Of a DNA stretch of 64,000 nt, positions 1 through 64,000 are shown one piece after another. The notes beneath the pieces are model-generated. The model saw only the letters and a program-made list of their open reading frames with translations. It was not told the origin of the DNA and made no database searches. The stretch is from Minisyncoccota bacterium. Its GTDB lineage: Bacteria; Patescibacteriota; Minisyncoccia; Phycocordibacterales; CSBR16-193. The position numbers and the translations under genes were made by a program. Within the stretch, counting starts at the first letter, position 1; every line of letters starts with the position of its first letter. The DNA is taken from contig JBBDRA010000002.1 of NCBI GenBank assembly GCA_040905715.1, positions 3,746 to 67,745 of the forward strand. The letters are read 5' to 3'.

Positions 1-1043
1 CAAACCCGAGTGAATCCACTAATATCTCCCGCAAAAAACTTCTCCAGTGGGTCGCTAACGGCGAGATCCCGATCCTGATCGGGACACACTCACTTATTCA
101 AGATTCGGTCGAGTTTGAAAACCTAGCCTACGTGATCGTTGACGAACAACACCGCTTCGGCACGCTCCAACGCGCCAAGCTGCGTAAAAAAGACGATGAC
201 GTGTTCCCCCACCTGCTGTCGATGACCGCCACACCGATTCCGCGCACGCTTGCCTTGACCATGTACGGCGACCTCGACCTCACTCTGCTCGATGAGATGC
301 CCAAGGAACGCAAGCAGATCAAAACCGCAGTTGTTCCGCCGACCAAGCGTCAAAATGTTTACGCCAAGATCCACCAAGAGCTCGAGGCTGGCCGGCAACT
401 CTATGTGATCTGCCCGCGCATCGATGAGCCGGATCCTGAACAAGAGCAAGCAATTCTGGCCAAGTCAGTGACCGAGGAAGCCAAGCGGCTTAAGAAAGAT
501 ATCTTTCCCGACTACGAGATAGACATTATGCACAGTAAGATGATCCCTAAAGAGAAGAATGAGGTTATGGAGCAGTTCGATTCAGGCGAGATCGATATCT
601 TAGTTTCGACCTCGGTGGTGGAAGTGGGCGTGAACGTCCCCAACGCCACGATGATCATCATCGAAGGCGCTGAGCGATTCGGGCTGGCGCAACTTCACCA
701 GCTGCGCGGTCGAGTCATGCGATCCTCACACCAATCGTACTGCTTTGTCTTCACCGACTCAGGTTCAAAGAAAACCAAGGATCGTCTTGAAGCGCTGAAA
801 AAAGCCAAGAATGGATTCGAGCTCGCTGAGTACGACCTTGCACAACGCGGCGCCGGCGAGCTGGCCGGCAGAAAACAGTCCGGCATCTCCGACCTTGGCA
901 TGGAAGCGATCAAAAACATAAAGATGGTCGAGGCAGCTCGAGAGGAAGCAAAGACGCTTGTTGAGGCTGATGAAAAACTCAAGCACTATCCGCTACTGCG
1001 TAAACGTATTGCCTCAAAAGGCAGCGACATACATTTCGAATAA
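1..1043 (+). CDS. recG: ATP-dependent DNA helicase RecG, C-terminal portion (5' end lies outside the window)
   Basis: The frame stays open back to position 3 and reads ...IPILIGTHSLIQD...VIVDEQHRFG (helicase motif II). It then gives TATPIPRTL and a C-terminal helicase domain, with stop TAA at 1041-1043. Confidence 0.85.
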   Translation, partial: NPSESTNISRKKLLQWVANGEIPILIGTHSLIQDSVEFENLAYVIVDEQHRFGTLQRAKLRKKDDDVFPHLLSMTATPIPRTLALTMYGDLDLTLLDEMPKERKQIKTAVVPPTKRQNVYAKIHQELEAGRQLYVICPRIDEPDPEQEQAILAKSVTEEAKRLKKDIFPDYEIDIMHSKMIPKEKNEVMEQFDSGEIDILVSTSVVEVGVNVPNATMIIIEGAERFGLAQLHQLRGRVMRSSHQSYCFVFTDSGSKKTKDRLEALKKAKNGFELAEYDLAQRGAGELAGRKQSGISDLGMEAIKNIKMVEAAREEAKTLVEADEKLKHYPLLRKRIASKGSDIHFE

Positions 1044-1108
1044 GAAAACTCATCAACCCGACAGGCTGATGAGTTTCTTAAAACAAAAACTTCTGGCTTC
1101 TATCTTTC

Positions 1109-2185
1109 TTAGAACGTAAACGCGTCTCGAATAAGTGACACGTCGACAGTGTCAATTTTCTGGTCGCTATTGACGTCTAGATTGTGCTCATCAGACAGTT
1201 CATCAAAACCGGTGAACCGCTCTCGGACAGCGTCCAAAAGGATCTCCCGAACACTGTCTTGATCCTCTTCTGAGAGTGAGTCAAAGTCAGTGATCAAGCC
1301 TACGTCTACAATGTTGACCTTTCCGTCTTCGTTAAGGTCATAGTCCATCTCCGGCTGATCAGGATCGAGGTTAAAACCGGTCTGATTGTCTCTGATCTCT
1401 TGGGCGATGGCGTCCTCGATCTCAGAGTCGGATATGTCTTCTTCCTGATCTTCTTCATCAGCGTCATCGTTGTCTTCATTTGTTGCTTCATCTTCATCAT
1501 CATTATTATTCGATGATGTTGTAGAGGCATCCTCTACATCCTCTTTTTCGTTATCTTCTTCGTCATTTGTTGACGTTGCTGTGTCATCGCTGTCATCATC
1601 GTTATTTTCCGACGATGCCGTCTCGCGAAGACAGGTTGCTTGAGCAAGAGCGGCGCGCGTACGCGGACCGATCTGACCAAAGCCGGTTGTTTCAGGAGAA
1701 CCGCTGTCGACAATGCCTTTGGCCTGCTGGAACTTCTGCACTGCCTCTTCGGTTATCGGACCGAAGTATCCGGTCGCTTCCGGATACTCAAAGAATCCCT
1801 GCTCTTTGAGTGATTTCTGAACCTGCTCGACTGTGGTTCCTGCATCACCTGCTCGAAGTGTTCGACCAAGCTCCAAGCACTGCATTACTTGTTTAGCCCG
1901 ATCGCTCGCTTGCTCAGGCAAACGGTCACCGAAACTTGGTGGGCCGGCAGCACCAGGTCGGTTACCCGCACCTTCTTGATCACTGGAGGTGGCATTTTCT
2001 TCCTCATCCGTTTCTTTATTCTGCCGCAACTCCTTGATCTGCTGTTGGATCTGAGTTATTTGATTCCGCAGCTGTTCGATCTGGCCGCTATTGCCCTGTT
2101 GGGCCTGACCGACAACAGGCACACCAATCAGCATTGCAACAACTACCACAAGAGCAAGTTCGGAGAATGTTTTAAATGTACTCAT
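1109..2185 (-). CDS. secreted protein with N-terminal signal/TM, a coiled-coil and acidic low-complexity region, a putative peptidoglycan-binding domain and a C-terminal dockerin-like double Ca-binding repeat
   Basis: Hydrophobic N-terminus ELALVVVVAMLIGVPVVG. A PG_binding_1-like segment reads TVEQVQKSLKEQGFFEYPEATGYFGPITEEAVQKFQQAKGI. The C-terminus holds two repeats, DLNEDGKVNIVDVGLITDF and DVNSDQKIDTVDVSLIRDAF, which match the dockerin DxNxDGxVNxxD pattern. Confidence 0.6.
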   Translation of the reverse strand: MSTFKTFSELALVVVVAMLIGVPVVGQAQQGNSGQIEQLRNQITQIQQQIKELRQNKETDEEENATSSDQEGAGNRPGAAGPPSFGDRLPEQASDRAKQVMQCLELGRTLRAGDAGTTVEQVQKSLKEQGFFEYPEATGYFGPITEEAVQKFQQAKGIVDSGSPETTGFGQIGPRTRAALAQATCLRETASSENNDDDSDDTATSTNDEEDNEKEDVEDASTTSSNNNDDEDEATNEDNDDADEEDQEEDISDSEIEDAIAQEIRDNQTGFNLDPDQPEMDYDLNEDGKVNIVDVGLITDFDSLSEEDQDSVREILLDAVRERFTGFDELSDEHNLDVNSDQKIDTVDVSLIRDAFTF

Positions 2186-2586
2186 ACTATGTATGACAAA
2201 TTACCTCTTAATAAACACAGTAAAGGGGCACCCGCATAACGGATACCCCTTTCCATAAAACTTATTATACACCCCACCACATTTCTAACAAAGATAAATG
2301 TGGACAACTAATATACTGCTTCTATCGCAACACTGATCGGATAGTGTTCCGCTAGAGAAAATACCGACGAAGTTTGATTCCCGCTTCTTTTTCCTATAGT
2401 ATTTTCATATCAGTATGTTTGTGAAAGAAGGTCTTTCAGGACCGAACCTGCCTGCCGGCAGGCAGGTTCGGACGAAATGTTCCGCCCGAGGCGGACCGTT
2501 TCGCTCCTCACTTGCGCCCGTAAGAAAATCTTTCAAACACTGCGTTCCAAGAAAATACAAGCAAGCTTGAATTTTACTTCTCACTT

Positions 2587-2658
2587 GCGCCCGTAGCTCA
2601 ATGGTAGAGCGCGAAGCTTATACCTTCGTGGTTCCCGGTTCGAATCCAGGCGGGCGCA
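2587..2658 (+). tRNA. tRNA with anticodon UAU (putative tRNA-Ile decoding AUA)
   Basis: Folds by hand into a cloverleaf: 7-bp acceptor stem GCGCCCG/CGGGCGC, U8 A9, D-arm GCTC/GAGC, anticodon stem CGAAG/CTTCG with loop CTTATAC (U33, anticodon 34-36 = TAT), T-loop TTCGAAT and discriminator A. There is one C-A mismatch in the T-stem and CCA is not encoded. Confidence 0.7.
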
Positions 2659-2923
2659 CAAAATATGCGAAGCAGATTTTTGGTGTCTGCAAGGAGAGCA
2701 TTTCTGCTCTCCTGTCTGGATGAGAAAGGCGGAGCCATGTCGCACGGAGCGGAGCGAGTACGACGGGCGAGCCCGGCCAGGAGCCCACTTAGCGAATGAA
2801 GACCGAAGGGATGAGTGAGCTTAGTGAGCTGACGGCGAATCCAGGCGGGCGCACCAGACAATAATACAAAACAGCCTTGTGGTTAAACAGGGCTGTTTTT
2901 TGAAACTCTCATAAGACGATCAC

Positions 2924-4888
2924 CTACCCCACATGTCCTCCAACATGTTTAACGTCAGGCACTGCGTCCTCTTCTTTTTTCTTTACTTCAATACCATGGG
3001 CAACCAAGATCTCCTCGAACTCATCACGCTCGATCGTTTCAACTTCTATAAGACGATTGGTGATAACTTCGAGAACTTTTCGATGGTCCGTGAGGACCTG
3101 CTTTGCCTTATCATGAGCCTCGTTAATGATACGTGTCACCTCGGCATCAATTTTCGCATTCACTTCTTCCGAATACTCACTTCCTTCGTCCATACCGTAA
3201 TGAGGTTTGCCATCGTCCATATCATACGCAACCGGACCAAGTGTTTCCGACATACCGTACTTGGTCACCATTGCTCGCGCCGTAGCAGACAGAACCTGGA
3301 GGTCGTTCGATGCCCCGGTTGTAATATCACCGAACACCATTTGCTCGGCAACATATCCACCAAGCGACATCGAGATATCATCCAAAAATTGATTCTTTGA
3401 GTGAAGTCGTCTGTCTTCAAACGGTAACTTCAGCGTATAACCGGCAGCACGACCGCGTGAGATGATCGATATCTTGTGTACCGGATCAGTGTGCGGCAGC
3501 ACACTCGCAACAAGCGCGTGCCCTGCTTCGTGATAGGCCGTGATCTTTTTCTCACGCATCGAGAGAACATGGCTTCGCCGCTCCGGACCAAGCATCACCT
3601 TCTCGATCGAACGGATCAGATCAAACTGAGAGATGTGGTTACGGGTCTCTCGAGCAGCAAGGATCGCCGCTTCATTGACCAAGCTGTAAAGATCAGCACC
3701 GGAGAAACCGGGGGTTCGCTGTGCAATAACCTCGAAATCAACATCTTCGGCCAACGGCTTCTTCTGAGCGTGCACATTAAGGATCGCTTTTCGGTCGCTT
3801 TTGTCCGGCAGATCGATCGTAACTCGGCGATCGAAACGACCCGGGCGAAGTAATGCAGGGTCAAGCACGTCCGGTCGGTTCGTTGCAGCCATGACGATAA
3901 CTTTTTCATTTGGCTCAAACCCGTCCATCTCTACTAAGATCTGGTTGAGGGTTTGCTCCCGCTCGTCATTGCCACCACCCATTCCCGATCCACGCACCCG
4001 ACCAATAGCATCGATCTCATCCACAAAAATAATAGCCGGCGCAGCTTGCTTGGCCATCTTAAAGAGATCGCGTACTCGACTTGCTCCAACACCAACGAAC
4101 ATCTCAACAAACTCCGAACCAGAGATAGAGAAGAATGCTACGCCCGCCTCACCGGCAACAGCGCGGGCAAGCAAGGTTTTTCCGGTGCCCGGAGCACCCA
4201 TCAACATCACACCCTTGGGTATCTTTGCGCCGATCTTAAGAAACTTTTTCGGATTCTTCAGGAAGTCTACGATCTCAGACAACTCTTCTTTTGCCTCCTT
4301 CGCACCGGCCACATCTTTGAATCTGACTCGTTGTCCCTTGTCATCAGGGGAGGTCATACGCGCCTTTGACTGACCGAACGTGAATGCCTGCATCCCCGCT
4401 CCTTTCACTTGTCGCATAATAAACCAGAGAAAGATGACGATGAAAATAAGCGGGATCAAAAACGGCGCCAGGTTCATAAGCCAAAATCCAAGCCCGCCTT
4501 CCCGCTCTACTTCTATATCCACAACGGAAAGCTGCTCCGAAGAGATGTCGTAATTTCGAAATGTCTCGGAAAGCGCTGCGTCTGCTTCTTTCTGAGCGGT
4601 CTTCTTATCGCCATCGGCGTACTCAATAGCCAGGTCGTTCCCATCTATGGTAATGCCGGCGACCTGCCCGTCTCGTATGTCTTCCATGAGTTCAGAAATA
4701 GTGATCGATTCAGGCCCTTCTTGCTGATCGATCACGAACGAATACGCTGCGATAAGCAATACAAAGACCAGCAATGTCGTGAGTAAATTCACCCAAAACG
4801 GTCGTTTCGGTGCGCCGCTCCCCTTCATTGAGATCTTAACGTTTTTCTTGTCTCCCCCTTCATTATTGTCGTTTCCAAATAGTGCCAT
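2924..4888 (-). CDS. ftsH: ATP-dependent zinc metalloprotease FtsH
   Basis: N-terminal TM segments, AAA+ Walker [29 protein letters not shown], second region of homology, and zinc-binding HEAGHALV in the C-terminal M41 protease domain. Confidence 0.95.
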
Positions 4889-5041
4889 AAGAAATTATTA
4901 TACATAGAAAGTCGGTGTTTTACTAGCAAAACACCGATATAACTTGCTCTTTTCCTCAATTTGCCCAGAAGCCTTCTCATTCAAAACAATGCCATAAAGC
5001 ACATAATTATCAAGTGGCGCATTTTCTGCTATGCTTCCCTC

Positions 5042-5485
5042 ATGGCCTTGATCCAGAATAAGAAATTTCATCTTAACTTTGAAGCTCAAGAAACGTTTGA
5101 GGCGGGCATTGAACTCTTCGGCTTCGAAGTTAAATCGGTCCGCAACAAACTCGGCTCACTCGATGGCGCATATGTCATTGTCCGTGGTGGCGAGGCGTAT
5201 TTAGTGAACACATATATACCTCCCTACCAGCCGGCAAATTCCCCAGATGACTATGATCCGTATCGAACCCGACGCCTTCTTTTGAAAAAAAAGGAGATCG
5301 CGGAATTAGCCGGAGCAGAGCAACAAAAGCGATTGACAATCGTACCGAAATCGATGTATAATAGTCGAGGAAAGATCAAGGTTGAGATCGCGATCGCACA
5401 AGGAAAGAAAAAGTACGACAAGCGTGAAGACATCAAAAAGCGTGATATGAAGCGAGATGTAGAGCGCGACCTTAGAGACCTGTAG
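5042..5485 (+). CDS. smpB: SsrA-binding protein SmpB
   Basis: Reads ...NKKFHLNFEAQETFEAGIELFGFEVKSVRNKLGSLDGAYVIVRGGEAYLVNTYIPPYQ, with a tmRNA gene immediately downstream. The open frame begins at 4961; start chosen at the internal Met at 5042 to give a ~147 aa product. Confidence 0.85.
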   Translation: MALIQNKKFHLNFEAQETFEAGIELFGFEVKSVRNKLGSLDGAYVIVRGGEAYLVNTYIPPYQPANSPDDYDPYRTRRLLLKKKEIAELAGAEQQKRLTIVPKSMYNSRGKIKVEIAIAQGKKKYDKREDIKKRDMKRDVERDLRDL

Positions 5486-5519
5486 TTATTTGAAAACTGA
5501 ATAGACGTTATTTTCATAC

Positions 5520-5970
5520 GGGGATGCCAGGCATCGACAGGGTTTGGCCTCTGGTATGTGCAAAGCAGAGGGTGCGAACTTCCTCTTAAATCCGCTCGCG
5601 TCTCTACGTGCAGACAAAACAGCACAAAAGGCAAAGTCTATCGTCTCACCATTCTTTGGTCAGAACGACTTTGCTTTCAGTTACGCTACAGCCTAACTCC
5701 GACGTCATGTCGGAGTCCCGACCTTCGCGTCGGGGCTGACGTCTACGATCTTGATATCTGATAGAGATCCGTAGGCGGTATAACCATCAGGTTCGGTTCA
5801 GCCAGTCGTCTCATGGTCGGACTTAAACAACGGGACTCGGTATCAGTAGATTTTGTCTATTTCATACTACTGATCACTTAAATCGCCTATTGGCGAATGG
5901 AGATAGACTACGCTTTGTAGACTCATATCAGACCACTCCTTGCACGTGGGTTCAACTCCCACCATCTCCA
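5520..5970 (+). ncRNA. ssrA: tmRNA (ssrA)
   Basis: 5' end GGGGATGCCAGGCATCGACAGGG matches the canonical GGGGNUG...UUCGACGGG. 3' end GTGGGTTCAACTCCCACCATCTCCA gives a T-arm plus an acceptor 3' strand CATCTCC that pairs with the 5' GGGGATG. It lies directly downstream of smpB. A candidate tag frame at 5610-5696 ends ...NDFAFSYATA-TAA. Confidence 0.85.
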
Positions 5971-5982
5971 CTCGACTCCGTA

Positions 5983-6013
5983 AACCCGCACTTTAGTAAA
6001 AGTGCGGGTTTTA
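5983..6013 (+). terminator. rho-independent terminator after tmRNA
   Basis: Hairpin AACCCGCACT-ttagtaaa-AGTGCGGGTT followed by TTTT. Confidence 0.6.
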
Positions 6014-6016
6014 CTT

Positions 6017-6066
6017 CGCTCGTGGCAAGCCACTCGACTCCGTAAACCCGACTAAGGAGTCGAGTG
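6017..6066 (+). repeat. direct repeat copy of tmRNA 3'-terminal sequence (CCACTCGACTCCGTAAACCCG) plus a hairpin
   Basis: 21 nt at 6030-6050 are identical to 5968-5988 at the tmRNA 3' end. They are followed by the inverted repeat CACTCGACTCC...GGAGTCGAGTG. Confidence 0.7.
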
Positions 6067-6105
6067 CCCTGAGCGAGGTGACGAGTCGAACGGGCCTGTT
6101 ACAAT

Positions 6106-6375
6106 ATGTTTATGTATTACATCTATATGGCACGAAATAAAACAAATTATCTTTACGTCGGTATGACCGACAATCCACACCGGCGACTTACGGAGCATAA
6201 CAACGGTAGCGGTTCCATCCATACTAAATCAGGAAGATTTTCCCTAGTTTTTATTGAAGAACACCAGACATTAGAGAAAGCCCGCCAGCGTGAAATACAA
6301 ATCAAAAAGTGGACGCGTGACAAAAAAGAGAAACTTATCACTCGATACAAACAAGGTCTCCCGACCAGACCATAG
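6106..6375 (+). CDS. small GIY-YIG nuclease family protein
   Basis: YIYMARNKTNYLYVGMTDNPHRRLTEHN contains the GIY...YIG core with the conserved Arg and Glu (GIY-YIG/URI domain). The gene is flanked by repeats of the tmRNA 3' end. Confidence 0.75.
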   Translation: MFMYYIYMARNKTNYLYVGMTDNPHRRLTEHNNGSGSIHTKSGRFSLVFIEEHQTLEKARQREIQIKKWTRDKKEKLITRYKQGLPTRP

Positions 6376-6446
6376 TCAACTTTAATCCAAACCTGTCTTT
6401 TGCGAATACATGGAGCAAAAAACGTAGTGACTGCGGGATCACTCCG

Positions 6447-6517
6447 CCCATCTCCACTCGATTCGACCTCGCACAGATCGGCCTCACTCGTGGTAAACCA
6501 CCTCGACTCCGTAAAAC
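6447..6517 (+). repeat. second degenerate copy of the tmRNA 3' end / att-like repeat
   Basis: CCATCTCCACTCGA at 6448-6461 matches 5962-5975 of the tmRNA. CACTCGTGGTAAACCACCTCGACTCCGTAAAAC at 6485-6517 matches 6017-6049. Confidence 0.65.
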
Positions 6518-6551
6518 AAGCTATGGAGCTAACTCTATAACAACTCTATTA

Positions 6552-7445
6552 TTAGTGCTCGTGACCGTGCCCCTCTTCCTCATGAGCATGATCGTCGTGC
6601 TCGTCGTCATACTCATGTATTTCTTCATCATGAAATTCCTCTTCCTCATGACTGTGATCATGTCCATGCAAATCTCCCTCTTCCCCATGGGAATGCACAG
6701 CAACCTGGTTAACTCCGAACATCAGAACTAACCCGACCAAAAACCATACGAGGTGTTGTCCGTGCTGAGTTTTTGTTTGTGAACTACGTACTGAATGCGG
6801 AATAAGATCAAAGAAAACCACGACCAGAAACGCTCCGGCGGCAATTCCCAAGACCGGTGTCTCAAGAACAGCAAAAAGATCCAACAGCAATATACCGCCG
6901 ATCGAACCAACCAGAATAGTGGAAGAAATGGCAAAATTAATACTAATTGCCTTCACAACTGAATAGCCGGCCTGGCGAAGTACGAAAAATTCAGAAACCT
7001 CCTGGACCAACTCGTGAACAAAAATACTGATCGCCGTGATCACCCCTAACGCCGAACTTACGGTGAAGGCTACTGCCAGAAGCACACCGTCACCTAGGTT
7101 ATGGATCGCATCACCCATAAGGATGCGACGCGCGTCGACCCTGGTGTGACTATGGGTTTCTTCATGTTCATCATGGTGGTGGTGAAAGACCGGCAGAAGC
7201 CAGAAGACAAACCAGATACCGATGGCCCCGACTGCAACCCAAAACAATCCTGAAAAGAGATTCGTAGCGACATGCAGGGTTTCATTAACTAATTCATACG
7301 AAACCACCAAAAACACACCGGCGGAAAAACTCACCAAAAACCGTAAATTCTTCTCGATAAACCACCCCGCACGGTTCCATATCGCCAACACACCGGTGAG
7401 CGAAGCGGCCATAACCAATAATGAATATATAAATACCTCAAACAT
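6552..7445 (-). CDS. zupT: ZIP-family (ZupT-like) divalent metal transporter with C-terminal His/Asp/Glu-rich tail
   Basis: Multiple TM helices, HNLGDGV and FVHELVQEVSEF ZIP signatures, and a C-terminal tail HSHGEEGDLHGHDHSHEEEEFHDEEIHEYDDEHDDHAHEEEGHGHEH. Start chosen at 7445 (MFEVF...), which has GAGGT upstream; the open frame extends to 7613. Confidence 0.7.
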   Translation of the reverse strand: MFEVFIYSLLVMAASLTGVLAIWNRAGWFIEKNLRFLVSFSAGVFLVVSYELVNETLHVATNLFSGLFWVAVGAIGIWFVFWLLPVFHHHHDEHEETHSHTRVDARRILMGDAIHNLGDGVLLAVAFTVSSALGVITAISIFVHELVQEVSEFFVLRQAGYSVVKAISINFAISSTILVGSIGGILLLDLFAVLETPVLGIAAGAFLVVVFFDLIPHSVRSSQTKTQHGQHLVWFLVGLVLMFGVNQVAVHSHGEEGDLHGHDHSHEEEEFHDEEIHEYDDEHDDHAHEEEGHGHEH

Positions 7446-7552
7446 TATAAGTACTATAGCGCATTTCCACATCCTGACCAATAGCTGCGATTTATATGAT
7501 ATGATGCACGCCAATATGTCATCTGTGCACAGTCGCATATTAACTAAATAGC

Positions 7553-8080
7553 ATGGACGCATTGCAACGCATCTATAACTCATTTTGGCAGTGGTATGAG
7601 CGGCATTACACACTTAACGTTACTATCGCTGCTATTCTATTTACTATTCAGATCATTCACCTGATCTGGCTGTATGGCGACGTTATTATGGTGCGCCTTG
7701 GTTATGACGCACTGTTCCACGTTCACGAAGGTTTCTGGCACTACGTGATCGTATTTGTTGACTACACCGAGATACCAGCCATCCTGTCAACATCGCTTAT
7801 TTTCATTAACGGACTGCGTGAAAAATTTAATGGACGCGACCTGCTGTACCTTGTCCTCATCAATTCTCAATGGCTCCACCTGTTCTGGATCACCGACGAG
7901 TTTGTGGTTCAAGAACTGACCGGTGCTGGCACCACCTTGCCTACTTGGTTGGCCTGGTTCGCTATTCTAATTGATTATGCCGAACTGCCGGTCATCTACG
8001 CCACGATCAAAGAAGCCATCAGCTCCTATCGAGAGAAGGGTATAAAAGGATCGTTGGAAGTGATCCGTGAGAGCAATTAA
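7553..8080 (+). CDS. hypothetical integral membrane protein
   Basis: 175 aa ORF with 4-5 hydrophobic helices (IAAILFTIQIIHLIWLY, WHYVIVFVDYTEIPAIL, LAWFAILIDYAELPVIYA). No motif recognised. Confidence 0.45.
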   Translation: MDALQRIYNSFWQWYERHYTLNVTIAAILFTIQIIHLIWLYGDVIMVRLGYDALFHVHEGFWHYVIVFVDYTEIPAILSTSLIFINGLREKFNGRDLLYLVLINSQWLHLFWITDEFVVQELTGAGTTLPTWLAWFAILIDYAELPVIYATIKEAISSYREKGIKGSLEVIRESN

Positions 8081-10158
8081 GGCACTCTCACCTCGACTGC
8101 GTACTCAGCAACCGTGTCATTGTTCATGTCCTTTGCTACAAAAGTGATCATATATACTCCGTCGCTTTTCCAACTCCAATTACTGAAGTTTACATCAGCG
8201 GTCTTATAACCACCGTCAATCTCACTCATTTCCACGAGCTGACCGCTGCCAACGCGCCAGTGCATTGTGTAGGATAAAGGCGAAGTATCTACGAGACGCG
8301 CTCGAAATGTTTCGGTCTCACCCATCGTCTGCCCATCAATACTTGGAAACGCGACGTCGATCTCATCCGGCAAAGTTGTGTTGTCAGACACACTCACATT
8401 TCCAAGATCGTTATTCCACGTATACAGACTCCACGAGCCGGTAAAGATTCCAGCCTTTATCTGATATGCTCCATTTTCATTTGGCTTCCAATCAAAACTG
8501 AAATCGCGCTCATCTCCCGAACCAAACGACTGACCTGTTCTATATTCCTGATGAACCTTCACTCCTTGTTCGTTGTACACCTCCGCATCAACGATCACAT
8601 CAGAAGCAGATTCTCCGTCGTTGCGCACACGCACTTGAAGTTCGGTCGATTCTCCCAGCACAAGTGTTTCCGGCGAACTGCCTCCGGCAACACTAAAGTC
8701 CGGGTCTCCCAGCTCCTGTGTAACCGTTACCGTGCCCACACTATTCTCCCACGTATAAAGCGACCACGAATTGCTAAAGACAGCTGCTGCAACCCTGTAT
8801 TCACCGACACTTTGTGGTTGCCACGAAAAATCATACCCGCGCTGCTGACCATCCGTGAACGACTGACCTGTCTTATATTCTTGATGCACCTTTGCGCCAT
8901 TTTGACCGTAGATCTCCAGATCAACGATCGCGTTCGATACCGGGTCTCCGGTATTTTTTACATTAAATGAAATTGTTGTTGAATTCCCAACACGAGCATC
9001 AGAATCATTTCCGCTTATATCAAAAGAAGTCTCAGCAGAAGGTGGCGGAGGCGTTCCTCCGTTTCCTCCACCCGATCCGACAAACCACTCAGCCATAACT
9101 TCCTCTGCTTCTTTGTTCTGCGGTGTGAAATTTCTATCACCATCACCACCTGCATTCGGGTCTCCTTCCCAATGCCACAGCGACACTCCTTTCATGCTGT
9201 CGTGCCGATCCCAGTATTCAAACAGGGCACGGTACAGATCGGCTTGTTTTTGCTGGCTCGTATCTCCCCATCCGTCCCACGGCTGATTGTTCGCGAACTC
9301 AACACTGCGATAGCCGACCTCAGTGAACATAATAGGCATATTGCCGTTTTCTTGTTGAAACGGGCGTATGTCGTCGCTATACCGTCTACCCCACGCATCC
9401 ACGTAGTCGTCTTTGCTACTCCCGGTCAGCGGGTAGTACGCTGAAATACCGAGATAATCAAGGGCATCCCAAAACTCTATACCGGTTTTTTCGTTCGCAA
9501 AACTACCGCTTCCCCAATTAGCACTGTACGTAAGCCATCCACTAAACTCTTCCCGAACTGCGGATATCATTTCACGCCAGCGCCGTTCGTTGTCGCTATT
9601 CTCTCTTGAAGATGCGACCTTGATCAGCTCCGAGCCAATAATCATCCCGTCGACATTTTTTTCCTGAGCAATGCGCGCGTAGTGAACAAGCATATCCTCG
9701 TAGTTTCGGTACCAGGTATCGCGGTCGTTCGGTTTGATATGTGCTCGCCAGGTTCCATCTTCCGGATCAATGTGGGGTTTTAACACCACATCCAGATCTT
9801 GTGAATGAATATAATCGATACCGTCTCGGAGCGTCGCGTCACTAGGTGTACGCCAGTGACGATAAAACAAACTATTGCTGGTCCCATCTTGTTTAAACTC
9901 CAGAACGATCGATACATGCGTTACACCGACTTCTTTCAGGTTCCGGATCGATTGCTTGAAATTATCGCTCCGCAACTGACTTTCATACTCAGAAACAATG
10001 GTAACTCCCTGATGCCAATCAGCAACTGCAGCTTGAGCGGATGAAGGAAACAAGCCAAAACCGATAGCGACTACAATGGCTATTGCTAATACACGAAACA
10101 ATAGCACTGAGCGATTTTTTTGGGATGCAAACAGACCATAAAAATGAGAGATATTCAT
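8077..10158 (-). CDS. secreted/anchored clan GH-A-like glycoside hydrolase with two tandem ~100-aa beta-sandwich repeats and a C-terminal domain
   Basis: N-terminal TM/signal VLLFRVLAIAIVVAIGFGLFPSSAQA. A TIM-barrel-like region carries MIIGSELIK (candidate acid/base Glu) and MPIMFTEVGYRS (candidate nucleophile Glu). Two tandem repeats follow, ...VKNTGDPVSNAIVDLEIYGQNGAKVHQEYKTGQSF... and ...VRNDGESASDVIVDAEVYNEQGVKVHQEYRTGQSF... Confidence 0.55.
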   Translation of the reverse strand: MNISHFYGLFASQKNRSVLLFRVLAIAIVVAIGFGLFPSSAQAAVADWHQGVTIVSEYESQLRSDNFKQSIRNLKEVGVTHVSIVLEFKQDGTSNSLFYRHWRTPSDATLRDGIDYIHSQDLDVVLKPHIDPEDGTWRAHIKPNDRDTWYRNYEDMLVHYARIAQEKNVDGMIIGSELIKVASSRENSDNERRWREMISAVREEFSGWLTYSANWGSGSFANEKTGIEFWDALDYLGISAYYPLTGSSKDDYVDAWGRRYSDDIRPFQQENGNMPIMFTEVGYRSVEFANNQPWDGWGDTSQQKQADLYRALFEYWDRHDSMKGVSLWHWEGDPNAGGDGDRNFTPQNKEAEEVMAEWFVGSGGGNGGTPPPPSAETSFDISGNDSDARVGNSTTISFNVKNTGDPVSNAIVDLEIYGQNGAKVHQEYKTGQSFTDGQQRGYDFSWQPQSVGEYRVAAAVFSNSWSLYTWENSVGTVTVTQELGDPDFSVAGGSSPETLVLGESTELQVRVRNDGESASDVIVDAEVYNEQGVKVHQEYRTGQSFGSGDERDFSFDWKPNENGAYQIKAGIFTGSWSLYTWNNDLGNVSVSDNTTLPDEIDVAFPSIDGQTMGETETFRARLVDTSPLSYTMHWRVGSGQLVEMSEIDGGYKTADVNFSNWSWKSDGVYMITFVAKDMNNDTVAEYAVEVRVP

Positions 10159-10596
10159 AGTAGATTTACTCCTTCAAATGATAAACATGACCACTATCGT
10201 TGCATGCTGTGCCCATCCGTCTTTCAAGCAATACGTAAGATCCTTACTATAAAGTAAAGATGGCTATTACTGACTTTTTATTACACTTCACTCAAAAAAC
10301 AACTGCCAAAAAAGATCTATTAGTACGTATTTCAAAACCGATCAGCACTCAAACAGCACACTGAAGTAAAGCAAAAGTAAAGATAGCGGCAACCATAAAA
10401 CCACGCTAAAAGCATGGACTATTCGACCGATAAACCTTAAGACAACAAACAAGGCACATTTAAAAAAACTCTTTATATAAGGCATATTTTCCCTTATATA
10501 ACACCTTGTCCCGTCAGAAACTATTGACATTCTTGCGCATAAAGGCACAATAGTAGAGTCTAAAACCCGCGAGGTTTTTTCATTTTCCCCCGGTGT

Positions 10597-11874
10597 ATGC
10601 CGTCTACTCCAGAAACAAATATCGTCCTTTTTGTAGGTCTCACTCCAGCATTGCTTGGACCTATTCAGGCACTCAAAAAGAAGAAGGGTGTGAATTATCG
10701 CTATGCGATCATTCACGACACAAAAACACCCACTCCGGAACAAAAGGAGGTTCTGGATGTTTTTGATATTGAGATCAAAACGAATTTTTCCTCACGAGAC
10801 ACACTCACCAAATCTCTTCAACCATATGAGCACGAACTCCTTGCGATCACTTCCCGCTCAGAATCCAATATCCCCTATTTTCAAAAAGTGATCCCGCACG
10901 TACCTTACCTCAGGACACCTACGACCGAATCACTAACGTGGGCAACAGAAAAACTGAAGATGCGCCAACAACTTAACTCATATGACAAGAACATTGGCCC
11001 GGCCTTCATGATTGTTCATGATTCAGCAAAAAAAACGATCAAGGAAATCGAGGAAAAAGTCGGCTTCCCTGTTGTTATAAAGCCTACGGGACTTGTTCGA
11101 GGTCTTTTGGTCACAGCGGCCTATCATCACGAAGAACTTGAAAAGGAGCTTAACCGGGTTTTCTGGAAAATAAATAAACTTCACCGTGACACAAACGGCC
11201 GCGGAGAGCCCTCTGTACTTGTGGAGCAACTTATGGACGGAGAAATGTACTCTGTCGACGCACACGTCACCTCACGTGGCACTATTCACTTTAATCCATT
11301 CGTACACGTTAAGACCGGTCGATCGATCGGGTTCGATGATTTCTTCTCGTACCAGCAGATAACACCGACCAGACTCAACAAGCAAAGTGTTGCTGATGCA
11401 CAAGAAGTTACCGAAAAAGCGATCAGGGCACTTGGTTTACGAAGCACCACGGCTCATGTTGAGCTCCTCAAAACCGAAGACGGTTGGAAAGTAATAGAGG
11501 TTGGCCCACGCATCGGCGGATTTCGCCATGTAATGTACAACCTTTCCTACGGGATCGATATCACTGAAAATGATATTAGAACACGTATTCCCCGCCCTAT
11601 CACTATCCCTCGAACGGTAAAAGGACATACTGCCCTTATTAAAATTTACGCACCGAAGGAAGGCGTTATCACCAAGATAACAGGCGCGAAAAAAGCACAG
11701 CAACTTAAATCATTCCATTCGATCAGTGTTCACAAACAAATTGGTGATCGAGCGTATTTCGCAAAAAATGGTGGTCGTGACATTTTCCATGTCACCTTCT
11801 TTAACAAGGACCGCCCCAAACTCCTGGCTGATATTCGACGATTCGAAAAGATGGTTGAGATCACCACCAAGTAA
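10597..11874 (+). CDS. ATP-grasp domain protein (putative amino-acid/peptide ligase)
   Basis: ATP-grasp fold signatures GFPVVIKPTGLVRG, LVEQLMDGEMYSVDAHV and AHVELLKTEDGWKVIEVGPRIGG. Confidence 0.6.
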   Translation: MPSTPETNIVLFVGLTPALLGPIQALKKKKGVNYRYAIIHDTKTPTPEQKEVLDVFDIEIKTNFSSRDTLTKSLQPYEHELLAITSRSESNIPYFQKVIPHVPYLRTPTTESLTWATEKLKMRQQLNSYDKNIGPAFMIVHDSAKKTIKEIEEKVGFPVVIKPTGLVRGLLVTAAYHHEELEKELNRVFWKINKLHRDTNGRGEPSVLVEQLMDGEMYSVDAHVTSRGTIHFNPFVHVKTGRSIGFDDFFSYQQITPTRLNKQSVADAQEVTEKAIRALGLRSTTAHVELLKTEDGWKVIEVGPRIGGFRHVMYNLSYGIDITENDIRTRIPRPITIPRTVKGHTALIKIYAPKEGVITKITGAKKAQQLKSFHSISVHKQIGDRAYFAKNGGRDIFHVTFFNKDRPKLLADIRRFEKMVEITTK

Positions 11875-11963
11875 CGTATCTCCATTCTCATCTCCATAAA
11901 ATGTCTTTGTGGAATTTATTCAAAACATCCGAGGGATCGCCTACGGAATAACAATAGGTATTT

Positions 11964-12818
11964 ATGAAAATAGCGTTTATCTCTAAGAAAAACAGTACTC
12001 AAATTCTTGAATTACAAAAAAAGGCCGAGGAGCGTGGACATGTTTTTGATCTTGTTGATCTCAACGACATCCTCATCTCTTCACTGAATTCTTCAGACGC
12101 CATTTCCTCGCTTGGTAAATACGACCTTATTCATTATCAAGCAAGCGTCGGTCACGTTATGACCCCCATTCTTACTGAATGGTTGAGCACAAAAAACATA
12201 CCTGTCGTCAATAACAGGTACAACCTCCTCCCATTTTTTGAAGATAAACGCTATCAAGTTTTCCGATGCGCATCAGCAGGTATCACCACGCCCCGAACAT
12301 ATCTATCGGCAACAAAAGAATTCGAAGATATAGACCGACTATTGGGCACACCATTCATTCTGAAAGGCGCCGTCAGTGCTCAAGGCAAGCATGTATTCCT
12401 GATCAATAACAAGAGCGAATTCGACGAGGTGATCGAGCAATGCGAAAAACCCCTGTTCCAAGAGTACATACCTTCTCGAGCAGATTACCGCGTTCACCGG
12501 ATAGGCAACGATCTTCCTATTATTTATAAACGCTGTGCGTCAGGAGAGGATTTCCGATCAAACGTATCGCGTGGCGGAACGATCGAGCCGATAACCGACA
12601 CAGACGAACGTGAAAAACTCGCATCATTTGCTCGTCTAGCCTCTGACGCGATGGAAATGGAGTATGGTGGAATCGACATAATGAAACACCCCGAAAACGA
12701 ACAACTCTACTTTATAGAATCAAACCGAAATCCCGGCTGGGCACAGGTAAATGACCTGCTCGGAATAAACACCGAAGACCATATACTTGATTTCTACGAG
12801 CAAAAAATAGCTGCATAA
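11964..12818 (+). CDS. RimK-like ATP-grasp ligase (alpha-L-glutamate ligase family)
   Basis: PFILKGAVSAQGKHVFLINNKSEF, ...EYIPSRADYRVHRIG, and GGIDIMKHPENEQLYFIESNRNPGW, which is typical of the RimK/GshB ATP-grasp C-terminal half. Confidence 0.65.
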   Translation: MKIAFISKKNSTQILELQKKAEERGHVFDLVDLNDILISSLNSSDAISSLGKYDLIHYQASVGHVMTPILTEWLSTKNIPVVNNRYNLLPFFEDKRYQVFRCASAGITTPRTYLSATKEFEDIDRLLGTPFILKGAVSAQGKHVFLINNKSEFDEVIEQCEKPLFQEYIPSRADYRVHRIGNDLPIIYKRCASGEDFRSNVSRGGTIEPITDTDEREKLASFARLASDAMEMEYGGIDIMKHPENEQLYFIESNRNPGWAQVNDLLGINTEDHILDFYEQKIAA

Positions 12819-12894
12819 TCTTGATATACACCGCTTTACGTGCTATATTTTGCTCATAGACCACATACGTATTTACCGATAAAGAAACCTATAC

Positions 12895-13437
12895 TTGCCA
12901 AGACCACGAAAAAAACAATTTAAACGCCCGCCGCCACGAATTCGAACGAACGAGCAGATTCGTGTCCGTGAGTTGCGCGTTATCGGTGCTGAAGGTGAAA
13001 ACATCGGCACCATCTCAAGCGACGAAGCGCTCGCCAAAGCCAAAGAAGCCGGTCTCGATCTCATCGAGATCTCCCCGAACGCCAAACCGCCGGTCGCTAA
13101 AATAATGGATTTTGGGAAGTATCTTTACGACCAGAAAAAGAAACTCAAGCAGCAGAAAGCGAGTACACAGACGGTCGAAGTGAAGAACATTCAGGTAAAG
13201 CCGGCAACAGGTGAACACGACCTGGAAATGAAGGCGAAACAAGCTTCTAAATGGCTTAAAGAAGGCAACCGCGTAAAGGTTGAGCTCTTCTTACGAGGTC
13301 GATCTAAGTACATGGATCAGAAGTTCCTTCGCAGCCGCCTGGACCGATTCTTTAACCTTATTACCGAAGAGTTCAAGATCGCTCAGGAACCAAAGAAAAG
13401 CCCGAAGGGTTTGACCGCGATCCTCGAGAAAGCGTAG
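12895..13437 (+). CDS. infC: translation initiation factor IF-3
   Basis: EQIRVRELRVIGAEGENIGTISSDEALAKAKEAGLDLIEISPNAKPPVAKIMDFGKYLY, followed by the C-terminal domain. Apparent TTG start with a basic N-terminal extension; non-AUG starts are common for infC. Confidence 0.85.
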   Translation: MPRPRKKQFKRPPPRIRTNEQIRVRELRVIGAEGENIGTISSDEALAKAKEAGLDLIEISPNAKPPVAKIMDFGKYLYDQKKKLKQQKASTQTVEVKNIQVKPATGEHDLEMKAKQASKWLKEGNRVKVELFLRGRSKYMDQKFLRSRLDRFFNLITEEFKIAQEPKKSPKGLTAILEKA

Positions 13438-13440
13438 TCG

Positions 13441-13549
13441 TATTCGGTATCCAGGTCTTCCCGCTACTTTTTGCCAACCCCAGGGGTTGGCAAAAAGTAG
13501 GCGTATCCTGTATGGACCATGTCGCCTATAGATACTGAATACCGAACAT
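13441..13549 (+). promoter_or_regulatory. nested perfect palindromes in the infC-rpmI spacer (candidate L20-responsive leader or attenuator)
   Basis: CTACTTTTTGCCAACCCC/AGGGGTTGGCAAAAAGTAG is an 18-bp perfect inverted repeat. It is enclosed by an outer inverted repeat CGTATTCGGTAT...ATACTGAATACCGAAC. Confidence 0.45.
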
Positions 13550-13618
13550 AGAGCATTGACGCCATTCCCTTAATTTGCTAGGGTTATCTCCATCATCTGA
13601 TGTGAGAAATATATCATC

Positions 13619-13804
13619 ATGAAGACAAACAACGCATTTAAAAGTCGATTCAAGGTAACAAACAACAAGAAAGTTCTGACCCGCAAAGCCGGCCAGAACC
13701 ACTTCAACGCGAAAGAATCGCGTCGTTACCAGATCACTCAGAAAAAGAAACTCCAAGACTTCGACATGTCTAACAAGTCAAAGCATCGTTTTCTAAACGT
13801 CTAA
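13619..13804 (+). CDS. rpmI: ribosomal protein L35
   Basis: 61-aa basic protein (MKTNNAFKSRFKVTNNKK...) in the conserved infC-rpmI-rplT position. Confidence 0.55.
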   Translation: MKTNNAFKSRFKVTNNKKVLTRKAGQNHFNAKESRRYQITQKKKLQDFDMSNKSKHRFLNV

Positions 13805-13843
13805 TTTTCTACAAGTTACAGACCGCAAGCTAACACTTAAACC

Positions 13844-14194
13844 ATGGCCAGAGTAAAAGGAGCAAAACACGCCCTCAAACATCGCAAAACAATCCTAAAG
13901 CAAACCAAAGGATTCCGTTTTGGACAATCAACCAAAGAGCGACAGGCTCGACAGGCACTCTTCCATGCCGGCCGAAGCGCTTTTCAAGATCGACGCAAAA
14001 AGAAAGGTCAGTTTCGACGTCTTTGGAATATCAAGATCAATGCTGCACTTGATCAGATCGAGTCTTCCCTTTCCTACTCGAAATTCATAAAGGCACTTAA
14101 GGACGCCGAGATCGGACTGGACAGAAAATCACTTGCCCACATCGCAGAACACAAACCGGAAAGCTTTAAACGAATTGTTGAAAAAGTCTCCTAA
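13844..14194 (+). CDS. rplT: ribosomal protein L20
   Basis: MARVKGAKHALKHRKTILKQTKGFRFGQS...FQDRRKKKGQFRRLWNIKINAA matches the L20 consensus. Confidence 0.9.
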   Translation: MARVKGAKHALKHRKTILKQTKGFRFGQSTKERQARQALFHAGRSAFQDRRKKKGQFRRLWNIKINAALDQIESSLSYSKFIKALKDAEIGLDRKSLAHIAEHKPESFKRIVEKVS

Positions 14195-14230
14195 CGTAAA
14201 AAGACGGTCAGAAACAATGAGATCACATAA

Positions 14231-14267
14231 AATAAACGGCTCACACTACGTGTGAGCCGTTTATTTT
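14231..14267. terminator. bidirectional terminator hairpin between rplT(+) and RNase J(-)
   Basis: AAATAAACGGCTCACAC-tac-GTGTGAGCCGTTTATTT has perfect 17-bp arms and is flanked by A/T runs on both sides. Confidence 0.65.
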
Positions 14268-14295
14268 ATGTTCTACGTAGTTCAATCAAATATAT

Positions 14296-15672
14296 CTAAA
14301 GATCAAGCGTGTACTTCTTCCCCTGCTGCGGGCAGATCGCTTTTACACCGATCTCGTCGTTGATACGTTGAGCAAGTACGCTTGAGGATTTTGGCTCTCC
14401 CATTGCCAGAAAAACCGTTTCGAGCGTTTCGGCTGCTGAATCAACAAAGTCCAGCAACTGGTCCTGGTCAGCATGTGATGAGTAGCCGCCGATCTTCTCT
14501 ATTCTTGCTCGAACAGGAATTCGCTGATCGAATATCTCAACCTCTTTCGCCCCTTCTTCGATCTGCCGACCAAGCGTACCGGCAGCTTGGTACCCGACCA
14601 GAAGCAGCGTACTGTTCGGATCCGGCAGGTAGTCAAGCTCGTGGTGGAGCACGCGTCCGCCGGTCGACATACCTGAGCCTGCGATAATTATCTTTGGGTT
14701 CGGTGCATCCTCTATGGCTTTTGATTCAGGGACCCGTTCGGTCATCTTAAGATTTGGAAACGAGAACGCATCATCGCCGTCAGCAATATCACCTTGTATC
14801 TCATCATTATAGGGCTTCACGATACTACGATAGATCTCAGTCAACTTGATCGCCAACGGAGAGTCAAGAAATACTCGTACTGACGGAATTATGTTTTCAC
14901 CGATCATGTGATTTAGCTCATGCAAAACGATCTGAGTACGCGCGAGCGAGAACGCCGGTATAACCAACGTTCCACCCCGTTCTATACTTTCTTTAACGAT
15001 CCGGCGGAACTTCTCATCCCTCTCACTCGCCGACTCATGTTGCCGATCGCCATACACACTGTCCATAACCAAGTAATTGGTACCGGGAATCTTTTCAGCA
15101 TCTCTCAAAAGCGGAGACGGGGAATTACCGAGATCGTCGGCAAACACTAGCTTCTTCTGCCCTGTCTTACCCTCAAGCGTAAACTCAACAAGAGCCGAGC
15201 CAATAATATGCCCGGCGTCCTTGAATTGAACAGACAAGCCATCTGCAAGTAAATGTGGCTCGTGATACCTAAGATCCTGCCACTGGGAGAGAGCGCGAGC
15301 CACGTCATTTTTCTCATACAGAGGCGCCGTGCCGTCGTCCTTTTGCTTATACGCCATAATACCGAGCGCGTCCTCGTACATTATCTCAACAATACGTTTC
15401 GTGATCCCGGTTGAGTAGATAGTGCCACGAAAGCCATCCCGTACAAGCTTTGGAATGCGCCCGATGTGATCGATGTGAGCATGGCTGACGAACAGCGCGT
15501 CAACAGATGCCGGCTCATACGCAAACGGCTCGCGATTGAGCTGGTCCGCTTCTCTGCTACCTTGAACAAGCCCACAATCAACAAGCACACTAAAATCTCC
15601 ATACTCAAGCAAAAAGTTAGCGCCAGTAACATGCTCAACGCCGCTATAGAATGTCAGTGTCGCCTGGTTCAT
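14296..15672 (-). CDS. rnj: ribonuclease J (beta-CASP metallo-beta-lactamase RNase)
   Basis: MBL motif VSHAHIDHIGRIP with a downstream beta-CASP region. Start chosen at 15672 (MNQATLTFYSG...); the open frame extends to 15729. Confidence 0.8.
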   Translation of the reverse strand: MNQATLTFYSGVEHVTGANFLLEYGDFSVLVDCGLVQGSREADQLNREPFAYEPASVDALFVSHAHIDHIGRIPKLVRDGFRGTIYSTGITKRIVEIMYEDALGIMAYKQKDDGTAPLYEKNDVARALSQWQDLRYHEPHLLADGLSVQFKDAGHIIGSALVEFTLEGKTGQKKLVFADDLGNSPSPLLRDAEKIPGTNYLVMDSVYGDRQHESASERDEKFRRIVKESIERGGTLVIPAFSLARTQIVLHELNHMIGENIIPSVRVFLDSPLAIKLTEIYRSIVKPYNDEIQGDIADGDDAFSFPNLKMTERVPESKAIEDAPNPKIIIAGSGMSTGGRVLHHELDYLPDPNSTLLLVGYQAAGTLGRQIEEGAKEVEIFDQRIPVRARIEKIGGYSSHADQDQLLDFVDSAAETLETVFLAMGEPKSSSVLAQRINDEIGVKAICPQQGKKYTLDL

Positions 15673-16099
15673 ATAAAGGATCGTGATGATGCGTAGTGGG
15701 TGTAGATCGTGGGTGAAAATGCCACACATACCAACCGGCCAAAATAGCTCCGAGCAGATTCATGAGCATATCAAGTGTTGTATCAAGCACAATATTAGCA
15801 GCCGGACCTCTCGTACTGGTATACCACTCAAAAAGCTCCCAGAGAGCACCTACAGCAAGCACAGAGATTATACTGGTCATCACAAACTGCCACGGCGCAC
15901 GATACCTCAAGGGTGCCCACGATGAGAACAACAGCACCCATAAGACAAGTATCCCTAATCCGACACCGGCCAGTAAATGCACGAACAGATCGAGCCACAC
16001 AAAATGATAATAAAGAAAATACTGTTGAGCGGTAAAGTGAACCGTTGTTGTAACGGCAAGCAGCACAACAAATGAAAGCAGGAATGGATGTCGTTTCAT
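15644..16099 (-). CDS. hypothetical membrane protein
   Basis: 151 aa with four hydrophobic helices. It overlaps the rnj start by about 29 nt. No motif recognised. Confidence 0.4.
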   Translation of the reverse strand: MKRHPFLLSFVVLLAVTTTVHFTAQQYFLYYHFVWLDLFVHLLAGVGLGILVLWVLLFSSWAPLRYRAPWQFVMTSIISVLAVGALWELFEWYTSTRGPAANIVLDTTLDMLMNLLGAILAGWYVWHFHPRSTPTTHHHDPLYEPGDTDIL

Positions 16100-16164
16100 G
16101 AACTCTATGGTACCACGTCCTCACTATTGCCCCAATAACACCTCTTCTTGAACCACATAATAAA

Positions 16165-16200
16165 AGAAAAACCTACCACGTGAGTGGCAGGTTTTCTGGA
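16165..16200 (-). terminator. hairpin plus T-run
   Basis: AACCTACCACG-tgag-TGGCAGGTT has one mismatch. The minus-strand RNA ends in UUUUUCUUUU. Confidence 0.4.
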
Positions 16201-16387
16201 TCCTTCAAGGCTACTACCCTAGCAGAGATGCCAGGTGGGTGCTCGCAACACGCGCCGATCTGTTTCTCCGAAGAGATGCATCACAGCGTGGTGATATTGA
16301 ACTCCCTAAAAGCGTGTTAGCTAGAGAATATGACCTCAAAGGACCCACTTATATTATACACCCGGCAGGATGTAATCGCAAAAACAA

Positions 16388-16420
16388 AAATACGGCTAAT
16401 TAAGGCCGTATTTTGCACAT
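16388..16420 (-). terminator. terminator immediately after the ndk stop
   Basis: AAATACGGC-taattaa-GGCCGTATTT with UUGUUUUU following on the minus strand. Confidence 0.5.
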
Positions 16421-16430
16421 CTCTCAATTA

Positions 16431-17033
16431 CTATTCGAGAATGCCATCAAGGTTCACATCGTAGAGTATCTCTTCTTGAATAAGTCGGTAGCTTACCAAT
16501 TCATCCTTAGAGAACCAGTGCTCGATTTCTCGCTCTGCCTCCTCCGGTGAATCCGAGCAATGAATAAGATTACGTACTGCTCGATCATCTGATGAGCAAA
16601 TAGCATACGAATCTACCGTAAAATCTCCGCGAATGGTACCCACGTCAGATGTAGCCGGCTCAGTCTCTCCCACCAACTTCTTAACCACTGCAGCTGCTTG
16701 ATTGCCCTGGAGCGCCAACATAACAACCGGACCTGAGGTCATGTAATTAATAAGAACCTTGATAATATTTCGCCCGTACTCGATCGCCTCCTCCTCGATC
16801 GGCAGTCCGGCCTTTTTTCTATCTTCAACGATCCGTTCACCTTTTTCAGTAAACCACGCATCATCTTTGTTATAGTGCTCGAGAAGCTTCTTTTCGTCAG
16901 CCAAGGTAAACTTGAGTCCGATAATCTTCAGCCCAACGCGCTCAAACCGCTTGATCACTTCTCCGACGAGTGAGCGCTGAATACCGTCTGGTTTTATAAT
17001 AACGAATGTTCGTTCATCTTTGTGATGAGCCAT
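16431..17033 (-). CDS. ndk: nucleoside diphosphate kinase with C-terminal extension
   Basis: ERTFVIIKPDGIQRSLVGEVIKRFERVGLKIIGLKF matches the NDK N-terminus. The 200-aa product is longer than a canonical NDK. Confidence 0.75.
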   Translation of the reverse strand: MAHHKDERTFVIIKPDGIQRSLVGEVIKRFERVGLKIIGLKFTLADEKKLLEHYNKDDAWFTEKGERIVEDRKKAGLPIEEEAIEYGRNIIKVLINYMTSGPVVMLALQGNQAAAVVKKLVGETEPATSDVGTIRGDFTVDSYAICSSDDRAVRNLIHCSDSPEEAEREIEHWFSKDELVSYRLIQEEILYDVNLDGILE

Positions 17034-17132
17034 ACTAGATTTAATTACGTATACAAATTCTTACAAATGAATATGGACATACTAACGCATGCTGCGTCAT
17101 TTTCCTAGCGTATCCAGTATACGGAATACTGA

Positions 17133-19901
17133 TCATTTCCGATATCGCTTTTGGATCATCTCCTCTACAACTGTCCGATCTTCGCCATACGTCAGATACG
17201 AGAGCTGCTTCATTCTCTCAGCATGTTCGTAATCACCCTCTGTAGGTGCCTGGGTCGCGATCGAGAAAGGCTTGACCGGTTCACCACCGACCAGCATACG
17301 AATGTAGGCATTGCGATTCTGCACGTTCATGAGGTCCTGCGAATGTACGGTTGGTTGGAATTGATGCTCAAGAAACTCTGCATCATCCGAACCAATACGA
17401 AATGAACACATTGAACCCACGTTACCAAAGATAGAGTCTTTAATTCCTTCGTCAAGCTGCGCAATGTACTGGTGAGCAACGTTAAGGCTGAGCTTGTACT
17501 TACGCGCCTCCGAAAGGATCGTTGAAATAGAATCAGTTGTTACATTCTGAAACTCATCAATATAGAGATAGAACGGATCGATCTCACCTTTACCGTACCG
17601 GTCAACCCGTGAGAGTGTTGCCATTAAGATCTTGCCGACAATAATAAGTCCAAGCAGGTTCGCGTTCAAGTCGCCGAGTGTTCCCTTCGCCAGGTTCACC
17701 AAAAGGATCTTTCGGCTGTCCATTACTTCACGAAAATTGAAACTCGAGTATTCCTGAGAGATGATCGGTCGCATGATGTCGTTTGACATAAAGACATCGA
17801 ACTTACTGGTGATGTATGGCACGATATTCTGCAAGCTCGCCTCACCGCCTGCTTTGCCGGCTACTTCCTCCCAGAACTGGTTAACCACTGAGTTGTTGCT
17901 ATTGGCGATCTTTTGTTTACGAAACGCATCATCAGTCAGAACTCGTGAAATGTCGAGCATTGTGTTCCCACTATCCGGATGTTCCACAACCAACATCGCC
18001 GCATTACGAAAATACTGTTCGAACATCGGCCCCATCGACTCCGGCACGCTCGAGTATAGTTTCTGGAATATTTTGAAAAGCTCATTGACCACGAACGTCT
18101 TCTGCTCCGGGTGTGCCGGATCGTACTCAAGCATATTGAGACCCATCGGTCGCTCGGTATAACTAGGGTCAAAGTAGATCACATCCTGCATACGCTCTTT
18201 GGGGACCGCCGAAAGAACATCCTGGACATCAGCCCCATGAGGATCGATAAAACAGAGACCTTCCCCGTTTTGTATATCCTGCACCATCATATTTTTCAAC
18301 AACGTGGTCTTACCGGTACCGGTCTGACCGATAACGTAGAAGTGACGCAGACGATCATCGGCACTCATCTTTATCTCCTGCTCCTGATTTCGGTGCTTAT
18401 TCACGCCCAAAAGGATCCCTTCTTTTGAAAGTCCCGCCGGAGCCGGCACACTCACCCCTTTAGTCTCTTTAAGCTGAGATGGCCCTTTAAGACCCAGAGT
18501 CTCAAAGTGAATAATGCTCGTAAGTTCGGTCGTGTTAAGCGGAAGGCTGGACGCATCCTCAAATTTACGAAACGCAAAATTATTGATCAGTTTCTGCATC
18601 TTGCCCCGCTTCATACGCCGAAAACCAAACGTGTTACCGTTGGTGTTCTCGAACTGATTGAACGCTGATTCCATGTCTGAAAGGATCGTCTCAGCCTCGT
18701 GCTGCGTGCGAGACGATGCGATCAGACGAATGTTAGTGCGCATCAATGGGCTGGCGATCTTTGTCTCGATCTGCTCTATAGCGTTTTGATCAACCTCTTT
18801 CGGCTCATCCTGTTTTTCGTCGTCCTTTTTCTTGGTTGAACTAGAGAAAAATTCAAAGAAGCCGCTCGCAACATCTCGAGTCATCTCGCCGACCACATTA
18901 AGCATCGCATTCTTTGTTGCATCGTTTACCGACACACCTTTCTTTATCGCGGAAATTGCCTCGTCATATTTGCTTTTAATATTCGCAACTCCTTCCGTGG
19001 AGATCACTATCTGTACCGCCGCACCTTCACCATCGCGGTCAACGTTCGTAAAGCTGTTGAGGATCACGTTCATCGGGTCGTGATCGAACGATTCATAGGT
19101 TTTGATCGGATACGCGGGATTATGCTCAAAGACCGCAACCGAACCGGCGGTAGCACCCTCGTAATTAAAAATATTGTAGTCGTCCGGCGCCTCGCGTACT
19201 TGTGCGTCTGAATACACCGAGAGGATCTGCTTATGAAAAAGCTCGGCCTTCTCGCTCGGCACAGAGACATAGAAACTATACTCATCGGCACTGTCCGGCA
19301 ACGCAAGCTCAATCGTGAATGACGACTGCCCGGTCTCAGATCGGGTTGCAGAGCGCATACCGGCAAAGAACTGCTCCATTGACGAGAGCAGGTCTTGAAG
19401 AGGTTTTTGATTGTCTTCCTCGTTGTATTCACGAGGAAGAACGACCTCATAGAGCGTATGCCGAAGCGAGCGCGCCAGCGGGGACTTGGGTTTCAAGCCA
19501 TTAATGCTATACCCCTCTCTAAGGTACTCCACCAAAAAACGATGGAAGTCGTCCTCAAGGTGCGGATTATTCATCTTTTCGATGATCGCCAGCGTATTCT
19601 TAACCCCCTTCTCGTGGACCATCTCAATGAATTCGGCCATCTGTGTATCGTGCTCTTCCGGCGCAAGGTCAAGCGCGATCTTTTCAGCACCCTCGTCTGA
19701 TTCTTGGAACTGACGAATCACGACGCCGTCCGCGCTCTCTGCACGGTATTCACGAACAACGTCATTTGCCGCCTCATCCGTATCTTTGCCTGCTTCAGCG
19801 TATGAGCGCTCACGCTCCGCCACCTCACGCCGGAGGTGTTCACGCTCTTCGCTCAAAGATCGAAACGGCTGTTCCGGTTTTTTTAGGTGCGCATCTTCCA
19901 T
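17133..19901 (-). CDS. large soluble P-loop ATPase of the TraD/VirD4/FtsK-HerA type (coupling-protein-like), with an uncharacterised ~480-aa N-terminal region
   Basis: Walker A FYVIGQTGTGKTTLLKNM, then CFIDPHGADVQDV, Walker B-like YLYIDEFQNVTT and a TraG-D_C-like NVAHQYIAQLDEGIKDSIFGNVGSMCSFRIG. There is no N-terminal TM segment. Confidence 0.6.
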   Translation of the reverse strand: MEDAHLKKPEQPFRSLSEEREHLRREVAERERSYAEAGKDTDEAANDVVREYRAESADGVVIRQFQESDEGAEKIALDLAPEEHDTQMAEFIEMVHEKGVKNTLAIIEKMNNPHLEDDFHRFLVEYLREGYSINGLKPKSPLARSLRHTLYEVVLPREYNEEDNQKPLQDLLSSMEQFFAGMRSATRSETGQSSFTIELALPDSADEYSFYVSVPSEKAELFHKQILSVYSDAQVREAPDDYNIFNYEGATAGSVAVFEHNPAYPIKTYESFDHDPMNVILNSFTNVDRDGEGAAVQIVISTEGVANIKSKYDEAISAIKKGVSVNDATKNAMLNVVGEMTRDVASGFFEFFSSSTKKKDDEKQDEPKEVDQNAIEQIETKIASPLMRTNIRLIASSRTQHEAETILSDMESAFNQFENTNGNTFGFRRMKRGKMQKLINNFAFRKFEDASSLPLNTTELTSIIHFETLGLKGPSQLKETKGVSVPAPAGLSKEGILLGVNKHRNQEQEIKMSADDRLRHFYVIGQTGTGKTTLLKNMMVQDIQNGEGLCFIDPHGADVQDVLSAVPKERMQDVIYFDPSYTERPMGLNMLEYDPAHPEQKTFVVNELFKIFQKLYSSVPESMGPMFEQYFRNAAMLVVEHPDSGNTMLDISRVLTDDAFRKQKIANSNNSVVNQFWEEVAGKAGGEASLQNIVPYITSKFDVFMSNDIMRPIISQEYSSFNFREVMDSRKILLVNLAKGTLGDLNANLLGLIIVGKILMATLSRVDRYGKGEIDPFYLYIDEFQNVTTDSISTILSEARKYKLSLNVAHQYIAQLDEGIKDSIFGNVGSMCSFRIGSDDAEFLEHQFQPTVHSQDLMNVQNRNAYIRMLVGGEPVKPFSIATQAPTEGDYEHAERMKQLSYLTYGEDRTVVEEMIQKRYRK

Positions 19902-19956
19902 TACCTCCCTATTGTACCGCAGATCCGCGCAACCGTATGTTGAAAACCATTCAAAT

Positions 19957-19990
19957 AAAAACAGCTCGGTAGCACCGAGCTGTTTTTATT
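19957..19990. terminator. bidirectional terminator
   Basis: AAAAACAGCTCGGT-agca-CCGAGCTGTTTTT. Confidence 0.6.
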
Positions 19991-20004
19991 TACCTTATTT
20001 TCAT

Positions 20005-20301
20005 TTACTCATCATCTTTGTCGTAATCCGTCTCATCAGGATTTTCTTCATCACTGAACAATTCTCCCCCGAAATACGCTTCATCCAACACTTTTGCCAT
20101 ATCCTGAAGCTTAGAATCCCCTTCCTCTCCGGCCTGTTTGATCAGACCCATGATCTCTTCTTTACTCTTACCGGATTCCGCAATGAGCTCATCTAGATCA
20201 GGCGTCCTGTGATCATAGAGCTCAAAAAGCATCTCAATATTTGCTTTCGTGCCTTCGTAAACTTCAACACCTTTATCTAATGACATTCCATCGATACTCA
20301 T
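20005..20301 (-). CDS. small acidic hypothetical protein
   Basis: 98-aa ORF in an apparent operon with the ATPase. C-terminal DEENPDETDYDKDDE. Confidence 0.4.
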   Translation of the reverse strand: MSIDGMSLDKGVEVYEGTKANIEMLFELYDHRTPDLDELIAESGKSKEEIMGLIKQAGEEGDSKLQDMAKVLDEAYFGGELFSDEENPDETDYDKDDE

Positions 20302-20404
20302 GTGCCCAAATGTTATTTGCTTCTGATAACTTAGTCAACGATTCTAACAAAGAAATCAGTAAAGTAAAGAAAGGTGGGGATAACCTAGTGTGACAATCTA
20401 AAAG

Positions 20405-20437
20405 TTTAACGGCTCACATTACATGTGAGCCGTTAAA
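20405..20437. terminator. palindromic hairpin of the same family as 14231-14267
   Basis: TTTAACGGCTCACAT-tac-ATGTGAGCCGTTAAA. Confidence 0.45.
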
Positions 20438-20458
20438 TCCTCTCGAATATTCTCTTAT

Positions 20459-20746
20459 TTATGAATTTGAGGCCTTTTTTTCTTCCCGATCCAGCTCTGC
20501 CATCGCCTCACTTTCCTGCTTATCAATATCGCCCAGAAGCTTCATAGCCTCATCGAGTGTTTCGGCGTACTCTTCATTAAGATCGGTCATATACTGCATA
20601 TACGCGACCAGCATCTTCACCACCTGCTCACCCTGCTCCTTATCGCTTATCGGCCGGGAAACCAGCTCCTGGATCGCGACCTTCGCTTCGTCAAACTTCT
20701 CTTGTTCTAGAAGCGCTTTAACATCTTGAGTGACAGTGTTACTCAT
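20459..20746 (-). CDS. small alpha-helical hypothetical protein
   Basis: About 95 aa. The start at 20746 (MSNTVTQDVKALLEQ...) abuts the stop of the upstream 957-aa gene. Confidence 0.4.
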   Translation of the reverse strand: MSNTVTQDVKALLEQEKFDEAKVAIQELVSRPISDKEQGEQVVKMLVAYMQYMTDLNEEYAETLDEAMKLLGDIDKQESEAMAELDREEKKASNS

Positions 20747-23612
20747 GTTTATTTTGCTTATCGATACGGGCAATATGTTCGTTTATGATATCTATTTTAC
20801 AATCACGGCATTCATCTTCAGCGAGTTTCTCGTCCTCAAGCATCTCGCGTAATGCCACTACAACCTCATCGCGGTACCTTCGCACGGTCGCTGCATCCTT
20901 TCCTTCTGCTCGATCAGTAACACGTCTCAACCTGGCAGAAAGACCGTTTCCGAAGAAAGGATGCACCGGAGTATTCAAAACAGTATTCCTCACATCTTCC
21001 TTCACTAGCGGCAAAAACAACTTCTCGTAGTATTCCTTCAGGAACTTTTTCTCTTCAGAAGTTAGCTCATTCTTTGCTGCAATATCACGGGCTTGAGCCT
21101 TAAGAGCTTCCTTCTCTTTATCGCTCATTTCACTTGCCTCACTTTGACTCAGTGTGTGATACGCTTCAGCAAAAGACTCACCGGCAGTATCATGAACCTG
21201 TCGAGCTCCAGTGACCATATCAGCCGCTTTCCTCCGCAGGTTCTGGAACTTTTCGTGAAGAGCTTCGCGCTCTGACCCTTCTATTCTATCTGATCTGGTC
21301 GGCCACTCGCCGCGATCCTGAAGCTCCAGCTGAACGAGTCGCATCTCAGCGCGTATCTCTCGTACATCCTTTCGACGCCACGCACCGATACCAAGAACGT
21401 CGTGCACGGTTCGTTGAGCTTCCTGCTGTGCTTTGTATTTCTTAGAGAAGAGAGCGAAGACCGGAAGCATGAACCCGACACCGCTAAGAAATTCCATTGG
21501 CTTCTGCGCATCATCCAGAAGCTTGTGTCGTTTCAAGAGCTCCTTAACCTGCATCTCCTTGCGTGCGACCGTCGCGATAGATTCAGTATATCGCTGAGTG
21601 ATACCCTCAAGTTTTTGAGCACGTTCCGGATTACTCTCGGCGAGTGCTCTCAAATACTCTTTTCCTTTTTCCAGCTGTTCTGGAGAAATTCCGACCTGCT
21701 CACCAAGCTCATCGAACATCTGTTCCAAACTCACCGGCACGGATTCAGCCCTACTCTCCCCGTTACCCGGAGTACCTTCTACACCAGATTCTCCATCCGG
21801 AGCACCTTCTTTCGAAGACTCCTTCAAACCGCCAGCCTCACGGCCCATCATATTATCCTCCTCGAAGAGCGCGTTGTAGTCGGTTTTCTTTTGAGGTTCT
21901 CGTGGCAACTCCTTCTCCTTGTCTTTGTCCGGCTCGGCTTTCTCTTCCGCCCCCCTTTCTATTTTCTCGCGCATCTGCTTTTCGAGGGCTATTACGTTTT
22001 TCACGCACTTTTGTATCTCAGCAGGAACATCTTTTGTGAGTCTGTTTTCGTCTCGCCGACTTAACGCAGCATACACCGAGCTGAACACACGTCGTTTGTT
22101 CAATGAGTGCGGAAACTGATCCGCGTCGATCCGCAACACCGCGTCGATCACATCTTCTCGAGTGGGATTCACCATGTTTTCAAACGCTTCAGGTCCATAC
22201 CCTTTGCGCTCCCCTTCGGCTGACTGTTCTGTTGGCCCTTTCTTTTCTTGTACTTTTTCCCCTTTCTCACTTGTTTCTTTATCTCCACGCTGTTCCCACT
22301 CGTCCCATCTCATCATCTGTCCTTGTTCACTAAAACGATTCGGCCAGACGATCTTACCGCGCCCTCCGGAAGAAGGCTGATCCAGCTTAATCTCGGCAGC
22401 TTCATCAGTATCTGGCTGTGTCGACTCTTGATGCCCCGTTCCTCCCTCGACATCTCCTGTTTCAACCTCAAGATCAGCAACGGTCTGCGCTTTGTTTTTA
22501 TCAATAACTTCCTGCACTTTTTGTCGAAGCGCGCCAAGCGGCGGCGTCCTACGTACCACCTCATTACCAAGATCCTCTCTCACCGCAGACCATATAACGT
22601 CAGGCGATACCTGTACATCCTCGGGATCGGTTTCTATGGTTGTAACGTACTCTCTTGCTATCGGACCTACCTCATAAATAGTATCTTTGATCTTTTGTGG
22701 GGACGGATATTTCATCCTATCAAATTCATAGAACGGTCCGTCTTTCATCCATGGTTTCTCTTGCACGCCGCGCGGCCCACCCTTCTTTGAGGGCGGAGTA
22801 GTATCAATAACAACATCCTCATGCTCACCATCCGGCAACCTGACCTGCGAACGTCGCTTCACATATATCGTTGACCTTCGGGCATTATAAAGCACAGTGA
22901 GTAAGGCACCCGCCTCAACGGTCACATGAACATCTTCCAAATTTTCTACGATCCAGTGCTCTCCTGCGGGAACCGTTTCCCCATCAGGAATTTTAGTAAA
23001 TTCTTGTTTCTCTAACAGGTCATCAGTCTTCTCTTCCTCTGGCTCTGGCCCTGTATTTTGATTTGTTTCATTACCCAAAGACCGCTCTCTGCCCTCACTC
23101 TTCGGTGGTTTCTGTAGGTTATGACGACGAACGGGCCGCACCAGCTCCCGTGCCTCTTTAGCGTCGGGTGATTCATGAAACGGCACGGCGCGAGTCCATG
23201 CATGTATACCACCATGCTTTTCTTTATTTTCTCCTCCTTCGTTTTCTTTCTCTTGTGCAAGCTTTTCTTTTAGTTGCTGTCGTTTATTTTCGATCGCCGT
23301 TCGCAATAGTGGATATAGCGACCCCGGTTGTGGATTCATCTCTTCAAGCTCGATATCCTTATCTAAATCAGAAATATTTTTTTCTACCTGTTCATCAATA
23401 AACTCATTCCACTTTTCTTTTTCATCATCATTAAAATCAGCAGCTTTATCTATTGCAGCATGGATGCTTTCTACAGTGGCTTCCTCCACATTCCACAACT
23501 GCTCCTGAAACCCGTCAGGGATTCGCTTCCTCCCCGACTCATGCTGAATAGCGAGTTTCTTTTCACGGTTGATGTTTACCGGTCGGCCTTCCGGTTTTTC
23601 TGGAGATGTCAT
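20739..23612 (-). CDS. 957-aa highly charged (E/K-rich), predicted coiled-coil/disordered hypothetical protein
   Basis: Long uninterrupted ORF with one short hydrophobic segment (FLSGVGFMLPVFALFS). No catalytic motif seen. It lies immediately downstream of map. Confidence 0.55.
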   Translation of the reverse strand: MTSPEKPEGRPVNINREKKLAIQHESGRKRIPDGFQEQLWNVEEATVESIHAAIDKAADFNDDEKEKWNEFIDEQVEKNISDLDKDIELEEMNPQPGSLYPLLRTAIENKRQQLKEKLAQEKENEGGENKEKHGGIHAWTRAVPFHESPDAKEARELVRPVRRHNLQKPPKSEGRERSLGNETNQNTGPEPEEEKTDDLLEKQEFTKIPDGETVPAGEHWIVENLEDVHVTVEAGALLTVLYNARRSTIYVKRRSQVRLPDGEHEDVVIDTTPPSKKGGPRGVQEKPWMKDGPFYEFDRMKYPSPQKIKDTIYEVGPIAREYVTTIETDPEDVQVSPDVIWSAVREDLGNEVVRRTPPLGALRQKVQEVIDKNKAQTVADLEVETGDVEGGTGHQESTQPDTDEAAEIKLDQPSSGGRGKIVWPNRFSEQGQMMRWDEWEQRGDKETSEKGEKVQEKKGPTEQSAEGERKGYGPEAFENMVNPTREDVIDAVLRIDADQFPHSLNKRRVFSSVYAALSRRDENRLTKDVPAEIQKCVKNVIALEKQMREKIERGAEEKAEPDKDKEKELPREPQKKTDYNALFEEDNMMGREAGGLKESSKEGAPDGESGVEGTPGNGESRAESVPVSLEQMFDELGEQVGISPEQLEKGKEYLRALAESNPERAQKLEGITQRYTESIATVARKEMQVKELLKRHKLLDDAQKPMEFLSGVGFMLPVFALFSKKYKAQQEAQRTVHDVLGIGAWRRKDVREIRAEMRLVQLELQDRGEWPTRSDRIEGSEREALHEKFQNLRRKAADMVTGARQVHDTAGESFAEAYHTLSQSEASEMSDKEKEALKAQARDIAAKNELTSEEKKFLKEYYEKLFLPLVKEDVRNTVLNTPVHPFFGNGLSARLRRVTDRAEGKDAATVRRYRDEVVVALREMLEDEKLAEDECRDCKIDIINEHIARIDKQNKHE

Positions 23613-23658
23613 ACTACGGTAAGTATATCAAATGAAGGCCTATTATGATGAGGATAAC

Positions 23659-24444
23659 TTATTCTGTTGTGTCAGGCACTCGGGTCAGCACCTCCGGACC
23701 GTTCTCAGTTATAGCAATAGTGTGTTCAAAATGAGCTGAAAGAGATCCGTCAGCAGTTCGTATAGTAAAGCCGTCGCTGTCGGTTGAGATATCATCCGTA
23801 CCCATTGTGAGCATTGGCTCGATCGCGATCACGAGTCCCGCCTCAAGGCGCTCGCCGTGCCCCGGCGTACCGGTGTTTGGCACAAACGGCTCTTCATGCA
23901 CCTCGTGGCCGACACCGTGGCCGGCCAGACCACGCGAGAGTGCGTAGCCATGGGGGCGCACGAATGTCTCGATCGCGCTACCGATATCACCGGTTGTTGC
24001 GCCTTGCTCCGCCGCCTGAATACCATGCTCCAGTGATTCCCGCGTCACCCGCAAAAGATCTTCGGCACTCGGGTCGATCTTTCCCACACCCAACGTTACT
24101 GCTGAGTCGGTGATCAGATCATTATATACCAGCCCCATATCAATAGTTACAATATCTCCTTCTTGAAGAGTGTAATCCCTCTCATTGGGTATGCCGTGAA
24201 CGATCACGTCGTTGACGGATACACACAACGCGGCCGGATACGGACGAGGGGCACCCGAAGGTTGGTACTTGAAAAACGCCGGCGTACCGCCATGCTTTTC
24301 GGCGAGAACATGAGCATGCTCATTAATGGACGACGTAGTTACTCCCGGCCCTATTTCTTCGGCGAGCGTCGATAAAATTTGAGCGAGCCGCCCTCCTCCT
24401 TCGCGCAGTTCTTTGATCTCGGCAGGTGTTTTTAGTTGAATCAT
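23659..24444 (-). CDS. map: methionine aminopeptidase type I
   Basis: VIVHGIPNERDYTLQEGDIVTIDMG, then the metal ligands GHGVGHEVHEEP, and IAIEPM. Confidence 0.9.
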   Translation of the reverse strand: MIQLKTPAEIKELREGGGRLAQILSTLAEEIGPGVTTSSINEHAHVLAEKHGGTPAFFKYQPSGAPRPYPAALCVSVNDVIVHGIPNERDYTLQEGDIVTIDMGLVYNDLITDSAVTLGVGKIDPSAEDLLRVTRESLEHGIQAAEQGATTGDIGSAIETFVRPHGYALSRGLAGHGVGHEVHEEPFVPNTGTPGHGERLEAGLVIAIEPMLTMGTDDISTDSDGFTIRTADGSLSAHFEHTIAITENGPEVLTRVPDTTE

Positions 24445-24530
24445 GATCTATGTATTATACGTCTTTGCTGTCACAATCCGAATACTCCCTACAATCTAGC
24501 ACAGACAGCCACGTCCAAAAAGAAAAAGTC

Positions 24531-24586
24531 AATAAAATATTAGAGTTATATTAGAGTTAACTCTAATATAACTCTAATATTTTATT
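24531..24586. terminator. 56-nt perfect palindrome (TATTAGAGTTA motif x2 on each arm) abutting the kinase stop
   Basis: AATAAAATATTAGAGTTATATTAGAGTT / AACTCTAATATAACTCTAATATTTTATT. A U-rich tail follows on the minus strand. Confidence 0.6.
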
Positions 24587-25291
24587 TTACACACGTCCAT
24601 CGTTTCGAATCACCGTGCCGACGAAATTGTTACCTTCGAAGTAATCACGTACATTCTCGATCCGACCGTTTAAAATGCCTACTTCAAGGTCAAATTCTTC
24701 TGCTGCTTTTGCGGCAATGGGGTCAAACGGCGCGCTGAGACCGGGGTCCCACGTAGTCGGCAAAAGGGTGCGGAACCGGGCCCAGTCTGTCTTCTCTATC
24801 TTTACCGCATCAGCATGCTCATTTGGATCCTTATCATATACATACTCAACATTTGAAAGGTTCAATACTCTTCTGGCGCCGAACTTCTTAGCGAACTGGA
24901 CTGCAACATAGTCCGTACTCCAGCCCGGCTTCCAGCCGGCACCGATCGTGATCGGTTCATTCGGCCGTACAATCTCCTTTTCCGGATCGAACAGTATATC
25001 CGAGTGTGCCCGGTCACCAAACGCCATTTTGAGGAACTGCGCATTGAGACGTGTAGCGTGAATACCTATCCAGTCCAATTCTGTATTTTCTACACTCCGA
25101 ATGTGGGACAAAGCCTCTTGATACCGTCGCGCAACCTTTCCCCCACCGGTGATAATAAAAAATCGTTTACCCTGATCAGTAAACGATGAAACGAGATCTA
25201 CAAATTGCCTCACAAAATCTGAATCGACAGTGTCAGGAGCAATGAGTGATCCTCCGAGTGAAATGACAATTGTTTCAGATTCTGATGACAT
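24587..25291 (-). CDS. amino-acid-kinase-family protein (putative archaeal-type UMP kinase or related nucleotide/isoprenoid phosphate kinase)
   Basis: TIVISLGGSLIAP, then IITGGGKVARRY, and GWKPGWSTDYVAVQFA, which matches the carbamate/amino-acid kinase fold. It sits next to adk. Confidence 0.55.
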   Translation of the reverse strand: MSSESETIVISLGGSLIAPDTVDSDFVRQFVDLVSSFTDQGKRFFIITGGGKVARRYQEALSHIRSVENTELDWIGIHATRLNAQFLKMAFGDRAHSDILFDPEKEIVRPNEPITIGAGWKPGWSTDYVAVQFAKKFGARRVLNLSNVEYVYDKDPNEHADAVKIEKTDWARFRTLLPTTWDPGLSAPFDPIAAKAAEEFDLEVGILNGRIENVRDYFEGNNFVGTVIRNDGRV

Positions 25292-25293
25292 AC

Positions 25294-25890
25294 TTAGACA
25301 AGCGCTAGTGATCCCATTAACTCCTGGTGAACCTCCTCTACTGATTGTTCACCGTTGATCTCATGGAACTGATAATAGTCATCTTCCCGATAAATATCAA
25401 TGGCCGGCTTAACTTCGCTTTCGTACCAGCTCAAACGATTAGAGATGCCCTCTTCGGTGTCGTCAGTGCGCGCCCGCTCCAGAAGCCGTCGCTTTGCTTC
25501 TTCGACACTTACATCGATAAGAATAATTTGAGGTTTTTTCCTCTTATAAAACTTCATGGCTGAATCAAGTGCCTGAGCCTCAGTTATTGTTCGTGGTGTT
25601 CCATCGATTATCAAATGCTCTTCGCCAGTGAAATTCTTTACCAACTCCTCTGCCCAAAGCCAAATAGCTAGAAATGGAGGTTGGAGTCCGCCTACGCTGT
25701 TTATCTCGGTCGAGATTTGAGCAGCCAAGGTATCTGCCTGGTTTTTCATGTACGCTCGGAAGTGGTCGCCGGTATAAAAGTGAAACTGCTTTCGATCGTC
25801 TGCCTTTGAAAGAGCTTCTCTGAGCAACTCTACCTGTGTTCCTTTACCGCTTCCGGACGGGCCGGCAAAAATAAACGTTTGTGGGTCCAT
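25294..25890 (-). CDS. adk: adenylate kinase-like nucleoside monophosphate kinase
   Basis: P-loop IFAGPSGSGKGTQ at the N-terminus, with the canonical secY-adk-map position. Confidence 0.75.
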   Translation of the reverse strand: MDPQTFIFAGPSGSGKGTQVELLREALSKADDRKQFHFYTGDHFRAYMKNQADTLAAQISTEINSVGGLQPPFLAIWLWAEELVKNFTGEEHLIIDGTPRTITEAQALDSAMKFYKRKKPQIILIDVSVEEAKRRLLERARTDDTEEGISNRLSWYESEVKPAIDIYREDDYYQFHEINGEQSVEEVHQELMGSLALV

Positions 25891-25950
25891 GCTTACTATA
25901 TTTTATTAGTAAAACTCAACGTAGAAACAGCGCCCGAGAGGCGCTGTTTA

Positions 25951-27222
25951 CTAATACTGTCTAATACTTACTTGGGCATCCATTCTCTTCACCATATCAA
26001 CGACAACCGACACGACAATAAGCAGTGCCGTACCACCGATCGCAAACATAGGGTTGCCGGTTGCAGACTGCAGTGCCAGTGGCAATACCGCAACAACACC
26101 CAAAAACATTGCACTCACCAGCGTCAGTCGTGTCACAATAGACCCGACATACTGGGCGGTTGCCTGTCCGGGTCGAATGCCCGGCACAAACGCTCCTGAT
26201 TTCTGAAGATTAGTCGCAATCTTATCAGGATCGAAAGTTATAGCAGTGTAGAAGTACGTAAAACCGATCACCAAAAGGAAATAGAACGCCGCGTACAACC
26301 AACCGATCTCCATAAGCTCAAGACCTTGCTGGGCAATATTAGCGATAAATAGATTATTCACTCCGGCCAAAAAGTTGAAGATCATCTGCGGGAACAACAG
26401 GATAGAAAGCGCAAAGATGATCGGGATCACTCCGGCCTGATTTAACCGAAGCGGTAGATATGTTGAAACACCGCCGTATGTTTTCATGCCGCGCACCTGC
26501 TTCGCGTACGTGATCGGCACCGGCCGCTCGGCTTCGGTTACGATCACTACCGCTAATATGACCGCGAACGCGGCAATAGCGAAGCCAATGTACATCGGCA
26601 ACTGAGTGGTATCAAACGTTTGGTACAGATCGCCAACAGCACCCGGAAGGGCGGCGATAATACCGGCGAAGATCAGAAGAGATACACCGTTACCAACTCC
26701 GTACTCAGTGATCAACTCACCCAGCCACATCAGCAATAGCGATCCAGCGGTAATAACGATCACGTTTGTGACCGTGTCAAACGTGCCGAGACCTTGAACA
26801 ACTCCTTGGTTTGAAAGGAGTGTTAAAAATCCAAAAGACTGAATGAACGCCAGCGGCACAGTCAGTGTTCGTGTGTATTGACCAAACTTGCGTCTTCCGG
26901 CGTCACCTTCTTCGTGATACAGCTGCTTTACCTTGGGCGACATCACGGTCATCAACTGCATGATGATAGATGCAGTAATGTATGGACCAAGTCCAAGCAT
27001 TACAATAGAGAGGTTCGCCAGTCCACCTCCTGAAAATATATTGAGAAGTCCGAGGAATTGGTTATTGGAGAAAAGATTCTCTAACTGCCTAGCGTCAATA
27101 CCCGGGATCGGGATAGTAGCCAATATTCGAAATAAAATAAGAATACCGAGCGTAAAGAGAACTTTGCCGCGCAGAGTTGTGTCTTCAAAGATGAGACGGA
27201 TTTTTGTAAAAAAGGTTTGCAT
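25951..27222 (-). CDS. secY: preprotein translocase SecY
   Basis: Ten TM segments, GLGPYITASIIMQLMTVMSPKVKQLYHEEGDAGRRKFGQYTRTLTVPLAFIQSFG. Confidence 0.95.
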   Translation of the reverse strand: MQTFFTKIRLIFEDTTLRGKVLFTLGILILFRILATIPIPGIDARQLENLFSNNQFLGLLNIFSGGGLANLSIVMLGLGPYITASIIMQLMTVMSPKVKQLYHEEGDAGRRKFGQYTRTLTVPLAFIQSFGFLTLLSNQGVVQGLGTFDTVTNVIVITAGSLLLMWLGELITEYGVGNGVSLLIFAGIIAALPGAVGDLYQTFDTTQLPMYIGFAIAAFAVILAVVIVTEAERPVPITYAKQVRGMKTYGGVSTYLPLRLNQAGVIPIIFALSILLFPQMIFNFLAGVNNLFIANIAQQGLELMEIGWLYAAFYFLLVIGFTYFYTAITFDPDKIATNLQKSGAFVPGIRPGQATAQYVGSIVTRLTLVSAMFLGVVAVLPLALQSATGNPMFAIGGTALLIVVSVVVDMVKRMDAQVSIRQY

Positions 27223-27266
27223 AGCTTACGTAATATAGTCTCTTTCCTCCATCCTCCAGAGCCATA

Positions 27267-27320
27267 GGAAAGTGTTCTTAAAGTGGTTGGGGGAGGGTCT
27301 GGGCTTTAAGAACACTTTCC
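27267..27320 (-). promoter_or_regulatory. 17-bp-stem hairpin in the rplO-secY spacer
   Basis: GGAAAGTGTTCTTAAAG...CTTTAAGAACACTTTCC. The adjacent polypyrimidine CCTCCATCCTCC gives a GGAGGATGGAGG SD for secY on the minus strand. Confidence 0.4.
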
Positions 27321-27332
27321 CTATTGCGACTT

Positions 27333-27773
27333 CTACTCTACTGTACCACCCGCTGCCTCGATCTTCTCGCGAGCTGTCGCCGAGACAACACAGCCGGTGA
27401 TCACCAATTTCTTCTTCAGATCACCGCGTCCGAGCACCTTCACTATCGGAACCTTTTTCCTAACCGGGGCAACTAACTTCATCTCCACCAAAACGTCCGG
27501 CGTCACGCTCTCACCGCTCTTGAATGCCTCTTGAAGCACATCAAGGTTAACAACTGCCGACGCTTCGCTTCGAGGAAGCAAGCGATGGGTGCTACGACCG
27601 CGCAGCTTAGGCAAACGCTTCATCTCGTCGCGTATCTCCGGACGGATCTTGTGGCCTGCCCGTGCCTTCTGACCTTTGGTGCCACGACCGGAGGTTTTAC
27701 CACGTTTGCCACCACGCCCAACCTGGCGGCTGGTTTGGTTTGGATGATTTCGTTGAATGTCGTGAAGTTGCAT
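27333..27773 (-). CDS. rplO: ribosomal protein L15
   Basis: MQLHDIQRNHPNQTSRQVGRGGKRGKTSGRGTKGQKARAG. Confidence 0.9.
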   Translation of the reverse strand: MQLHDIQRNHPNQTSRQVGRGGKRGKTSGRGTKGQKARAGHKIRPEIRDEMKRLPKLRGRSTHRLLPRSEASAVVNLDVLQEAFKSGESVTPDVLVEMKLVAPVRKKVPIVKVLGRGDLKKKLVITGCVVSATAREKIEAAGGTVE

Positions 27774-27803
27774 AATACTAGGTTCTGACCACTGGCCTCA
27801 AAT

Positions 27804-28472
27804 TTATTTTATATCGCTCTTCGTATCACTTGAAGCCGCGCTTTCTGTTGTTTGTTCTTTTTTATCTTCGCCACCGCTCTTTTTCACAGCCGGAAGTTTC
27901 TTTAACGCCTCAACTGTAGCACGGGCATTATTTAAACTATTCTTGCTTCTTGAAAGAAGCTTTGCACTGATATCCTGCAGTCCGGCAAGCTCTACAACCG
28001 GTCGAACAGCTCCTCCCGCGATGATCCCTTTTCCGGGTGATGGCATCAATAACACTCTTGAGGCGCTATACTTCGCCTCTGTCTCACACGGAATGGACAT
28101 TTCTTTCGTGGTTGTCACCGTTATCATGTTGCGCTTTGCGTTACGAAACGCTTTTTCGATCGCAACCGGAGTGTCACCGGCCTTACCCATCCCCACCCCA
28201 ATACGCCCTTTCCGATCACCGGCAACAAGTGTTACCCGGAAGCTAAATCGACGGCCTCCTGATACCACACGTGTCACACGACGAATATCCAGTACGTTGT
28301 GGTCGAACTCCGGCTTTGCCCGCTCTTCGCGACCGCGACCTCTTCCACGCCCTTTACGCCCGCCCTTAGCACCACCGCGCGCACCTTGGCCGCCGCGAGA
28401 TCCGGCCTTACCGGACACAGGCTTCTGTGATGTGGTTGTCTCTGTTTTCTTGTCAGTACTTGCTGTTGGCAT
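27804..28472 (-). CDS. rpsE: ribosomal protein S5 with Gly/Arg-rich N-terminal extension
   Basis: RVTRVVSGGRRFSFRVTLVAGDRKGRIGVGMGKAGDTPVAIEKA. Confidence 0.9.
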   Translation of the reverse strand: MPTASTDKKTETTTSQKPVSGKAGSRGGQGARGGAKGGRKGRGRGRGREERAKPEFDHNVLDIRRVTRVVSGGRRFSFRVTLVAGDRKGRIGVGMGKAGDTPVAIEKAFRNAKRNMITVTTTKEMSIPCETEAKYSASRVLLMPSPGKGIIAGGAVRPVVELAGLQDISAKLLSRSKNSLNNARATVEALKKLPAVKKSGGEDKKEQTTESAASSDTKSDIK

Positions 28473-28495
28473 AATATAAATTTAGAACTCAGTAT

Positions 28496-28840
28496 TTAGA
28501 ACGTGAGGCCGCCCTCACGAGCACCGTCAGCCAGTGCCTTGACCTTACCGGTGTAAATATAACCTCCGCGATCGAACACCGCCTTGTCTATCTTGTGTTT
28601 CTTCGCTGCTTCGGCAAGTTCTTTGCCCGCAGCGGCGGCGCGCTCAACGCCGGTCGCCTCTTTCTTGCCACGCGTGGTCACAGAAGCGATCGTCTGGCTC
28701 TCCTCATCGTTGATCAACTGAGCTGTAATAGCCGTGTTTGACTTGAACACAGCCAATCGAGGCCGCTCAGCAGTTCCCGCCACCTTAGCGCGAATACGCC
28801 GTCGACGTCGTTCTCGTTGTGTGTGGATCGTAGGTGCCAT
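28496..28840 (-). CDS. rplR: ribosomal protein L18
   Basis: RPRLAVFKSNTAITAQLINDEESQTIASVTT. Confidence 0.9.
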   Translation of the reverse strand: MAPTIHTQRERRRRRIRAKVAGTAERPRLAVFKSNTAITAQLINDEESQTIASVTTRGKKEATGVERAAAAGKELAEAAKKHKIDKAVFDRGGYIYTGKVKALADGAREGGLTF

Positions 28841-28845
28841 ATGTA

Positions 28846-29382
28846 TTAAACGCTTGTCTTACCTTCCTTGCGACGGATAACTTCGTCTTCATAACGAATA
28901 CCCTTGCCCTTGTACGGCTCCGGTTTCTTCGTGCTTCTGACACGAGCAGCGAACTGACCGACAAGCTCCTTATCAGTACCATTGATCGTAATAATATTAT
29001 CTGCTGCGGTAACAGTAAGCCCCTCCGGTACCGGAAGCACAACGGGGTGAGAAAAACCGATAGTCAGTTTCAAATTGCTCCCCTGAACCTCTGAGCGAAA
29101 TCCAACACCCTCAACTATCAGTTTCTTGGTAAAGGTCTCGTTTACTCCTTGGATCATGTTCGCGATATGAGATGCATATGTGCCCCAGAGAGCGCGAACC
29201 TGACTACCGCTCCCTTTGGGAGCAAGCGTAACCTTACTATCTTCAATAGTGATAGCAATAGAGGGCTTAAAGGATCGCGAAAGCTCTCCTTTCGGACCTT
29301 TTACCGTAAGCACACCGTTATCATCCTGAGCAACCTCAGTCTGAGAAGGAATTTCTATAATTTGTGAACCAATACGGGACAT
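28846..29382 (-). CDS. rplF: ribosomal protein L6
   Basis: MSRIGSQIIEIPSQTEVAQDDNGVLTVKGPKGELS. Confidence 0.9.
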   Translation of the reverse strand: MSRIGSQIIEIPSQTEVAQDDNGVLTVKGPKGELSRSFKPSIAITIEDSKVTLAPKGSGSQVRALWGTYASHIANMIQGVNETFTKKLIVEGVGFRSEVQGSNLKLTIGFSHPVVLPVPEGLTVTAADNIITINGTDKELVGQFAARVRSTKKPEPYKGKGIRYEDEVIRRKEGKTSV

Positions 29383-29392
29383 AATTTTAAGT

Positions 29393-29490
29393 TCTAGGCG
29401 CTAGGCGCTAGGCTTTTTGTAGTAGATCCTGAGACACATCCTCTCACAGGAGGTATCAGCTTAATACAAAAAGCCTAATTCCTAAACGGT
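29393..29490 (-). repeat. structured intergenic element, family E (GGCGCTAGGC tandem repeats plus AGGCTTTTTGTA...TACAAAAAGCCT hairpin) in the rpsH-rplF spacer
   Basis: CTAGGCGCTAGGCGCTAGGCTTTTTGTAG...ACAAAAAGCCTAAT. A related element sits at 43964-44034. Confidence 0.55.
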
Positions 29491-29495
29491 TACTG

Positions 29496-29885
29496 TTACC
29501 AGATGGTGAACAGTATCTCGCCACCAACATTTTCTTTACGAGCCTCCTCTGCGGTCATAACTCCTCGAGGAGTTGAGAGGACCGCGTGACCATAGCCGTG
29601 GCGGACCGGTCGAAGGTTCTTTGATTTCTCATACACTCGACGAGACACCTTTGAGATACGATTCGTTCCTTCGATCGCACTCTTACCCTGCTCGTCCTGA
29701 CTCATGTGAATTTCGATCACCTTTGTAGGCTGGCTCCCCTTGTGATCAGCACCACTAATGTACCCGTGCTTAGCAAGTGTTTCCGCAATTGCCATCTTCA
29801 GCTTCGAATACGGAATAGTCACCGACGGCTTTCCGGCGGTGTTCGCGTTCTTGATCTGAATTAGCATGTCAGCGATAGGATCCAT
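29496..29885 (-). CDS. rpsH: ribosomal protein S8
   Basis: MDPIADMLIQIKNANTAGK... The open frame extends to 29912 but would then read through the repeat element, so the start is set at 29885. Confidence 0.9.
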   Translation of the reverse strand: MDPIADMLIQIKNANTAGKPSVTIPYSKLKMAIAETLAKHGYISGADHKGSQPTKVIEIHMSQDEQGKSAIEGTNRISKVSRRVYEKSKNLRPVRHGYGHAVLSTPRGVMTAEEARKENVGGEILFTIW

Positions 29886-29904
29886 AGATGAATTCGTTGT
29901 TATT

Positions 29905-30001
29905 GAGAGCAAGCTTTGCTTACTCTAACAAGTGAGGAGCGAAACGGGAATGCGTCAGCATTCACATTTCGTCCGAACGCAGTTAGAGCAAGCTTTGCTT
30001 A
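29905..30001 (-). repeat. structured intergenic element, short variant of family R, bounded by an 18-nt direct repeat AGAGCAAGCTTTGCTTAC
   Basis: Direct repeats at 29905-29922 and 29984-30001. The core ACAAGTGAGGAGCGAAACGGGAATGCGTCAGCATTC resembles the 5' part of the 31352 and 37183 elements. The second repeat copy overlaps the rpsN stop codon. Confidence 0.55.
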
Positions 30002-30184
30002 CCAACTTGCTTTCTTAATACCGGGCACTTCACCGCGGTTCGCTCTCTCACGAAAGCAGATGCGGCACAATCCAAAGTCACGCATGTACCCGCGAACTCG
30101 ACCGCACAAAACACATCGTCGAATTGTTCGAGTTGAGTATTTTGGCGTCTTTTTTGATTTTGCGATGAGTGCTTTACGTGCCAT
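29999..30184 (-). CDS. rpsN: ribosomal protein S14 (zinc-ribbon type Z)
   Basis: 61 aa with [20 protein letters not shown]. Confidence 0.9.
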
Positions 30185-30214
30185 AGATACTTCGTTTGTT
30201 CTTCCTTCTAGCTC

Positions 30215-30300
30215 TCCAAATAAAAATGCCCTTTCGAGCCGCGCTTATTTCAAAGCTTGTCCAGAACAATGAGGAGCATGCTTGCATGCTATCCTCGATC
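30215..30300 (-). repeat. intergenic element, family F (AAATAAAAATGCCCTYTCGAGC ... CATGCTATCCT) in the rplE-rpsN spacer
   Basis: Shares two blocks with 34388-34445. The surrounding rplE-rpsN spacer is 291 bp, which is unusually long for this operon. Confidence 0.45.
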
Positions 30301-30475
30301 GTCGTCACAGACATATCCGGCATAAAACGGTTTCTCACTGATAGACGTATACTATGCGTCTATCACTTCGGCACCGTTTTCTGCCACGAATCTGTCTGCA
30401 ACTTTGGATCGAGACAAGGCTTTTCAATAAGCTCCCGCCATCCTAGCAGGACATGTACCCAATGTCAACGCGAGA

Positions 30476-31024
30476 CTACGCCTTAACTTCCTCCTTTTGG
30501 AAAGGGAATCCAAGGTGTCGGAAGAACCCTTCAGCAGTTTCGCGATCATTCGAGGTAGTAACGATCGTGATACCCATTCCAAAGACATTCCTCAACTCCT
30601 CATCACTGGTTTCCGGGAAAATAGTGTGCTCCTGGATACCAAGCGTGTAGTTGCCCATCTCATCGATCGGCTTTGTTGGAATGCCGTGAAAGTCCTTCAT
30701 GCGCGGCATCGCCAAGTGAATAACCTTATCGAGAAAGTTATACATTAACTCGCCACGCAGTGTTACCTGGTAGCCTACCGGCGTACCCTCACGAAGCCCG
30801 AATGCTGCGATCGACTGCTTTGCCAATGTCCGCACCGGTCGCTGTCCGGTGATACGGGCCAATCGATCCTCAATGATCTCAATCTTCTCTTTGTCCTTAG
30901 TTGAACCGGTGCCGATATTGACCACGATCTTCTCCAGACGAGGCGTTTCCATTCGATTAGTATAACCGAATTGGTCTTTCAGTGCGTCAAACGCGGTTTG
31001 TTGTTTTTGTTTTACTGATTCCAT
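30476..31024 (-). CDS. rplE: ribosomal protein L5
   Basis: RMETPRLEKIVVNIGTG...GMGITIVTT. Confidence 0.9.
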   Translation of the reverse strand: MESVKQKQQTAFDALKDQFGYTNRMETPRLEKIVVNIGTGSTKDKEKIEIIEDRLARITGQRPVRTLAKQSIAAFGLREGTPVGYQVTLRGELMYNFLDKVIHLAMPRMKDFHGIPTKPIDEMGNYTLGIQEHTIFPETSDEELRNVFGMGITIVTTSNDRETAEGFFRHLGFPFQKEEVKA

Positions 31025-31032
31025 ACTATAAA

Positions 31033-31341
31033 CTAAATACTTTTGCCGCTTTTTTTGCTTATCCGAACTTTTTTCCCTTTATCGTCTGTCTTATAACCAA
31101 CGCGGGTTGGTTTTCCGGAATCCGGGTCAACAAGAGCAACATTTGATACATCGATCGGCTGATCGATCTCAATGATCTCGCCGTGCTTGTTCGACGCCTT
31201 CGATCGTTGATGCTTTTTCTTAGTATTAACACCATCGACGACCACTTTGTTCTCAGCAGACAGCGTTTTAGACACGACACCTACGGTGCCCTTGTCTTTG
31301 CCTGCTATCACTATTACGTTGTCATTTTTTTTGATTTTCAT
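31033..31341 (-). CDS. rplX: ribosomal protein L24
   Basis: MKIKKNDNVIVIAGKDKGTVGVV (KOW motif). Confidence 0.9.
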   Translation of the reverse strand: MKIKKNDNVIVIAGKDKGTVGVVSKTLSAENKVVVDGVNTKKKHQRSKASNKHGEIIEIDQPIDVSNVALVDPDSGKPTRVGYKTDDKGKKVRISKKSGKSI

Positions 31342-31351
31342 ATATCGATTA

Positions 31352-31484
31352 CTTCGACAAGCGAGGAGCGGTCGGGAGCTTACCTGCGAATCAGGATGCT
31401 CCCGATTTCTTAGCTTCGGAGAAGCTGTAGAAATCGCAGTCCTGTGCTCCCGTTGTGTCCGAGCGCCGTCGAAGCAAGGTTTGC
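31352..31484 (-). repeat. ~130-nt structured repeat, family R copy 1, in the rplN-rplX spacer
   Basis: About 90% identical to 37183-37310. It contains terminal inverted repeats CTTCGAC...GTCGAAG and internal hairpins GGGAGC...GCTCCC and AGCTTC-gga-GAAGCT. It abuts the rplN stop codon. Confidence 0.65.
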
Positions 31485-31856
31485 TTACAAGATCTCCGGC
31501 GCAAGCGACGCAATACGCTGAAAACCCTTCTCGCTTATCTCGCGCGGAATCGGTCCGAAGATACGGCCACCGATAGGCTCAACTCCTTTATCATCAACCA
31601 ATACAACCGCATTCTCATCGAATCGGATATACGAGCCGTCTTTTCGTCGATAGGCGTCCCGCTGGCGAACAATAACCGCTCGCATAACCGCTTTCTTCTT
31701 TACCTGCTTACGAGGCTCTGCCCGCTGAACCGCCAGCACAACCAGATCCCCGACTCGCGCATACCGGCGACGTGATCCACCAAGAACCTTGAACACCTTG
31801 CCGATGCGAGCGCCTGAGTTATCTGCGATTTTTACTATGCTGCCTTCTTGGATCAT
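31485..31856 (-). CDS. rplN: ribosomal protein L14
   Basis: MIQEGSIVKIADNSGARIGKVFKVLGGSRRRYARVGD. Confidence 0.92.
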   Translation of the reverse strand: MIQEGSIVKIADNSGARIGKVFKVLGGSRRRYARVGDLVVLAVQRAEPRKQVKKKAVMRAVIVRQRDAYRRKDGSYIRFDENAVVLVDDKGVEPIGGRIFGPIPREISEKGFQRIASLAPEIL

Positions 31857-31865
31857 ATAAGTATA

Positions 31866-32156
31866 TTATTCTTCGGACGACGTGTTATCGGTTTCTACCG
31901 GCACTCGATTCACAACGACAAAACGTTTGTCCTTTGAGATCGGTCGCGACTCCTGAATGGTCACCTTGTCACCTACCCGGCACTCGTTCTTTTCATCGTG
32001 TGCTTTGTAACGCTTGTTCGGCGCAATGTACTTTTTGTACCTTGGGTGCTGCACAAAACGAGTAGTTTCAACCACGATCGTTTTGTTGCTCACATCTGAT
32101 ACAACCACCCCTTCCAGAGTGCGTCCTGTATTCTGTTGTGCCGTTGTAGATTCCAT
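31866..32156 (-). CDS. rpsQ: ribosomal protein S17
   Basis: [33 protein letters not shown]. Start set at 32156 (MESTTAQQ...) to avoid overlapping rpmC; the open frame extends to 32204. Confidence 0.85.
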
Positions 32157-32160
32157 ATGA

Positions 32161-32352
32161 TTAAGATGTGACGCGCTGGTTGAGCTCAGTGAGTATTCGA
32201 GCAATATCTTTACGAAGATTGCGCCCCTCCTTCACGTCTCGTGTTTTGGTCCCGGCAATATTAAAACGAAACTCACGCAGTTCCTTGCGCTTTTCATTCA
32301 ATGCCTTGCCGAGTTCGGACTCGGCCATATCTGTATAGTTCTGCTGGGACAT
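32161..32352 (-). CDS. rpmC: ribosomal protein L29
   Basis: 63 aa, [34 protein letters not shown]. Confidence 0.85.
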
Positions 32353-32406
32353 AAATCGAAATTTAAGCTATCACACAATTACGTTACAAGCAACTTTACA
32401 CGCTCC

Positions 32407-32823
32407 TTAGTGTCGGCCCACGAACCTCGTGCGCACCGGCAGCTTTGTGCCAGCCTTTCGAAGAGCCTCACGTGCTGCCTCTTCTGAGATACCGTCGACC
32501 TCAAACAGTACCTGACCGGGACTGATCGGGGCACAGTACCCTTCCGGATCACCCTTACCCTTACCAAGCTTCACCTCCGCCGGTTTTTTGGTAAACGGCA
32601 TATCCGGAAATATACGGATCCAGACCTTACCCATTTTGCCAACATTTCGAGACAGCACTTTACGAGCTGCTTCGATCTGACGCGATGTTATCCGTTCATG
32701 GTCGACCGTTTTCATGCCGTACGCACCGAAGTTTACTTCAGTACCACGGCTGGCCATACCACGCTTTGCAGGGTGCTTGCGCGCTGTTTGCCATTTTCGA
32801 AATTTTACTTTTTTGGGAAACAT
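32407..32823 (-). CDS. rplP: ribosomal protein L16
   Basis: MFPKKVKFRKWQTARKHPAKRGMASRGTEVNFGAYGMKT. Confidence 0.92.
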   Translation of the reverse strand: MFPKKVKFRKWQTARKHPAKRGMASRGTEVNFGAYGMKTVDHERITSRQIEAARKVLSRNVGKMGKVWIRIFPDMPFTKKPAEVKLGKGKGDPEGYCAPISPGQVLFEVDGISEEAAREALRKAGTKLPVRTRFVGRH

Positions 32824-32834
32824 AATACTAAAAG

Positions 32835-33515
32835 CTATACACTTCGGACTGAACGCTGATCTTCTTCGAACACCTCACCTCGATAGATCCAAACTTTTAT
32901 ACCGAGGTGTCCGTACGGCAACCACGCCTCAATAAGTGCGTAATCAATATCCGCGCGAAATGTCTGAAGTGGGATCTGCCCCTGCTGAGTCTTCTCTACT
33001 CGTGACATTTCTGCGCCACCTAATCGACCGGATAGTTCGATTCGCACACCACGCACATCTTTATTCGCCATAACCTTCTCGGCTGTTTGCTTCATCACCC
33101 GACGGAACGGCATACGCTTCTCAAGTCCCTCACGGATCATCTGACCAACAATAGCCGCGTCTGACTCCGGAGAACGAACCTCTTTCACATCAAGCTTTAA
33201 CTCTGCGGTAACCGGAACTTGGTTGCGACGAAGCATTGCTTCGATCTCTTTCTTGATCTTGACCGCTCCCTCACCGTTACGACCGATAATAACACCCGGA
33301 CGTGACGACTCAACAATAACCGTAAGCTCTTTTTCGTTGCGTTCGATGTTGATAGAGCTTACATACATGTTCGCAAGCCGCTTTTTCAAAAACTCACGGA
33401 TCAAAAGATCACCTTTAAGGTATTCACGGTATTTTTCTTTCGCCCCAAACCAACGTGACTTCCAGTCACGGAGAATACCGAGGCGATGTGAATATGGGTG
33501 AACAATGTGAGTCAT
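32835..33515 (-). CDS. rpsC: ribosomal protein S3
   Basis: MTHIVHPYSHRLGILRDWKSRWFGAKEKYREYL...GVIIGRNGEGAVKIK (KH domain). Confidence 0.92.
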   Translation of the reverse strand: MTHIVHPYSHRLGILRDWKSRWFGAKEKYREYLKGDLLIREFLKKRLANMYVSSINIERNEKELTVIVESSRPGVIIGRNGEGAVKIKKEIEAMLRRNQVPVTAELKLDVKEVRSPESDAAIVGQMIREGLEKRMPFRRVMKQTAEKVMANKDVRGVRIELSGRLGGAEMSRVEKTQQGQIPLQTFRADIDYALIEAWLPYGHLGIKVWIYRGEVFEEDQRSVRSV

Positions 33516-33550
33516 ATATCAATACTTAGTAATTCGTAGATCGTATAAAA

Positions 33551-33967
33551 TTAAGCAGCTGCTTTTGCGGTAGTCTTCTTTTTAGGTGCCTTCTTTTCAG
33601 TTTTCTTTGTCTCAGCTTTCTTATTGGTTTTTTTGGAAACGAATTCTTCAAGCTCAACAAAAACATGAGAATTGCGCTTGCGAATGACCTTCGCCTGCCC
33701 CTGAGCTGCCGGCATTCGGCGGAAAAGGATCAACCCGTCATTTACTGTTGCCTCCTTAACTCGAAGCTGCCCGTCAATACCGCGCTGTCGGGCATTTGCC
33801 TGAGCAGATTCAATAAGCTTTCTCACCGGTTCAGCCGCACGCTTTGTGGTAAAACGCAGAATAGCAACCGCCTCATCGGCTGACTTACCTTTGATCAGAT
33901 CTGTCACCAGCCGTGTTTTACGCGGGGCGATCCTAAGGTTTTTTAACTTTGCGGTTGTTGTTTTCAT
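33551..33967 (-). CDS. rplV: ribosomal protein L22 with Lys-rich C-terminal tail
   Basis: LRIAPRKTRLVTDLIKGKSADEAVAILRFTTKRAAEPVRKLIESA. Confidence 0.9.
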   Translation of the reverse strand: MKTTTAKLKNLRIAPRKTRLVTDLIKGKSADEAVAILRFTTKRAAEPVRKLIESAQANARQRGIDGQLRVKEATVNDGLILFRRMPAAQGQAKVIRKRNSHVFVELEEFVSKKTNKKAETKKTEKKAPKKKTTAKAAA

Positions 33968-33988
33968 AATACTATTCTACACAGCGCT

Positions 33989-34312
33989 CTACGCCTTTGA
34001 GGCCTGTGCCGCGGCTATTGCGCTCTGTTTCTTCTGCTGCTCAAGCTCTTTCTGGATCTTTCCACCGTGACGAATGAACTTACGCGTTGGCGCAAATTCA
34101 CCGAGACGATGACCAACCATATCCTCGGTGATAAAAACATCTACATGCACTTTTCCTTGGTGAACACCAAAGGTATAGCCAACCATTTCCGGTGCGATCT
34201 GACTATCGCGTGACCATGTCTTAATAACCCCAACCTGTTTTGGGTCTTTCCCTTCGATCTTTTTCAAGAGCTTGGGGTCAACGTATGGTCCTTTTTTAAG
34301 TGATCGTGTCAT
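33989..34312 (-). CDS. rpsS: ribosomal protein S19
   Basis: [19 protein letters not shown]...[18 protein letters not shown]. Confidence 0.92.
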
Positions 34313-34387
34313 GAATTAGCTTATAGGTTATAACTTGCAGCTTATAGTATAGAAGAGAAAGGAATCTACTATCAGCGGTAAAGTATA

Positions 34388-34445
34388 CCCTAAATAAAAA
34401 TGCCCTCTCGAGCTCATGCTATCCTACCAGAGCAATGAATGAAGT
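34388..34445 (-). repeat. intergenic element, family F copy 2, in the rplB-rpsS spacer
   Basis: CCTAAATAAAAATGCCCTCTCGAGCTCATGCTATCCT matches blocks at 30215-30300. The rplB-rpsS spacer is 154 bp. Confidence 0.45.
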
Positions 34446-34466
34446 CAAGCGCAAATTAACCGTTTT

Positions 34467-35306
34467 CTAGCGCTTTTTAGACTTTCTTCGGGAAACAATA
34501 TTCTTATCAGAATATTTCTTCGAGGTGCGGGTTTTCTGACCAACATTGACCGGCTTGCCCCACTTGCTTTTGCGTCGCTTGCGTGCACCTCGCGCATGTG
34601 CCTCACCACCACCCATCGGGTGATCAACGGCGTTCATCGAACGACCGTTTACCTTCGGTCGGCGGTTCATCCAGCGCGCTCGTCCTGCTTTACCGATCGT
34701 CTCCAGGTGATGTTCCTCGTTCGACACTTCACCAATAGACGCCCAGGCACCGGATGGAACCCGTCGAACCTCGCTCGACGGCATCTTAACGTGCACAAAT
34801 CCCTCTTCTTTAGCAGCCACCTCAGCGTGAATACCGGCTGATCGGGCGATTCGTGAACCGCCATATGGCTTGAGCTCCACGTTGTATACAAAGGTACCAA
34901 TAGCTATATTCTTCAGCGGCAATCGATTGCCAGGCTTCAACGGCGCTTGTTCAGAGACGAGCAGTTGGTCGCCTACAGAAACGCTCTGCGGAAGTACAAT
35001 GTACCGCTTTGCTCCGTCCGCATACACAACCAGACCGATGTAAGCACTTCGGTTCGGATCATATTCAACCGTGCGAACAGTCATTGGAATATTAACCTTC
35101 TCCATTACAAAGTCGACGTCCCGATGTCGCCGCTTGTGACCACCACCTCGACGACGAGAAGTGATCCGTCCGTGAGCATTACGACCGCTTGAGCCTCGCT
35201 TACCCTTTGTAAGAGACTTGAGTGGCTTGGATGCCGTAAGCACACCTCGTGTGGATGCGGTGGTCATCTGGCGTCGTGATGGTGTTGTAGGTTTATAGTG
35301 CTTCAT
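34467..35306 (-). CDS. rplB: ribosomal protein L2
   Basis: GRNAHGRITSRRRGGGHKRRHRDVDF and the C-terminal GGGEAHARG. Confidence 0.95.
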   Translation of the reverse strand: MKHYKPTTPSRRQMTTASTRGVLTASKPLKSLTKGKRGSSGRNAHGRITSRRRGGGHKRRHRDVDFVMEKVNIPMTVRTVEYDPNRSAYIGLVVYADGAKRYIVLPQSVSVGDQLLVSEQAPLKPGNRLPLKNIAIGTFVYNVELKPYGGSRIARSAGIHAEVAAKEEGFVHVKMPSSEVRRVPSGAWASIGEVSNEEHHLETIGKAGRARWMNRRPKVNGRSMNAVDHPMGGGEAHARGARKRRKSKWGKPVNVGQKTRTSKKYSDKNIVSRRKSKKR

Positions 35307-35310
35307 AATT

Positions 35311-35673
35311 CTACATTAACTCGATCTTGTCTCCTTTCTTCAAATAAACATAAGCCTTCTTTCCACCGCGCTTAACACCGCGAATACCTCGTCGTGAAAC
35401 CGGTTTGGTAGGTATTGTGACGACATTAACCTTCGTCACCGTTACACCGTACACCCGCCGTACTGCGGCAGCGATCTCCGGCTTCTTCGTACCCGGTCTC
35501 ACATTAAATACATACACATTATCGCCGGTACCGATCGCCGCCTTCTCGGTAATACGAGGTCGCATAAGCACATCCTCAACTGCCGGCATAAGTGCGCGCT
35601 TAGCAGCATCAGAAGCACTGGTAGCTGCCTTCGAGTCTTTGCCTTCCTGTTTTTTTGATCCGAATAAAGCCAT
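35311..35673 (-). CDS. rplW: ribosomal protein L23
   Basis: NVYVFNVRPGTKKPEIAAAVRRVYGVTVTKVNVVTIP. Start set at 35673, abutting the rplD stop; the open frame extends to 35712. Confidence 0.88.
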   Translation of the reverse strand: MALFGSKKQEGKDSKAATSASDAAKRALMPAVEDVLMRPRITEKAAIGTGDNVYVFNVRPGTKKPEIAAAVRRVYGVTVTKVNVVTIPTKPVSRRGIRGVKRGGKKAYVYLKKGDKIELM

Positions 35674-35674
35674 G

Positions 35675-36355
35675 TTATGTGTTTGAAGTCTCACTTTCAA
35701 CTGAACCCTCAAGCACCTTAAGCGCCTGTTCAGGGTCAGAGATGATCACGTACTTGTACTGAGCAACATCGGTTGCGTTCAGATTACGCACCTCGTCAAA
35801 CTGCACGTTTCCAAAGTTATGAAAGCTGCGCTTTGCACCAGGAGTTGTTGATCCTACCGCAACATATGCGGCGTTCTTTCGTTTTGTTGCAAGGCTTTCA
35901 AAGCCCTTCACACCGCCAAGCGCTTCAAGTGTGCGCTTGGCCTCGGCTGTCTTTGCCTCATCAAATACAAGAGAATCGACGAACAAAACCTCGCCTTCAC
36001 GAAACTTGCGTGACAGCACAGTATACAGCGCCTTTCGTTTCATCTTCTTGTTGATCTGTCGCTGGAAGTTTTCCTCGTTGCGCGGACCATGAGTTACTCC
36101 ACCGGTTCGCCAAATAGGTGAACGTGAAGACCCGTGTCGAGCGCGACCGGTTCCTTTTTGACGCCACGGCTTTTTACCACCACCGCTCACCTCACTTCGG
36201 TCTTTCACGAAAGCCAAGTGCTGACGACGATTTGCTTGCTGAGACAGAACAACCTGATGAACCAAGTCACCGTTCCAGGCAACTCCAAAAACGCTCTCGG
36301 GAAGGTCGATCTCCCCTTTTTTAGTGCCTGCTTGTGTATAAACTGGTGCCTTCAT
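35675..36355 (-). CDS. rplD: ribosomal protein L4
   Basis: GGGKKPWRQKGTGRARHGSSRSPIWRTGGVTHGP. Confidence 0.92.
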   Translation of the reverse strand: MKAPVYTQAGTKKGEIDLPESVFGVAWNGDLVHQVVLSQQANRRQHLAFVKDRSEVSGGGKKPWRQKGTGRARHGSSRSPIWRTGGVTHGPRNEENFQRQINKKMKRKALYTVLSRKFREGEVLFVDSLVFDEAKTAEAKRTLEALGGVKGFESLATKRKNAAYVAVGSTTPGAKRSFHNFGNVQFDEVRNLNATDVAQYKYVIISDPEQALKVLEGSVESETSNT

Positions 36356-36366
36356 ATATTAGATCA

Positions 36367-37011
36367 TTACTTACCTTGTATCTCAACAAGACATCCTCGT
36401 CGACCTGGAACCGCCCCTTTAACGGCGATCACTTGCTGCTCTGGGTCAACATACACTACATCGAGGTTAGTGACCGTAACACGGTTTGAACCCATTCGTC
36501 CAGGCATCTTTCGACCTTTAAACACACGCTGAGGCCCGGTTGCTCCAATAGAACCAACTTCACGATGAGCGTGTTTCGTACCGTGAGACTTCGATGCTCC
36601 GCTGAAACCGTGACGCTTCACGCCACCCTGAAATCCTTTACCTTTCGTAATACCGGATACACGAACCTCGTCACCAACCGCAAACACTGACACATCGAGT
36701 GTATCGCCTACTGAAGCAGATGACTCCGTCTCATCCTGACGAAACTCACGTAGCCATCGAAAGCTGGTTTTCTCAGCATCTTCGCCAACCGCTTCAAGCG
36801 CTGCTTTAGAGTGCCCACGGACCGGCAAGGATGTAGTGTGTGCCTTACGACGTCCAAAACCAACCTGAACCGCTGAGTAGCCGTCGGAGGTATCACTCTT
36901 CACCTGTGTAACCACAGCTGGCCCGGCACGAAGTATGGTTACCGGCACCATTTCACCTTCTTCGGTGAAGATCTGAGTCATATATTCTTTTGTTCCTAGC
37001 AGAAATTTCAT
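36367..37011 (-). CDS. rplC: ribosomal protein L3
   Basis: GITKGKGFQGGVKRHGFSGASKSHGTKHAHREVGSIGATG. Confidence 0.92.
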   Translation of the reverse strand: MKFLLGTKEYMTQIFTEEGEMVPVTILRAGPAVVTQVKSDTSDGYSAVQVGFGRRKAHTTSLPVRGHSKAALEAVGEDAEKTSFRWLREFRQDETESSASVGDTLDVSVFAVGDEVRVSGITKGKGFQGGVKRHGFSGASKSHGTKHAHREVGSIGATGPQRVFKGRKMPGRMGSNRVTVTNLDVVYVDPEQQVIAVKGAVPGRRGCLVEIQGK

Positions 37012-37182
37012 ACATCGAGATTATACCTTCGCTCTAAACGAACGAGGTGTTGAAGGCAGACCATCGTTGATGATCCAAACCTTACAATGAATTCACATCC
37101 TTAGAGAAGTGGACCGCCGCCAAGCGTACCATTTTTATCTCAGATTCACAATAAATTTAGACGAGCTTTACATCAATACTCA

Positions 37183-37310
37183 CTTCGGCAAGCGAGGAGC
37201 GGTCGGGAGCTTATCTGCGAAGCAGTATGCTCCCGATTTCTTAGCTTCGGAGAAGCTGTAGAAATCGCAGTCCTGTGCTCCCGTTCCGTCCGAGCGCCGA
37301 CGAAGAAAGC
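37183..37310 (-). repeat. ~130-nt structured repeat, family R copy 2, in the rpsJ-rplC spacer
   Basis: Near-identical to 31352-31484 (CAAGCGAGGAGCGGTCGGGAGCTTAYCTGCGAA...GCTCCCGATTTCTTAGCTTCGGAGAAGCTGTAGAAATCGCAGTCCTGTGCTCCCGTT...). The rpsJ-rplC spacer is 343 bp. Confidence 0.65.
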
Positions 37311-37354
37311 TCCCTTTCTACGCCGTCGAGCGAACAACATCGCACAAACTTTGC

Positions 37355-37735
37355 CTATACTAATTTCACGTCAATGCTTACACCCGACGGAAGCGACAGG
37401 TTCGATAGTGACTCGATCACCTTCTGAGATGGGTTGAGAATATCGATCAAACGCTTGTGGATCCGCATTTCAAACTGCTCCCGAGAGTCTTCGTACACGA
37501 ACGCAGCGCGATTTACCGTGTACGACTTCACTCGTGTGGGAAGCGGGACCGGTCCAACCACCTCAGCATCGTAGCGGATCGCTGTATCAATGATCTGTTT
37601 TACTGACAGATCAAGGATCTTATACTCATACGCGCTAACCCGAATACGAAGCTTCTGTGTTGTGCCGTCCGAATCTTTTGAAGATGCTTTCTTTTTCGAA
37701 GCTGGTTTTTTTGTTTTTTGTGTACTATCTGCCAT
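37355..37735 (-). CDS. rpsJ: ribosomal protein S10 with Lys-rich N-terminal extension
   Basis: [39 protein letters not shown]. Confidence 0.92.
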
Positions 37736-37808
37736 ATTTTAGGCGTTTTGCTCTGAGCCCTAGGTGCAGGAGACGCTCGTAAGTGTCTCAAGCCAGACTA
37801 CAGACTAC

Positions 37809-39002
37809 TTATTCAACGATCTTTGTCACTACTCCAGCTCCCACAGTCTTACCCCCTTCGCGAATAGCAAAGCGCTGCTGCTCTTCGAGTGCAACCGGTG
37901 CCTGCAAACTTACGCTGAACGTAGTTGTGTCACCTGGCATTACCATCTCTACTCCTTCCGGAAGGGTTACCTCACCGGTAACGTCAGTGGTTCGGATGTA
38001 GAACTGTGGCTTGTATCCGGTTAGGAATGCTGTGTGACGACCCCCTTCCTCCTTCTTAAGGGTGTACACCTCAGCCTCAAACTTGGTGTGCGGGGTAACT
38101 GAGCCCGGCTTTGCCAACACCTGACCGCGGTGAACCTCTTCTTTCTTGAGTCCACGGATCAAAATACCGGCGTTGTCACCTGCTTTTCCTTCCTTAAGTG
38201 ACTTGTTGAACATCTCAATACCGGTCACTGTGGTCTTCTGTGTATCTTTGATACCGACGATCTCGATCTCTTCACCAACAGTGATCTCTCCTCGCTCAAT
38301 ACGGCCTGTTACTACAGTACCGCGACCTTCAATCGAGAAGATATCCTCAACCGGCATAAGAAACGGCTTGTCGGTCTCACGCTGAGGTGTCGGAATGTAG
38401 TCATCCAACGCCTTCGCAAGCTCAAGGATCTTTGCAGCATACTCTTCGCTTGCGTCTGAAGACTCAAGAGCCTTTAGGGCTGAACCTCGAATGACCGGCG
38501 CGTTTTCTCCGTCGTAATCGTACTGAGTCAAAAGCTCACGCACCTCTTCTTCAACAAGGTCGATAAGATCAGCGTCATCAACCATGTCGCACTTGTTTAG
38601 GAAGATGATGATCTTCGGCACTCCAACCTGCTTAGCGAGCAGGATGTGCTCTCGCGTCTGCGGCATAACACCGTCAGTTGCGGCAACTACTAATACAGCA
38701 CCGTCCATCTGAGCGGCACCCGTAATCATGTTCTTCACATAGTCGGCGTGACCCGGCGCATCGATGTGCGCATAGTGACGAGCATCTGTTGAATACTCGT
38801 TGTGAGACAATGCGATCGTAATACCGCGAGCCTTCTCCTCAGGCGCGGCGTCGATCTGGTCTACGTTCTTCTCTGACACGTCCTGCCCCGAAAGGTGGAG
38901 AACGTGCAGAATAGCAGCGGTTAAGGTCGTCTTCCCGTGGTCAACGTGACCAATGGTACCGACATTAACATGCTCTTTTGATCGATCAAATTCTGCAGCC
39001 AT
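37809..39002 (-). CDS. tuf: elongation factor Tu
   Basis: [52 protein letters not shown]. Confidence 0.97.
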
Positions 39003-39397
39003 AATGACGTACTACTAAAAGTATTGATAATAATTGCGTTTTGCCCCCACACCTATTTGTCCCAAACCTCCACTATAGAGAGAAACAAGTGTGGGGGTGT
39101 GTACCTCGATTGCACACCACATCCTGTGTATTCACAACCCTTCGGGGCTCATGAAAGACAAGAAAAAAGCGCACAATTGCGATGAAGACTATCCTAACAG
39201 ACCGCTGATAATAGTCAAGCGACTTTGTTTTCTTTTAAGCGAAGCCTTGTGCATTTTTTTCAAAATGCACGGAGCGGAGCGAATTAAAAAACACAAAATA
39301 CCCTGGTGACACGAAGGGAGGGCGAAAAAACGTTCTACATACGTGATTCGGTGATCCGTGAGCGTTTCTTCGACCACTCTCTTCTTCTCTTTCTCTT

Positions 39398-39586
39398 CTA
39401 TTTTTCCCAATCTCGGATGATAAACCGTTTGTTTGCCGGATCAACTTCGGCAACCACCCGCTGACCGTCCTGCCAGCCCAACTCACGAATACCACTGATC
39501 GGTAGGGTGAGACTGTAACTCACGCCGCCGACCTTGCTCAACACCCGCACCTCTTCTTCACCTGATTTACCTCGCGCCATACGCAC
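39398..39586 (-). CDS. small AbrB/MazE(SpoVT)-like swapped-hairpin DNA-binding protein (putative)
   Basis: 62 aa. LTLPISGIRELGWQDGQRVVAEVDPANKRFIIR resembles the AbrB-N/MazE fold consensus. It sits directly downstream of a TATTAGAGTTA palindrome. Confidence 0.4.
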   Translation of the reverse strand: MRMARGKSGEEEVRVLSKVGGVSYSLTLPISGIRELGWQDGQRVVAEVDPANKRFIIRDWEK

Positions 39587-39606
39587 TTGAAAGGTTATAC
39601 ATGGAC

Positions 39607-39641
39607 AATATTAGAGTTAAATTAGAGTTAACTCTAATATT
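39607..39641. promoter_or_regulatory. TATTAGAGTTA-containing palindrome (partial copy of the 24531-24586 palindrome)
   Basis: AATATTAGAGTTAAATTAGAGTTAACTCTAATATT, with the perfect core ATTAGAGTTAACTCTAAT. Confidence 0.5.
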
Positions 39642-39720
39642 GAGTATACACCAACAGGACGATCTTGTCGTTTGACCGGTAAAGAGCATCTCAAGTACGC
39701 CTTCCACCAGTGTTCTGCTG

Positions 39721-41679
39721 TTAATCAACAATAACCACCTCGTTATAGTCCCAGCTTCCCCGGCGATAAGGCGCAGTATCACCAAGCTTGGTATTTTCAA
39801 TATAGATATCCTTCACCGGTAATTCGGTCACGCCGAAGACTCGGCCGTGGAACCACGAATCTTTCACTACAAGATGGTCAGCTGATTCAATAGTGAGCGA
39901 GTGTGGCCACCACTTATCTTTTTCCTCGTGTCGATTTGAAAGCTCGATATTAACAAAGGCAATATCTTTGTCTGTGTCCCCTCCCATAAAGAACCCTTGG
40001 GAATGAATATCCTTTGTTGCTGTCACGCCGTATGCGATCTGATTCTTTGATGAGCCCAAAAGTTGATACACGTCGGGGTGTGCGGTTGGTACACCAGACT
40101 TATCACGGTCGACATCTTCCACTGAACTATTGAGCAGCAGTCGAGCATTAGTGAACGAGTCCTCACCGATACGATGAAGGTCCGTATTTCGCACAATGTT
40201 CCCGCTAAATCCTTTAACATTGTTCGTCAAAGAAGAATTCGTAATATGCGTACTAACCACGTCTGCGGACCAGCGAACACTGTTTGACCGCTCATTGCCG
40301 ACAATATTCAGATCATCCATCCAAATATGCCGGGCAAAACGCCCACCAGCAGAATGAGCATGGAAAAGGATCCCTACATCCGGCAACTGAAAGCGAATGC
40401 CACTGACCAGTAAATGATTATTAGTAAAACGTTCCTTTAAATTGTTCGTAACAATAACGTCATTCCGTGATGTGCCGGGAGCACCGGAAACGACCACCCA
40501 GGTATCACTATCAATACCTTCCAGTCTAAATCCGTCATACGTACCTGCCTGTAGATATATCACCGGCGCTCGACTACCATCGTTTTTGGCTGCCACGCTC
40601 GCCTTCCATACGGTCTTATACGGGTTATTTTTTGAGCCGTCACCGCTCTCATCCGACCCCCCAGGCGATACATAGTAGTGATCGGGGTCATACGTTCCAT
40701 TCTTGTTAACCACTAGCTCAATGCCATGCTCGCCGCGCGGAGCACCATTAATATCTCCGGCCAACACCCGTGCCACCCCTTTATTTGGATATACCACCGC
40801 CCGCACTTCAACCGGGCCATCTACGCTGAACTTAGACGCATCAAGAGTTGCCCAGTATTCCTTCACATCAGTGCGCGGATTATGAGTCATTGTAGAGACT
40901 GAAGTCCATGGACCGCCATCGACCGAAAACTCAACCCGATCGATGCTGTCTTTATGAAAAGCAACAACTCCCACATTAAATATATTGGAAAATGACTGGA
41001 ACGGCACCACATCCCACCGAGCGATCGCCTGGGCATCTTCATTCCCGATCTGGTCAGGTTGAGGGGTCTCTCCTGCAAAACCATTTCCAGGAACGAGAAC
41101 TTTTCCTTCCGGAGCAGAGGTGTCTCTTTCCTTCTCCTCTTCTTCTCTCGTATCTTCTTGTTCATCGTCACCCTGCCCACTAACACCATCGTCTTTCTTG
41201 TTGGCAGTATCGTCGTTCTCTTCTTCGTTATTTTTTTCTTTGTCTGACTCCTGATCCTCCTTATCTTCCTCGTCCGCTTCGTCTCTAGAATCTCTCTCAT
41301 CCTTCGATCCATCATCTTCCGACTCCTCTGAGTCTGGTTCATCCTGCTTCTCAACGTCGTCTTCAGATCTATCTTCACTCTCATCTGCTTGATCCGGCTT
41401 AGTATCATCTTCCTCATCATTCTGTTCCTCTTCACGACCTTCTCCATTATCAGCCGAATCTCTAGACGTTTCTTCCACTTCCTCCTCAGTTTCATCGTCC
41501 TTTAAAGCGGTCTTCTCCTCTTTGCTACTATCATCAGACTCACGTTCCTCGTGCGGCACCACCGTTAAAGAGTTAGTGTCGTCGTTTTCCGTCCCAGAGG
41601 GGTTTGATGCACCAGAAACACCCCCGGCAAGTAAAACGAGGAGGAGCATTGGAAACAGGACTGAGTTTTTGTTTGCCAT
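39721..41679 (-). CDS. secreted right-handed parallel beta-helix (pectate-lyase/DUF1565-like) protein with long acidic low-complexity linker and Ig-like domain
   Basis: Signal peptide MANKNSVLFPMLLLVLLAGGVSGAS, then a D/E-rich linker of about 170 aa. YYVSPGGSDESGDGSKNNPYKTVWKASVAAKNDGSRAPVIYLQAGTY is the hallmark start of a beta-helix domain, followed by repeated N/S-rich beta-helix rungs. It is inserted between fusA and tuf. Confidence 0.6.
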   Translation of the reverse strand: MANKNSVLFPMLLLVLLAGGVSGASNPSGTENDDTNSLTVVPHEERESDDSSKEEKTALKDDETEEEVEETSRDSADNGEGREEEQNDEEDDTKPDQADESEDRSEDDVEKQDEPDSEESEDDGSKDERDSRDEADEEDKEDQESDKEKNNEEENDDTANKKDDGVSGQGDDEQEDTREEEEKERDTSAPEGKVLVPGNGFAGETPQPDQIGNEDAQAIARWDVVPFQSFSNIFNVGVVAFHKDSIDRVEFSVDGGPWTSVSTMTHNPRTDVKEYWATLDASKFSVDGPVEVRAVVYPNKGVARVLAGDINGAPRGEHGIELVVNKNGTYDPDHYYVSPGGSDESGDGSKNNPYKTVWKASVAAKNDGSRAPVIYLQAGTYDGFRLEGIDSDTWVVVSGAPGTSRNDVIVTNNLKERFTNNHLLVSGIRFQLPDVGILFHAHSAGGRFARHIWMDDLNIVGNERSNSVRWSADVVSTHITNSSLTNNVKGFSGNIVRNTDLHRIGEDSFTNARLLLNSSVEDVDRDKSGVPTAHPDVYQLLGSSKNQIAYGVTATKDIHSQGFFMGGDTDKDIAFVNIELSNRHEEKDKWWPHSLTIESADHLVVKDSWFHGRVFGVTELPVKDIYIENTKLGDTAPYRRGSWDYNEVVIVD

Positions 41680-41789
41680 AGAATAAAATATGTGGCTGAA
41701 ATAACACATCAATCTATACTATAAAAAAAGACAAAGCGCAAGGGCTTTGTCTTTTTTGTATCTTGGTTTCTCTCTTGATCGGGCGAGAT

Positions 41790-43943
<2,154 letters not shown>

Positions 43944-43963
43944 GATCTAAAAAATTAGGAAAT

Positions 43964-44034
43964 GAGGCGCTAGGCCTTAAAAAATTATAATAACTTACTT
44001 TATAGAGCGTAAGAAAACTAGACTCTAAAGCCTA
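43964..44034 (-). repeat. structured element, family E copy 2 (GAGGCGCTAGGCC...AAAGCCTAGCTC hairpin), between rpsG and fusA
   Basis: Shares the GGCGCTAGGC and GCCTAG/GCCTAA blocks and the hairpin architecture with 29393-29490. Confidence 0.5.
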
Positions 44035-44049
44035 GCTCTTAAACCCTCC

Positions 44050-44520
44050 TTAAACAGCGAAGTGAGCAAAAGCTTTGTTTGCGTCTGCCATTCGGTGCAG
44101 GTGATCTTTCTTAGTCACCGCATCCCCTTCGTTGTTGTACGCGGCAATGATCTCTGTTGCAAGCAGGTCTGCCATAGGCTTACCGCTCTTAGAGCGCGCA
44201 GCTTCAATAATCCATTTCATCGAGAACGCCTGTCGACGACTCGGCTTCACTTCACGCGGTACTTGATAGTTCGCACCACCAACACGACGAGAGCGAACCT
44301 CCATGGTCGGCGTTGTGTTCTTAAGAGCTGCCTCAAAGATCTCGAGGGGGTTTTCGACTTTCATATCTTTGCCAACTTTTTCCAAAGCACCGTAAACAAT
44401 CTGGCGAGCTCGCTCTTTTTTGCCTTCCCACATCACGTAGTTGATGAACTTCGCGACGGTCTCGGAATTATAGACGACGTCAGGCTTCAGCGTATGTTTT
44501 TGAGTGATCGGTTTTCTCAT
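44050..44520 (-). CDS. rpsG: ribosomal protein S7
   Basis: KFINYVMWEGKKERARQIVYGALE...RRVGGANYQVP. Confidence 0.93.
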   Translation of the reverse strand: MRKPITQKHTLKPDVVYNSETVAKFINYVMWEGKKERARQIVYGALEKVGKDMKVENPLEIFEAALKNTTPTMEVRSRRVGGANYQVPREVKPSRRQAFSMKWIIEAARSKSGKPMADLLATEIIAAYNNEGDAVTKKDHLHRMADANKAFAHFAV

Positions 44521-44539
44521 GACTTTCTCAGATAGCGTA

Positions 44540-44944
44540 TTATTGTTTCTTCGTACCGTAACGACTTCGCGCAGATGTTCGCCCCTCTACGCCACCGGCA
44601 TCGAGTTTTCCACGAACAACTGTGTATCGAACACCGATATCTTTCACTTTGCCTCCGCGAATAAGCACCACTGAGTGCTCCTGTAAACCGTGCCCTTCAC
44701 CTGGAATGTATGCGGTCACCTCGAGACCGTTGGTAAGTCGAACACGTGCCACTTTACGAATAGCCGAGTTTGGTTTCTTCGGTGTCTTTGTGGTTACTTT
44801 CGTACACACACCACGCTTGAACGGTGATGAGTAATGAGTAGGCTTGTTCTTGAGCGTATTAAACCCACGCGAAAGTGCCACCGATTTTGATTTTCGGAGC
44901 TTAGGAGTTCGTCCTTTGCGAATAAGTTGATTGATCGTTGACAT
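44540..44944 (-). CDS. rpsL: ribosomal protein S12
   Basis: [85 protein letters not shown]. Start set at the internal Met at 44944; the open frame extends to 45001. Confidence 0.95.
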
Positions 44945-45086
44945 AAATTTAAATCCGAATAGCAGACACTGTCTGCTGCCAATTAAACAAAAATGCCACA
45001 CGGCATTAAGATACGCACTACTTTATTACAAGTTGCGAAATATTGCAAGAACTTTTCCTAAAGAAACTCAAGGAAGGCTTCAGAGA

Positions 45087-45737
45087 TCAGAAAAGCGCGT
45101 TCAGGGTTTGAAAGAGGATCTGTGGATCACCGACCAGCATTCCAAAGACCGTGAAAATAGCATAGCCCAGTATATTGGTTGAGAAGAGAATAAAGATCAC
45201 CGCGATGATCAAAATAAAGCTGTACTGCTCCATGAATCGCCGGATTCCATAGTATCGTGCCGGCAGAAAGGCGAACAATACCTTCGATCCATCAAGTGGC
45301 GGCACCGGGATCATATTGAAGAGCGCAAGAACAATATTGATCAAAACGATCATTACCGAGATCTGCACCACGGCCGGTGAGAGGGTGTCGAGGGGGAGGG
45401 TGAATCGCAGAAAAAGACCGAAGACGATCGCGATAGAGATGTTAGTGACCGGACCGGCGATAGCCACCCAGAGCTCTCCCCAGCGCTGATCGCGGAAATT
45501 ATATGGATTATACGGAACCGGCTTGGCCCAGCCGATCAGAAACGGAGAGCTAGTGAGCAACAAAAGCCCTGGCAACAGAACCGATCCGACCATATCGAGA
45601 TGTACAATAGGGTTAAGCGTAAGGCGGCCCTGATACTTCGCGGTCGGGTCACCCTGCATCAGAGCAACGTATCCGTGGGCCACCTCATGAATAACCACAG
45701 ACATAATAAGAATAGCGATAAGAAAGATGATCTCCAT
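45087..45737 (-). CDS. site-2 protease family (M50-like) membrane zinc metalloprotease
   Basis: HEVAHGYVA HExxH motif within TM1, further TM helices, and GPVTNISIAIVFGLFL. Confidence 0.7.
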   Translation of the reverse strand: MEIIFLIAILIMSVVIHEVAHGYVALMQGDPTAKYQGRLTLNPIVHLDMVGSVLLPGLLLLTSSPFLIGWAKPVPYNPYNFRDQRWGELWVAIAGPVTNISIAIVFGLFLRFTLPLDTLSPAVVQISVMIVLINIVLALFNMIPVPPLDGSKVLFAFLPARYYGIRRFMEQYSFILIIAVIFILFSTNILGYAIFTVFGMLVGDPQILFQTLNALF

Positions 45738-45864
45738 ACAGGATCTTTAAAGAATTACAAAATGAGTTACGTACTTTGTTTGTTACATTCATTATTGCCG
45801 TTCCTTCTTGGCAAAAAGTTTAGCTTATGATAGCATAGCGAAGCATAAAGAAGAAAGAAAACCT

Positions 45865-46107
45865 ATGGCTAAATCTTGCCCAATAACTGGAAAAACATCA
45901 CAAGTCGGCGGAGGATACTCCAACGACGTTCGTGCTACGCAGTACAACCCGACAGGAAAACGTCGTCGAAGTGTCAACCTACAAAAAAAGACGATCTTCG
46001 TTCCCGAACTGGACCGCTCTGTTACCCTGCACCTCTCCACCAAGGGTATTAAGACCATAAACAAGAAAGGGGCGTACCAAGCACTCAAAGACGCCAAGGT
46101 GATCTAA
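45865..46107 (+). CDS. rpmB: ribosomal protein L28
   Basis: MAKSCPITGKTSQVGGGYSNDVRATQYNPTGKRRRSVNLQKK matches the L28 consensus. The open frame begins at 45808; start set at the internal Met at 45865. Confidence 0.75.
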   Translation: MAKSCPITGKTSQVGGGYSNDVRATQYNPTGKRRRSVNLQKKTIFVPELDRSVTLHLSTKGIKTINKKGAYQALKDAKVI

Positions 46108-46132
46108 GATATCAAATGTAGGATTGAATAAA

Positions 46133-46170
46133 AACACCGCGACAGCTAAAGCTGTCGCGGTGTTTTTCTT
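46133..46170. terminator. bidirectional terminator
   Basis: AACACCGCGACAGC-taaa-GCTGTCGCGGTGTT followed by TTTTCTT. Confidence 0.65.
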
Positions 46171-46187
46171 GCTGTTTGTCGGTGTTT

Positions 46188-49100
46188 CTAAAACTCCTCG
46201 TACCGTGGATCCACAGAAATATTGATCTTGTTGTTAGCACTACCAGGCACTTCACATTCAGTATACGTACCACCGTCACTGGATACTTCGGGTGAATCTT
46301 TCTCTCCAACCGTACTGTACCGAATGTCGATCTCATCTCCGCTGGAAGAAACTTCGGATCCTTCAGGAACAGACCATATATATGTTTCCCCGCCAGGAAT
46401 CACAACCCATGTCACTGACGTATTAACAGGATAGGTATATGTTCCGTCTTCGTTTGGAAGTGGCTCACAGCTGAGAGTGGTTGACGTTTCGCAACTATTG
46501 GTCGTGACCGTAACCGAATCAGATCCATACGATTCACTCGTATTATCGCTGTTGACCGCCTCTACTTTATAAACATACTCTGTAGAAGTTGCAATTGTTG
46601 GAGGTGATGACACTGCCGGGTCTCTATATTCCGTATCAGCGACTGTCTCAAGAGATGAGAACGCTAAATCCGGTTCCGTTGACAACTTCCTAAACACCTC
46701 ATACCAGATCCCTGCTGTAGTTCCGTCCCAATCCAATTCTACGTACGCATCGTTTGCATCACAGCTTTCTGTAGCCTGTAGGTCAGTCGGCTCAGGCTCA
46801 CATACCGAAACTGATGCCGTATCTTCCACCAAAGTACCGTCTGATGCCGCCGCGCATTGCAATGTGTACTCGTATAGTGACTCGGTATTTGTTAGACCGA
46901 CCTGCGTATCGCTTCCCCCAGCAGAACTTTTGTTTCCTGTCCAATCCCCCGAGGAGGAAGAAGCGGAACAAAACTCTTCAAGCGCACCGGCGGTTTCCCA
47001 CTCCAGATCAATATCGCTTCCATATGGCACACACCCGCCCCCGTCTCCTACTGAGTTTCCGCCACTAAACGCCTCCAGATCCACAGATTCCTCTTCAAGA
47101 TAGAGGAAAGCCACGTGCGTTATCAAACCTTCCGGAATAGACGGAGAAACATTCGTCACTGAGCACCACCCACCACTGCACGTCGGCGTTATCGTGTAGA
47201 GCGCCGGATCAGAGAAGTCACAAGATTCTGTGATCTCGATACCTGTTTCAGGACTCATCTCGTATTCATCTACACACGTCGCCGCCCTAATAGTCCTGTC
47301 CGGATCGTCTTCGGCTTTAACGGTATAGGTGTACTGTTCACCGGTCGCAAGATCGCCGGCCGGTAGATCACTCCAATTCTGTGGATTCCCGTCGTACACA
47401 CCATCCGGAATGTTCATCTCTTCGTCAGGTGTGAACTCCGGCTCGAGCTGCGTATTCATCGGGACACGCACACCTCCTTCATCAACCCGGTGAGAGCTAA
47501 TATCCCCGGCAAGCGGACACAGATCGGAACCCGCTACATCTGCACTGTTTGAAATACAGATATCCATGATAACTCGGCCGAGCGCGCTAGGGAGATTAGC
47601 GTCTAACTCAGACTGACTCATCGAAGCGTAGTCATCCGAACTATATTCTACTTCAATGTAATATTCCTTGATTCGAACTTCTTTGCCTTTTATCAAAGGG
47701 ATCTCACCTTCTACAGTATCCGGTTCGAACTGTGGCTGACCGGTAACAGTATATGTCCGGTCTTCGAGGTGTTCCCACGCCGCATCAGGATCAGACAGAT
47801 CTCGCTGTTCAAGTACAATGACAAAATCATGACTTTTACCGGGAACCAGATCATCTACTTCAAATGAATACTCAACCTCACGCGCATCGACCTCGTAGAG
47901 GTCCATCCGATGAGCTTTGATATACGTACTTGCAGCGCCGTCATAAGTGGTGGTATATTCTCCGCCACTACTCCGAACATGATCAAGTCGGTTTTTTGCG
48001 TCGTTATAAAGATCGTCCGTTGTTCTTTCATCTAAGAAATCTATCTTTCTGTCGAAAGTCCAGTCAAGATCATTAGGGTCTGTGTCATCAGTTATGTTCG
48101 AACCACATCGGCCGTACAAACCGGCCCGCTCTAGATGAGAAACATATTCGGTGTACCGATCCTGATAGACATCTGGCTGACACTCGCCGTCTTCTGTTCC
48201 TTTAGTACACGAGCTTCTACTCGCCCTCCTGGCAGGACCCGTCTCACCATCATCCCGCACTGTTACCAACCTACCATCCTCATCATACTCATACCCAAGG
48301 TCCCAATCGAACTCTCGGTGTATACTACAATATCCCCACGTTCTATTTCCCGCATTATCTTCTCGCTCCCCTTCATCATACCCGACCCCACTATACTCAT
48401 CGGTATCTAAACACCTGTTTTCCCCCACATCATATTGTTCCTGCTGAGTGCGTAACCTGTCTCGATTACCTGAACTAAACTCATATCGACTTTCGTTTGT
48501 GTAAACCTGAGCATCTTGTTCATAGAAGAGATCTTCTTCCCAGGTCTCGAACCGACGCGGCTTCATATCTTCCGAAAAATGATATGTATATGCACCGCTC
48601 CAGTCCGACTGCTCAAGCTTCTCATTTATAGTCATGTCACCCCAAGAATCCATACAACTATCTATGCACTGATCATATTCATTAGAACCCCACTCATACC
48701 CTTGCTCCCAACAATGGGTATCGCAAGCATAGTATGCGTCATCCCACACTTGAAACTCTTCATTTTCATCGTAATAACCATAGCCCTCTTCAAGCCCCCT
48801 AAACCCACAGACCGGAATTTCATCTCTCACGATCGTATATTCACGTGAAATTCTCGGGTCGGGTACAATATAATTATTTGCCGACACCATTACAGGGAGA
48901 ATAGCTGCCTCACCCCACGCACCGTTTGGCGCGAGGTACTCCCCCGGCTGTGACTGGTGTTGCGAATTAAAGTAATAATATGTATGCGAGAAGCCTTCAT
49001 ACGAACTCGACCCATACCAATACCCCCACCCGTAGTAACCATACGGATCACATGTTCCGCTAGAGAATCCATCCGGTCCTAGAGCACGATCCTCATTAGA

Positions 49101-50837
49101 GCGAAGGTGGTTAACTTTCCCACGAACTTCGTGACAGAGAGTGTCTTTGGTCAAAACCGTATACGCACCACTAACGGTAAAGCTGTCATTAGGTCCATAC
49201 GCTTCTTCGGTATACGGTTTAGGGTTATTTATATGAATAACCGGAGAGAAGGTCTCGCCAAACATTAAAGCGCGCAGTGATATTTCATCAGGACCGAGAA
49301 TTATTCTTTGATCATCGATATTTATTTCAAACCCACCTACGCCGGTATCATTCCACCCACAACCGGTACAATCGCTATCGTGATCGGAAAACACCGTCTG
49401 CACCGCAACAAACGCAGCTCCGGCTACGATCAGAGCCGCAAAGAGAAGCGCGACAGGAATAGAATTTTTACCTTTTATCAATAATCCCTTTAGCTGAAGC
49501 ACAACAAGGACAACGAGTACGAGAAGTAAAACACCGACTGTTACTACAAAACCACCCCCTTCTGTATCTGTTTGCACACCAGAAACAGGGAAGAAGGTCG
49601 TGTATTCACCAAGCACTTCACCATTTTTTTCGATCTTCACTTCTACTGTTACGTCCTCATCTATCGAATTTATGAAAGACACAGGCAGCGTAACGATCTG
49701 AGAGTCACTTGTCAGATGTACCCCCTCTTGTTTTGTGTGTGCAACCTCATTTCCGGATGAGTCTTTCATACTCAAGATCATCTCAGCGTTGGTTATCTCG
49801 CTTGATGTTCCGTCTCTATTACTTCGCACGAACTCACCTTCTTCATTTCGCGTATATCGAATTCTTCCGGAGGTATCCGGAAGAGATTGTGGCCCCACAA
49901 AAAGGACGTTTATTTGAGACTCTCTTTCTTGAGGTGGCCACACTTCAGGGGTGATGCTGTAAATAGTAGCGCTCGGACCGGCAACACTGAATTGACCTTC
50001 TACAAGGGGTGTCCGCGAGACACCATTCTCATCTCTAAACTCTACACGAAACGCAAATGTTCCGGGAGCATCAGTTGGAAGTGGTATTGAAATAGTCTGT
50101 TCTTCTCCCTTCGAAAACGCAACGGTTTCCACTTCTGTCTCTTCAATAATATCACCGGCGACCGAGACCTTAAAAACCTGAAGATGTGGGGTAAGCTCTA
50201 TCGCTTCTTCTTGCTCATTTTCCAGTGTGACTGCTATTTCTAGGTCGTCAGAGCTTGTAACCACACCTCCAGCCTGAGGCGGCGCGCGGTCTTGTGAATT
50301 TCGAATTAATTCTGCTGAATCAATACGAACCTCCCCGCCACTTCCCCGGACCTCTACGCGAACATCTTCCCACCCCAGCAATACACCTTGTCCGGTCATT
50401 GCCTGGACCTGGATCGCGGTGTCGCTTCGGTCTACCGCCTCCGGAATCGTGTACGAAAATTCAATTTCTCGCTCTTCGCCCGGCAAAAGAAAGATCGGTC
50501 CTTCAATTATAGAACTGTATACACGATCGGCTACCTCGCCTTCACGCTCATCAAAACCGGCCACTAATGAAATACGATACTGAATATCTGTGGCAACGCT
50601 GTCGGACGTATTCTTTAGTAGTGCGGTGCCAACTGCGCGCTCTCCCGCTTCAAATACTTTAGTTTCGTTTTCAAGCTCAAGACCGATAACATGCACTGAT
50701 GGAACCACGGAACGAATTGAGTTCTGCTGTTGCGCTGCTGCTTCAGTTGTATTCGATACAACTAAAAATGTAAAAAGGAGAAAAAATATCACTACAAGAA
50801 AAGCAACAAACGAAAGAACGGGGGTTTTAAAGATCAT
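46188..50837 (-). CDS. giant (1549 aa) surface protein: N-terminal signal/anchor, ~420-aa domain, two-helix TM hairpin, large Cys/Tyr/Asp-rich region with FN3-like domain, conserved C-terminal domain ending VDPRYEEF
   Basis: Uninterrupted 4.65-kb ORF. N-terminal hydrophobic VLSFVAFLVVIFFLLFTFLVV. Central VVTVGVLLLVLVVLVVLQL-KGLLIKGKNS-IPVALLFAALIVAGAAFVAV forms the TM hairpin. An FN3-like segment reads AYVELDWDGTTAGIWYEVFRK. The C-terminal ~95 aa are homologous to the C-terminus of the adjacent 1223-aa ORF. Confidence 0.8.
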   Translation of the reverse strand: MIFKTPVLSFVAFLVVIFFLLFTFLVVSNTTEAAAQQQNSIRSVVPSVHVIGLELENETKVFEAGERAVGTALLKNTSDSVATDIQYRISLVAGFDEREGEVADRVYSSIIEGPIFLLPGEEREIEFSYTIPEAVDRSDTAIQVQAMTGQGVLLGWEDVRVEVRGSGGEVRIDSAELIRNSQDRAPPQAGGVVTSSDDLEIAVTLENEQEEAIELTPHLQVFKVSVAGDIIEETEVETVAFSKGEEQTISIPLPTDAPGTFAFRVEFRDENGVSRTPLVEGQFSVAGPSATIYSITPEVWPPQERESQINVLFVGPQSLPDTSGRIRYTRNEEGEFVRSNRDGTSSEITNAEMILSMKDSSGNEVAHTKQEGVHLTSDSQIVTLPVSFINSIDEDVTVEVKIEKNGEVLGEYTTFFPVSGVQTDTEGGGFVVTVGVLLLVLVVLVVLQLKGLLIKGKNSIPVALLFAALIVAGAAFVAVQTVFSDHDSDCTGCGWNDTGVGGFEINIDDQRIILGPDEISLRALMFGETFSPVIHINNPKPYTEEAYGPNDSFTVSGAYTVLTKDTLCHEVRGKVNHLRSNEDRALGPDGFSSGTCDPYGYYGWGYWYGSSSYEGFSHTYYYFNSQHQSQPGEYLAPNGAWGEAAILPVMVSANNYIVPDPRISREYTIVRDEIPVCGFRGLEEGYGYYDENEEFQVWDDAYYACDTHCWEQGYEWGSNEYDQCIDSCMDSWGDMTINEKLEQSDWSGAYTYHFSEDMKPRRFETWEEDLFYEQDAQVYTNESRYEFSSGNRDRLRTQQEQYDVGENRCLDTDEYSGVGYDEGEREDNAGNRTWGYCSIHREFDWDLGYEYDEDGRLVTVRDDGETGPARRASRSSCTKGTEDGECQPDVYQDRYTEYVSHLERAGLYGRCGSNITDDTDPNDLDWTFDRKIDFLDERTTDDLYNDAKNRLDHVRSSGGEYTTTYDGAASTYIKAHRMDLYEVDAREVEYSFEVDDLVPGKSHDFVIVLEQRDLSDPDAAWEHLEDRTYTVTGQPQFEPDTVEGEIPLIKGKEVRIKEYYIEVEYSSDDYASMSQSELDANLPSALGRVIMDICISNSADVAGSDLCPLAGDISSHRVDEGGVRVPMNTQLEPEFTPDEEMNIPDGVYDGNPQNWSDLPAGDLATGEQYTYTVKAEDDPDRTIRAATCVDEYEMSPETGIEITESCDFSDPALYTITPTCSGGWCSVTNVSPSIPEGLITHVAFLYLEEESVDLEAFSGGNSVGDGGGCVPYGSDIDLEWETAGALEEFCSASSSSGDWTGNKSSAGGSDTQVGLTNTESLYEYTLQCAAASDGTLVEDTASVSVCEPEPTDLQATESCDANDAYVELDWDGTTAGIWYEVFRKLSTEPDLAFSSLETVADTEYRDPAVSSPPTIATSTEYVYKVEAVNSDNTSESYGSDSVTVTTNSCETSTTLSCEPLPNEDGTYTYPVNTSVTWVVIPGGETYIWSVPEGSEVSSSGDEIDIRYSTVGEKDSPEVSSDGGTYTECEVPGSANNKINISVDPRYEEF

Positions 50838-50984
50838 ACTAAAACATAAAGATTATCTTCCATACTATCTATAGTAATACTATTTCAACACATTACCAAT
50901 AGCATTATCCACTACTCATTGTGGCCAACATTTCCTTAGACAGTGCAAACAGAACCTAGCATTATTATAAATTTTAAAAGAAAT

Positions 50985-51024
50985 CACAAAAGAACCCCGC
51001 AGGATCCTGCGGGGTTCTTTTGTG
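50985..51024 (-). terminator. strong terminator after the second giant gene
   Basis: CACAAAAGAACCCCGCAGG-atc-CTGCGGGGTTCTTTTGTG. Confidence 0.65.
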
Positions 51025-51041
51025 ATATTATGCGTTTGTTC

Positions 51042-54000
51042 TTAAAATTCCTCGTAACGCGGATCAACAAAGATCTGTATTTCACCTTCGCATCTACTTC
51101 CATCATCTAGCACTGCATCAGCATCTATTGTACCTACTGTACTATATCTAATTATTATATTGTTCTCAGTTTCACCATCAATTTTACTTTCGTCTTCGTT
51201 ATCACTCCACTCTACAAATTTACTGTCGGGGCTCGCCACCCAGGTAACTTGTGAGTTAACCGGCGCACGGCCGTCTTCTATCTCATTTCCGTCACTGTCT
51301 TTGAAGGTCACCGTACATCCTCCACCAATTGGCGGCACAGGGCAGGACGGATCCTCTTTTTTACACGGACCCCAACCCTGCCAATCCCCCCAATCCCCAC
51401 CAGAGGAGCACTCTCTCACACGGGTCTGGTCACCATCACACCCGTCTATGGTACATTTCTCAGTTTCGTCCTGTGTTTTCCCTGGTGTACACTCATCGTC
51501 AGGGACCCCATCATCACCATCGCCATCACCATCACCGTTATCATCATCGTCATCGTCGATCGGACAGTCGGGATTAACCTTTTCAAGACCCTCACACTCG
51601 CCCCAAGCAAATGAGCCATCACCATTCTTCGGCCAAACTCCGTCCGCTGTACACACAATGGTCTGGCTCCCTTCCAAGTCGCAACCATCACCATCTTTTT
51701 CTCCACATGAGCGCTGCATTGTGTCACCAGGCTCACACATATCATCGCCGGCGATCGTCAACCATCCCACATGATGTCCGACGGGTTCATCGAGCCACGG
51801 CATGGTCTCGTCACTAAATTCTTCGAAGTACGCGTCACCTATGTACATCTCCATTACATTTGAGTCAGGCTCGAGTGAGTCCGTAACATAATCATACCCT
51901 TCTTCGTCACCTACCATTGTGTAACTTCGCTCTTGGGTTTGATAGTCCGGATACCCCCATGGGTCACAGTACTCTTCTCCATCGTATTCATAGCAGTACT
52001 CAGAATACGTGCCATCCCATGTAATGATCTCTACTTTAAGAGTTTCTTCTACATTTTCAGCTAAGCGTCGAGCTCTGATAATGAAATCCGATCCGTTTGC
52101 GTTCGCCGACGACCGATTTCTCAGATATTCAGGAAGATAATAGTATGCGTATCCGCCGCCGCCATCACCATACGAGAGATACTCAGCCTCGTCTTCGCTG
52201 TACCCCTGATCTAGGCGATCAGCTTTTCGATCGGCGCGTTCACTGGCCACCCTACTCCTGTCGCTTGCAAGGTCCCCCTCTAGTTCATCTCTGGCATCTT
52301 CTAACGTAAGCTCATCCGAGAGCTGAATATCACTGAAACCACTATGAGAACTCCAAACACAGTTTCCCCAAACACATGAGGAACCGGAGTGCTCTCCTGA
52401 AAATCTGCGTCGAGTTTCAGTTTCAATACGATCATTTTCTTCATCTATATCGCTATGCCCCTCTCCTATATACACACCATTGTACATAGGTGCGGTGTCG
52501 TTAGTGGTACCTGAGTCTATAACTTCACCTCGACTTATGCGTTCCCAAGAACAGGATATGTCAAGTTTGCCTTCTTCAAGATCCTGCCCTACATCACTAC
52601 AATCCGATTCCCTTACACCCGTTCCTCCATACGATTTTTTAAAAACATCGTAACTACCAGAACCGGACACATTCGTAATCACACACCTATCTTCCTCTTC
52701 ATCGAAACTCCACTCCCGAGTAAGATTACCTGAGTGAGTTCCTTCCCGAGACCCATCAGCCCACGACCTTTCAAACGTATCCGAACCGGATTTAGCTTCT
52801 GTCTGAAACAATCGCCGACTGTCTTCTCCGTCAACCTCAAAACCGTTACGCCCACAAAATGTCGGTCTGGCGTTATACGGATCATGCCTGAAGCTCACAG
52901 TGGGACGAGGGATCGCGATGTTCTTAATATCGATCGTCACATCATAACGACCGATATTAGGAGGAAGTCCGTAAATAGAACCTCGAGGAGCCCGGTACTT
53001 CCAAAGACCACCGTACGTGCTGTAACGATCGAACTCTTCGTTTACATACCTGCTTTCGCTCGGCACGTACATACCTTTCCCTTCCACCTCAACTCGCTGG
53101 CCTGCGCCGCCAGATATCGGAGGCCGCTCGATGAAGACCCGTATGGCCGTAGTTTGATCGCCCGATAAATGAACGGTTTTACTTGGAGCAACATCAACCA
53201 CCTCGATCGGGATCAGGTTTACTCCAAGAGGATACTCGAGCTCAAAGAACATTCTATACGCTGACCCATGATCAGCGAAAACAAAAGAGTAAGAAACCGC
53301 GAAAACAACAAGGATCCCGAGTCCAGCCATCGTTTTTTTGAGACCACGACGCAGTAAAGCCAGGAGAGTAAGAGCAAAGAGTAGTCCTGCCAGAACAACA
53401 GCGGTCCAAAAAATAAATAGCCAATAGCTTCCATTAAGTCCTTCGCCGGTAGAAGAAGAAAGGTCTACGCTTTTCTCACCAATAACTGATCCGTCCTTAT
53501 AGATCTTTAGTTGTACACTATTTGCGGTGGCGAGTTCAGTTACCGGAACATCAAGCTCCATCAACCCCTGTCCTGAAAGATCCAGACTCTCAAATGTCTC
53601 TTCATGTACCACATTTTTACTTTCATCAAATAAAACAAGTGTGGCGGCAACCGAGCTTACGTCCCCGTGATCATCGGGATATACAGGGTTGTTATTATCA
53701 TCTACGATAATAACTGACCCCGGTCTGCCAATATCTGCAGGAGGTCCTTCATACACAGCGGTCACTATCCCACTTCCGGAAGTCGATATGTCTTCCTTGT
53801 TTGACCCAAGTAAATGAAGTGTCACGAAATCACCTCGCACAATATACCGAAAATTAACCGCCGGGGAACGAACTTCGCCCGTCTTGGCATCAACAAATCT
53901 TAATTCACCGGCATACACCCCAGACTCATAGAGATCTCCTCCGTTGAGCTGAGAGGTTGGCAGCTCATACAAGTATGAATAACTATCACCTGAGGAAACT

Positions 54001-54713
54001 GTTATTGAGTCACGGGTGGTGGTATGCGGGTCGCCGGCTGGGTGAACATCATACAGCCGTATTTCTGGAACAACCTCGATAGACTCATCGTATGGATTGT
54101 GTATTGACCCCTCTATGGCAGGTCGGTCACCTCGTGACTGGTACACGCTCGGTATATCAAAAATGTCATATTCTGAAACCCTGTTTCCCGGATGACGCAC
54201 AACTAATGACGCACTCTCTGCTGGAAGCAGGGAGTTCTCCCCGTCAACAATGATGTTCTGCTCTGCATATGAGCGCACCTGCCCGCTCGGGAGTGCCGCG
54301 AGAACCGAGAGAACGACCTGATCGCCGGCAACATGCCGGGGAAGTTTATATGAGAAAGAGATCGTTTTACTCTCATTCGGACTCAAAGAAATCGGCTTAC
54401 TTGAAACATATTCGATGACCGAGTGTCCTACCCCTTCCACAGGAGCTTCAATGCCCACGTAGTACACTGCGTCTGGAATTGAAAATGAGTTGGGATTTTC
54501 TACAACCAATGACCCTTCGATCGTATCGCCGGAAGCGAACGTATTTGTAGGTAAGGGCTCAATAGCAACTTCCAAACCTGGAAGCGATTCGGCACTCTCG
54601 CTTTCTGATACCTGTCCGTACACCGGTAGCGTAACGGTGATAAGCGTGATCACCGCAAGAGCAAGACTGATCAAAACAATATTCAGTCGAAAAAGAGAAG
54701 CGAGGGAGTTCAT
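51042..54713 (-). CDS. giant (1223 aa) surface protein, paralog of 46188..50837: same N-terminal anchor, TM hairpin at the same position, Cys/Asp-rich modules including a poly-Asp/Gly-Asp stretch, and a conserved C-terminal domain ending VDPRYEEF
   Basis: N-terminal hydrophobic segment. KTISFSYKLPRHV matches REIEFSYTIPEAV in the paralog. TM hairpin LFIFWTAVVLAGLLFALTLLALL-RRGLKK-TMAGLGILVVFAVSYSFVFA at aa 429-480. DCPIDDDDDDNGDGDGDGDDGVPDDECTPG. C-terminal ...IRYSTVG...VDPRYEEF. Confidence 0.8.
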   Translation of the reverse strand: MNSLASLFRLNIVLISLALAVITLITVTLPVYGQVSESESAESLPGLEVAIEPLPTNTFASGDTIEGSLVVENPNSFSIPDAVYYVGIEAPVEGVGHSVIEYVSSKPISLSPNESKTISFSYKLPRHVAGDQVVLSVLAALPSGQVRSYAEQNIIVDGENSLLPAESASLVVRHPGNRVSEYDIFDIPSVYQSRGDRPAIEGSIHNPYDESIEVVPEIRLYDVHPAGDPHTTTRDSITVSSGDSYSYLYELPTSQLNGGDLYESGVYAGELRFVDAKTGEVRSPAVNFRYIVRGDFVTLHLLGSNKEDISTSGSGIVTAVYEGPPADIGRPGSVIIVDDNNNPVYPDDHGDVSSVAATLVLFDESKNVVHEETFESLDLSGQGLMELDVPVTELATANSVQLKIYKDGSVIGEKSVDLSSSTGEGLNGSYWLFIFWTAVVLAGLLFALTLLALLRRGLKKTMAGLGILVVFAVSYSFVFADHGSAYRMFFELEYPLGVNLIPIEVVDVAPSKTVHLSGDQTTAIRVFIERPPISGGAGQRVEVEGKGMYVPSESRYVNEEFDRYSTYGGLWKYRAPRGSIYGLPPNIGRYDVTIDIKNIAIPRPTVSFRHDPYNARPTFCGRNGFEVDGEDSRRLFQTEAKSGSDTFERSWADGSREGTHSGNLTREWSFDEEEDRCVITNVSGSGSYDVFKKSYGGTGVRESDCSDVGQDLEEGKLDISCSWERISRGEVIDSGTTNDTAPMYNGVYIGEGHSDIDEENDRIETETRRRFSGEHSGSSCVWGNCVWSSHSGFSDIQLSDELTLEDARDELEGDLASDRSRVASERADRKADRLDQGYSEDEAEYLSYGDGGGGYAYYYLPEYLRNRSSANANGSDFIIRARRLAENVEETLKVEIITWDGTYSEYCYEYDGEEYCDPWGYPDYQTQERSYTMVGDEEGYDYVTDSLEPDSNVMEMYIGDAYFEEFSDETMPWLDEPVGHHVGWLTIAGDDMCEPGDTMQRSCGEKDGDGCDLEGSQTIVCTADGVWPKNGDGSFAWGECEGLEKVNPDCPIDDDDDDNGDGDGDGDDGVPDDECTPGKTQDETEKCTIDGCDGDQTRVRECSSGGDWGDWQGWGPCKKEDPSCPVPPIGGGCTVTFKDSDGNEIEDGRAPVNSQVTWVASPDSKFVEWSDNEDESKIDGETENNIIIRYSTVGTIDADAVLDDGSRCEGEIQIFVDPRYEEF

Positions 54714-54937
54714 GGTTATATATTTAAATGTAAATAAACGAAAGTCTTTGATTAGTATACTAGTAGTATAACTTACCTCTTAAGGAGCGCACGATAAGCT
54801 GTCCACACATAGGCGCCACGAGAGACGCTGTCCAGTCATAGTACGAGCAACCACCCTTTACTTCTTGATGTATACGTTGTTTTATTATAAACTACGATCG
54901 GCACCAATATAGATCTTTCTCAAAAAAGGAGCGTGCG

Positions 54938-55849
54938 ATGAACCAGAGTCAATGGAGTGTACTGATATTGCTAATGATGATCATTGCTATACCGCCTACT
55001 ACGTACGGTCAACAGCAACCAGAAGTGATCGACGGACGCAGGTATGTCCGAAGAAATCCGGACTTTATTCCCACCCTTCTTGTCAACGACCCTCAACGGA
55101 TACAAGGGTACGTGGATATCCAACTTATTGGGGTTAGCGATGACAGGTTTTCTGACAATCCGGTGTACGGACATCCTATTGCCGATAAAGATATTCGCGA
55201 AATGGTCGAGCGGATATTTATTCAGGCAGGCATTGCTGTAAATTGGCTTCCACCGAAGAAATGGAACCACTCCCCGATCGAACACCGAGACATTGACCCA
55301 TTCGAAAACTCGATCGAATTCTTTCAACTCGCGGATCGACACGGAGAACGTCATCCAAGAGACACCGTGCTGCACTGGTACGTCATCGATCACTGGGACG
55401 ACCACCCCGAACGATGGGGTGCGGCAAGACACGCTATCAGTCCGCCGGAAAGCCCGATCAAGGGTATCGTGTACCATGTGGACATAGAAAACCACCTCAA
55501 CAGACATCCTGGCGCAACAGACATGAGGCGCGAACGCATGATCATTGCCCGCGCACTTGCCCAAGGACTATGCTTCGTTATGGGGCTCGAACCGTACAAA
55601 AAACCGGAGGACCCTGATAATGAAAGCTGGAGGGACAACCTTGAGCAAAACCTGATGGGGGTGCGTCCGGCAAGTTATATGTTGGCAAGCTACATGCTTG
55701 TGAACGGAAGACCGCCACGACCTCACGAGATGGAGCGCACAGAAAACGGTGTACCCAAAATTTTTGCCAACCCGGAGATATTTGCCAAAATTGAAGAAGA
55801 GCAAGCAGGAAAACTTCGGGAAAGTGAACTCGTACGCCCGGCTCAATGA
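54938..55849 (+). CDS. secreted hypothetical protein
   Basis: Signal peptide SVLILLMMIIAIPPTTYGQ, AAGGAG SD 7 nt upstream. No catalytic motif recognised. Confidence 0.5.
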   Translation: MNQSQWSVLILLMMIIAIPPTTYGQQQPEVIDGRRYVRRNPDFIPTLLVNDPQRIQGYVDIQLIGVSDDRFSDNPVYGHPIADKDIREMVERIFIQAGIAVNWLPPKKWNHSPIEHRDIDPFENSIEFFQLADRHGERHPRDTVLHWYVIDHWDDHPERWGAARHAISPPESPIKGIVYHVDIENHLNRHPGATDMRRERMIIARALAQGLCFVMGLEPYKKPEDPDNESWRDNLEQNLMGVRPASYMLASYMLVNGRPPRPHEMERTENGVPKIFANPEIFAKIEEEQAGKLRESELVRPAQ

Positions 55850-55870
55850 AATTCGCAAGCACCTCACCCC

Positions 55871-55903
55871 CCCCGCTTATTCTTCGGAATAAGCGGGTTT
55901 TTT
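55871..55903 (+). terminator. rho-independent terminator
   Basis: CCCGCTTATTC-ttcg-GAATAAGCGGG followed by TTTTTT. Confidence 0.65.
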
Positions 55904-55925
55904 ATACTCGATCATTTTCATCGAT

Positions 55926-56813
55926 CTAACACGTCACACATCTCACCTCTTTTCCGTCACTTTCGAACGTCACCGTTCCAACTTTTGCTGTTTGCACCAC
56001 TTCGATCCCGAACTGTGCCAGCCGATCAAGAACCTCCTGGTGCGGATGCCCATAACTATTATCTTCTCCCGCCGAGATCACAGCGTATTCCGGCTGACTC
56101 CAGCCAAGCCAGGACAGGGCTGTTGAGGTGTCCGAGCCGTGGTGGCCGACCTTGAGTACGTTGCTTTTAATATTTTCCCGGTAGGTGCGGGCAATATATC
56201 TCTCTACCACCTTGGGCGCATCGCCGGAGAGGAGAAACGCCGTATCTCCATACACCAACCGCCCTACGATCGAGGCGTCATTGGGGTCCATACCCTCAGG
56301 GTCGACCGGCGGGAACAGCACATCGAAATGAACCCGGGGCGAAAGACGAATGCTATCGCCGGATCGAAGCTCGCGCACCCGCACGTTCTGCACCTCTGCG
56401 TCGTTCAACAAAGCATCATCAAGTGAACTTTCACTTGAAACTCCTGAGTGTAAAAGAGACCCAACCGAGTAGCGACCGATCACTGCCGGTAAACCACCAA
56501 TATGGTCAGCGTCCGGATGGGTTGCTAATACAACATTGATCGACCGGTCCCAGAACGGCATCGCCCCACTCAGACCGTGTGTTACTCGCACGCTTCTGCT
56601 GCCGTCTATCAACATTTGATTACCGTTCGGAGCTTCAATATAGATGGCATCACCTTGGCCGACATCGAGAAAGGAAACAACGAGCGTATCTTTTGTAGAT
56701 TCATTGAATAAAACATAATATAAAAATGCGGTGAGAACGATCAGTGCTATCGTCACAATAATGAGCGGATTCTCTTTCAGCAAGGACGCACTTTCTTTTC
56801 GGGGCATGTTCAT
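55926..56813 (-). CDS. membrane-anchored metallo-beta-lactamase-fold protein resembling the C-terminal domain of ComEC/Rec2
   Basis: N-terminal TM LIIVTIALIVLTAFLYYVLF. VSFLDVGQGDAIYIE, LATHPDADHIGG and VGHHGSD match the ComEC-type MBL motifs. Confidence 0.7.
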   Translation of the reverse strand: MNMPRKESASLLKENPLIIVTIALIVLTAFLYYVLFNESTKDTLVVSFLDVGQGDAIYIEAPNGNQMLIDGSRSVRVTHGLSGAMPFWDRSINVVLATHPDADHIGGLPAVIGRYSVGSLLHSGVSSESSLDDALLNDAEVQNVRVRELRSGDSIRLSPRVHFDVLFPPVDPEGMDPNDASIVGRLVYGDTAFLLSGDAPKVVERYIARTYRENIKSNVLKVGHHGSDTSTALSWLGWSQPEYAVISAGEDNSYGHPHQEVLDRLAQFGIEVVQTAKVGTVTFESDGKEVRCVTC

Positions 56814-56939
56814 ATTGTATCACCGGCAGACACACAGGGATCATGTCTATTGATAAAAGATCGTATATGCTATAAACATATAAGTTCGAAAGTGCCAGTT
56901 CACTCGTAGTAACCCACACTACCCCTAAGGAGGTGTGCA

Positions 56940-57611
56940 ATGCGTTATGTTGCTCTTTTTATTATGCTCCTTGGCATTGGTATCCAAAGCAGCTGCACCA
57001 CCACGACGCTGTATATTGCCCCGGCGCAGGAACGCAACCGTCACGCGAATCGTGCGTATGCAACCGTGATCATCCGCAGCGACGACGGAAACGCTACCGG
57101 GGTCTGCATCACACCGACCCACATCCTCTCGTGCGCGCACGTTATTGGAGAGCGAGACACGATCGAGATCGAGTATCACAGTGGTGAGCGAGTAGAAGCA
57201 AAGGTCGTTCACACAAACACCGAGGACGACCTCGCGCTTCTCTCAACGCCCGGCAGGATACATCCGTTCTATGCCCGGACGATCGGCGAGCTCCCGGCGA
57301 ATGGAACAGAGGTGTATACCGTTGGTCACCCTCGCCCTGTTAGATTCGGCTACAGCGCGGGAACGCTTATGCGCGCGACCAACAGCGAGATGCTTATCAG
57401 TACGTACTCGAACAAAGGTGCCTCCGGAAGTGGTGTGTGGCACGAGGATCGTCTTATCGGAATACTGTACGGAAGCTCGTTCTTTGCCGGTACTACTATC
57501 CGAGAGGGCTCGCTCTGCACACCGTCGTCAGCTATCATCCGTTTTCTTGAGCACGCGCAAAAGAATGGAATGGTTTCACCGACAGCGTTCGATGCTCTTT
57601 TGTCAAAATAA
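56940..57611 (+). CDS. secreted trypsin-like (S1) serine protease
   Basis: Signal peptide. Catalytic triad context ITPTHILSCAHV (His), DLALL (Asp) and GASGSGV (Ser). Confidence 0.7.
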   Translation: MRYVALFIMLLGIGIQSSCTTTTLYIAPAQERNRHANRAYATVIIRSDDGNATGVCITPTHILSCAHVIGERDTIEIEYHSGERVEAKVVHTNTEDDLALLSTPGRIHPFYARTIGELPANGTEVYTVGHPRPVRFGYSAGTLMRATNSEMLISTYSNKGASGSGVWHEDRLIGILYGSSFFAGTTIREGSLCTPSSAIIRFLEHAQKNGMVSPTAFDALLSK

Positions 57612-57740
57612 CTACCCGAGCAACCTGATCGTACACACTCACGCCTTGCGCGTGAGTGTTTTATGTAATCTCTATTTCATACTCATACCATTACTCTTGA
57701 CACTGGATAACAAAGATGATATAAAACACTCAGAGGCACG

Positions 57741-58175
57741 ATGAATCGTGCTCAACCAGTACCCTTTTACTCCGGGAAAGGTAGTGTTATGAGACCCGTA
57801 TACATTCTCATTGTCGAGGATCACCAAGCTGTACGCGAGGCAATGACCGACGGGCTGACCAGAGCCGGCTTCACCGTGCGAGGTGCATCTACGATCGAAG
57901 AGGCGCGAACGCTACTCTTTACCGACAAACTCCCCTTTACGGCGATCGCGCTTGATCACAAGATCGGCTCCGACAACACAGAAACATTCGTCAGGGAGGT
58001 CCGTGAAAGCGGTTTCACCGGCCTCATCCTGGGAATGAGCCTCGAGATGGAGTTATCGATCAGGATCGAACGCGCCGCGTATCAAGCCGGCGGAGAAGGA
58101 CACACGCTTTCCGTTGAAAAACTCGAAGCGGTCGACGTGTTGCGTAAGATCCTTGCTCCATGCCAAGACGAATAA
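57741..58175 (+). CDS. stand-alone response-regulator receiver (REC) domain protein
   Basis: YILIVEDHQAVREAMTDGLTRAGF...AIALDHKIG...LILGMS resembles a CheY-like receiver. An alternative start is at 57789. There is no output domain. Confidence 0.55.
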   Translation: MNRAQPVPFYSGKGSVMRPVYILIVEDHQAVREAMTDGLTRAGFTVRGASTIEEARTLLFTDKLPFTAIALDHKIGSDNTETFVREVRESGFTGLILGMSLEMELSIRIERAAYQAGGEGHTLSVEKLEAVDVLRKILAPCQDE

Positions 58176-58303
58176 CGTTCAAGATCAGTTGTACCGCCCG
58201 CCACCTTTCAGGTGCCGGGCGGTTTTTTGTTTAAAGGGTTACCTTCGTAATCTAACCTGATACAATTGGGTCATTACGTGTATTATCCCTAACCCTACTC
58301 CTT

Positions 58304-58909
58304 ATGCCCCACTATAAAGAACAATCATTTAATTTACCCGATGAATTTCACGGGAAGCTTTCACGCAAAAGTGTTGACGAACACCTCAAACTCTACGGCG
58401 GATACGTCAAGCACACGAATACCATACTTGAAAAAGTTGAGGAACTTGAGCGAGACGACCTGGAGGGCAACAAATTTACGATCGAGTCACTTCGACGCCG
58501 ACTCGGATTTGAATTCGACGGCATGCGCAATCACGAGATCTACTTTGCCCAACTCGAGGACGGACCACAAGAACTCACCGACGACAGCAAGCTAAAGAAT
58601 GCGATCAGCTCGTACCATGAAGACTTCGATACCTGGCTCGCGGACTTTAAACAGATGGCGAAGACGCGTGGTATCGGTTGGGCCGTACTCTACTACGACC
58701 AACACGCCGACCAGCTTTTGAACGTATGGGTGGACGAGCAACACCTTGGACACCTCACTGGAGTCGAGCCGATCCTAATGCTCGATATGTGGGAGCACTC
58801 GTTCGTCTTTGACTACCAACCGTCCGGAAAAGGTGAATATATCGATGACTTCTTTGCTAACCTAAACTGGTCAGTTATAGAAGAAAACTTTGCGAATGCA
58901 AAGAAATAG
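58304..58909 (+). CDS. sod: Fe/Mn superoxide dismutase
   Basis: The C-terminal LMLDMWEHSFVFDYQ matches the SOD DxWEHAYY motif. N-terminal helical hairpin with conserved His residues (HHDK context...NHEIYF). Confidence 0.8.
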   Translation: MPHYKEQSFNLPDEFHGKLSRKSVDEHLKLYGGYVKHTNTILEKVEELERDDLEGNKFTIESLRRRLGFEFDGMRNHEIYFAQLEDGPQELTDDSKLKNAISSYHEDFDTWLADFKQMAKTRGIGWAVLYYDQHADQLLNVWVDEQHLGHLTGVEPILMLDMWEHSFVFDYQPSGKGEYIDDFFANLNWSVIEENFANAKK

Positions 58910-58981
58910 TATTTATGCTCAATGTTTAGAAAGCCCGCTCGGCCTTGCCGGACGGTTTTCTGTTTTCTAATGTCGCAACCT

Positions 58982-60526
58982 CTAGGAAAGTCGATCTGCC
59001 AACGACGACATACCGAGCTTGAGTTGACCGCGGCTATATAAGTAAATACACCACACACCAAAAAGCAGGTAGACACCGATCGGTATCCAGATCGATATCG
59101 GCGGCACGGTAACATGAGAGAGTGGCAGCGCGTTGAACGTTTCCACGACAAACAATACGTAGCTAAGAAAAACATACGCGAGACCGGCAACCGGCAGCGC
59201 GAGCACAGGTGAAACCATTCCAGCCAACCCGGCAAGAAAACTAAACAGCATTGCTCCGGCGACTGCCGGAAGCGCCAATAAGTTCACGGGTATAGAAACA
59301 AACGAAAGGGAGCCGGTCATATAAATAAGGAGCGGCCACACCCCGAACTGCGTAGCGATAGTCGCTGTCGCGATCTCCCGCAAGCCCAGCGTCTGTGGAA
59401 CAAACCACAGCCACCGCTCGACAACCGAACCCAACAAGACCAGTCCAAGTGTTGCCAGTGCAGAAAGTTGAAAGGAAGGATCGTGAAGAAGTATCATCGG
59501 ATTGATAAACACCATCACCATTGCCGCGAGCACAAGCGCCCGAAGTGCATGCGAGTGATGTCCGGAGAGATGAGCCACAACAACCAGCGCCGCCATGATC
59601 GACGCACGCACTACCGTTGCTCCCCCGCCGACCATAATGGCAAATAAAATAATACCGCAGACACCGGCGAGTGATCGCCATCGTAAACCCACCCGCGCAT
59701 GTTTAAGAAATGAAATAAGCGCGACCGCGATCAGTGTTACATGAAATCCTGAAAGCACTACTATGTGTACCAGTCCGGTGTCGCGGAACAACTGCTCCAC
59801 CTCATCGTTTAGTGTGTCACGAGCGCCCACCAACATACTGTTGGCAAGCGATGCGTGCGGATCAGGAAGTACACGTGTAACACCGCTCATGAACGTATGC
59901 TTTATAAAAAGAAGAGAGGCGACAACAACATTTTTTTCATCTGAACCAATACGCTCGATCCGCGGAAAATACATCACGTGGAAGATACTGTCTTTTGCAA
60001 GAAACGTATCGTACTTAAATACCCGACCGGTATCTGTCTCGAACGGTTCGGGTGCTCGAAGCTCTCCGATTATCTTAAGGCGATCACCGTACGAATACGT
60101 TGAGTGAGACTGTGCGGAAACGCGTACCCGAGTCCCGGCCGGAACTTTCTTTATTTGGCCATCTTCTTGATGTAGTTGATCGATCGAAACTATGAGCGTC
60201 GAACTATTTCCACCTGCCACCACCTCTTCGTCCACCACGCCTGAGAGTACAACCTCATCACCAACCCACCTGTCGAGTTCTGACTCTTGGGACCACACGC
60301 TCATGAGTGTATACCGACCGACACCGATCGAGACGCACACAAGCAAAACGGCAACAACTAAAATTGCGGCACCCTCTGCACGCACAACCGTTCTTCGGTA
60401 AACCAGAACACCAAACGCGATCACCAAAAGTGCTCCGGCAAAATACCACGCAAACCCGGCCAGCGTCGCTACGGTAACACCGGTCAAAAATCCAACACAG
60501 CTTCCGTAAAACAAATACGCATTCAT
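58982..60526 (-). CDS. comEC: ComEC/Rec2 DNA-uptake channel (DUF4131 + competence domain), lacking the MBL domain
   Basis: Multiple TM helices with competence-domain signature DTGLVHIVVLSGFHVTLIAVALISFL. An N-terminal OB-like region precedes it. Confidence 0.8.
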   Translation of the reverse strand: MNAYLFYGSCVGFLTGVTVATLAGFAWYFAGALLVIAFGVLVYRRTVVRAEGAAILVVAVLLVCVSIGVGRYTLMSVWSQESELDRWVGDEVVLSGVVDEEVVAGGNSSTLIVSIDQLHQEDGQIKKVPAGTRVRVSAQSHSTYSYGDRLKIIGELRAPEPFETDTGRVFKYDTFLAKDSIFHVMYFPRIERIGSDEKNVVVASLLFIKHTFMSGVTRVLPDPHASLANSMLVGARDTLNDEVEQLFRDTGLVHIVVLSGFHVTLIAVALISFLKHARVGLRWRSLAGVCGIILFAIMVGGGATVVRASIMAALVVVAHLSGHHSHALRALVLAAMVMVFINPMILLHDPSFQLSALATLGLVLLGSVVERWLWFVPQTLGLREIATATIATQFGVWPLLIYMTGSLSFVSIPVNLLALPAVAGAMLFSFLAGLAGMVSPVLALPVAGLAYVFLSYVLFVVETFNALPLSHVTVPPISIWIPIGVYLLFGVWCIYLYSRGQLKLGMSSLADRLS

Positions 60527-60567
60527 AAAATAAAAAACGCCGACAGGCGCTTAGTTCAATACTACCT

Positions 60568-61419
60568 TCATTTACCCGCCACTGATTTAAATTCAGTAAT
60601 GATCTCTCTTTCATTTTCTGCCGAGACCGCCTTACGGAATTTTGCATTCTTTCCGTGCACGCGCTTTTTACATTCATCCCAACTCGAGTGTGTTTCTATC
60701 TCGCCATCCACCATTGAGACATATGAATATGTTTTCATGTTTTTTCGCGCGGAACCATTCTCAAAACCCTTGCCAGAACTCTTATCAAAACCCTTGTCAG
60801 AACTTTTACCTGCAAACATTTTTTTTCGCGCCAGCGCCTTTTCATCATGCGTAACATCAGTCAGGTCGATAGGGTACTCTTCGAGAGGGGCGGTAGCGAG
60901 CGATACTTTTTTATCATCAGCAAACTCAGTAGCTATCACGTCGGCTCGTTCATTTCCACCGATCCCGATGTGCCCGCCAACGTATTCCCACGTAACTTCG
61001 AAGTGCTCTGTGAGTCGAACAAGCTCGCGCCAGAGATCCTGATTCAAAACAGCTTTCTTGTTTTTTGTGCGCCAGTCATTTTTTTGCCATCCGGCAACCC
61101 AGCGCGTCACTCCGTTGATAAGATACTTAGAGTCAGTGCGTACCACTATTTTATATTCCGCATCGCGAAGCTTCGCACTCGACTCAATAAAACGCAGTCC
61201 TTCGATAGCCGCGGTCAATTCCATTCGGTTATTTGTTGTTTCCTCTTCACGTCCACCAAGTTCCGCTACGTGCGTATCATTGTGTTCGGCCGATCTGTCT
61301 GCGCCTGTCCGCGCCCGTCCGCGCGGGCGGGCAGGAAACATTACGATCGCACCCCATCCACCCGGACCGGGGTTCCCGCGCGATGATCCGTCGGTAAAAA
61401 TTATAATTTGTTGTTCCAT
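60568..61419 (-). CDS. rnhA: ribonuclease HI with an internal insertion and a C-terminal RNase H1 HBD-like (hybrid-binding, Cauli_VI-type) domain
   Basis: IIIFTDGSSRGNPGPGGWGAIV, ...NNRMELTAAIEGL, VRTDSKYLINGVTRWVAGWQKNDWRTKNKKAVLNQDLW, GHIGIGGNERADVIA. C-terminal YSYVSMVDGEIETHSSWDECKKRVHGKNAKFRKAVSAENERE. Confidence 0.8.
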   Translation of the reverse strand: MEQQIIIFTDGSSRGNPGPGGWGAIVMFPARPRGRARTGADRSAEHNDTHVAELGGREEETTNNRMELTAAIEGLRFIESSAKLRDAEYKIVVRTDSKYLINGVTRWVAGWQKNDWRTKNKKAVLNQDLWRELVRLTEHFEVTWEYVGGHIGIGGNERADVIATEFADDKKVSLATAPLEEYPIDLTDVTHDEKALARKKMFAGKSSDKGFDKSSGKGFENGSARKNMKTYSYVSMVDGEIETHSSWDECKKRVHGKNAKFRKAVSAENEREIITEFKSVAGK

Positions 61420-61423
61420 ATAA

Positions 61424-63139
61424 TTATTGTATATCAACTATGCGAAGACGTAGTTCGGGTCGACCGCGGAAATACGATCGCTCCATCGATGCGATAAGTG
61501 TGACCGGTTGATCCTTACGAATGTTCGCTGAGTAATCGTCAGCCGAAGCGAAGAATCCGATAGCCTTCACTTCTCGTCCGGTCGACGTGTGGAACACCAG
61601 CTCAAGATGATTGTTCTGCTTACCAAACGAGCGGACCCGTCGAATAATAATGTTCGGAAATCGAAATGTCGGCTTGGCATTACCAACCCCGAACGGCGCG
61701 AGCTGACTTAGTTCACTGTAGACCTCATCGGTGACATCATCAAGCGTCAGGTCGGTATCGATCAGTTCAGTCGCCGGATTCAACTCCTCCTCGCCAACTG
61801 CCTTCGCTGCGTCGATAAGCGCATCTTCGAGCATATGGATCTTCTCGTGAGAGACCGCGAACCCGCCTGCCTGCTGATGACCGCCGTAGGCGTCGAGTAC
61901 ACTACGCGCTTTCTCCATCACCTTGACCAGATCGACACGGCCGTTTGAACGAGCCGAACCTTTGAGCGCTTCGCGTCCGTCCCGTCCCCACAAAAACACC
62001 GGACGGTCATATTCCTCGGCGAGCGCGTTTGCCGCAAGTCCTAAGAGTGACGGCTTCCACTCCGGATCACCCGCCACGATAACCTCCTTCGCTCCGTTGC
62101 TGTTGTTCTTTTTTAGTTTCTGTTTGATCGCCTTGGCCATCGAGGCGACCACGCCTTTGCGCTCGTCATTGATCTCGTTGAGATGTTTGACCGCACTGTC
62201 GGCAACACTCTGATCCCGTGTCGAGAGAAACGTAAACGCATCCATCGGCACACCCATTCGCGAGGCGGCATTGATCCGCGGGGAGATCATAAAACCGATA
62301 TCGTCTTCGCTTAAGTGTTGCTGATTCATTTTCAAAACGCGGATCATTTTTTGCAGACCCGGACGACGTGATCGCTGCAGCACCTTCAGACCATAGCTGG
62401 CAAAGACACGATTCTCACCGACGAGCGGCACCATGTCCGAGAGCGTCGCTAGTCCGACCATGTCCAGATACCACTTCTCTCTTCCTTCGGTCACACCAAA
62501 GTTTCGTGTTGCGAGTACACCCTGCACCAACTTAAAAATAACGCCGGATCCGCAAAGTTCTTTGAATGGATAGTTACACTTTTTTTGCTTTGGATCCAAC
62601 GTCGCGACCGTGTCCGGCTCTTTTCCATTCGGCTCGTGGTGATCAGTAATGATCACATCGATTCCGTGCTCGCGCGCGCGAGCAACTTCATCGACGTCAG
62701 CGATCCCGCAGTCGATCGTAATAAGAAGTTGCACACCGTCTTTCTCAAACTGATCGATCGCATCAAGATGCACCCCGAACCCCTCGTCATGTCGATGTGG
62801 AATATAATTTGTAAAATTCTCAAACCCGATCTCTTTGAAAAAGTCATGCAGTACGACCGCGCCGGGAATACCGTCTGCGTCGAAGTCGCTGTAGATCAGC
62901 ACCTTCTCATTGTTGTCTATCGCCTGAAGCACTCGCTCGACCGCCTCCTTCATCCCCAACATTAAGAATGGATCATGAATGTGCTCGTCGTAGTTCGGCT
63001 TCAGGAACCGCTCGGCATCCTCGGGTGTCGTGATCCCGCGGCGTTGAAGCAAATGATTGATCAGCGGCGAGTGGTGGAGTGCAGCGGTAACGGTATCTTC
63101 GGACACTTCTTTTGCGTCATCAGCAGTGAGTTTGATCAT
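61424..63139 (-). CDS. recJ: single-stranded-DNA-specific exonuclease RecJ
   Basis: DHH motifs VLIYSDFDADGIPGAVVL, ITIDCGI and IITDHHEP, followed by a DHHA1 region. Start set at 63139 (MIKLTADD...); the open frame extends to 63412. Confidence 0.85.
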   Translation of the reverse strand: MIKLTADDAKEVSEDTVTAALHHSPLINHLLQRRGITTPEDAERFLKPNYDEHIHDPFLMLGMKEAVERVLQAIDNNEKVLIYSDFDADGIPGAVVLHDFFKEIGFENFTNYIPHRHDEGFGVHLDAIDQFEKDGVQLLITIDCGIADVDEVARAREHGIDVIITDHHEPNGKEPDTVATLDPKQKKCNYPFKELCGSGVIFKLVQGVLATRNFGVTEGREKWYLDMVGLATLSDMVPLVGENRVFASYGLKVLQRSRRPGLQKMIRVLKMNQQHLSEDDIGFMISPRINAASRMGVPMDAFTFLSTRDQSVADSAVKHLNEINDERKGVVASMAKAIKQKLKKNNSNGAKEVIVAGDPEWKPSLLGLAANALAEEYDRPVFLWGRDGREALKGSARSNGRVDLVKVMEKARSVLDAYGGHQQAGGFAVSHEKIHMLEDALIDAAKAVGEEELNPATELIDTDLTLDDVTDEVYSELSQLAPFGVGNAKPTFRFPNIIIRRVRSFGKQNNHLELVFHTSTGREVKAIGFFASADDYSANIRKDQPVTLIASMERSYFRGRPELRLRIVDIQ

Positions 63140-63154
63140 TGCCGGTATGATATC

Positions 63155-63562
63155 ATGAAGCCATCTATGACAAACGACAAACAAACAAATTGTACTTTCT
63201 GTAAAATTGTTGCCGGTGACGTGCCGGCTGAAAAGATTTATGAAGACGAGCATTTTCTCGCCTTTCTTGATATCAACCCGCAGGCGCCGGGGCACGCGCA
63301 GGTGATACCAAAAGAACACTACCGCTGGGTCTGGGACCTGCCCGCCGAAAAAGACACGCTCGAAAATGCGGGAGATTATTTTCGTGTAGCACAGAAGATC
63401 GCCAAAGCACAACAGAAAGCTTTCAGCACAGAATGGATCCTTTCAAAAATTGTCGGCGACGAAGTTCCCCACGCCCACATCTGGGTCTTCCCCGGTGACG
63501 CAAAAGGAGGCAAGCAAGACATCGCGGAGAACGCCGAGAAGATCCGCCAAGCACTCGAATGA
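63155..63562 (+). CDS. HIT-family (histidine triad) nucleotide hydrolase
   Basis: CTFCKIVAGDVPAEKIYEDEHFLAFLDINPQAPGHAQVIPKEH, then HAHIWVFP. The open frame begins at 62975; start set at the internal Met at 63155, which is divergent from recJ with a 15-bp spacer. Confidence 0.75.
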   Translation: MKPSMTNDKQTNCTFCKIVAGDVPAEKIYEDEHFLAFLDINPQAPGHAQVIPKEHYRWVWDLPAEKDTLENAGDYFRVAQKIAKAQQKAFSTEWILSKIVGDEVPHAHIWVFPGDAKGGKQDIAENAEKIRQALE

Positions 63563-63597
63563 TACGAATCGAACCTCCGCTACCAAAGATCTAAGTG

Positions 63598-63648
63598 AAC
63601 ACCTCACACCTATTTAGTTAACTAAATAGGTGTGAGGTGTTTTAAAAA
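63598..63648. terminator. bidirectional terminator
   Basis: A 22-bp perfect inverted repeat AACACCTCACACCTATTTAGTT/AACTAAATAGGTGTGAGGTGTT followed by TTTAAAAAA. Confidence 0.7.
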
Positions 63649-63736
63649 ACCGCAGGTATTGCTACCGACGGTTTTGTGGTTTTGGTCTTCGTTCTCCTCA
63701 CTGAATGATCAAGCCCACCTAGCTCCTGCCACACGA

Positions 63737-63994
63737 CTACTCGCCGTCAATAAACTTGAGTCGGCGAGAGAGGTTCCTGATCCTGGAAAGAACTTCGTCG
63801 ATCTCTTTGATCATTTCCGCAAGCGGAGCAGCTTGGTCATGCTTCTTCTGTTTCACGAACTCGTCTTTTCGTTTGCCGATCTCGTTTCGCTTTTCTTCGA
63901 GACCTTTTATAAGTTCGGCGACCGAAGTGTTATCTGCCCAGCGAGCGAATGCTTCTACCGCTTCGTTTGTCGGTTGATCTGCCTGAGTCATCAC
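63737..63994 (-). CDS. small hypothetical alpha-helical protein
   Basis: 85-aa ORF. Weak call. Confidence 0.3.
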   Translation of the reverse strand: MMTQADQPTNEAVEAFARWADNTSVAELIKGLEEKRNEIGKRKDEFVKQKKHDQAAPLAEMIKEIDEVLSRIRNLSRRLKFIDGE

Positions 63995-64000
63995 GCTACT

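Follow-up and report, generated by a model that had tools for sequence, protein, structure and literature searches.

The window, by which we mean the whole 64-kb stretch of DNA that was analyzed, contains a single tRNA gene, which faces a convergent ftsH gene and is accompanied on both sides by repeats of its own ends. ARAGORN called this gene as a tRNA-Ile with anticodon TAT at 2587–2659, and the Rfam tRNA model (RF00005) matched 2587–2658 with 66.6 bits against a threshold of 29. Both results agree with the first-pass annotation of the locus, which had described one window tRNA with a UAU anticodon, and the scanner returned the same identity that had first been read from the anticodon loop. 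The tRNA and the features that follow it are listed below, where R1 denotes a covariance model that we built from the element family described later.

2587–2658, + strand: tRNA-Ile(UAU), positions 1 to A73 (ARAGORN; Rfam tRNA; alignment of 53 relatives)
2641–2659, + strand: proximal copy of a 19-nt repeat, tRNA C56 to C74, part of the intact tRNA (repeat search, 100% identity)
2660–2710, + strand: spacer of the insert, an A-run and then a small hairpin, AGGAGAGC/GCTCTCCT, at 2692–2713 (sequence read directly)
2711–2721, + strand: S′, an inverted copy of the target, CCTGTCTGGAT (R1 alignment; forms a helix in the MFE fold of 2709–2856)
2722–2835, + strand: conserved module in a long-P3 variant, comprising GAGAAAGGCGGAG, the P2 hairpin, CGAGCCCGG, a long P3 hairpin and GCTGACGG (R1 match)
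2836–2856, + strand: distal copy of the repeat (S), encoding A73-C-C-A (repeat search; Logan contig L002)
2868–2905, no strand assigned: hairpin and T-run that separate the distal copy from the convergent ftsH (inverted repeat with 13-nt arms, 92% complementary; T-run read directly)

Predicted AUA decoding by a tRNA gene beside ftsH

The anticodon itself (2619–2621) sits in a CTTATAC loop at 2617–2623. The gene is intact and has no encoded CCA: its 3′ end reads ...GCGCACAAAA and runs on as ACAAAA, with C-A-A-A following A73. When 53 distinct tRNA-Ile sequences were aligned, 16 of the 21 cloverleaf pairs displayed compensatory changes, and the CTTATA of the anticodon loop and A73 were invariant. 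Conserved in the lineage, then, are the UAU anticodon with A37 and the discriminator A73, the combination by which a TilS-independent tRNA-Ile2(UAU) is recognized. One T-stem pair of the window tRNA (2636/2648) is a C·A mismatch, and among the 53 distinct aligned relatives it is the only tRNA with a broken pair, which counts against the overall reading given below; L083, a relative with 88% FtsH identity, has a tRNA-Ile of the same sequence as the window's.

We gathered the loci of relatives through their FtsH homologues, the window FtsH being ~70% identical to those of Patescibacteria/Paceibacterota species representatives, which assigns the window to the Paceibacterota (Parcubacteria). Of 80 ftsH loci from relatives, 67 had a tRNA-Ile(TAT) gene no more than a few kb from ftsH, often directly 3′ of it, and smpB and the tmRNA gene usually accompanied it there. 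Because ATA makes up 18% of the Ile codons in 37 window ORFs (11 per 1000 codons), a decoder of AUA is required. Neither the 64-kb window nor the ftsH loci of 82 relatives (1.14 Mb) contained a PP-loop ORF (tilS-like, SGGxDS). The linkage to ftsH in so many relatives, together with covariation over the full cloverleaf, indicates that the tRNA is a lineage-wide AUA decoder rather than a one-off. Judged by its sequence, 2587–2658 is a functional AUA-decoding tRNA-Ile(UAU), encoded by a gene that is standard in Paceibacterota and usually located beside ftsH. It had been proposed that a genomic UAU points to a different strategy for reading AUA, and lysidine-free decoding would indeed follow from the anticodon observed here; the accompanying description of such a gene as uncommon does not hold for this lineage, in which most relatives have the same tRNA beside ftsH.

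In numerous bacteria outside this group, tilS occupies the position next to ftsH, and tilS-hpt-ftsH is a common operon. Our literature search found no report of TilS-independent UAU decoding for Patescibacteria. A tRNA-Ile2 with an unmodified UAU anticodon has been described in tilS-less bacteria, in Mycoplasma mobile and also in Bifidobacterium and Neorickettsia (Taniguchi et al., 2013; PMC3575796). The present tRNA resembles the Mycoplasma mobile type in that a genomic UAU would read AUA and no tilS-like gene occurs in the window or the ftsH loci; it differs in belonging to another phylum and in that the predicted trait is class-wide and syntenic with ftsH.

The 3′ insert and the 5′ leader units

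The 3′ end of the tRNA gene is repeated downstream of it. A 19-nt exact direct repeat, CGAATCCAGGCGGGCGCAC, occurs at 2641–2659 and again at 2836–2854 (BLAST E = 1.3e-4 against the whole window), and the segment between the two copies holds only short, unconvincing ORFs. The first-pass annotation had reported both the repeat and the segment; the repeat stands, and the segment measures 176 bp, not 179 bp. Within it, the 11-nt arm S′ pairs with ATCCAGGCGGG at 2840–2850, departing from a perfect complement by two C-to-T changes, each of which gives a G·U pair. The distal copy reads ...GCGCACCA, after which come the hairpin and T-run. Because CA follows the 19 repeated nucleotides, the distal copy encodes a full ACCA end, and most likely represents the 3′ end that the gene had originally, now displaced. 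The hairpin at 2868–2905, which a consensus terminator scan of the + strand did not list, probably served as the terminator of the tRNA gene before the insertion. The locus has an island-like layout, with the putative original 3′ end, its CCA and its terminator moved downstream in the manner of integrative elements.

A second MAG of the same species (GCA_040881535.1, locus L084) is 100% identical over window 2100–3000 (901 bp), and since the locus is the same in this independent MAG, the arrangement is real and not an artefact of assembly. The junction of the insert and the distal copy is also spanned by a Logan contig. One Logan contig ends within the insert, at window 2799.

The repeat at the 5′ end has a separate history. 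A 16-nt exact repeat, CTCACTTGCGCCCGTA, which consists of 7 nt of leader followed by tRNA positions 1–9, occurs at 2507–2522 and 2580–2595, 73 nt apart, and sits in a 24-nt match of 88% identity (2499–2522 and 2572–2595; BLAST E = 0.008 against the window). Its copies belong to hairpin-bearing leader units, of which the window contains the following.

2425–2521, + strand: leader unit 1, containing a 30-nt perfect palindrome (2442–2471), GTTCGGACGAAATGT-hairpin-CCGTTTCGCTCCTCACTTG and a copy of tRNA positions 2–8 (CGCCCGT)
2522–2586, + strand: leader unit 2, a degenerate copy with compensatory stem changes that abuts the tRNA 5′ end (alignment to unit 1)
29929–29982, − strand: a third copy of the leader hairpin, in the rpsN-rpsH spacer (BLAST matches; fold −20.1 kcal/mol, z = −4.6)

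The stretches 2425–2521 and 2522–2594 are tandem copies of a unit with the form AAGAARRTCTTTCA ... GTTCGGACGAAATGT-hairpin-CCGTTTCGCTCCTCACTTG, and each unit is followed by CGCCCGT, which together with the final G of the unit gives GCGCCCGT, tRNA positions 1–8. Unit 1 folds at −24.7 kcal/mol (z = −3.9), unit 2 has the same topology with a stability no better than that of shuffled sequence, and units 1 and 3 form the same bulged hairpin from wholly different inner stems. Because L083 has an orthologue of unit 2 (91% identity over window 2508–2661) and, in the corresponding position, a degenerate version of the 5′ fragment, GCGCCTGTAGG, the duplication predates the split of these species. The 5′ repeat is an older tandem duplication of a ~73–97-nt hairpin leader unit, independent of the 3′ insertion, and this duplication took tRNA positions 1–9 with it. 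The upstream repeat noted at first pass is thus confirmed, but the integrase origin that it was thought to share with the 3′ repeat gives way to tandem duplication of the leader.

A family of folded elements behind tRNA and tmRNA genes

The insert has relatives elsewhere. Window 2747–2842 shares 82% identity with an insert located behind the L085 tmRNA gene, whose own C56–C74 recurs as a 19-nt repeat at the end of that insert. A motif from the window insert, GATGAGAAAGGCGGAG (2719–2734), has five occurrences in the loci examined, four of them 48–63 nt behind a tRNA-Ser, tmRNA or tRNA-Ile gene and the fifth (in L081) in the second of two tandem copies that follow a tmRNA gene. In many relatives a direct repeat running from the T loop to the 3′ end lies 100–220 nt downstream of the tRNA, and in most of these an inverted copy of the repeated segment lies between the direct copies.

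We scanned metagenomes with a family pattern derived from the conserved blocks, which yielded at least 134 instances among the matches listed. Of these, 93 lay within 150 nt behind a tRNA or tmRNA gene on the same strand (mode 60–69 nt), and among the matches listed at least 36 tRNA/tmRNA gene types carry the element behind them. Copies recognized by R1 numbered 30 in the 82 ftsH-anchored loci and at least 111 in the 80 metagenome loci listed (>140 in total). The modal exact direct repeat is 19 nt long and starts at C56, and the window copy has the same length. Wherever a neighboring tRNA or tmRNA gene was identified, the element lay on the strand of that gene. Read along the tRNA strand, the common architecture is:

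First, the tRNA and then a spacer hairpin, often a terminator
Second, the inverted copy, from about tRNA position 72 down to 54–56
Third, a block AGRCGSAG and then hairpin P2
Fourth, a block CGAGYCGGGGU and then hairpin P3, ending in GUGAC
Fifth, the direct tRNA copy, from C56

Sites other than tRNA genes are rare among the copies. One of them, L128, is the 3′ end of a zinc-ribbon ORF, where direct repeats of 77 nt (95% identity) flank the element and the inverted arm is complementary to the 11 nt with which the repeat begins; in L044, the arms derive from the tRNA end plus trailer. The arms are thus built from whichever target is present, and no pre-formed attP core can account for this. Many copies sit behind a strong terminator. 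Modules of three further types (A, B and D) have the same inverted-plus-direct design and no R1 match. We found no description of the element family in Rfam 15 or in the literature searched.

A structure alignment of 46 members (RNAalifold with manual extension) gave a three-way junction in which P1 is formed by the inverted copy paired with the direct copy, and in which an AAA strand after P1 is followed by P1b/P2, a GGG strand, and P3 closing directly on P1. Across the 46 members, 84% of cells were paired, compared with 68% in shuffles and at most 46% when the partners were slid, and the covariation score of 0.486 (0.20 in shuffles) was reached by none of 500 shuffles. The GRC/GYC pair switches between G-C and A-U 27:19 in the 46 sequences with no exceptions, and one G·U pair is invariant in all 46. 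The tRNA strand folded better than its complement, with a mean MFE of −34.3 versus −26.4 kcal/mol. Because both arms of P1 are copies of the insertion site, P1 reproduces the acceptor/T-stem duplex of the neighboring tRNA.

R1 matched the window at 2711–2851 over its full length (model positions 1–118; 31.2 bits, E ~2.9e-8), which was its only non-trivial match in the 64 kb, and the MFE fold of the window sequence alone gave the same junction. The match lies behind a same-strand tRNA, with a direct copy that begins at C56 and an inverted copy upstream of it. The insert is a member of the family, and the earlier reading of it as a remnant is replaced by that of a complete, divergent copy of a non-coding family of ~100–250 bp, with its own inverted copy of the target. 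Its divergence is evident in its score, 31 bits where 45–115 bits are typical, and in the end of P3, which reads GCTGACGG instead of GUGAC; the window copy may be decaying.

Searches of Rfam 15 returned nothing credible at E ≤10 in window 2000–3400 and nothing credible at E ≤5 around the canonical members in L081. Known self-cleaving ribozymes, group I and group II introns and other Rfam families were set aside for lack of an Rfam 15 match. Inspection by eye argued against several other structures, among them hammerhead and twister-type ribozymes: the junction strands (AAA, GGG and none) misfit the core of a hammerhead, the GSAG/GA loop is non-canonical for a kink-turn, and the junctions ..TCGAA/AGRCG and GUGAC/CGAA (slashes marking the junctions) contain neither the R″ (RYYYAAC) nor the R′ (GTTRRRY) box of an integron attC site. 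A MITE would carry inverted repeats of its own sequence and a short duplication of fixed length; here the inverted arms come from the target and the duplication spans 19–77 nt, which speaks against this class.

Insertion, probable mobility and alternative origins

The layout of the window locus is best explained by insertion of a ~195-bp non-coding element in the T loop, between T55 and C56. On the tRNA strand this element consists of a copy of positions 56–74, the spacer hairpin, S′ (an inverted copy of the target) and the three-way-junction module. Its copy of positions 56–74 completes the tRNA and keeps the gene intact, the original 3′ end, with CCA and terminator, having been shifted 195 bp downstream.

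The distribution of the family is patchy. In the unbiased ftsH loci, a downstream repeat accompanied ~18% of tRNA-Ile, 12% of tmRNA and 28% of tRNA-Ser(GCU) genes, and the closest relatives, L083 and L085, have a tRNA-Ile without the insert. Tandem arrays occur, as does alternation of the tRNA-element-tRNA-element kind, and truncated copies exist. We found no clean empty/filled orthologous pair (L016/L081 and L089/L112 all carry the element or a truncated copy), so the boundaries of the insertion are drawn from the repeats only. These elements are probably mobile. We put at about 0.7 the probability of the overall reading, in which a functional tRNA-Ile(UAU) carries at its T loop an element of a large and presumably mobile family and, separately, an older duplication at its 5′ end. 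More tentative, at somewhat worse than even odds, is the proposal that these elements form an undescribed mobile class of structured sequences that insert at the T loop of essentially any tRNA or tmRNA and copy the site into both strands of P1, once inverted and once direct.

Our leading guess for the mechanism is that a trans-acting enzyme inserts the element via a staggered cut (19–77 nt) and that fold-back copying at the folded module then creates the inverted arm; an alternative would be recombination at a folded hairpin of the kind known from CTX-phi and integron attC. In the loci examined, no recombinase, reverse transcriptase or HUH nuclease was associated with the elements. A jackhmmer search started from the integrase of L207 found four tyrosine recombinase ORFs in 2 Mb of element-bearing loci; the one of the four that we examined, that of L207, is a Phage_integrase ORF (Pfam E = 5e-30) whose island is bounded by a repeat of 45 nt extending from anticodon loop to 3′ end and lies upstream of an ordinary element. 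Some modules are located at the far end of 1–5-kb cargo islands, with cargo that includes DUF3800, MerR and HTH proteins by Pfam, together with putative methyltransferases, ATPases and XRE/ImmA-like proteins recognized only by their motifs. No enzyme was common to these 1–5-kb islands between tRNAs and modules. A CCA was present in 11 of 49 distal copies compared with a background of 16%, and this absence of enrichment argues against copying from mature tRNA, for which reason reverse transcription of mature tRNA was set aside as a source of the repeat. A scan of viral contigs with the family pattern gave one match, a chance one inside a coding region.

An element with these properties might instead be useful to the host, as a companion RNA or processing element in which P1 mimics the acceptor/T minihelix and which, transcribed together with the tRNA or on its own, would serve in tRNA maturation, in quality control or as a decoy. 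The strong covariation, the conserved junction nucleotides, the invariant G·U pair and the better fold on the tRNA strand speak for such an RNA, the restriction to one strand and the structural conservation fit a host-beneficial RNA equally well, and the element alternates with tRNAs in clusters without intervening terminators while reproducing in P1 the duplex of acceptor and T stem. However, only ~10–30% of orthologous genes carry it, it occurs in tandem arrays and as truncated copies, several unrelated module types occupy the same site, one copy lies at the 3′ end of a protein-coding gene, and many copies follow a strong terminator. We regard a host RNA as unlikely.

Still less probable, in our judgment, is the origin suggested at first pass, in which the repeats would be attL/attR scars of an integrase-bearing island (a prophage or ICE) of which deletion or excision had since removed all but 176 bp. 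A repeat from the T loop to the 3′ end is the classical integrase sublocation, the displaced end keeps its CCA and terminator, genuine integrase islands exist at Patescibacteria tRNAs (L207), and some modules end cargo islands of 1–5 kb. An att scar, however, leaves the inverted copy of the target unexplained, and a conserved, covarying module of ~90–120 nt has been seen >140 times at a similarly small size. The module occurs at 36 or more tRNA/tmRNA genes with arms that match the local gene each time, which would be impossible for an attP core, and the family includes a non-tRNA site with a duplication of 77 nt. Integrases are nearly absent nearby, and at the window locus the direct repeat from C56 to C74 is present with no integrase in or next to the segment. 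What survives of the original suggestion is foreign DNA at the T-loop-to-3′-end position; the scar of integrase-mediated insertion and excision does not. Chance repeats or mis-assembly of a metagenome bin, to which the MAG source and the Logan contig end inside the insert might lend some credence, are highly improbable, given the 901 bp shared with a second MAG, the BLAST E of 1e-4 for the 19-mer and the match of the insert to an independently built family model.

Several known systems share some of these features. Non-LTR retroelements insert by target priming, and integrations of Neurospora retroplasmids are linked to tRNAs. Like these insertions, the elements have a precise 3′ junction and a target duplication that is variable and sometimes long, and their inverted segments could arise by template switching; in contrast to them, no reverse transcriptase was found and CCA is unenriched in the distal copy. 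The CTX-phi attP(+) hairpin and integron attC are recombination sites formed by a folded single strand. There, as here, inverted target-like sequences ~90 nt apart fold into a mimic of a double-stranded target, one strand folds well, and cassette-like arrays are found, but the elements have neither the R″/R′ consensus boxes nor a link to IntI or Xer, and their stem is copied from each target instead of being conserved.

Integrase islands reportedly use the T-loop sublocation of tRNA and tmRNA genes and have integrase-less derivatives (CIMEs). As in such islands and CIMEs (compare the ssrA islands of Dehalococcoides, PMC3146451), the elements exhibit a T-loop-to-3′-end repeat, a replacement 3′ end, a displaced original end with its terminator, and tandem arrays, and some copies are tied to cargo islands. 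Unlike them, the elements are 100–250 bp long and gene-free, contain a three-way-junction module and an inverted target copy, have arms that match the gene ahead, and are associated with duplications of 19–77 nt. Within the same phylum, group I introns (bioRxiv 10.1101/2025.07.03.662931) are likewise structured, non-coding sequences inserted into Patescibacteria tRNA genes. They split the gene at its anticodon loop and are recognized by Rfam intron models, whereas the element is located at the T loop or beyond it, does not disrupt the tRNA and matched no Rfam family. Our literature search on tRNA-linked elements of Patescibacteria found nothing relevant beyond this preprint.

For the biology of these bacteria, the tRNA gene indicates that AUA decoding throughout a class of Patescibacteria relies on a tRNA-Ile with a genomic UAU, encoded beside ftsH, so that lysidine-independent decoding becomes testable in a major uncultured lineage. 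The insert behind it belongs to a very abundant, strongly covarying non-coding element that accompanies the 3′ ends of tRNA and tmRNA genes and has no Rfam 15 entry; integrases, MITEs and introns offer no mechanism that would account for hairpin arms derived from the target. If the proposed class is real, each copy would carry a mimic of the acceptor/T minihelix of its neighboring tRNA, capped by a conserved three-way junction, and would point either to a new insertion chemistry, be it target-primed synthesis, fold-back synthesis or hairpin-site recombination, or to an RNA that is processed like the top half of a tRNA. On the practical side, repeats of tRNA fragments in these genomes are usually not integrase scars.

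Module types outside the R1 family, and an R1 module in L069

At least three more module types had no match to R1, our covariance model of the element composed of an inverted target copy, a three-way-junction core and a direct copy. All share a design in which an inverted copy and a structured core accompany a direct copy that begins in the T loop. They occurred in the following loci:

L025 6290-6400, and also L072, L071 and L051: type A module
L022, L065, L011 and L056: type B module
L089, behind tRNA-Lys: type D module

Type B modules contain a hairpin whose loop, CUGUAAG, is anticodon-like.

The 3′ end of the window tmRNA provided another example of duplication, which involves these features:

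Window 5520-5973: tmRNA gene
Window 6106-6375: small GIY-YIG ORF, 3′ of the inverted copy of the tmRNA end

The 21-nt segment CCACTCGACTCCGTAAACCCG, which starts with the terminal CCA of the tmRNA, has a second copy 62 nt downstream (6030-6050), followed by an inverted copy at 6053-6071. The site (5968-6071) is a further inverted-plus-direct duplication at the end of an RNA gene, and the R1 module is absent from it.

In locus L069 (16525-17784), an R1 module carries a direct repeat of the tRNA-Ser type, CCA included. Upstream of this module lie XRE-like and ImmA-like ORFs (recognized by sequence motif only) and a GIY-YIG-like ORF, and no tRNA-Ser was found within 1.5 kb of it. The module may be the distal end of a bigger island that extends beyond the locus.

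The T stem of the window tRNA-Ile and the L083 block

The T stem of the window tRNA-Ile contains a C·A mismatch at 2636/2648, a pair that is always standard among 53 distinct relatives apart from the window tRNA-Ile; the equivalent pair of L085 is T-A. L083, the relative with 88% FtsH identity, has an identical tRNA, which shows that the mismatch did not arise from a sequencing error.

The tRNA-Ile block of L083 (3720-4230) is inverted in orientation with respect to ftsH. After it come three repeats of ~150–300 bp, each opening with a bidirectional terminator and GGCGGAGC. R1 matched only the first (3752-3876), the one repeat with an R1-like core (GAGCCGGGGTCGAG...CGTGAC), and the T-loop direct repeat is absent from all three.

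Palindromes and a further leader hairpin unit

CCGAACCTGCCTGCCGGCAGGCAGGTTCGG is a perfect 30-nt palindrome at window 2442-2471, and similar CCTGCC..GGCAGG hairpins adjoin the tRNA-Ile genes of relatives (L061, L071, L018, L044 and L060). The L061 hairpin lies within the D-arm of a pseudo-5′-half, a position at which L069 has a GC-rich hairpin of another kind. Together, the window palindrome and the hairpins near the relatives' tRNA-Ile genes have the look of a family of REP-like palindromic repeats.

The leader hairpin unit, which is duplicated in tandem 5′ of the window tRNA-Ile, has another copy inserted in the spacer between rpsN and rpsH, which encode ribosomal proteins S14 and S8 (window 29905-30005, minus strand), with GTAAGCAAAGCTTGCTCT repeated on both of its flanks.

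Unusual tRNA genes in relatives

A tRNA-Ser with anticodon ACT was found near tRNA-Ser(GCT) in five relatives, immediately adjoining it in divergent orientation in four (L022, L051, L067 and L079). In L081 the two genes share a strand and are ~2.3 kb apart.

L081 15234-15323: tRNA-Ser(ACT)

A genomically encoded A34 is odd in a serine tRNA that reads AGY.

Nested tRNA-Ile genes were seen in these relatives:

L051 10250-10560, L053 10540-10830, and also L009, L061 and L066: nested tRNA-Ile arrangement

Each array runs from a tRNA-Ile 5′ half (positions 1–38) through a conserved, structured insert of ~45 nt (GGCAGUGA..hairpin..GAUCGAACC) to a complete tRNA-Ile(UAU) and, after ~15 nt, a 3′ half (positions 35–75) with compensatory changes in its T stem. 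The arrangement looks like a small element that bears its own full tRNA copy and interrupts a tRNA gene in the anticodon loop.

Follow-up and report, generated by a model that had tools for sequence, protein, structure and literature searches.

A compact cassette of roughly 0.5 kb, made of a very small GIY-YIG nuclease gene and a conserved hairpin-rich non-coding module, was identified at the 3' end of the tmRNA gene (ssrA) in a Ca. Paceibacterota MAG, where it appears to have displaced an older copy of that gene end. The same cassette is found in more than 80 other Paceibacteria, chiefly at the ends of tmRNA genes and less often at those of tRNA-Ala genes. It therefore looks like an undescribed site-specific selfish element and not a decayed genomic island. 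No description of it was found in the searchable literature on GIY-YIG, UPF0213, YhbQ and COG2827 proteins in connection with tmRNA, tRNA, or the Patescibacteria.

The ssrA locus and its repeats

The window, which is the whole 64,000 nt stretch of DNA analysed, contains a full-length tmRNA gene, identified by the Rfam model RF00023 at 5520-5973 with 93.2 bits against a gathering score of 47 (model positions 1-374). ARAGORN did not find this gene. The features of the region, all on the forward strand except the last, are as follows.

5042..5485 (+): smpB, the partner gene of tmRNA (Pfam SmpB, E 5.6e-48; a called gene in locus L001, where L numbers denote the individual loci compared); context only and not part of the cassette.
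5520..5970 (+): intact tmRNA gene, with acceptor stem GGGGAUG/CAUCUCC, T-arm GUGGG-UUCAACU-CCCAC, and the mature end at the discriminator A at 5970; CCA is not encoded, the next bases being CTC.
5948..6059 (+): repeat copy 1, the tmRNA T-arm and acceptor 3' strand plus the left half of the module.
5969..5980 (+): block (i), CAC TCGACTCC G, which starts at the last acceptor C and the discriminator and is the 5' arm of the long-range inverted repeat P1; conserved in about 80 loci.
5982..6011 (+): hairpin hpA, a 13 bp perfect stem followed by TTTTA, the likely terminator of ssrA.
6019..6033 (+): block (ii), CTCGTGGCAAGCCAC, a nearly invariant mini inverted repeat GTGGY-AA-RCCAC.
6030..6050 (+): block (i'), an internal 21 nt perfect repeat of 5968-5988, in which the junction motif CCAC|TCGACTCC recurs after block (ii).
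6056..6066 (+): block (iii), GGAGTCGAGTG, the 3' arm of P1, complementary to (i) and (i').
6066..6095 (+): P3 unit, GCCCT-GAG...TCGA-(AC)GGGC, a hairpin with a covarying 5 bp stem.
6078..6105 (+): promoter-like site, GTGACG, a 16 nt spacer, and TG-n-TACAAT, abutting the start codon, which predicts a leaderless GIY mRNA, with a start near 6112.
6106..6375 (+): GIY-YIG nuclease gene of UPF0213/YhbQ type, single domain, 89 aa from 6106 or 87 aa from the ATG at 6112 as annotated by NCBI.
6376..6434 (+): spacer between the GIY stop and the second repeat copy, with no similarity to copy 1.
6435..6528 (+): repeat copy 2, a displaced and non-functional ssrA 3' end, with a T-arm-like GCGG-GATCACT-CCGC, the acceptor strand CATCTCCA and C, block (i) as TCGATTCG, a short hpA without terminator, block (ii) CTCGTGGTAAACCAC (6487-6501), block (i') CTCGACTCCGTAAAAC (6502-6517), and a decayed block (iii).
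6552..7445 (-): convergent ZIP-family transporter gene (Pfam Zip), marking the downstream limit; its stop is 24 nt after copy 2.

The repeats reported in the first-pass annotation are real and far beyond chance. The 21-mer CCACTCGACTCCGTAAACCCG occurs exactly twice, at 5968-5988 and 6030-6050, and ACTCCCACCATCTCCACTCGACTC (5955-5978) recurs at 6441-6464 with 3 mismatches; for both, no matches are expected in shuffled sequence. The annotation had described the distal repeat as two pieces, at 6448-6461 and 6485-6517. These are parts of a single colinear copy: 5948-6059 aligns with 6435-6528 at 77 of 92 identical positions (84%), scoring 81 against 24 +/- 4 for shuffles, with a maximum of 40. A covariance model built from the module also finds this second copy (6449-6555, 31.9 bits, E 2.7e-9) and nothing else in the 64 kb. 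The repeat similarity could have been explained by a conserved terminator alone, since one repeated stretch overlaps the terminator-like hairpin at 5982-6011. However, copy 2 lacks that hairpin and the repeated blocks are conserved in about 80 other loci, such that chance or a shared terminator is refuted as an explanation.

The repeat at 6030-6050 had been read as a boundary copy of the ssrA end, but it is an internal element of the conserved module and not an att boundary. It is the junction motif CCAC|TCGA repeated after the hairpin GTGGYAARCCAC, and CCAC(C)TCGAYY follows block (ii) in 11 of 81 loci, including this one.

The GIY-YIG gene

The ORF encodes a GIY-YIG domain (PF01541, 63.6 bits against a gathering score of 22.6, E 2.1e-17) and is the only such gene in the window. 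The exact 89 aa product is not on record, whereas the 87 aa form is. The closest matches by sequence are the UPF0213 proteins 1zg2 (E 1.5e-12) and 1ywl (E 1.8e-11), followed by SLX1 (E 0.013). The predicted AF2 structure (pLDDT 85) has the topology beta-beta-alpha-beta-alpha-alpha, and a Foldseek search with it finds 1zg2, 1ywl, and the SLX1 nuclease domain 6seh (rmsd 2.4 A over 69 columns). Residues Y15-V-G, R25, H29-N30, R60-E61 and others are invariant in one alignment of the family, and LY.G, R, HN, and REIQIKKW are at least 90% conserved in 83 sequences. The catalytic-type residues Y, Y, R, H/N, and E are therefore conserved, although the role of each is inferred by homology. The median dN/dS is about 0.11, indicating purifying selection on a working gene. 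At 87-89 aa, the protein is a catalytic domain only, with no DNA-binding or extended recognition domain.

There is a weak match to the PHROG 'homing endonuclease' family phrog_314 (E 9e-7), NCBIfam gave only a sub-threshold group-I-intron-endonuclease hit, no PADLOC defence family matched at E up to 0.01, and no relatives were found in IMG/VR viral contigs.

Distribution among the Paceibacteria

A total of 83 homologous GIY genes, with 44-87% amino acid identity, were examined. Of these, 63 are downstream of a tmRNA gene on the same strand and 10 are downstream of a tRNA gene, being 8 at tRNA-Ala, 1 at tRNA-Ile, and 1 at tRNA-Tyr. The median gap is 146 nt. Most of the remaining 10 follow a tRNA-like 3' fragment. 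The surrounding gene neighbourhoods differ between loci. In 78 of 80 genome loci the same module, scoring 40 bits or more, is directly upstream of GIY. The first-pass annotation would have been contradicted by GIY genes at unrelated loci without the repeats, and this is not what was found. The tRNA-associated GIY genes do not cluster together in the GIY comparison but are nested among the tmRNA-associated ones, which supports switching between targets.

Occupancy of the site is patchy. Of 41 ssrA loci chosen through SmpB similarity, only 5 carry the module, and the empty sites have CTCCAC followed by an ordinary terminator. Locus L102 is occupied, while L118, with an SmpB that is 92% identical, lacks the cassette and homology between them stops right after ...CTCCACTCGACTCGCCT. 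This is the closest pair with occupied and empty sites. No relative closer than 66% SmpB identity to the window genome was found in a scan of metagenomes. GIY and SmpB pairwise identities correlate at Spearman 0.29 and nearest neighbours agree in only 9 of 53 cases, thus GIY tracks host phylogeny poorly.

Decayed tmRNA 3' ends follow the GIY stop in 8 to 15 loci. A 14 nt PSSM of the tmRNA end scores 12 or more within 150 nt after the GIY stop in 8 of 82 loci, against 0-1 in five control windows, and 6 or more in 15 loci, against 1-4. A 24 nt ungapped PSSM was too strict for this purpose, since the remnants contain indels. Some of the displaced copies keep CCA and a native-looking terminator, and several start at or within 20 nt of the stop codon. 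In L080 the identity block starts inside the T-loop. Recognisable displaced ends are, however, present in only about 10-20% of loci, and are seen for only two of the ten tRNA-associated copies, there only as short matches (L056; the module start in L041). The loci are from MAGs and metagenome contigs, so misassembly of repeats cannot be fully excluded in individual cases; L039, for example, has an N gap.

Other GIY subfamilies in the same genomes interrupt or abut tRNA genes, and one of these is present or absent between smpB and ssrA in close relatives.

Structure of the non-coding module

The module (5969-6105 in the window) is built from covarying inverted repeats. The arms of P1, blocks (i) and (iii), were found in a search for inverted repeats and covary across loci, as does the stem of P3. 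In block (ii), the Y/R pair is CG in 47, UA in 40, and unpaired in 0 of 87 modules. Exact matches to CTCGTGGYAARCCAC occur in the window only in this block and at 6487-6501; a third match at 56903-56917 has 2 mismatches. A terminator-like hairpin is always present, being in hpA or in the spacer between (ii) and (iii) in other loci. Nested and inverted copies of the P3 unit occur in other loci, and a TATAAT-like box is at the same place as the promoter-like site in 62 of 83 loci. The repeated CCAY|TCGA motif co-varies at three sites.

The stems show no excess of G·U pairs (27 G·U against 26 A·C) and the hairpin units occur in both orientations. Both features argue against a plus-strand RNA structure and point to structure at the level of DNA. 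Against the 4227 Rfam covariance models, at E up to 10, only chance-level hits below threshold were obtained for the module, the best being Clostridiales-1 at 23 bits against a gathering score of 48. Hammerhead, K-turn, and other ribozyme-like readings of the GAG...UCGA unit were checked by eye and rejected because the core does not fit and the minimal loops are too short. An alternative fold was also considered, with block (i) pairing with block (iv) and block (ii) pairing with the GAGCG stretch, which RNAfold favours for some single sequences. The (i)/(iv) helix shows no double changes, while the columns taken for the second helix were out of register (31% paired), leaving this alternative unsupported but not properly excluded.

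Origin and inferred mobility of the cassette

The first-pass annotation proposed either a decayed island remnant or a minimal GIY-YIG homing-type cassette targeting the tmRNA gene. Its interpretation is partly supported: something has inserted at the ssrA 3' end and left a displaced copy of that end, and of its two options the minimal cassette fits the comparative data. The island remnant is not supported, since about 80 independent loci share the same compact architecture, the displaced 3' end often abuts the GIY stop codon, and no integrase recurs nearby. Only the GIY ORF is between the repeats in the window. No integrase family is among the 25 most frequent of the 75 Pfam families hit by 134 downstream neighbour ORFs, a listing that did not cover all of the singleton families.

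The best explanation, held with moderate confidence, is a site-specific selfish cassette of about 0.45-0.6 kb that occupies the 3' end of tRNA-like genes. In this view it has three working parts: a replacement for the gene's 3' end, running from the T-loop to the discriminator plus C, without an encoded CCA; a 100-200 nt non-coding module with a terminator-like hairpin; and its own promoter driving a probably leaderless 87-90 aa GIY-YIG nuclease of the UPF0213/SLX1 type. The original 3' end would be pushed downstream of the nuclease gene, where it decays. The arrangement in the window, its recurrence at other loci, and its patchy occupancy are observed, whereas nuclease cleavage, movement, and the mechanism of movement are inferred. 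It is likely that the nuclease would cut cassette-free target genes in or near the T-arm and acceptor DNA, perhaps as a structure-selective enzyme acting on hairpin or cruciform DNA. Repair would then copy the cassette from an occupied allele, using the body of the gene as the left homology arm and the duplicated 3' end as the right arm. The host would tolerate the insertion because the RNA gene stays intact and is terminated within the module. Against this, the bare catalytic domain is unlike known GIY-YIG homing enzymes, and the occupied gene keeps an intact T-arm and acceptor sequence, leaving unexplained how the element avoids cutting its own allele.

Duplication from the T-loop to the 3' end is also the signature of tyrosine-integrase att sites. 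It is possible, although unlikely, that the cassette is a miniature integrative element without its own recombinase, comparable to a cis-mobilisable element (CIME) or a MITE version of an integrative island, with GIY-YIG as cargo. A tyrosine integrase encoded elsewhere, for example by a phage or ICE that uses ssrA or tRNA attB sites, would then integrate it by crossing over in the T-loop. The gene is restored by element-borne sequence, which is reported to be the geometry of integrase att sites in tRNA and tmRNA genes (Williams 2002). A second, non-coding insert with the same geometry is at tRNA-Ile in the window, so some trans-acting machinery that targets T-loops may exist in these genomes. 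This insert has no Rfam family at E up to 10 and no blastn relatives among the fetched loci. However, no integrase recurs next to the 80 loci, with the scope given above, and none of the fetched flanks shows a full-size element. The conservation of GIY with the module and the strong purifying selection are unusual for passive cargo, no relatives were found in IMG/VR, and the strong preference for ssrA and tRNA-Ala, together with the three-site covariation of the repeated motif, suggests specificity encoded by the element.

It is also unlikely that the cassette is a domesticated or ancestral partner of ssrA, such as a nuclease or trailer element involved in tmRNA 3' maturation, termination, or a stress response, inherited vertically with many losses and with repeats as by-products of local recombination. 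Its position and orientation are fixed, and the GIY protein is highly conserved and on average more so than SmpB (median identity 60% against 51%), which would also fit a host-beneficial gene. Block (i) begins exactly at the discriminator base and pairs with block (iii), which could define a processing site. Against this are the 5 of 41 occupied loci, the occurrences at tRNA-Ala, tRNA-Ile, and tRNA-Tyr, the displaced gene ends, the weak congruence with SmpB, second copies away from any intact RNA gene (L088, L055), and the lack of a G·U excess in the stems and the occurrence of the hairpin units in both orientations, which argue against a plus-strand RNA structure.

In the window, copy 2 still carries the left half of a module. 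Therefore either this ssrA was already occupied when the present cassette arrived, or the unit was duplicated locally and the second copy later truncated. The latter, by tandem duplication or unequal crossing-over of the 487 bp unit (5948-6434) with subsequent deletion of the duplicated right half, is possible but doubtful, and is compatible with a mobile cassette. The copies are colinear at a constant period of 486-487 nt and share the lineage-specific string TCGACTCCGTAAA, with 6033-6046 identical to 6502-6515. Tandem multiplication of module units is seen elsewhere, with three copies in L038. On the other hand, by reading of the sequence, the copies differ by compensatory changes at paired positions, these being the T-stem G-T-G-G-G/C-C-C-A-C against G-C-G-G/C-C-G-C and the closing pair of block (ii) C-G against T-A, which are the two common family alleles. 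This is expected if copy 2 descends from a different functional allele and not from random decay of a duplicate. Duplication also requires a later deletion that ended 24 nt short of the ZIP stop codon.

Comparison with other elements

Genomic islands and prophages are integrated at ssrA or tRNA genes by tyrosine integrases, and islands often use the tmRNA gene (PMC11915505). These also target the 3' part of a tRNA-like gene, supply a new 3' end so that the gene stays intact, and leave the old segment from the T-loop to the 3' end as a direct repeat at the far side; sublocation at the T-loop is reported by Williams (2002). The cassette has direct repeats of the ssrA 3' end flanking the insert, but it has no integrase, is about 0.5 kb instead of many kb, has a GIY-YIG nuclease as its only protein, and recurs with the same minimal architecture in about 80 species.

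Free-standing GIY-YIG homing endonucleases of phages include I-TevI and T4 SegB (PMC13096335), the latter reportedly in the tRNA gene cluster (Brok-Volchanskaya 2008). Here too a lone GIY-YIG gene with its own promoter, predicted in this case, is next to RNA genes, is patchily distributed, with presence and absence at one homologous site among relatives, and is presumably inherited by break-and-repair. Those enzymes are 200-250 aa with a DNA-binding domain and have no associated structured module, while this is an 87 aa bare catalytic domain of the UPF0213 clade. Homing does not normally duplicate the target.

Group I introns in the T-loop of tmRNA genes, some with LAGLIDADG homing endonuclease genes (PMC11915505), exploit the same gene and sub-site, the T-loop being where the duplicated segment begins. 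No intron ribozyme was detected with Rfam even at E up to 10, and the tmRNA model aligns without interruption. The gene is kept working by replacement of the 3' end and not by splicing.

YhbQ and YazA have been placed in the Slx1 family (PMC7017083). The cassette protein matches UPF0213 proteins and the SLX1 nuclease domain best in sequence and predicted fold, but has no zinc-finger domain and no SLX4-like partner. No functional characterisation of bacterial UPF0213 proteins was found in the literature, and they are not known to have been reported in mobile cassettes at RNA genes.

REP/BIME elements with RAYT transposases, MITEs, and integron attC sites likewise involve short structured inverted-repeat units with covarying stems. 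Here the units are nested, tandemly multiplied, in both orientations, and tied to one small enzyme gene. They are confined to the cassette (about 40-fold enrichment) and not dispersed through the genome, and the enzyme is GIY-YIG, not an HUH/Y1 transposase or an integron integrase.

A further reading is not excluded but is considered unlikely. In this, the single-domain UPF0213/SLX1-like protein and its module of covarying DNA hairpins together form a new kind of self-mobilising element. A structure-selective nuclease would recognise hairpin or cruciform DNA formed by T-arm-like inverted repeats and by the repeated CCAY|TCGA junction motif, and would thereby insert a gene-end-replacing cassette into ssrA and tRNA-Ala genes. 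This would give the first biological role for the widespread UPF0213 (YhbQ/YazA) family and a mobility mechanism that needs neither a transposase, nor an integrase, nor an intron.

The ssrA and tRNA genes are classic landing sites for large integrase-borne islands and for group I introns. This cassette would be a third and much smaller way to parasitise the same sub-site, as a 0.5 kb unit that keeps the essential RNA gene alive by bringing a spare 3' end and a terminator. It links the uncharacterised UPF0213/YhbQ branch of the GIY-YIG superfamily to a concrete, testable activity and substrate, which are at present inferred. It defines a conserved structured DNA or RNA module, with clean covariation and an odd three-site coupling, for which no family exists. 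It also explains why tmRNA finders such as ARAGORN and annotation pipelines stumble at these loci in Patescibacteria. The preference for the two alanine-accepting RNAs, which share a ...UCCA acceptor end, offers a handle on how the target is recognised.

The tmRNA gene and its repeated 3' end

The window belongs to a Candidatus Paceibacterota MAG, and the 87-aa form of its GIY-YIG ORF is on record in GCA_040879545.1 and GCA_040881535.1. The features of the locus are as follows.

5042-5485, smpB
5520-5973, full-length tmRNA gene (ssrA), identified with Rfam at 93.2 bits
5968-5988 and 6030-6050, the two occurrences of a 21-nt repeat
5982-6011, terminator-like hairpin
6106-6375, GIY-YIG ORF
6435-6528, second copy of the tmRNA 3' end, aligning with 5948-6059

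The tmRNA gene was missed by ARAGORN. Its acceptor strand CAUCUCC ends at 5969 and the discriminator A is at 5970. CCA is not encoded, the next bases being CTC. The 21-mer CCACTCGACTCCGTAAACCCG occurs at 5968-5988 and again at 6030-6050, with 0 matches in 100 shuffles. The 24-mer spanning the T-arm 3' strand and the acceptor end recurs at 6441-6464 with three mismatches, where again 0 are expected. The first-pass annotation had described the downstream similarity as two pieces, but these belong to one colinear copy. Positions 5948-6059 align with 6435-6528 at 77 of 92 identical positions with a score of 81, against 24 +/- 4 for shuffles with a maximum of 40. The gaps in the alignment correspond to the terminator-like hairpin, which the second copy lacks. 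The ORF is a GIY-YIG domain (PF01541, E 2.1e-17) and is the only one in the window. The repeats of the tmRNA end around a GIY-YIG gene that had been noted from the sequence alone are therefore confirmed.

Distribution of the arrangement

All four of the more distant homologues found in the protein database (54-61% identity) lie in the same kind of place. Three of these (P0002, P0004, and P0005) are just downstream of a tmRNA gene in otherwise different gene neighbourhoods. The fourth (P0003, in locus L009; L numbers denote the individual loci retrieved) is cut off upstream by the contig end, but keeps the right end of the non-coding module upstream of the gene and a tmRNA-like 3' fragment downstream. 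A scan of one genome per GTDB species with an alignment of these proteins identified 143 relatives. The best 80 were retrieved, and all of these come from Patescibacteria, mostly Paceibacteria orders.

Nhmmer, ARAGORN, and Rfam were combined over 83 loci. A total of 63 have a tmRNA gene on the same strand upstream of the GIY-YIG gene (GIY), while in that position 8 have tRNA-Ala, 1 has tRNA-Ile, and 1 has tRNA-Tyr. The median gap between the RNA gene and GIY is 146 nt. Most of the other 10 start with a tRNA-like 3' fragment or are cut by a contig end. One homologue, in L042 (2465-3170) and 72% identical to that of L047, has no module and no RNA gene upstream, although a LOOT RNA (RF03000, 85 bits) lies about 290 nt downstream. 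The tmRNA and tRNA-Ala are the two alanine-accepting RNAs and share the acceptor end ...UCCA. Among the 33 tRNAs present in all retrieved loci, the characteristic motif follows only those that carry a cassette, plus one degenerate case.

Patchy occupancy

Loci containing ssrA were also chosen independently of GIY, using SmpB similarity in metagenomes. Of the 41 with a detectable tmRNA, only 5 carry the module (4 distinct sequences). The others show ...CTCCAC followed directly by an ordinary terminator. L102 is occupied, while L118, which shares 92% SmpB and 87% tmRNA identity, lacks the cassette, and homology between the two stops immediately after ...CTCCACTCGACTCGCCT.

GIY identity correlates only weakly with SmpB identity (Spearman 0.29), and nearest neighbours agree in 9 of 53 cases. 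The tRNA-associated copies are scattered among the tmRNA-associated ones, although the protein is short and the phylogenetic resolution is therefore limited. Given the distribution, it is less likely that the cassette is a domesticated functional partner of ssrA.

Displaced gene ends

A PSSM built from the last 14 nt of the functional tmRNA genes scores 12 or more within 150 nt after the GIY stop in 8 of 82 loci, against 0-1 in each of five control windows. It scores 6 or more in 15 loci, against 1-4 in the controls. Several of these remnants begin at or a few nucleotides after the stop codon, for example in L040, L008, and L087. Some keep an encoded CCA (L040, L055) and some are followed by a native-looking terminator (L046, L087). 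In L080 the identical block (CCAATTCCGCCCATCTCCAC) begins inside the T-loop. The inserted unit is therefore only the module plus GIY, about 0.45-0.6 kb, and the duplicated segment runs from the T-loop to the discriminator plus C.

Duplication from the T-loop to the 3' end is also the signature of an att site, and mobilization in trans by a tyrosine integrase is thus the main rival explanation. Among 134 ORFs downstream of the cassettes, the recurrent families are housekeeping ones such as IF3, L20, and SmpB, with no integrase among the 25 most frequent of the 75 families hit.

The non-coding module

Between the RNA gene and GIY there is a conserved succession of blocks, as follows.

Block (i), CAY-TCGAYKC, beginning at the last acceptor C and the discriminator
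hpA, a variable hairpin
Block (ii), CTCRTGG-Y-AA-R-CCAC
A variable spacer
Block (iii), ...GARTCGARTG
Unit P3, G-Y-C-C-Y-GAG...UCGA-R-G-G-R-C
A TATAAT-like box, 0-9 nt before the start codon

A terminator-like hairpin lies either in hpA, as in the window, or in the spacer. On a MAFFT alignment of 24 compact modules, the structure consisting of P1, in which (i) pairs with (iii), hairpin (ii), and P3 is 95.2% paired. Eight pairs show double changes, covering 43 cells against 14.6 +/- 2.9 in shuffles, with 0 of 500 shuffles reaching the observed value. Slid controls are at most 38% paired. A covariance model built from that alignment finds the module at 40 bits or more directly upstream of GIY in 78 of 80 genome loci. 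In the window, it finds the module only at 5963-6108, plus the partial copy at 6449-6555. On the 87 aligned modules, the closing pair of (ii) is C-G in 47 and U-A in 40, with no exception, and the fifth pair of P3 is U-A in 47 and C-G in 39, although this alignment was fitted to the model and so leans towards the structure.

The P3-like units (N5-GAG...UCGA-N5') have many different complementary stems. They occur nested inside one another and in both orientations, and hpA is often an inverted unit. They are about 40 times denser in the module zone than elsewhere in the loci. Weak module or P3-like hits (20-28 bits) also lie on the opposite strand just upstream of the tmRNA gene in L054, L083, L084, and L089 (about 1860-2030, minus strand), for example GCCCC-GAGCTTGTCGA-GGGGC in L089. 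Non-Watson-Crick cells are 27 G·U against 26 A·C, where a plus-strand RNA structure would be expected to show a clear G·U excess. Together with the two orientations and the predicted promoter position, this favours, by inference, structure at the DNA level (hairpins or cruciforms on either strand) over an RNA element.

Three sites in the module alignment (A4) are coupled. The base after the discriminator (column 9; window 5971), the first G of GTGG in block (ii) (column 60; 6022), and the G of GAGTG in block (iii) (column 165; 6064) are C/G/G in 77 modules and T/A/A in 7, and T never occurs without both A's. The T/A/A state includes loci on a tRNA-Tyr and in separate GIY lineages. The 3' arm of (ii) (column 71; 6033) stays C throughout. 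This looks like three copies of one recognised motif, CCAY on one strand or the other, but could alternatively reflect alternative pairing partners for the gene end.

The module is also found in other configurations. It occurs as three tandem copies of about 138 nt in L038 (44-473), and as concatenated one-and-a-half units in several other loci (L015, L018, L035, L043, L055, L060). L039 has an N gap inside such a repeat, so assemblies may collapse or break at these sites. In L136 (4307-4637) a full module (91 bits) with a TATAAT box follows tmRNA, but it drives a very hydrophobic ORF of 64 aa (58 aa from the second ATG) instead of GIY-YIG. The module-plus-promoter platform can therefore carry other cargo.

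The GIY-YIG protein

The protein is a bare GIY-YIG catalytic domain of the UPF0213 (YhbQ/YazA) clade. PDB sequence hits are 1zg2 (E 1.5e-12) and 1ywl (E 1.8e-11), with weak hits to SLX1. The AlphaFold model, from only five sequences, has pLDDT 85 and pTM 0.71. Its best matches are the same two NMR structures and the SLX1 nuclease domain bound to branched DNA (6seh, rmsd 2.4 A over 69 columns). The GIY/YIG tyrosines, Arg, His-Asn, and the RE(I/L)QIKKW segment are conserved across 83 sequences. Between the closer pairs, dN/dS has a median of 0.11 and a maximum of 0.23.

A promoter-like site, GTGACG-16-TGnTACAAT, ends at 6105 and abuts the start codons at 6106 and 6112. A similar box is present in 62 of 83 loci. 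This predicts a leaderless mRNA, and would place the module outside the GIY transcript.

The two copies in the window SPECIFICALLY

Copy 1 is the functional ssrA end plus the module. The internal 21-nt repeat at 6030-6050 is block (i'), the junction motif CCAC|TCGA... recurring after hairpin (ii), as in ten other loci. Here it forms a local hairpin with (iii). Copy 2 (6435-6528) contains a decayed T-arm, the acceptor strand, block (i), a short hpA, block (ii), block (i'), and a decayed block (iii). It ends 24 nt before the stop of the convergent ZIP transporter gene. The C-terminus of this transporter (6552-6700, minus strand) is a His/Glu/Asp-rich tail (...HGHDHSHEEEEFHDEEIHEYDDEHDDHAHEEEGHGHEH), which produces the short direct DNA repeats detected at 6572-6698.

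Because copy 2 includes module sequence, this ssrA had a module before the present arrangement arose. It is possible that a new cassette displaced the 3' end of an already occupied gene, or that the 487-bp unit was duplicated locally and then truncated. On reading the sequence, the two copies differ by compensatory changes in the T-stem and in the closing pair of (ii), which favours descent of copy 2 from a different functional allele. However, they also share the lineage-specific string TCGACTCCGTAAA, and either route remains possible.

Similar second-order arrangements exist elsewhere. The motif of block (i) follows the GIY stop in L041, L062, and L072. L088 has two full cassettes, each followed by the same T-arm-like remnant, and L055 has a GIY-less module behind a third copy of the tmRNA end. 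L010 and L024 have an intact tmRNA, then another insert, then the displaced fragment with the cassette.

Other insertions at tRNA and tmRNA genes

The tRNA-Ile(TAT) gene at 2587-2659 of the window (region 2587-2900, plus strand) shows the same geometry as ssrA. Its last 18 nt, GAATCCAGGCGGGCGCAC (2642-2659, from the T-loop to the discriminator plus C), recur exactly at 2837-2854. The second copy is followed by CA, which completes CCA, and by a clear terminator hairpin (about 2871-2900). The 177 nt between the copies have no ORF, no Rfam hit, and no blastn relatives in the retrieved loci. By eye, they contain an imperfect inverted copy of the tRNA 3' end and a box GAGCCCGGCCAGGAGCCCACTTAGCGAATG. 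Several ssrA loci without GIY (L109, L112, L113, L114, L117, and L090, just after tmRNA) carry an inverted copy of the tmRNA 3' end after the native terminator, for example GTGGAGATGGG...GGGGCAACGAACC, together with a GAGCCGGGG..CTTAG box that resembles the tRNA-Ile insert. In L024 (55-230) such an insert lies between the intact tmRNA and the displaced 3' fragment with its GIY cassette. This may be a second, non-coding family of inserts of about 180-200 nt at tRNA-like gene ends.

Other GIY-YIG genes are found in similar places. In L031 (1439-2350), an array of tRNA genes is interleaved with three GIY-YIG genes. One 84-aa GIY of another subfamily starts right after the T-stem 5' strand of a truncated tRNA-Tyr-like pseudogene. 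A second is flanked by 19-bp inverted repeats (CCCCTCACCTAAAAAGATT / AATCTTTTTAGGTGAGGGG) and by a duplicated 5' end (GGGCCAGTAGC) of the following tRNA-Ala, and the third is the module-type cassette. A different UPF0213-like GIY-YIG gene lies between smpB and ssrA in L102 (1692-2126) and is absent from its relative L118, 92% identical (2769-2817). More distant GIY homologues occupy the same smpB-ssrA spacer in L090, L110, and L115/L116.

Mobility and relation to other elements

The sequence comparisons demonstrate site specificity for tRNA-like gene ends, patchy occupancy, replacement and displacement of the gene end, a conserved GIY-YIG gene under purifying selection, a conserved structured module, and no integrase among the most frequent downstream families. 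That the predicted nuclease drives mobility is, in contrast, inferred. In this view it would break empty targets in or near the T-arm and acceptor DNA, and repair would then copy the cassette, with the duplicated 3' end serving as the only sequence conserved enough across species to act as the right-hand homology arm. The module may provide termination for the RNA gene and the sites upon which the enzyme acts.

The cassette works like an integrative island in how it preserves the target gene, but no integrase was found between the repeats or among the most frequent downstream families. It resembles a free-standing homing endonuclease gene in size and content, but has no DNA-binding domain. It uses the same sub-site as the group I introns of the tmRNA T-loop (PMC11915505), but no intron ribozyme was detected with Rfam. 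Outside subscription-only literature, searches found no description of GIY-YIG cassettes at tmRNA or tRNA gene ends in Patescibacteria or elsewhere, and recent papers on tmRNA genes and on Patescibacteria tRNA introns do not mention them. The cassette is best placed among the site-specific selfish elements at tRNA-like genes, and there is a real, although small, chance that its mobility mechanism is new.

What the first reader, a model, noticed from the sequence alone, without database searches (positions are those of the whole stretch)
17133..23612. Uncharacterised four-gene cluster: soluble TraD/VirD4-like ATPase, a 957-aa charged coiled-coil protein and two small proteins, sitting where the alpha-operon normally follows map
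Immediately after map (where infA-rpmJ-rpsM-rpsK-rpsD-rpoA-rplQ is expected) there is a co-directional set: a 957-aa E/K-rich protein, a ~95-aa helical protein, a 98-aa acidic protein, and a 922-aa ATPase. The ATPase has a C-terminal half carrying Walker A (GQTGTGKTT), FIDPHGAD, Walker B (YLYIDEFQN) and a TraG-D_C-like tail typical of conjugative coupling proteins and the FtsK-HerA superfamily. It has no TM anchor and carries a ~480-aa N-terminal region of unknown type. Gene overlap and tight spacing suggest an operon. The combination does not match a canonical T4SS, HerA-NurA or a known defence-system layout.
Basis: partly seen in the sequence, partly recalled or inferred. Interest (0 to 1): 0.6.

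Follow-up and report, generated by a model that had tools for sequence, protein, structure and literature searches.

The report
Conserved secretion-type ATPase in Paceibacteria
The four genes are real but are not a conserved unit: only the 922-aa ATPase is, a motor protein related to conjugation/type IV secretion ATPases that ultrasmall Paceibacteria keep as a core chromosomal gene, in about half the species next to ribosomal-protein genes, with its role unknown.

Summary
All four ORFs exist on the minus strand (957, 95/104, 98 and 922 aa), between map and ndk, in a Paceibacteria ribosomal-protein supercluster.

They are not a conserved module. All four occur together in 1 of 85 related loci. 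The 957-aa protein has no database homolog but itself. In the window, strong hairpins separate p95 from p98 and p98 from the ATPase.

The conserved element is the ATPase, Pfam DUF8128:
- It was found in at least 570 species-level genomes.
- It evolves as slowly as map and ndk.
- It lies between map and ndk in about half the loci, and among other housekeeping genes in the rest.
- No relaxase or T4SS genes were seen in the contexts I annotated.

Full-length distant homologs sit beside relaxase-family genes on Bacillus plasmids.

Shorter relatives (690-840 aa) carry one N-terminal membrane helix. In three of the four contexts examined, a small upstream gene precedes them, and its conserved module is fused into residues 85-131 of this soluble form.

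Best reading: a domesticated T4SS-family translocation ATPase. Substrate and partner channel are unknown.

The parts
17133..19901 (-). 922-aa ATPase, long soluble form of the DUF8128 family. This is the only conserved element of the finding.
   Evidence: More than 2233 homologs, 53-66% identical over the full length, all with Patescibacteria/Parcubacteria-type names where named. At least 570 species-level genomes. Median identity 50.6%, against map 51.6%, ndk 47.1%, adk 42.4% and secY 58.7% in the same 24 loci.
19497..19901 (-). N-terminal helical extension (residues 1-135), specific to the long soluble form. It occupies the N-terminal position that the TM helix holds in short forms.
   Evidence: AF2 helices H16-128. 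0 of 136 proteins of 870 aa or more have an N-terminal hydrophobic helix; 23 of 29 proteins under 870 aa do, including 8 independent cluster representatives.
19509..19649 (-). Conserved module (residues 85-131, motif kG(i/v)..A(l/i)......NPH(l/i).D.fH..L(i/v)E). It is homologous to the C-terminus of the small protein encoded just upstream of TM-anchored short forms, which indicates a gene fusion.
   Evidence: An HMM of the extension gave its two best non-ATPase hits, among roughly 1600 ORFs, to L090_up141 (E 3e-4) and L087_up129 (E 8e-3). hhalign probability 94.8%, E 5e-8, 47 columns. P81, H84, D85, G99, N102, H114, D118 and R121 are invariant.
18492..19484 (-). Alpha/beta N-terminal domain (about residues 140-470), Pfam DUF8128, with a VirB4 N-terminal-domain fold. 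It contains a disordered acidic/basic linker at residues 335-366.
17232..18419 (-). C-terminal P-loop ATPase domain (about residues 495-890) of the TrwB/VirD4/VirB4/HerA type, with an all-helical insertion (about 598-728) between Walker A and Walker B.
   Evidence: Pfam TraG-D_C, DUF87, TrwB_AAD_bind and T4SS-DNA_transf across all or many of 30 members. NCBIfam SXT_TraD E 1.5e-13, below its cut-off. PDB profile search: TrwB E 5e-5. Secondary structure.
18303..18329 (-). Walker A, GQTGTGKTT (residues 525-533).
   Evidence: Translation. Residues 525-531 are invariant.
17544..17570 (-). Walker B, YLYIDEFQN (residues 778-786).
   Evidence: Translation. Y778 and D782-N786 are invariant.
20005..20301 (-). 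98-aa very acidic protein (net charge -21) with no detectable homolog. It is bracketed by hairpins and has promoter-like sites upstream, so it is probably its own transcription unit.
   Evidence: Acidic small ORFs are enriched next to the ATPase across loci (Mann-Whitney p 8e-5).
20459..20746 (-). 95-aa helical acidic protein (ATG start; 104 aa if read from the TTG at 20773). Its start overlaps the stop of the 957-aa gene.
   Evidence: Homologs only in L004 (36% identity, E 6e-13), L034 and L038.
20739..23612 (-). 957-aa highly charged, lineage-specific protein. The N-terminal two thirds are low in hydrophobic residues. The C-terminal third is weakly conserved and includes a hydrophobic stretch at residues 705-723.
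   Evidence: The only hit in 5.8 billion proteins is itself. 30% identity over 181 aa to the 886-aa protein at the same position in L004. Composition.
20405..20437 (-). Terminator-like hairpin after p95.
   Evidence: 15-bp stem followed by a T-rich tail. -25.0 kcal/mol, z -8.8.
19952..19992 (-). Terminator-like hairpin after p98, 51 nt upstream of the ATPase start codon.
   Evidence: 19-bp stem. -25.8 kcal/mol, z -7.4.

Best explanation
The conserved feature is the 922-aa ATPase alone. It is a chromosomally fixed member of the type IV secretion ATPase clade (VirB4/VirD4), and Paceibacteria keep it as a core gene.

Anatomy:
- Residues 1-135 are a helical extension that contains a fused copy of a small partner protein.
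- Residues 140-470 are an alpha/beta domain with the fold of the VirB4 N-terminal domain. In the R388 T4SS structure that domain docks VirB4 onto VirB3/VirB8 at the membrane (this point is from my own knowledge of that structure).
- Residues 495-890 are a coupling-protein-like P-loop domain with intact Walker A and B motifs and a helical insertion.

Inferred mechanism: the protein assembles into a ring-shaped, ATP-driven translocation or assembly motor at the cytoplasmic face of the membrane. It would feed a macromolecular substrate (nucleic acid or protein) into an envelope channel, most plausibly the relaxase-less T4SS that Patescibacteria carry. Short-form relatives reach the membrane through their own TM helix. 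The soluble fused form here would have to be recruited by protein contacts.

The three upstream genes are fast-evolving, lineage-specific acidic proteins. They may be adaptors, substrates or unrelated insertions. They are not a fixed part of the system.

Shown: homology, fold, conservation, synteny, the two architectures and the fusion. Inferred: oligomer state, ATP hydrolysis, membrane recruitment, the channel and the substrate.
For: - Family size and conservation.
- VirB4-NTD fold from two independent methods applied to a confident model. The full-length model also ranks TrwK/VirB4 first, then DotL and HerA.
- Coupling-protein-like sequence signals.
- Full-length homology to Bacillus plasmid DUF87 ATPases (hhalign probability 99.7%, 654 columns). 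These lie directly upstream of Replic_Relax genes and near TcpD/TcpE/VirB4-like conjugation genes, and the plasmid has no other annotated coupling protein.
- TM-anchored short forms and their fused or split small partner.
- Stable chromosomal housekeeping contexts. No relaxase or T4SS gene appeared among the Pfam-annotated genes of nine contexts or among the 20 recurrent neighbour clusters whose sequences I read. No relatives were found in viral contigs.
- Published survey: 5,713 VirD4-like T4CP homologs in 2,918 Patescibacteria genomes, only 148 of them near virB4, and relaxases almost absent. The authors raise exaptation as a possibility (PMC12102498).
Against: - No physical or genetic link to T4SS structural genes was seen in any locus examined (about 6-10 kb on each side).
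- Genome-wide co-occurrence with virB4 could not be tested.
- Family-specific HMM cut-offs for VirD4/TraD and VirB4 are not reached. hhalign against a bona fide monoderm VirB4-like protein gives 1.3% probability.
- The ATPase domain of the AF2 model has low confidence (pLDDT 50-70).
- In Southlakia (Saccharimonadia) a T4CP homolog was reported as non-essential (PMC12102498). Whether it is of this type is unknown.
- The role of the Bacillus plasmid homologs as coupling proteins is inferred from gene position only.
Confidence: 0.55

Rival explanations
1. It is a cytoplasmic DNA translocase or helicase-like motor for chromosome maintenance (recombination, repair, segregation), in the manner of FtsK or HerA. 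It would not be a secretion-linked ATPase.
For: - The protein belongs to the same superfamily as FtsK and HerA.
- RmuC (a DNA recombination protein) recurs downstream of the gene in unrelated lineages. Its start overlaps the ATPase stop in L087, and it lies within two or three genes in L025, L029, L036, L040 and L051.
- DnaX lies two genes downstream in L090 and L091.
- This form is soluble.
Against: - The N-terminal domain is VirB4-like, not the HerA HAS-barrel and not an FtsK architecture.
- Short forms are membrane-anchored.
- No NurA-like nuclease partner was seen.
- The nearest full-length relatives outside the CPR sit in conjugation gene clusters.
Confidence: 0.2
2. It is a nucleic-acid import motor for nucleotide salvage. 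It would pull host-derived DNA or RNA into the cell through ComEC or a T4SS-type channel and be co-expressed with the kinases that recharge the released nucleotides.
For: - In about half the loci the gene lies between adk (with or without a UMP-kinase-like AA_kinase gene), map and ndk.
- Coupling proteins translocate ssDNA (my own knowledge of the family).
- A Patescibacteria isolate is reported to feed on host RNA, with T4SS-like tubes seen at the host interface (bioRxiv 10.64898/2026.06.21.733656).
- ComEC and RecJ are present in the window.
Against: - secY-adk-map is ordinary spc-operon synteny.
- The link to ndk is lost in roughly 40 of 85 loci.
- In L087, the one short-form context where ndk is visible, it lies about 6 kb away in a separate gene cluster.
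- No binding or uptake data exist.
Confidence: 0.12
3. One reading: the four genes form one novel functional module (operon), possibly a defence or mobile island inserted after map.
For: - The genes are co-directional, and the 957-aa gene overlaps p95.
- The same four-gene layout occurs in L004, and the p957-like/p95-like pair in L034.
- There is a weak PADLOC mad8 hit (E 1.6e-12).
- Small acidic neighbours are statistically enriched next to the ATPase.
Against: - All four genes occur together in 1 of 85 related loci.
- In 12 loci the ATPase directly follows map.
- The large neighbouring proteins are mutually unrelated.
- Hairpins punctuate the cluster in the window.
- No other MADS or defence components were found.
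- GC content is the same as in the flanks.
- The ATPase evolves at housekeeping rates.
- No relatives were found in viral contigs.
Confidence: 0.05

Closest known systems
VirB4 (TrwK of plasmid R388; PDB 7o42, 8rtd)
   Same: - Two-domain plan: a large alpha/beta N-terminal domain followed by a TrwB-like P-loop domain.
- No integral membrane segment in this form.
   Different: - 8-10% identity.
- VirB4 HMMs (TIGR00929, AAA_10, CagE_TrbE_VirB) are not matched.
- hhalign against a monoderm VirB4-like protein gives 1.3% probability.
- No VirB3/VirB6/VirB8 genes nearby.
- Patescibacteria have a separate canonical VirB4, usually located near dnaA (PMC12102498).
Type IV coupling proteins (TrwB, VirD4, TraD, DotL)
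   Same: - The best sequence matches of the ATPase half: TraG-D_C above its Pfam cut-off, TrwB_AAD_bind, T4SS-DNA_transf, SXT_TraD E 1.5e-13, and TrwB 1e9r E 5e-5.
- A helical insertion between Walker A and Walker B, like the all-alpha domain.
- Probably counted among the 5,713 T4CP homologs of PMC12102498.
   Different: - No two-helix TM anchor. A 470-residue VirB4-like N-terminal region takes its place.
- NCBIfam scores are far below the family cut-offs.
- No relaxase and no T4SS linkage.
- Chromosomal, and evolving at housekeeping rates.
DUF87-type ATPases next to Replic_Relax (relaxase-family) genes on Bacillus plasmids (e.g. WP_144625398.1 on NRS6116_2; AUS14679.1 on CP025942)
   Same: - Homologous over about 650 columns, covering most of the alpha/beta N-terminal domain and the whole ATPase domain (hhalign 99.7%, E 2e-25; BLASTP E 1e-31).
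- Also without a TM helix.
   Different: - 22-24% identity.
- Plasmid-borne, with a relaxase-family gene immediately downstream and a Tcp-like conjugation cluster nearby.
- They lack the N-terminal helical extension.
- I found no experimental characterisation of them in the literature library.
PHROG phrog_5156 / Bacillus phage G gp156
   Same: The profile matches residues 204-919 at E 1.3e-80. gp156 aligns to residues 173-901 at 22.6% identity.
   Different: Phage-encoded and of unknown function. No relatives of the CPR type were found in IMG/VR contigs.
TM-anchored short DUF8128 proteins of other Patescibacteria (e.g. KKP36437.1, Ca. Roizmanbacteria; the 823-aa Minisyncoccia form)
   Same: Same DUF8128 plus ATPase core. 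Housekeeping contexts.
   Different: - They have a single N-terminal TM helix.
- In three of the four contexts examined, a separate small upstream gene of 125-141 aa precedes them. In the window protein its conserved module is fused in and the TM helix is absent.

Membership tests
Pfam DUF8128 (PF26449) family | Match to the PF26449 model in the N-terminal half. | tested here: inconclusive
   Not run here, because the local Pfam copy lacks this model. The database's precomputed annotation lists PF26449 for the 100%-identical protein P0001 and for all 120 listed homologs, and names it DUF8128.
Type IV coupling protein (VirD4/TraD/TrwB) | P-loop nucleotide-binding domain with TrwB-type Walker A/B motifs and a helical insertion. 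| tested here: met
   Motifs are invariant. TraG-D_C scores 25.4 bits against a cut-off of 22. TrwB E 5e-5. Helices 598-728 lie between the Walker motifs.
Type IV coupling protein (VirD4/TraD/TrwB) | Scores above curated whole-family cut-offs. | tested here: not met
   SXT_TraD 50 bits against 366; conj_TOL_TraD 32.5 against 648; CD1115 39.6 against 250. TrwB_AAD_bind 18.3 against 20.5.
Type IV coupling protein (VirD4/TraD/TrwB) | N-terminal transmembrane anchor. | tested here: not met
   No hydrophobic N-terminal segment in this protein or in any of 136 long forms. Short-form relatives do have one TM helix.
Type IV coupling protein (VirD4/TraD/TrwB) | Genetic linkage to a relaxase and/or mating-pair-formation genes. 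| tested here: not met
   None within 6-10 kb among the Pfam-annotated genes of nine contexts or the 20 recurrent neighbour clusters read across 85 loci. Distant Bacillus plasmid homologs do have a relaxase-family neighbour.
VirB4 | VirB4-type N-terminal domain preceding the ATPase domain. | tested here: met
   [not shown]
VirB4 | Sequence membership (TIGR00929, AAA_10, CagE_TrbE_VirB). | tested here: not met
   TIGR00929 scores 16.6 bits against a cut-off of 643. AAA_10 and CagE_TrbE_VirB do not appear in the table for the window protein or among the 25 most-matched families listed for the 30 members. hhalign against the plasmid AAA_10 VirB4-like protein gives 1.3% probability.
VirB4 | Neighbouring VirB3/VirB6/VirB8-type genes. 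| tested here: not met
   Not seen in any annotated context. Genome-wide co-occurrence was not testable.
HerA-NurA | HAS-barrel N-terminal domain and an adjacent NurA nuclease. | tested here: not met
   The N-terminal domain matches VirB4, not HerA. HerA 4d2i matches only the ATPase half. No NurA-like neighbour was seen.
Defence systems (PADLOC; MADS mad8) | Full system gene set around the ATPase. | tested here: not met
   Only a partial mad8 hit (E 1.6e-12, residues 506-824). The other three proteins have no PADLOC hit. Contexts are housekeeping.
Any of the above as an active ATPase or hexameric motor | ATP hydrolysis, ring assembly, substrate translocation. | not testable with these tools
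   Requires biochemistry or cryo-EM.

The most novel reading that the evidence does not exclude
The DUF8128 ATPase is the missing motor or coupling protein of the relaxase-less Patescibacteria T4SS. It would power uptake of host nucleic acids (RNA or DNA) for nucleotide salvage. That would explain why Paceibacteria fixed it between the nucleotide kinases adk, a UMP-kinase-like gene and ndk inside the ribosomal-protein cluster, and why it evolves like an essential gene. The adjacent small acidic proteins would be lineage-specific adaptors, comparable to IcmS/IcmW on DotL.
Probability: 0.1. Interest if true: 0.9.

Novelty: new variant of a known kind. Interest (0 to 1): 0.55.

Why it matters
Patescibacteria make up a large share of bacterial diversity and live by taking material from host cells.

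Their T4SS is reported as essential for epibiotic growth. It lacks relaxases and has no assigned coupling ATPase. Thousands of "T4CP homologs" away from virB4 are unexplained (PMC12102498).

This analysis sets apart one large class of such proteins and gives it concrete, testable properties:
- A VirB4-like docking domain joined to a coupling-protein-like motor.
- Evolution at housekeeping rates.
- A fixed position by the ribosomal-protein genes in many species.
- Membrane-anchored and soluble fused variants.
- A small partner protein identified by gene fusion.

It also links the CPR protein to uncharacterised relaxase-adjacent ATPases on monoderm plasmids. This parallels the proposed monoderm-conjugation origin of the Patescibacteria T4SS.

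Tried and rejected
- Homolog search with the 957-aa protein returned only itself. Its sole detectable relative came from synteny (L004).
- Pfam, NCBIfam, PADLOC and PHROGs scans of p957, p95 and p98 gave nothing meaningful.
- I looked for a conserved partner gene next to long-form ATPases by clustering ORFs from 85 loci. None exists, and the large neighbours are mutually unrelated.
- Mobile-element origin was rejected. GC content matches the flanks, synteny is stable, no relatives were found in IMG/VR, and no integrase or relaxase is nearby.
- Defence system was rejected.
- HerA-NurA was rejected.
- Canonical VirB4 membership was rejected on sequence.
- The Pfam scan could not name the N-terminal half because the local library lacks PF26449.
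- The AFDB fold library was unavailable, so the spread of the N-terminal fold beyond PDB entries is unknown.
- pLS20 was checked as a possible characterised relative. Its T4CP is an ordinary two-TM VirD4 (PMC8557374). The Bacillus plasmid with the homolog carries Tcp-like genes, which suggests a different plasmid family.
- Literature searches for DUF8128, and for CPR together with DUF87, found nothing.
- The hairpin punctuation seen in the window is not present at the same places in L004, so it cannot be generalised.
Full report
**1. What is in the sequence**

The window is a Paceibacteria (Patescibacteria/CPR) ribosomal-protein supercluster read on the minus strand. It runs rpoB, rpoC, rpsL, rpsG, fusA, tuf, the S10/spc genes, secY, adk, a UMP-kinase-like AA_kinase gene and map.

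After map (23659-24444) come four co-directional ORFs:
- p957 at 20739-23612.
- p95 at 20459-20746 (104 aa if read from the TTG at 20773).
- p98 at 20005-20301.
- A 922-aa ATPase at 17133-19901.

Next come ndk (16431-17033), a DUF2238 membrane protein and a beta-CASP RNase. IF3 and L20 lie further on, on the other strand.

No alpha-operon gene turned up among the window ORFs I scanned. Hydropathy finds no TM segment. The raw observation is therefore correct.

**2. Not one operon, not a conserved module**

Only p957 and p95 overlap. The p95-p98 and p98-ATPase spacers each contain a very stable hairpin followed by a T-rich tail (-25.0 and -25.8 kcal/mol; z -8.8 and -7.4). Promoter-like sites lie upstream of p98.

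I collected 85 related loci. Nine came from exact-protein look-ups and 80 from a scan of one genome per species. I then clustered their ORFs. The results:
- About 45 loci read secY-adk-(AA_kinase)-map-[0-3 variable ORFs]-ATPase-[0-3 variable ORFs]-ndk-DUF2238-beta-CASP.
- In 12 of these, map is followed directly by the ATPase.
- In the other roughly 40 loci the ATPase sits among other housekeeping genes. Examples are FtsI/MurF upstream with YqeY/RmuC downstream, or a sigma factor and a helicase upstream with FKBP and Tgt downstream.
- No relaxase, integrase or T4SS structural gene appears among the genes I could annotate.

The three upstream genes are lineage-specific:
- p957 finds only itself among 5.8 billion proteins. 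It shares 30% identity over 181 residues with the 886-aa protein at the same position in L004.
- p95 has homologs only in L004, L034 and L038.
- p98 has none.
- Large neighbours of the ATPase in other loci are mutually unrelated.

One weak regularity remains. Same-strand small ORFs directly adjacent to the ATPase are more acidic than other unnamed small ORFs in the same loci. Median net charge per residue is -0.032 against 0.0 (Mann-Whitney p 8e-5), and 20% against 3% are strongly acidic. This rests on naive ORF calls and on loci that are not phylogenetically independent.

**3. The ATPase is a large, slowly evolving family**

A search of 5.8 billion proteins gave more than 2,233 hits. The best 120 are 53-66% identical over the full length, apart from two closer partial copies. 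Those that carry names are named Parcubacteria, Paceibacteria or Patescibacteria.

All listed hits carry a precomputed Pfam PF26449 assignment, which the context tables name DUF8128. My local Pfam copy lacks that model.

At least 570 species-representative genomes encode the protein. Some record titles say "uncultured Candidatus Saccharibacteria". These loci have Paceibacteria-type synteny, so I treat the label as imprecise.

In the 24 loci that hold all five genes, median identity to the window proteins is secY 58.7%, map 51.6%, ATPase 50.6%, ndk 47.1% and adk 42.4%. The ATPase therefore evolves at housekeeping rates. GC content matches the flanks. No relative was found in IMG/VR contigs.

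**4. What the N-terminal half is**

An AF2 model of residues 1-490, built on a 92-sequence alignment, is confident (pLDDT 82.7, pTM 0.76).
- Foldseek independently places TrwK chains in its top 14 positions at probability 0.93-1.00. The following hits have probability 0.5 or lower.
- The lower-confidence full-length model (pLDDT 67) also ranks TrwK first, with alignments of 786-943 columns. DotL and HerA follow and match the ATPase half only.

The "unknown" region is therefore a VirB4-type N-terminal domain (about residues 140-470) preceded by a helical extension (1-135).

**5. What the C-terminal half is**

By sequence it is closest to coupling proteins:
- Pfam TraG-D_C above its cut-off, and TrwB_AAD_bind, DUF87 and T4SS-DNA_transf in all or many of 30 members.
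- NCBIfam SXT_TraD at E 1.5e-13 and a CD1115 VirD4-like model at E 3e-10, both far below family cut-offs.
- TrwB as the best solved relative, E 5e-5.
- VirB4 models are not matched. hhalign against a bona fide monoderm VirB4-like protein (AAA_10) gives 1.3% probability.

The protein is neither a canonical VirB4 nor a canonical VirD4. It combines a VirB4-like N-terminal fold with a T4CP-like motor.

**6. Relatives outside the CPR**

A tblastn search of plasmids found 518 records: Bacillus 286, Streptomyces 64, Staphylococcus 33, plus haloarchaea and Sulfolobus.

A 913-aa "DUF87" protein on B. subtilis plasmid NRS6116_2 is homologous over 654 profile columns. These span most of the alpha/beta N-terminal domain and the whole ATPase (hhalign 99.7%, E 2e-25; BLASTP E 1e-31). 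On that plasmid:
- A gene annotated "replication-relaxation family protein" lies immediately downstream of it.
- TcpD, TcpE and VirB4-like (AAA_10) conjugation genes are close by.
- No other coupling protein is annotated.

A 24.7-kb plasmid (CP025942) shows the same ATPase-relaxase pairing, and there the downstream protein matches Pfam Replic_Relax. These plasmid proteins also lack a TM helix.

Their position suggests a coupling role, but I found no experimental work on them. pLS20 has an ordinary two-TM VirD4 (PMC8557374).

A phage family of unknown function, phrog_5156, matches residues 204-919 at E 1.3e-80. Bacillus phage G gp156 aligns to residues 173-901.

**7. Two architectures and a gene fusion**

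I searched 1.84 billion cluster representatives with residues 1-490. This gave 931 hits at E up to 1e-3, 536 at 1e-10 and 134 at 1e-30.
- Proteins of 870 aa or more (136 examined) never have an N-terminal hydrophobic helix.
- Shorter proteins of 690-840 aa start their match at about query residue 135-145. Eight independent cluster representatives each carry one N-terminal TM helix. One of them is from Ca. Roizmanbacteria (Microgenomates).

In three of the four short-form contexts examined, a 125-141-aa ORF lies immediately upstream, abutting or overlapping the ATPase start. The fourth context, L092, has no such ORF. The three small proteins are homologous to one another.

They are also homologous to residues 85-131 of the long form's extension:
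- An HMM of the extension gave its two best non-ATPase hits, among roughly 1,600 ORFs, to two of these small proteins (E 3e-4 and 8e-3).
- A profile-profile comparison gives 94.8% probability, E 5e-8, over 47 columns. The shared motif is kG(i/v)..A......NPH(l/i).D.fH..L(i/v)E.

The soluble form in the window is therefore best read as a fusion in which the small partner sits where the TM helix would be. This argues that the partner and the ATPase interact physically, and that the family works at the membrane. Short-form contexts are again housekeeping: RmuC overlapping the ATPase stop in L087, and Asp/AsnRS, GreA and DnaX in L090 and L091.

**8. How it most likely works**

Shown: family membership at superfamily level, intact catalytic motifs, the VirB4-like docking-domain fold, the membrane-anchored variants, the fused partner, strict conservation, and chromosomal housekeeping contexts.

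Inferred: a ring-shaped ATP-driven motor at the inner face of the membrane that energises or gates transfer of a macromolecule through an envelope channel.

The most economical candidate channel is the Patescibacteria T4SS. That system is widespread, essential in Saccharimonadia, almost never linked to a relaxase, and rarely has a T4CP gene next to virB4. The survey's authors note that T4CP homologs may have been exapted (PMC12102498).

Rivals are a DNA-maintenance translocase (recurrent RmuC and DnaX neighbours) and a nucleic-acid import motor for salvage (adk, UMP-kinase-like and ndk neighbours; host-RNA feeding reported in bioRxiv 10.64898/2026.06.21.733656). None can be settled with sequence data. 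No locus shows a T4SS structural gene nearby, and I could not test genome-wide co-occurrence.

**9. Novelty and verdict**

The family is already catalogued. It is Pfam DUF8128, NCBI calls it "TraM recognition domain-containing protein", and it is probably among the counted T4CP homologs. The gene itself is not new, and the proposed four-gene system is not real as a conserved unit.

I did not find the following described in the searchable literature:
- The VirB4-like fold of DUF8128.
- The combination of that fold with a T4CP-like motor.
- The recurrent map-ATPase-ndk position and housekeeping evolutionary rate.
- The split between TM-anchored and soluble fused forms, with an identifiable small partner.
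- The link to relaxase-adjacent plasmid ATPases.

I rate it a new variant of a known kind, with moderate interest (0.55).

Noticed in passing
window 39721-41712 (-): A 663-aa ORF with no Pfam hit (only a weak PHROG tail-protein hit, E 8e-4) sits between fusA (41790-43943) and tuf (37809-39002). It is a second unknown insertion in the ribosomal-protein supercluster.
   Followed up: partly
window 24537-24580: A perfect 20-bp-stem AT-rich palindrome (ATATTAGAGTTATATTAGAGTTAACTCTAATATAACTCTAATAT) lies between the AA_kinase gene and map. It contains a direct repeat of ATATTAGAGTT in each arm.
   Followed up: no
window 24587-25291 (-); loci L004, L005, L047-L086: A UMP-kinase-like AA_kinase gene is inserted between adk and map in a subset of Paceibacteria. 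In others, one to three copies of a Cys-rich protein of about 580 aa (cluster c17) are inserted between AA_kinase and map.
   Followed up: partly
window 2587-2659 (+): tRNA-Ile with anticodon TAT (UAU), an uncommon way to read AUA in bacteria.
   Followed up: no
[not shown]
   Followed up: no
L087 10456-11460; L025, L029, L036, L040, L051: RmuC (DNA recombination protein) recurs downstream of the ATPase in lineages where it is not in the ribosomal cluster. In L087 the RmuC start overlaps the ATPase stop.
   Followed up: partly
window 20739-23612 (-), residues 705-723 of p957: A hydrophobic stretch (PMEFLSGVGFMLPVFALFS, Kyte-Doolittle mean 1.45) lies inside the only region of p957 that is conserved with L004. 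It could be a membrane-associating segment in an otherwise highly charged protein.
   Followed up: no
L088 (B. subtilis plasmid NRS6116_2, NZ_OX419581.1): MOB-suite types this 63.6-kb plasmid as non-mobilizable. Yet it carries a relaxase-family gene, a DUF87 coupling-like ATPase, TcpD/TcpE, a VirB4-like AAA_10 ATPase and a Tad/Flp-type pilus cluster. It is probably an unrecognised conjugative plasmid type.
   Followed up: partly
window 55926-56813, 58982-60526, 61424-63412 (-): ComEC (Competence plus DUF4131 domains), a separate metallo-beta-lactamase-fold protein and RecJ lie about 35-45 kb from the ATPase. These are DNA uptake and processing genes relevant to the import hypothesis.
   Followed up: no
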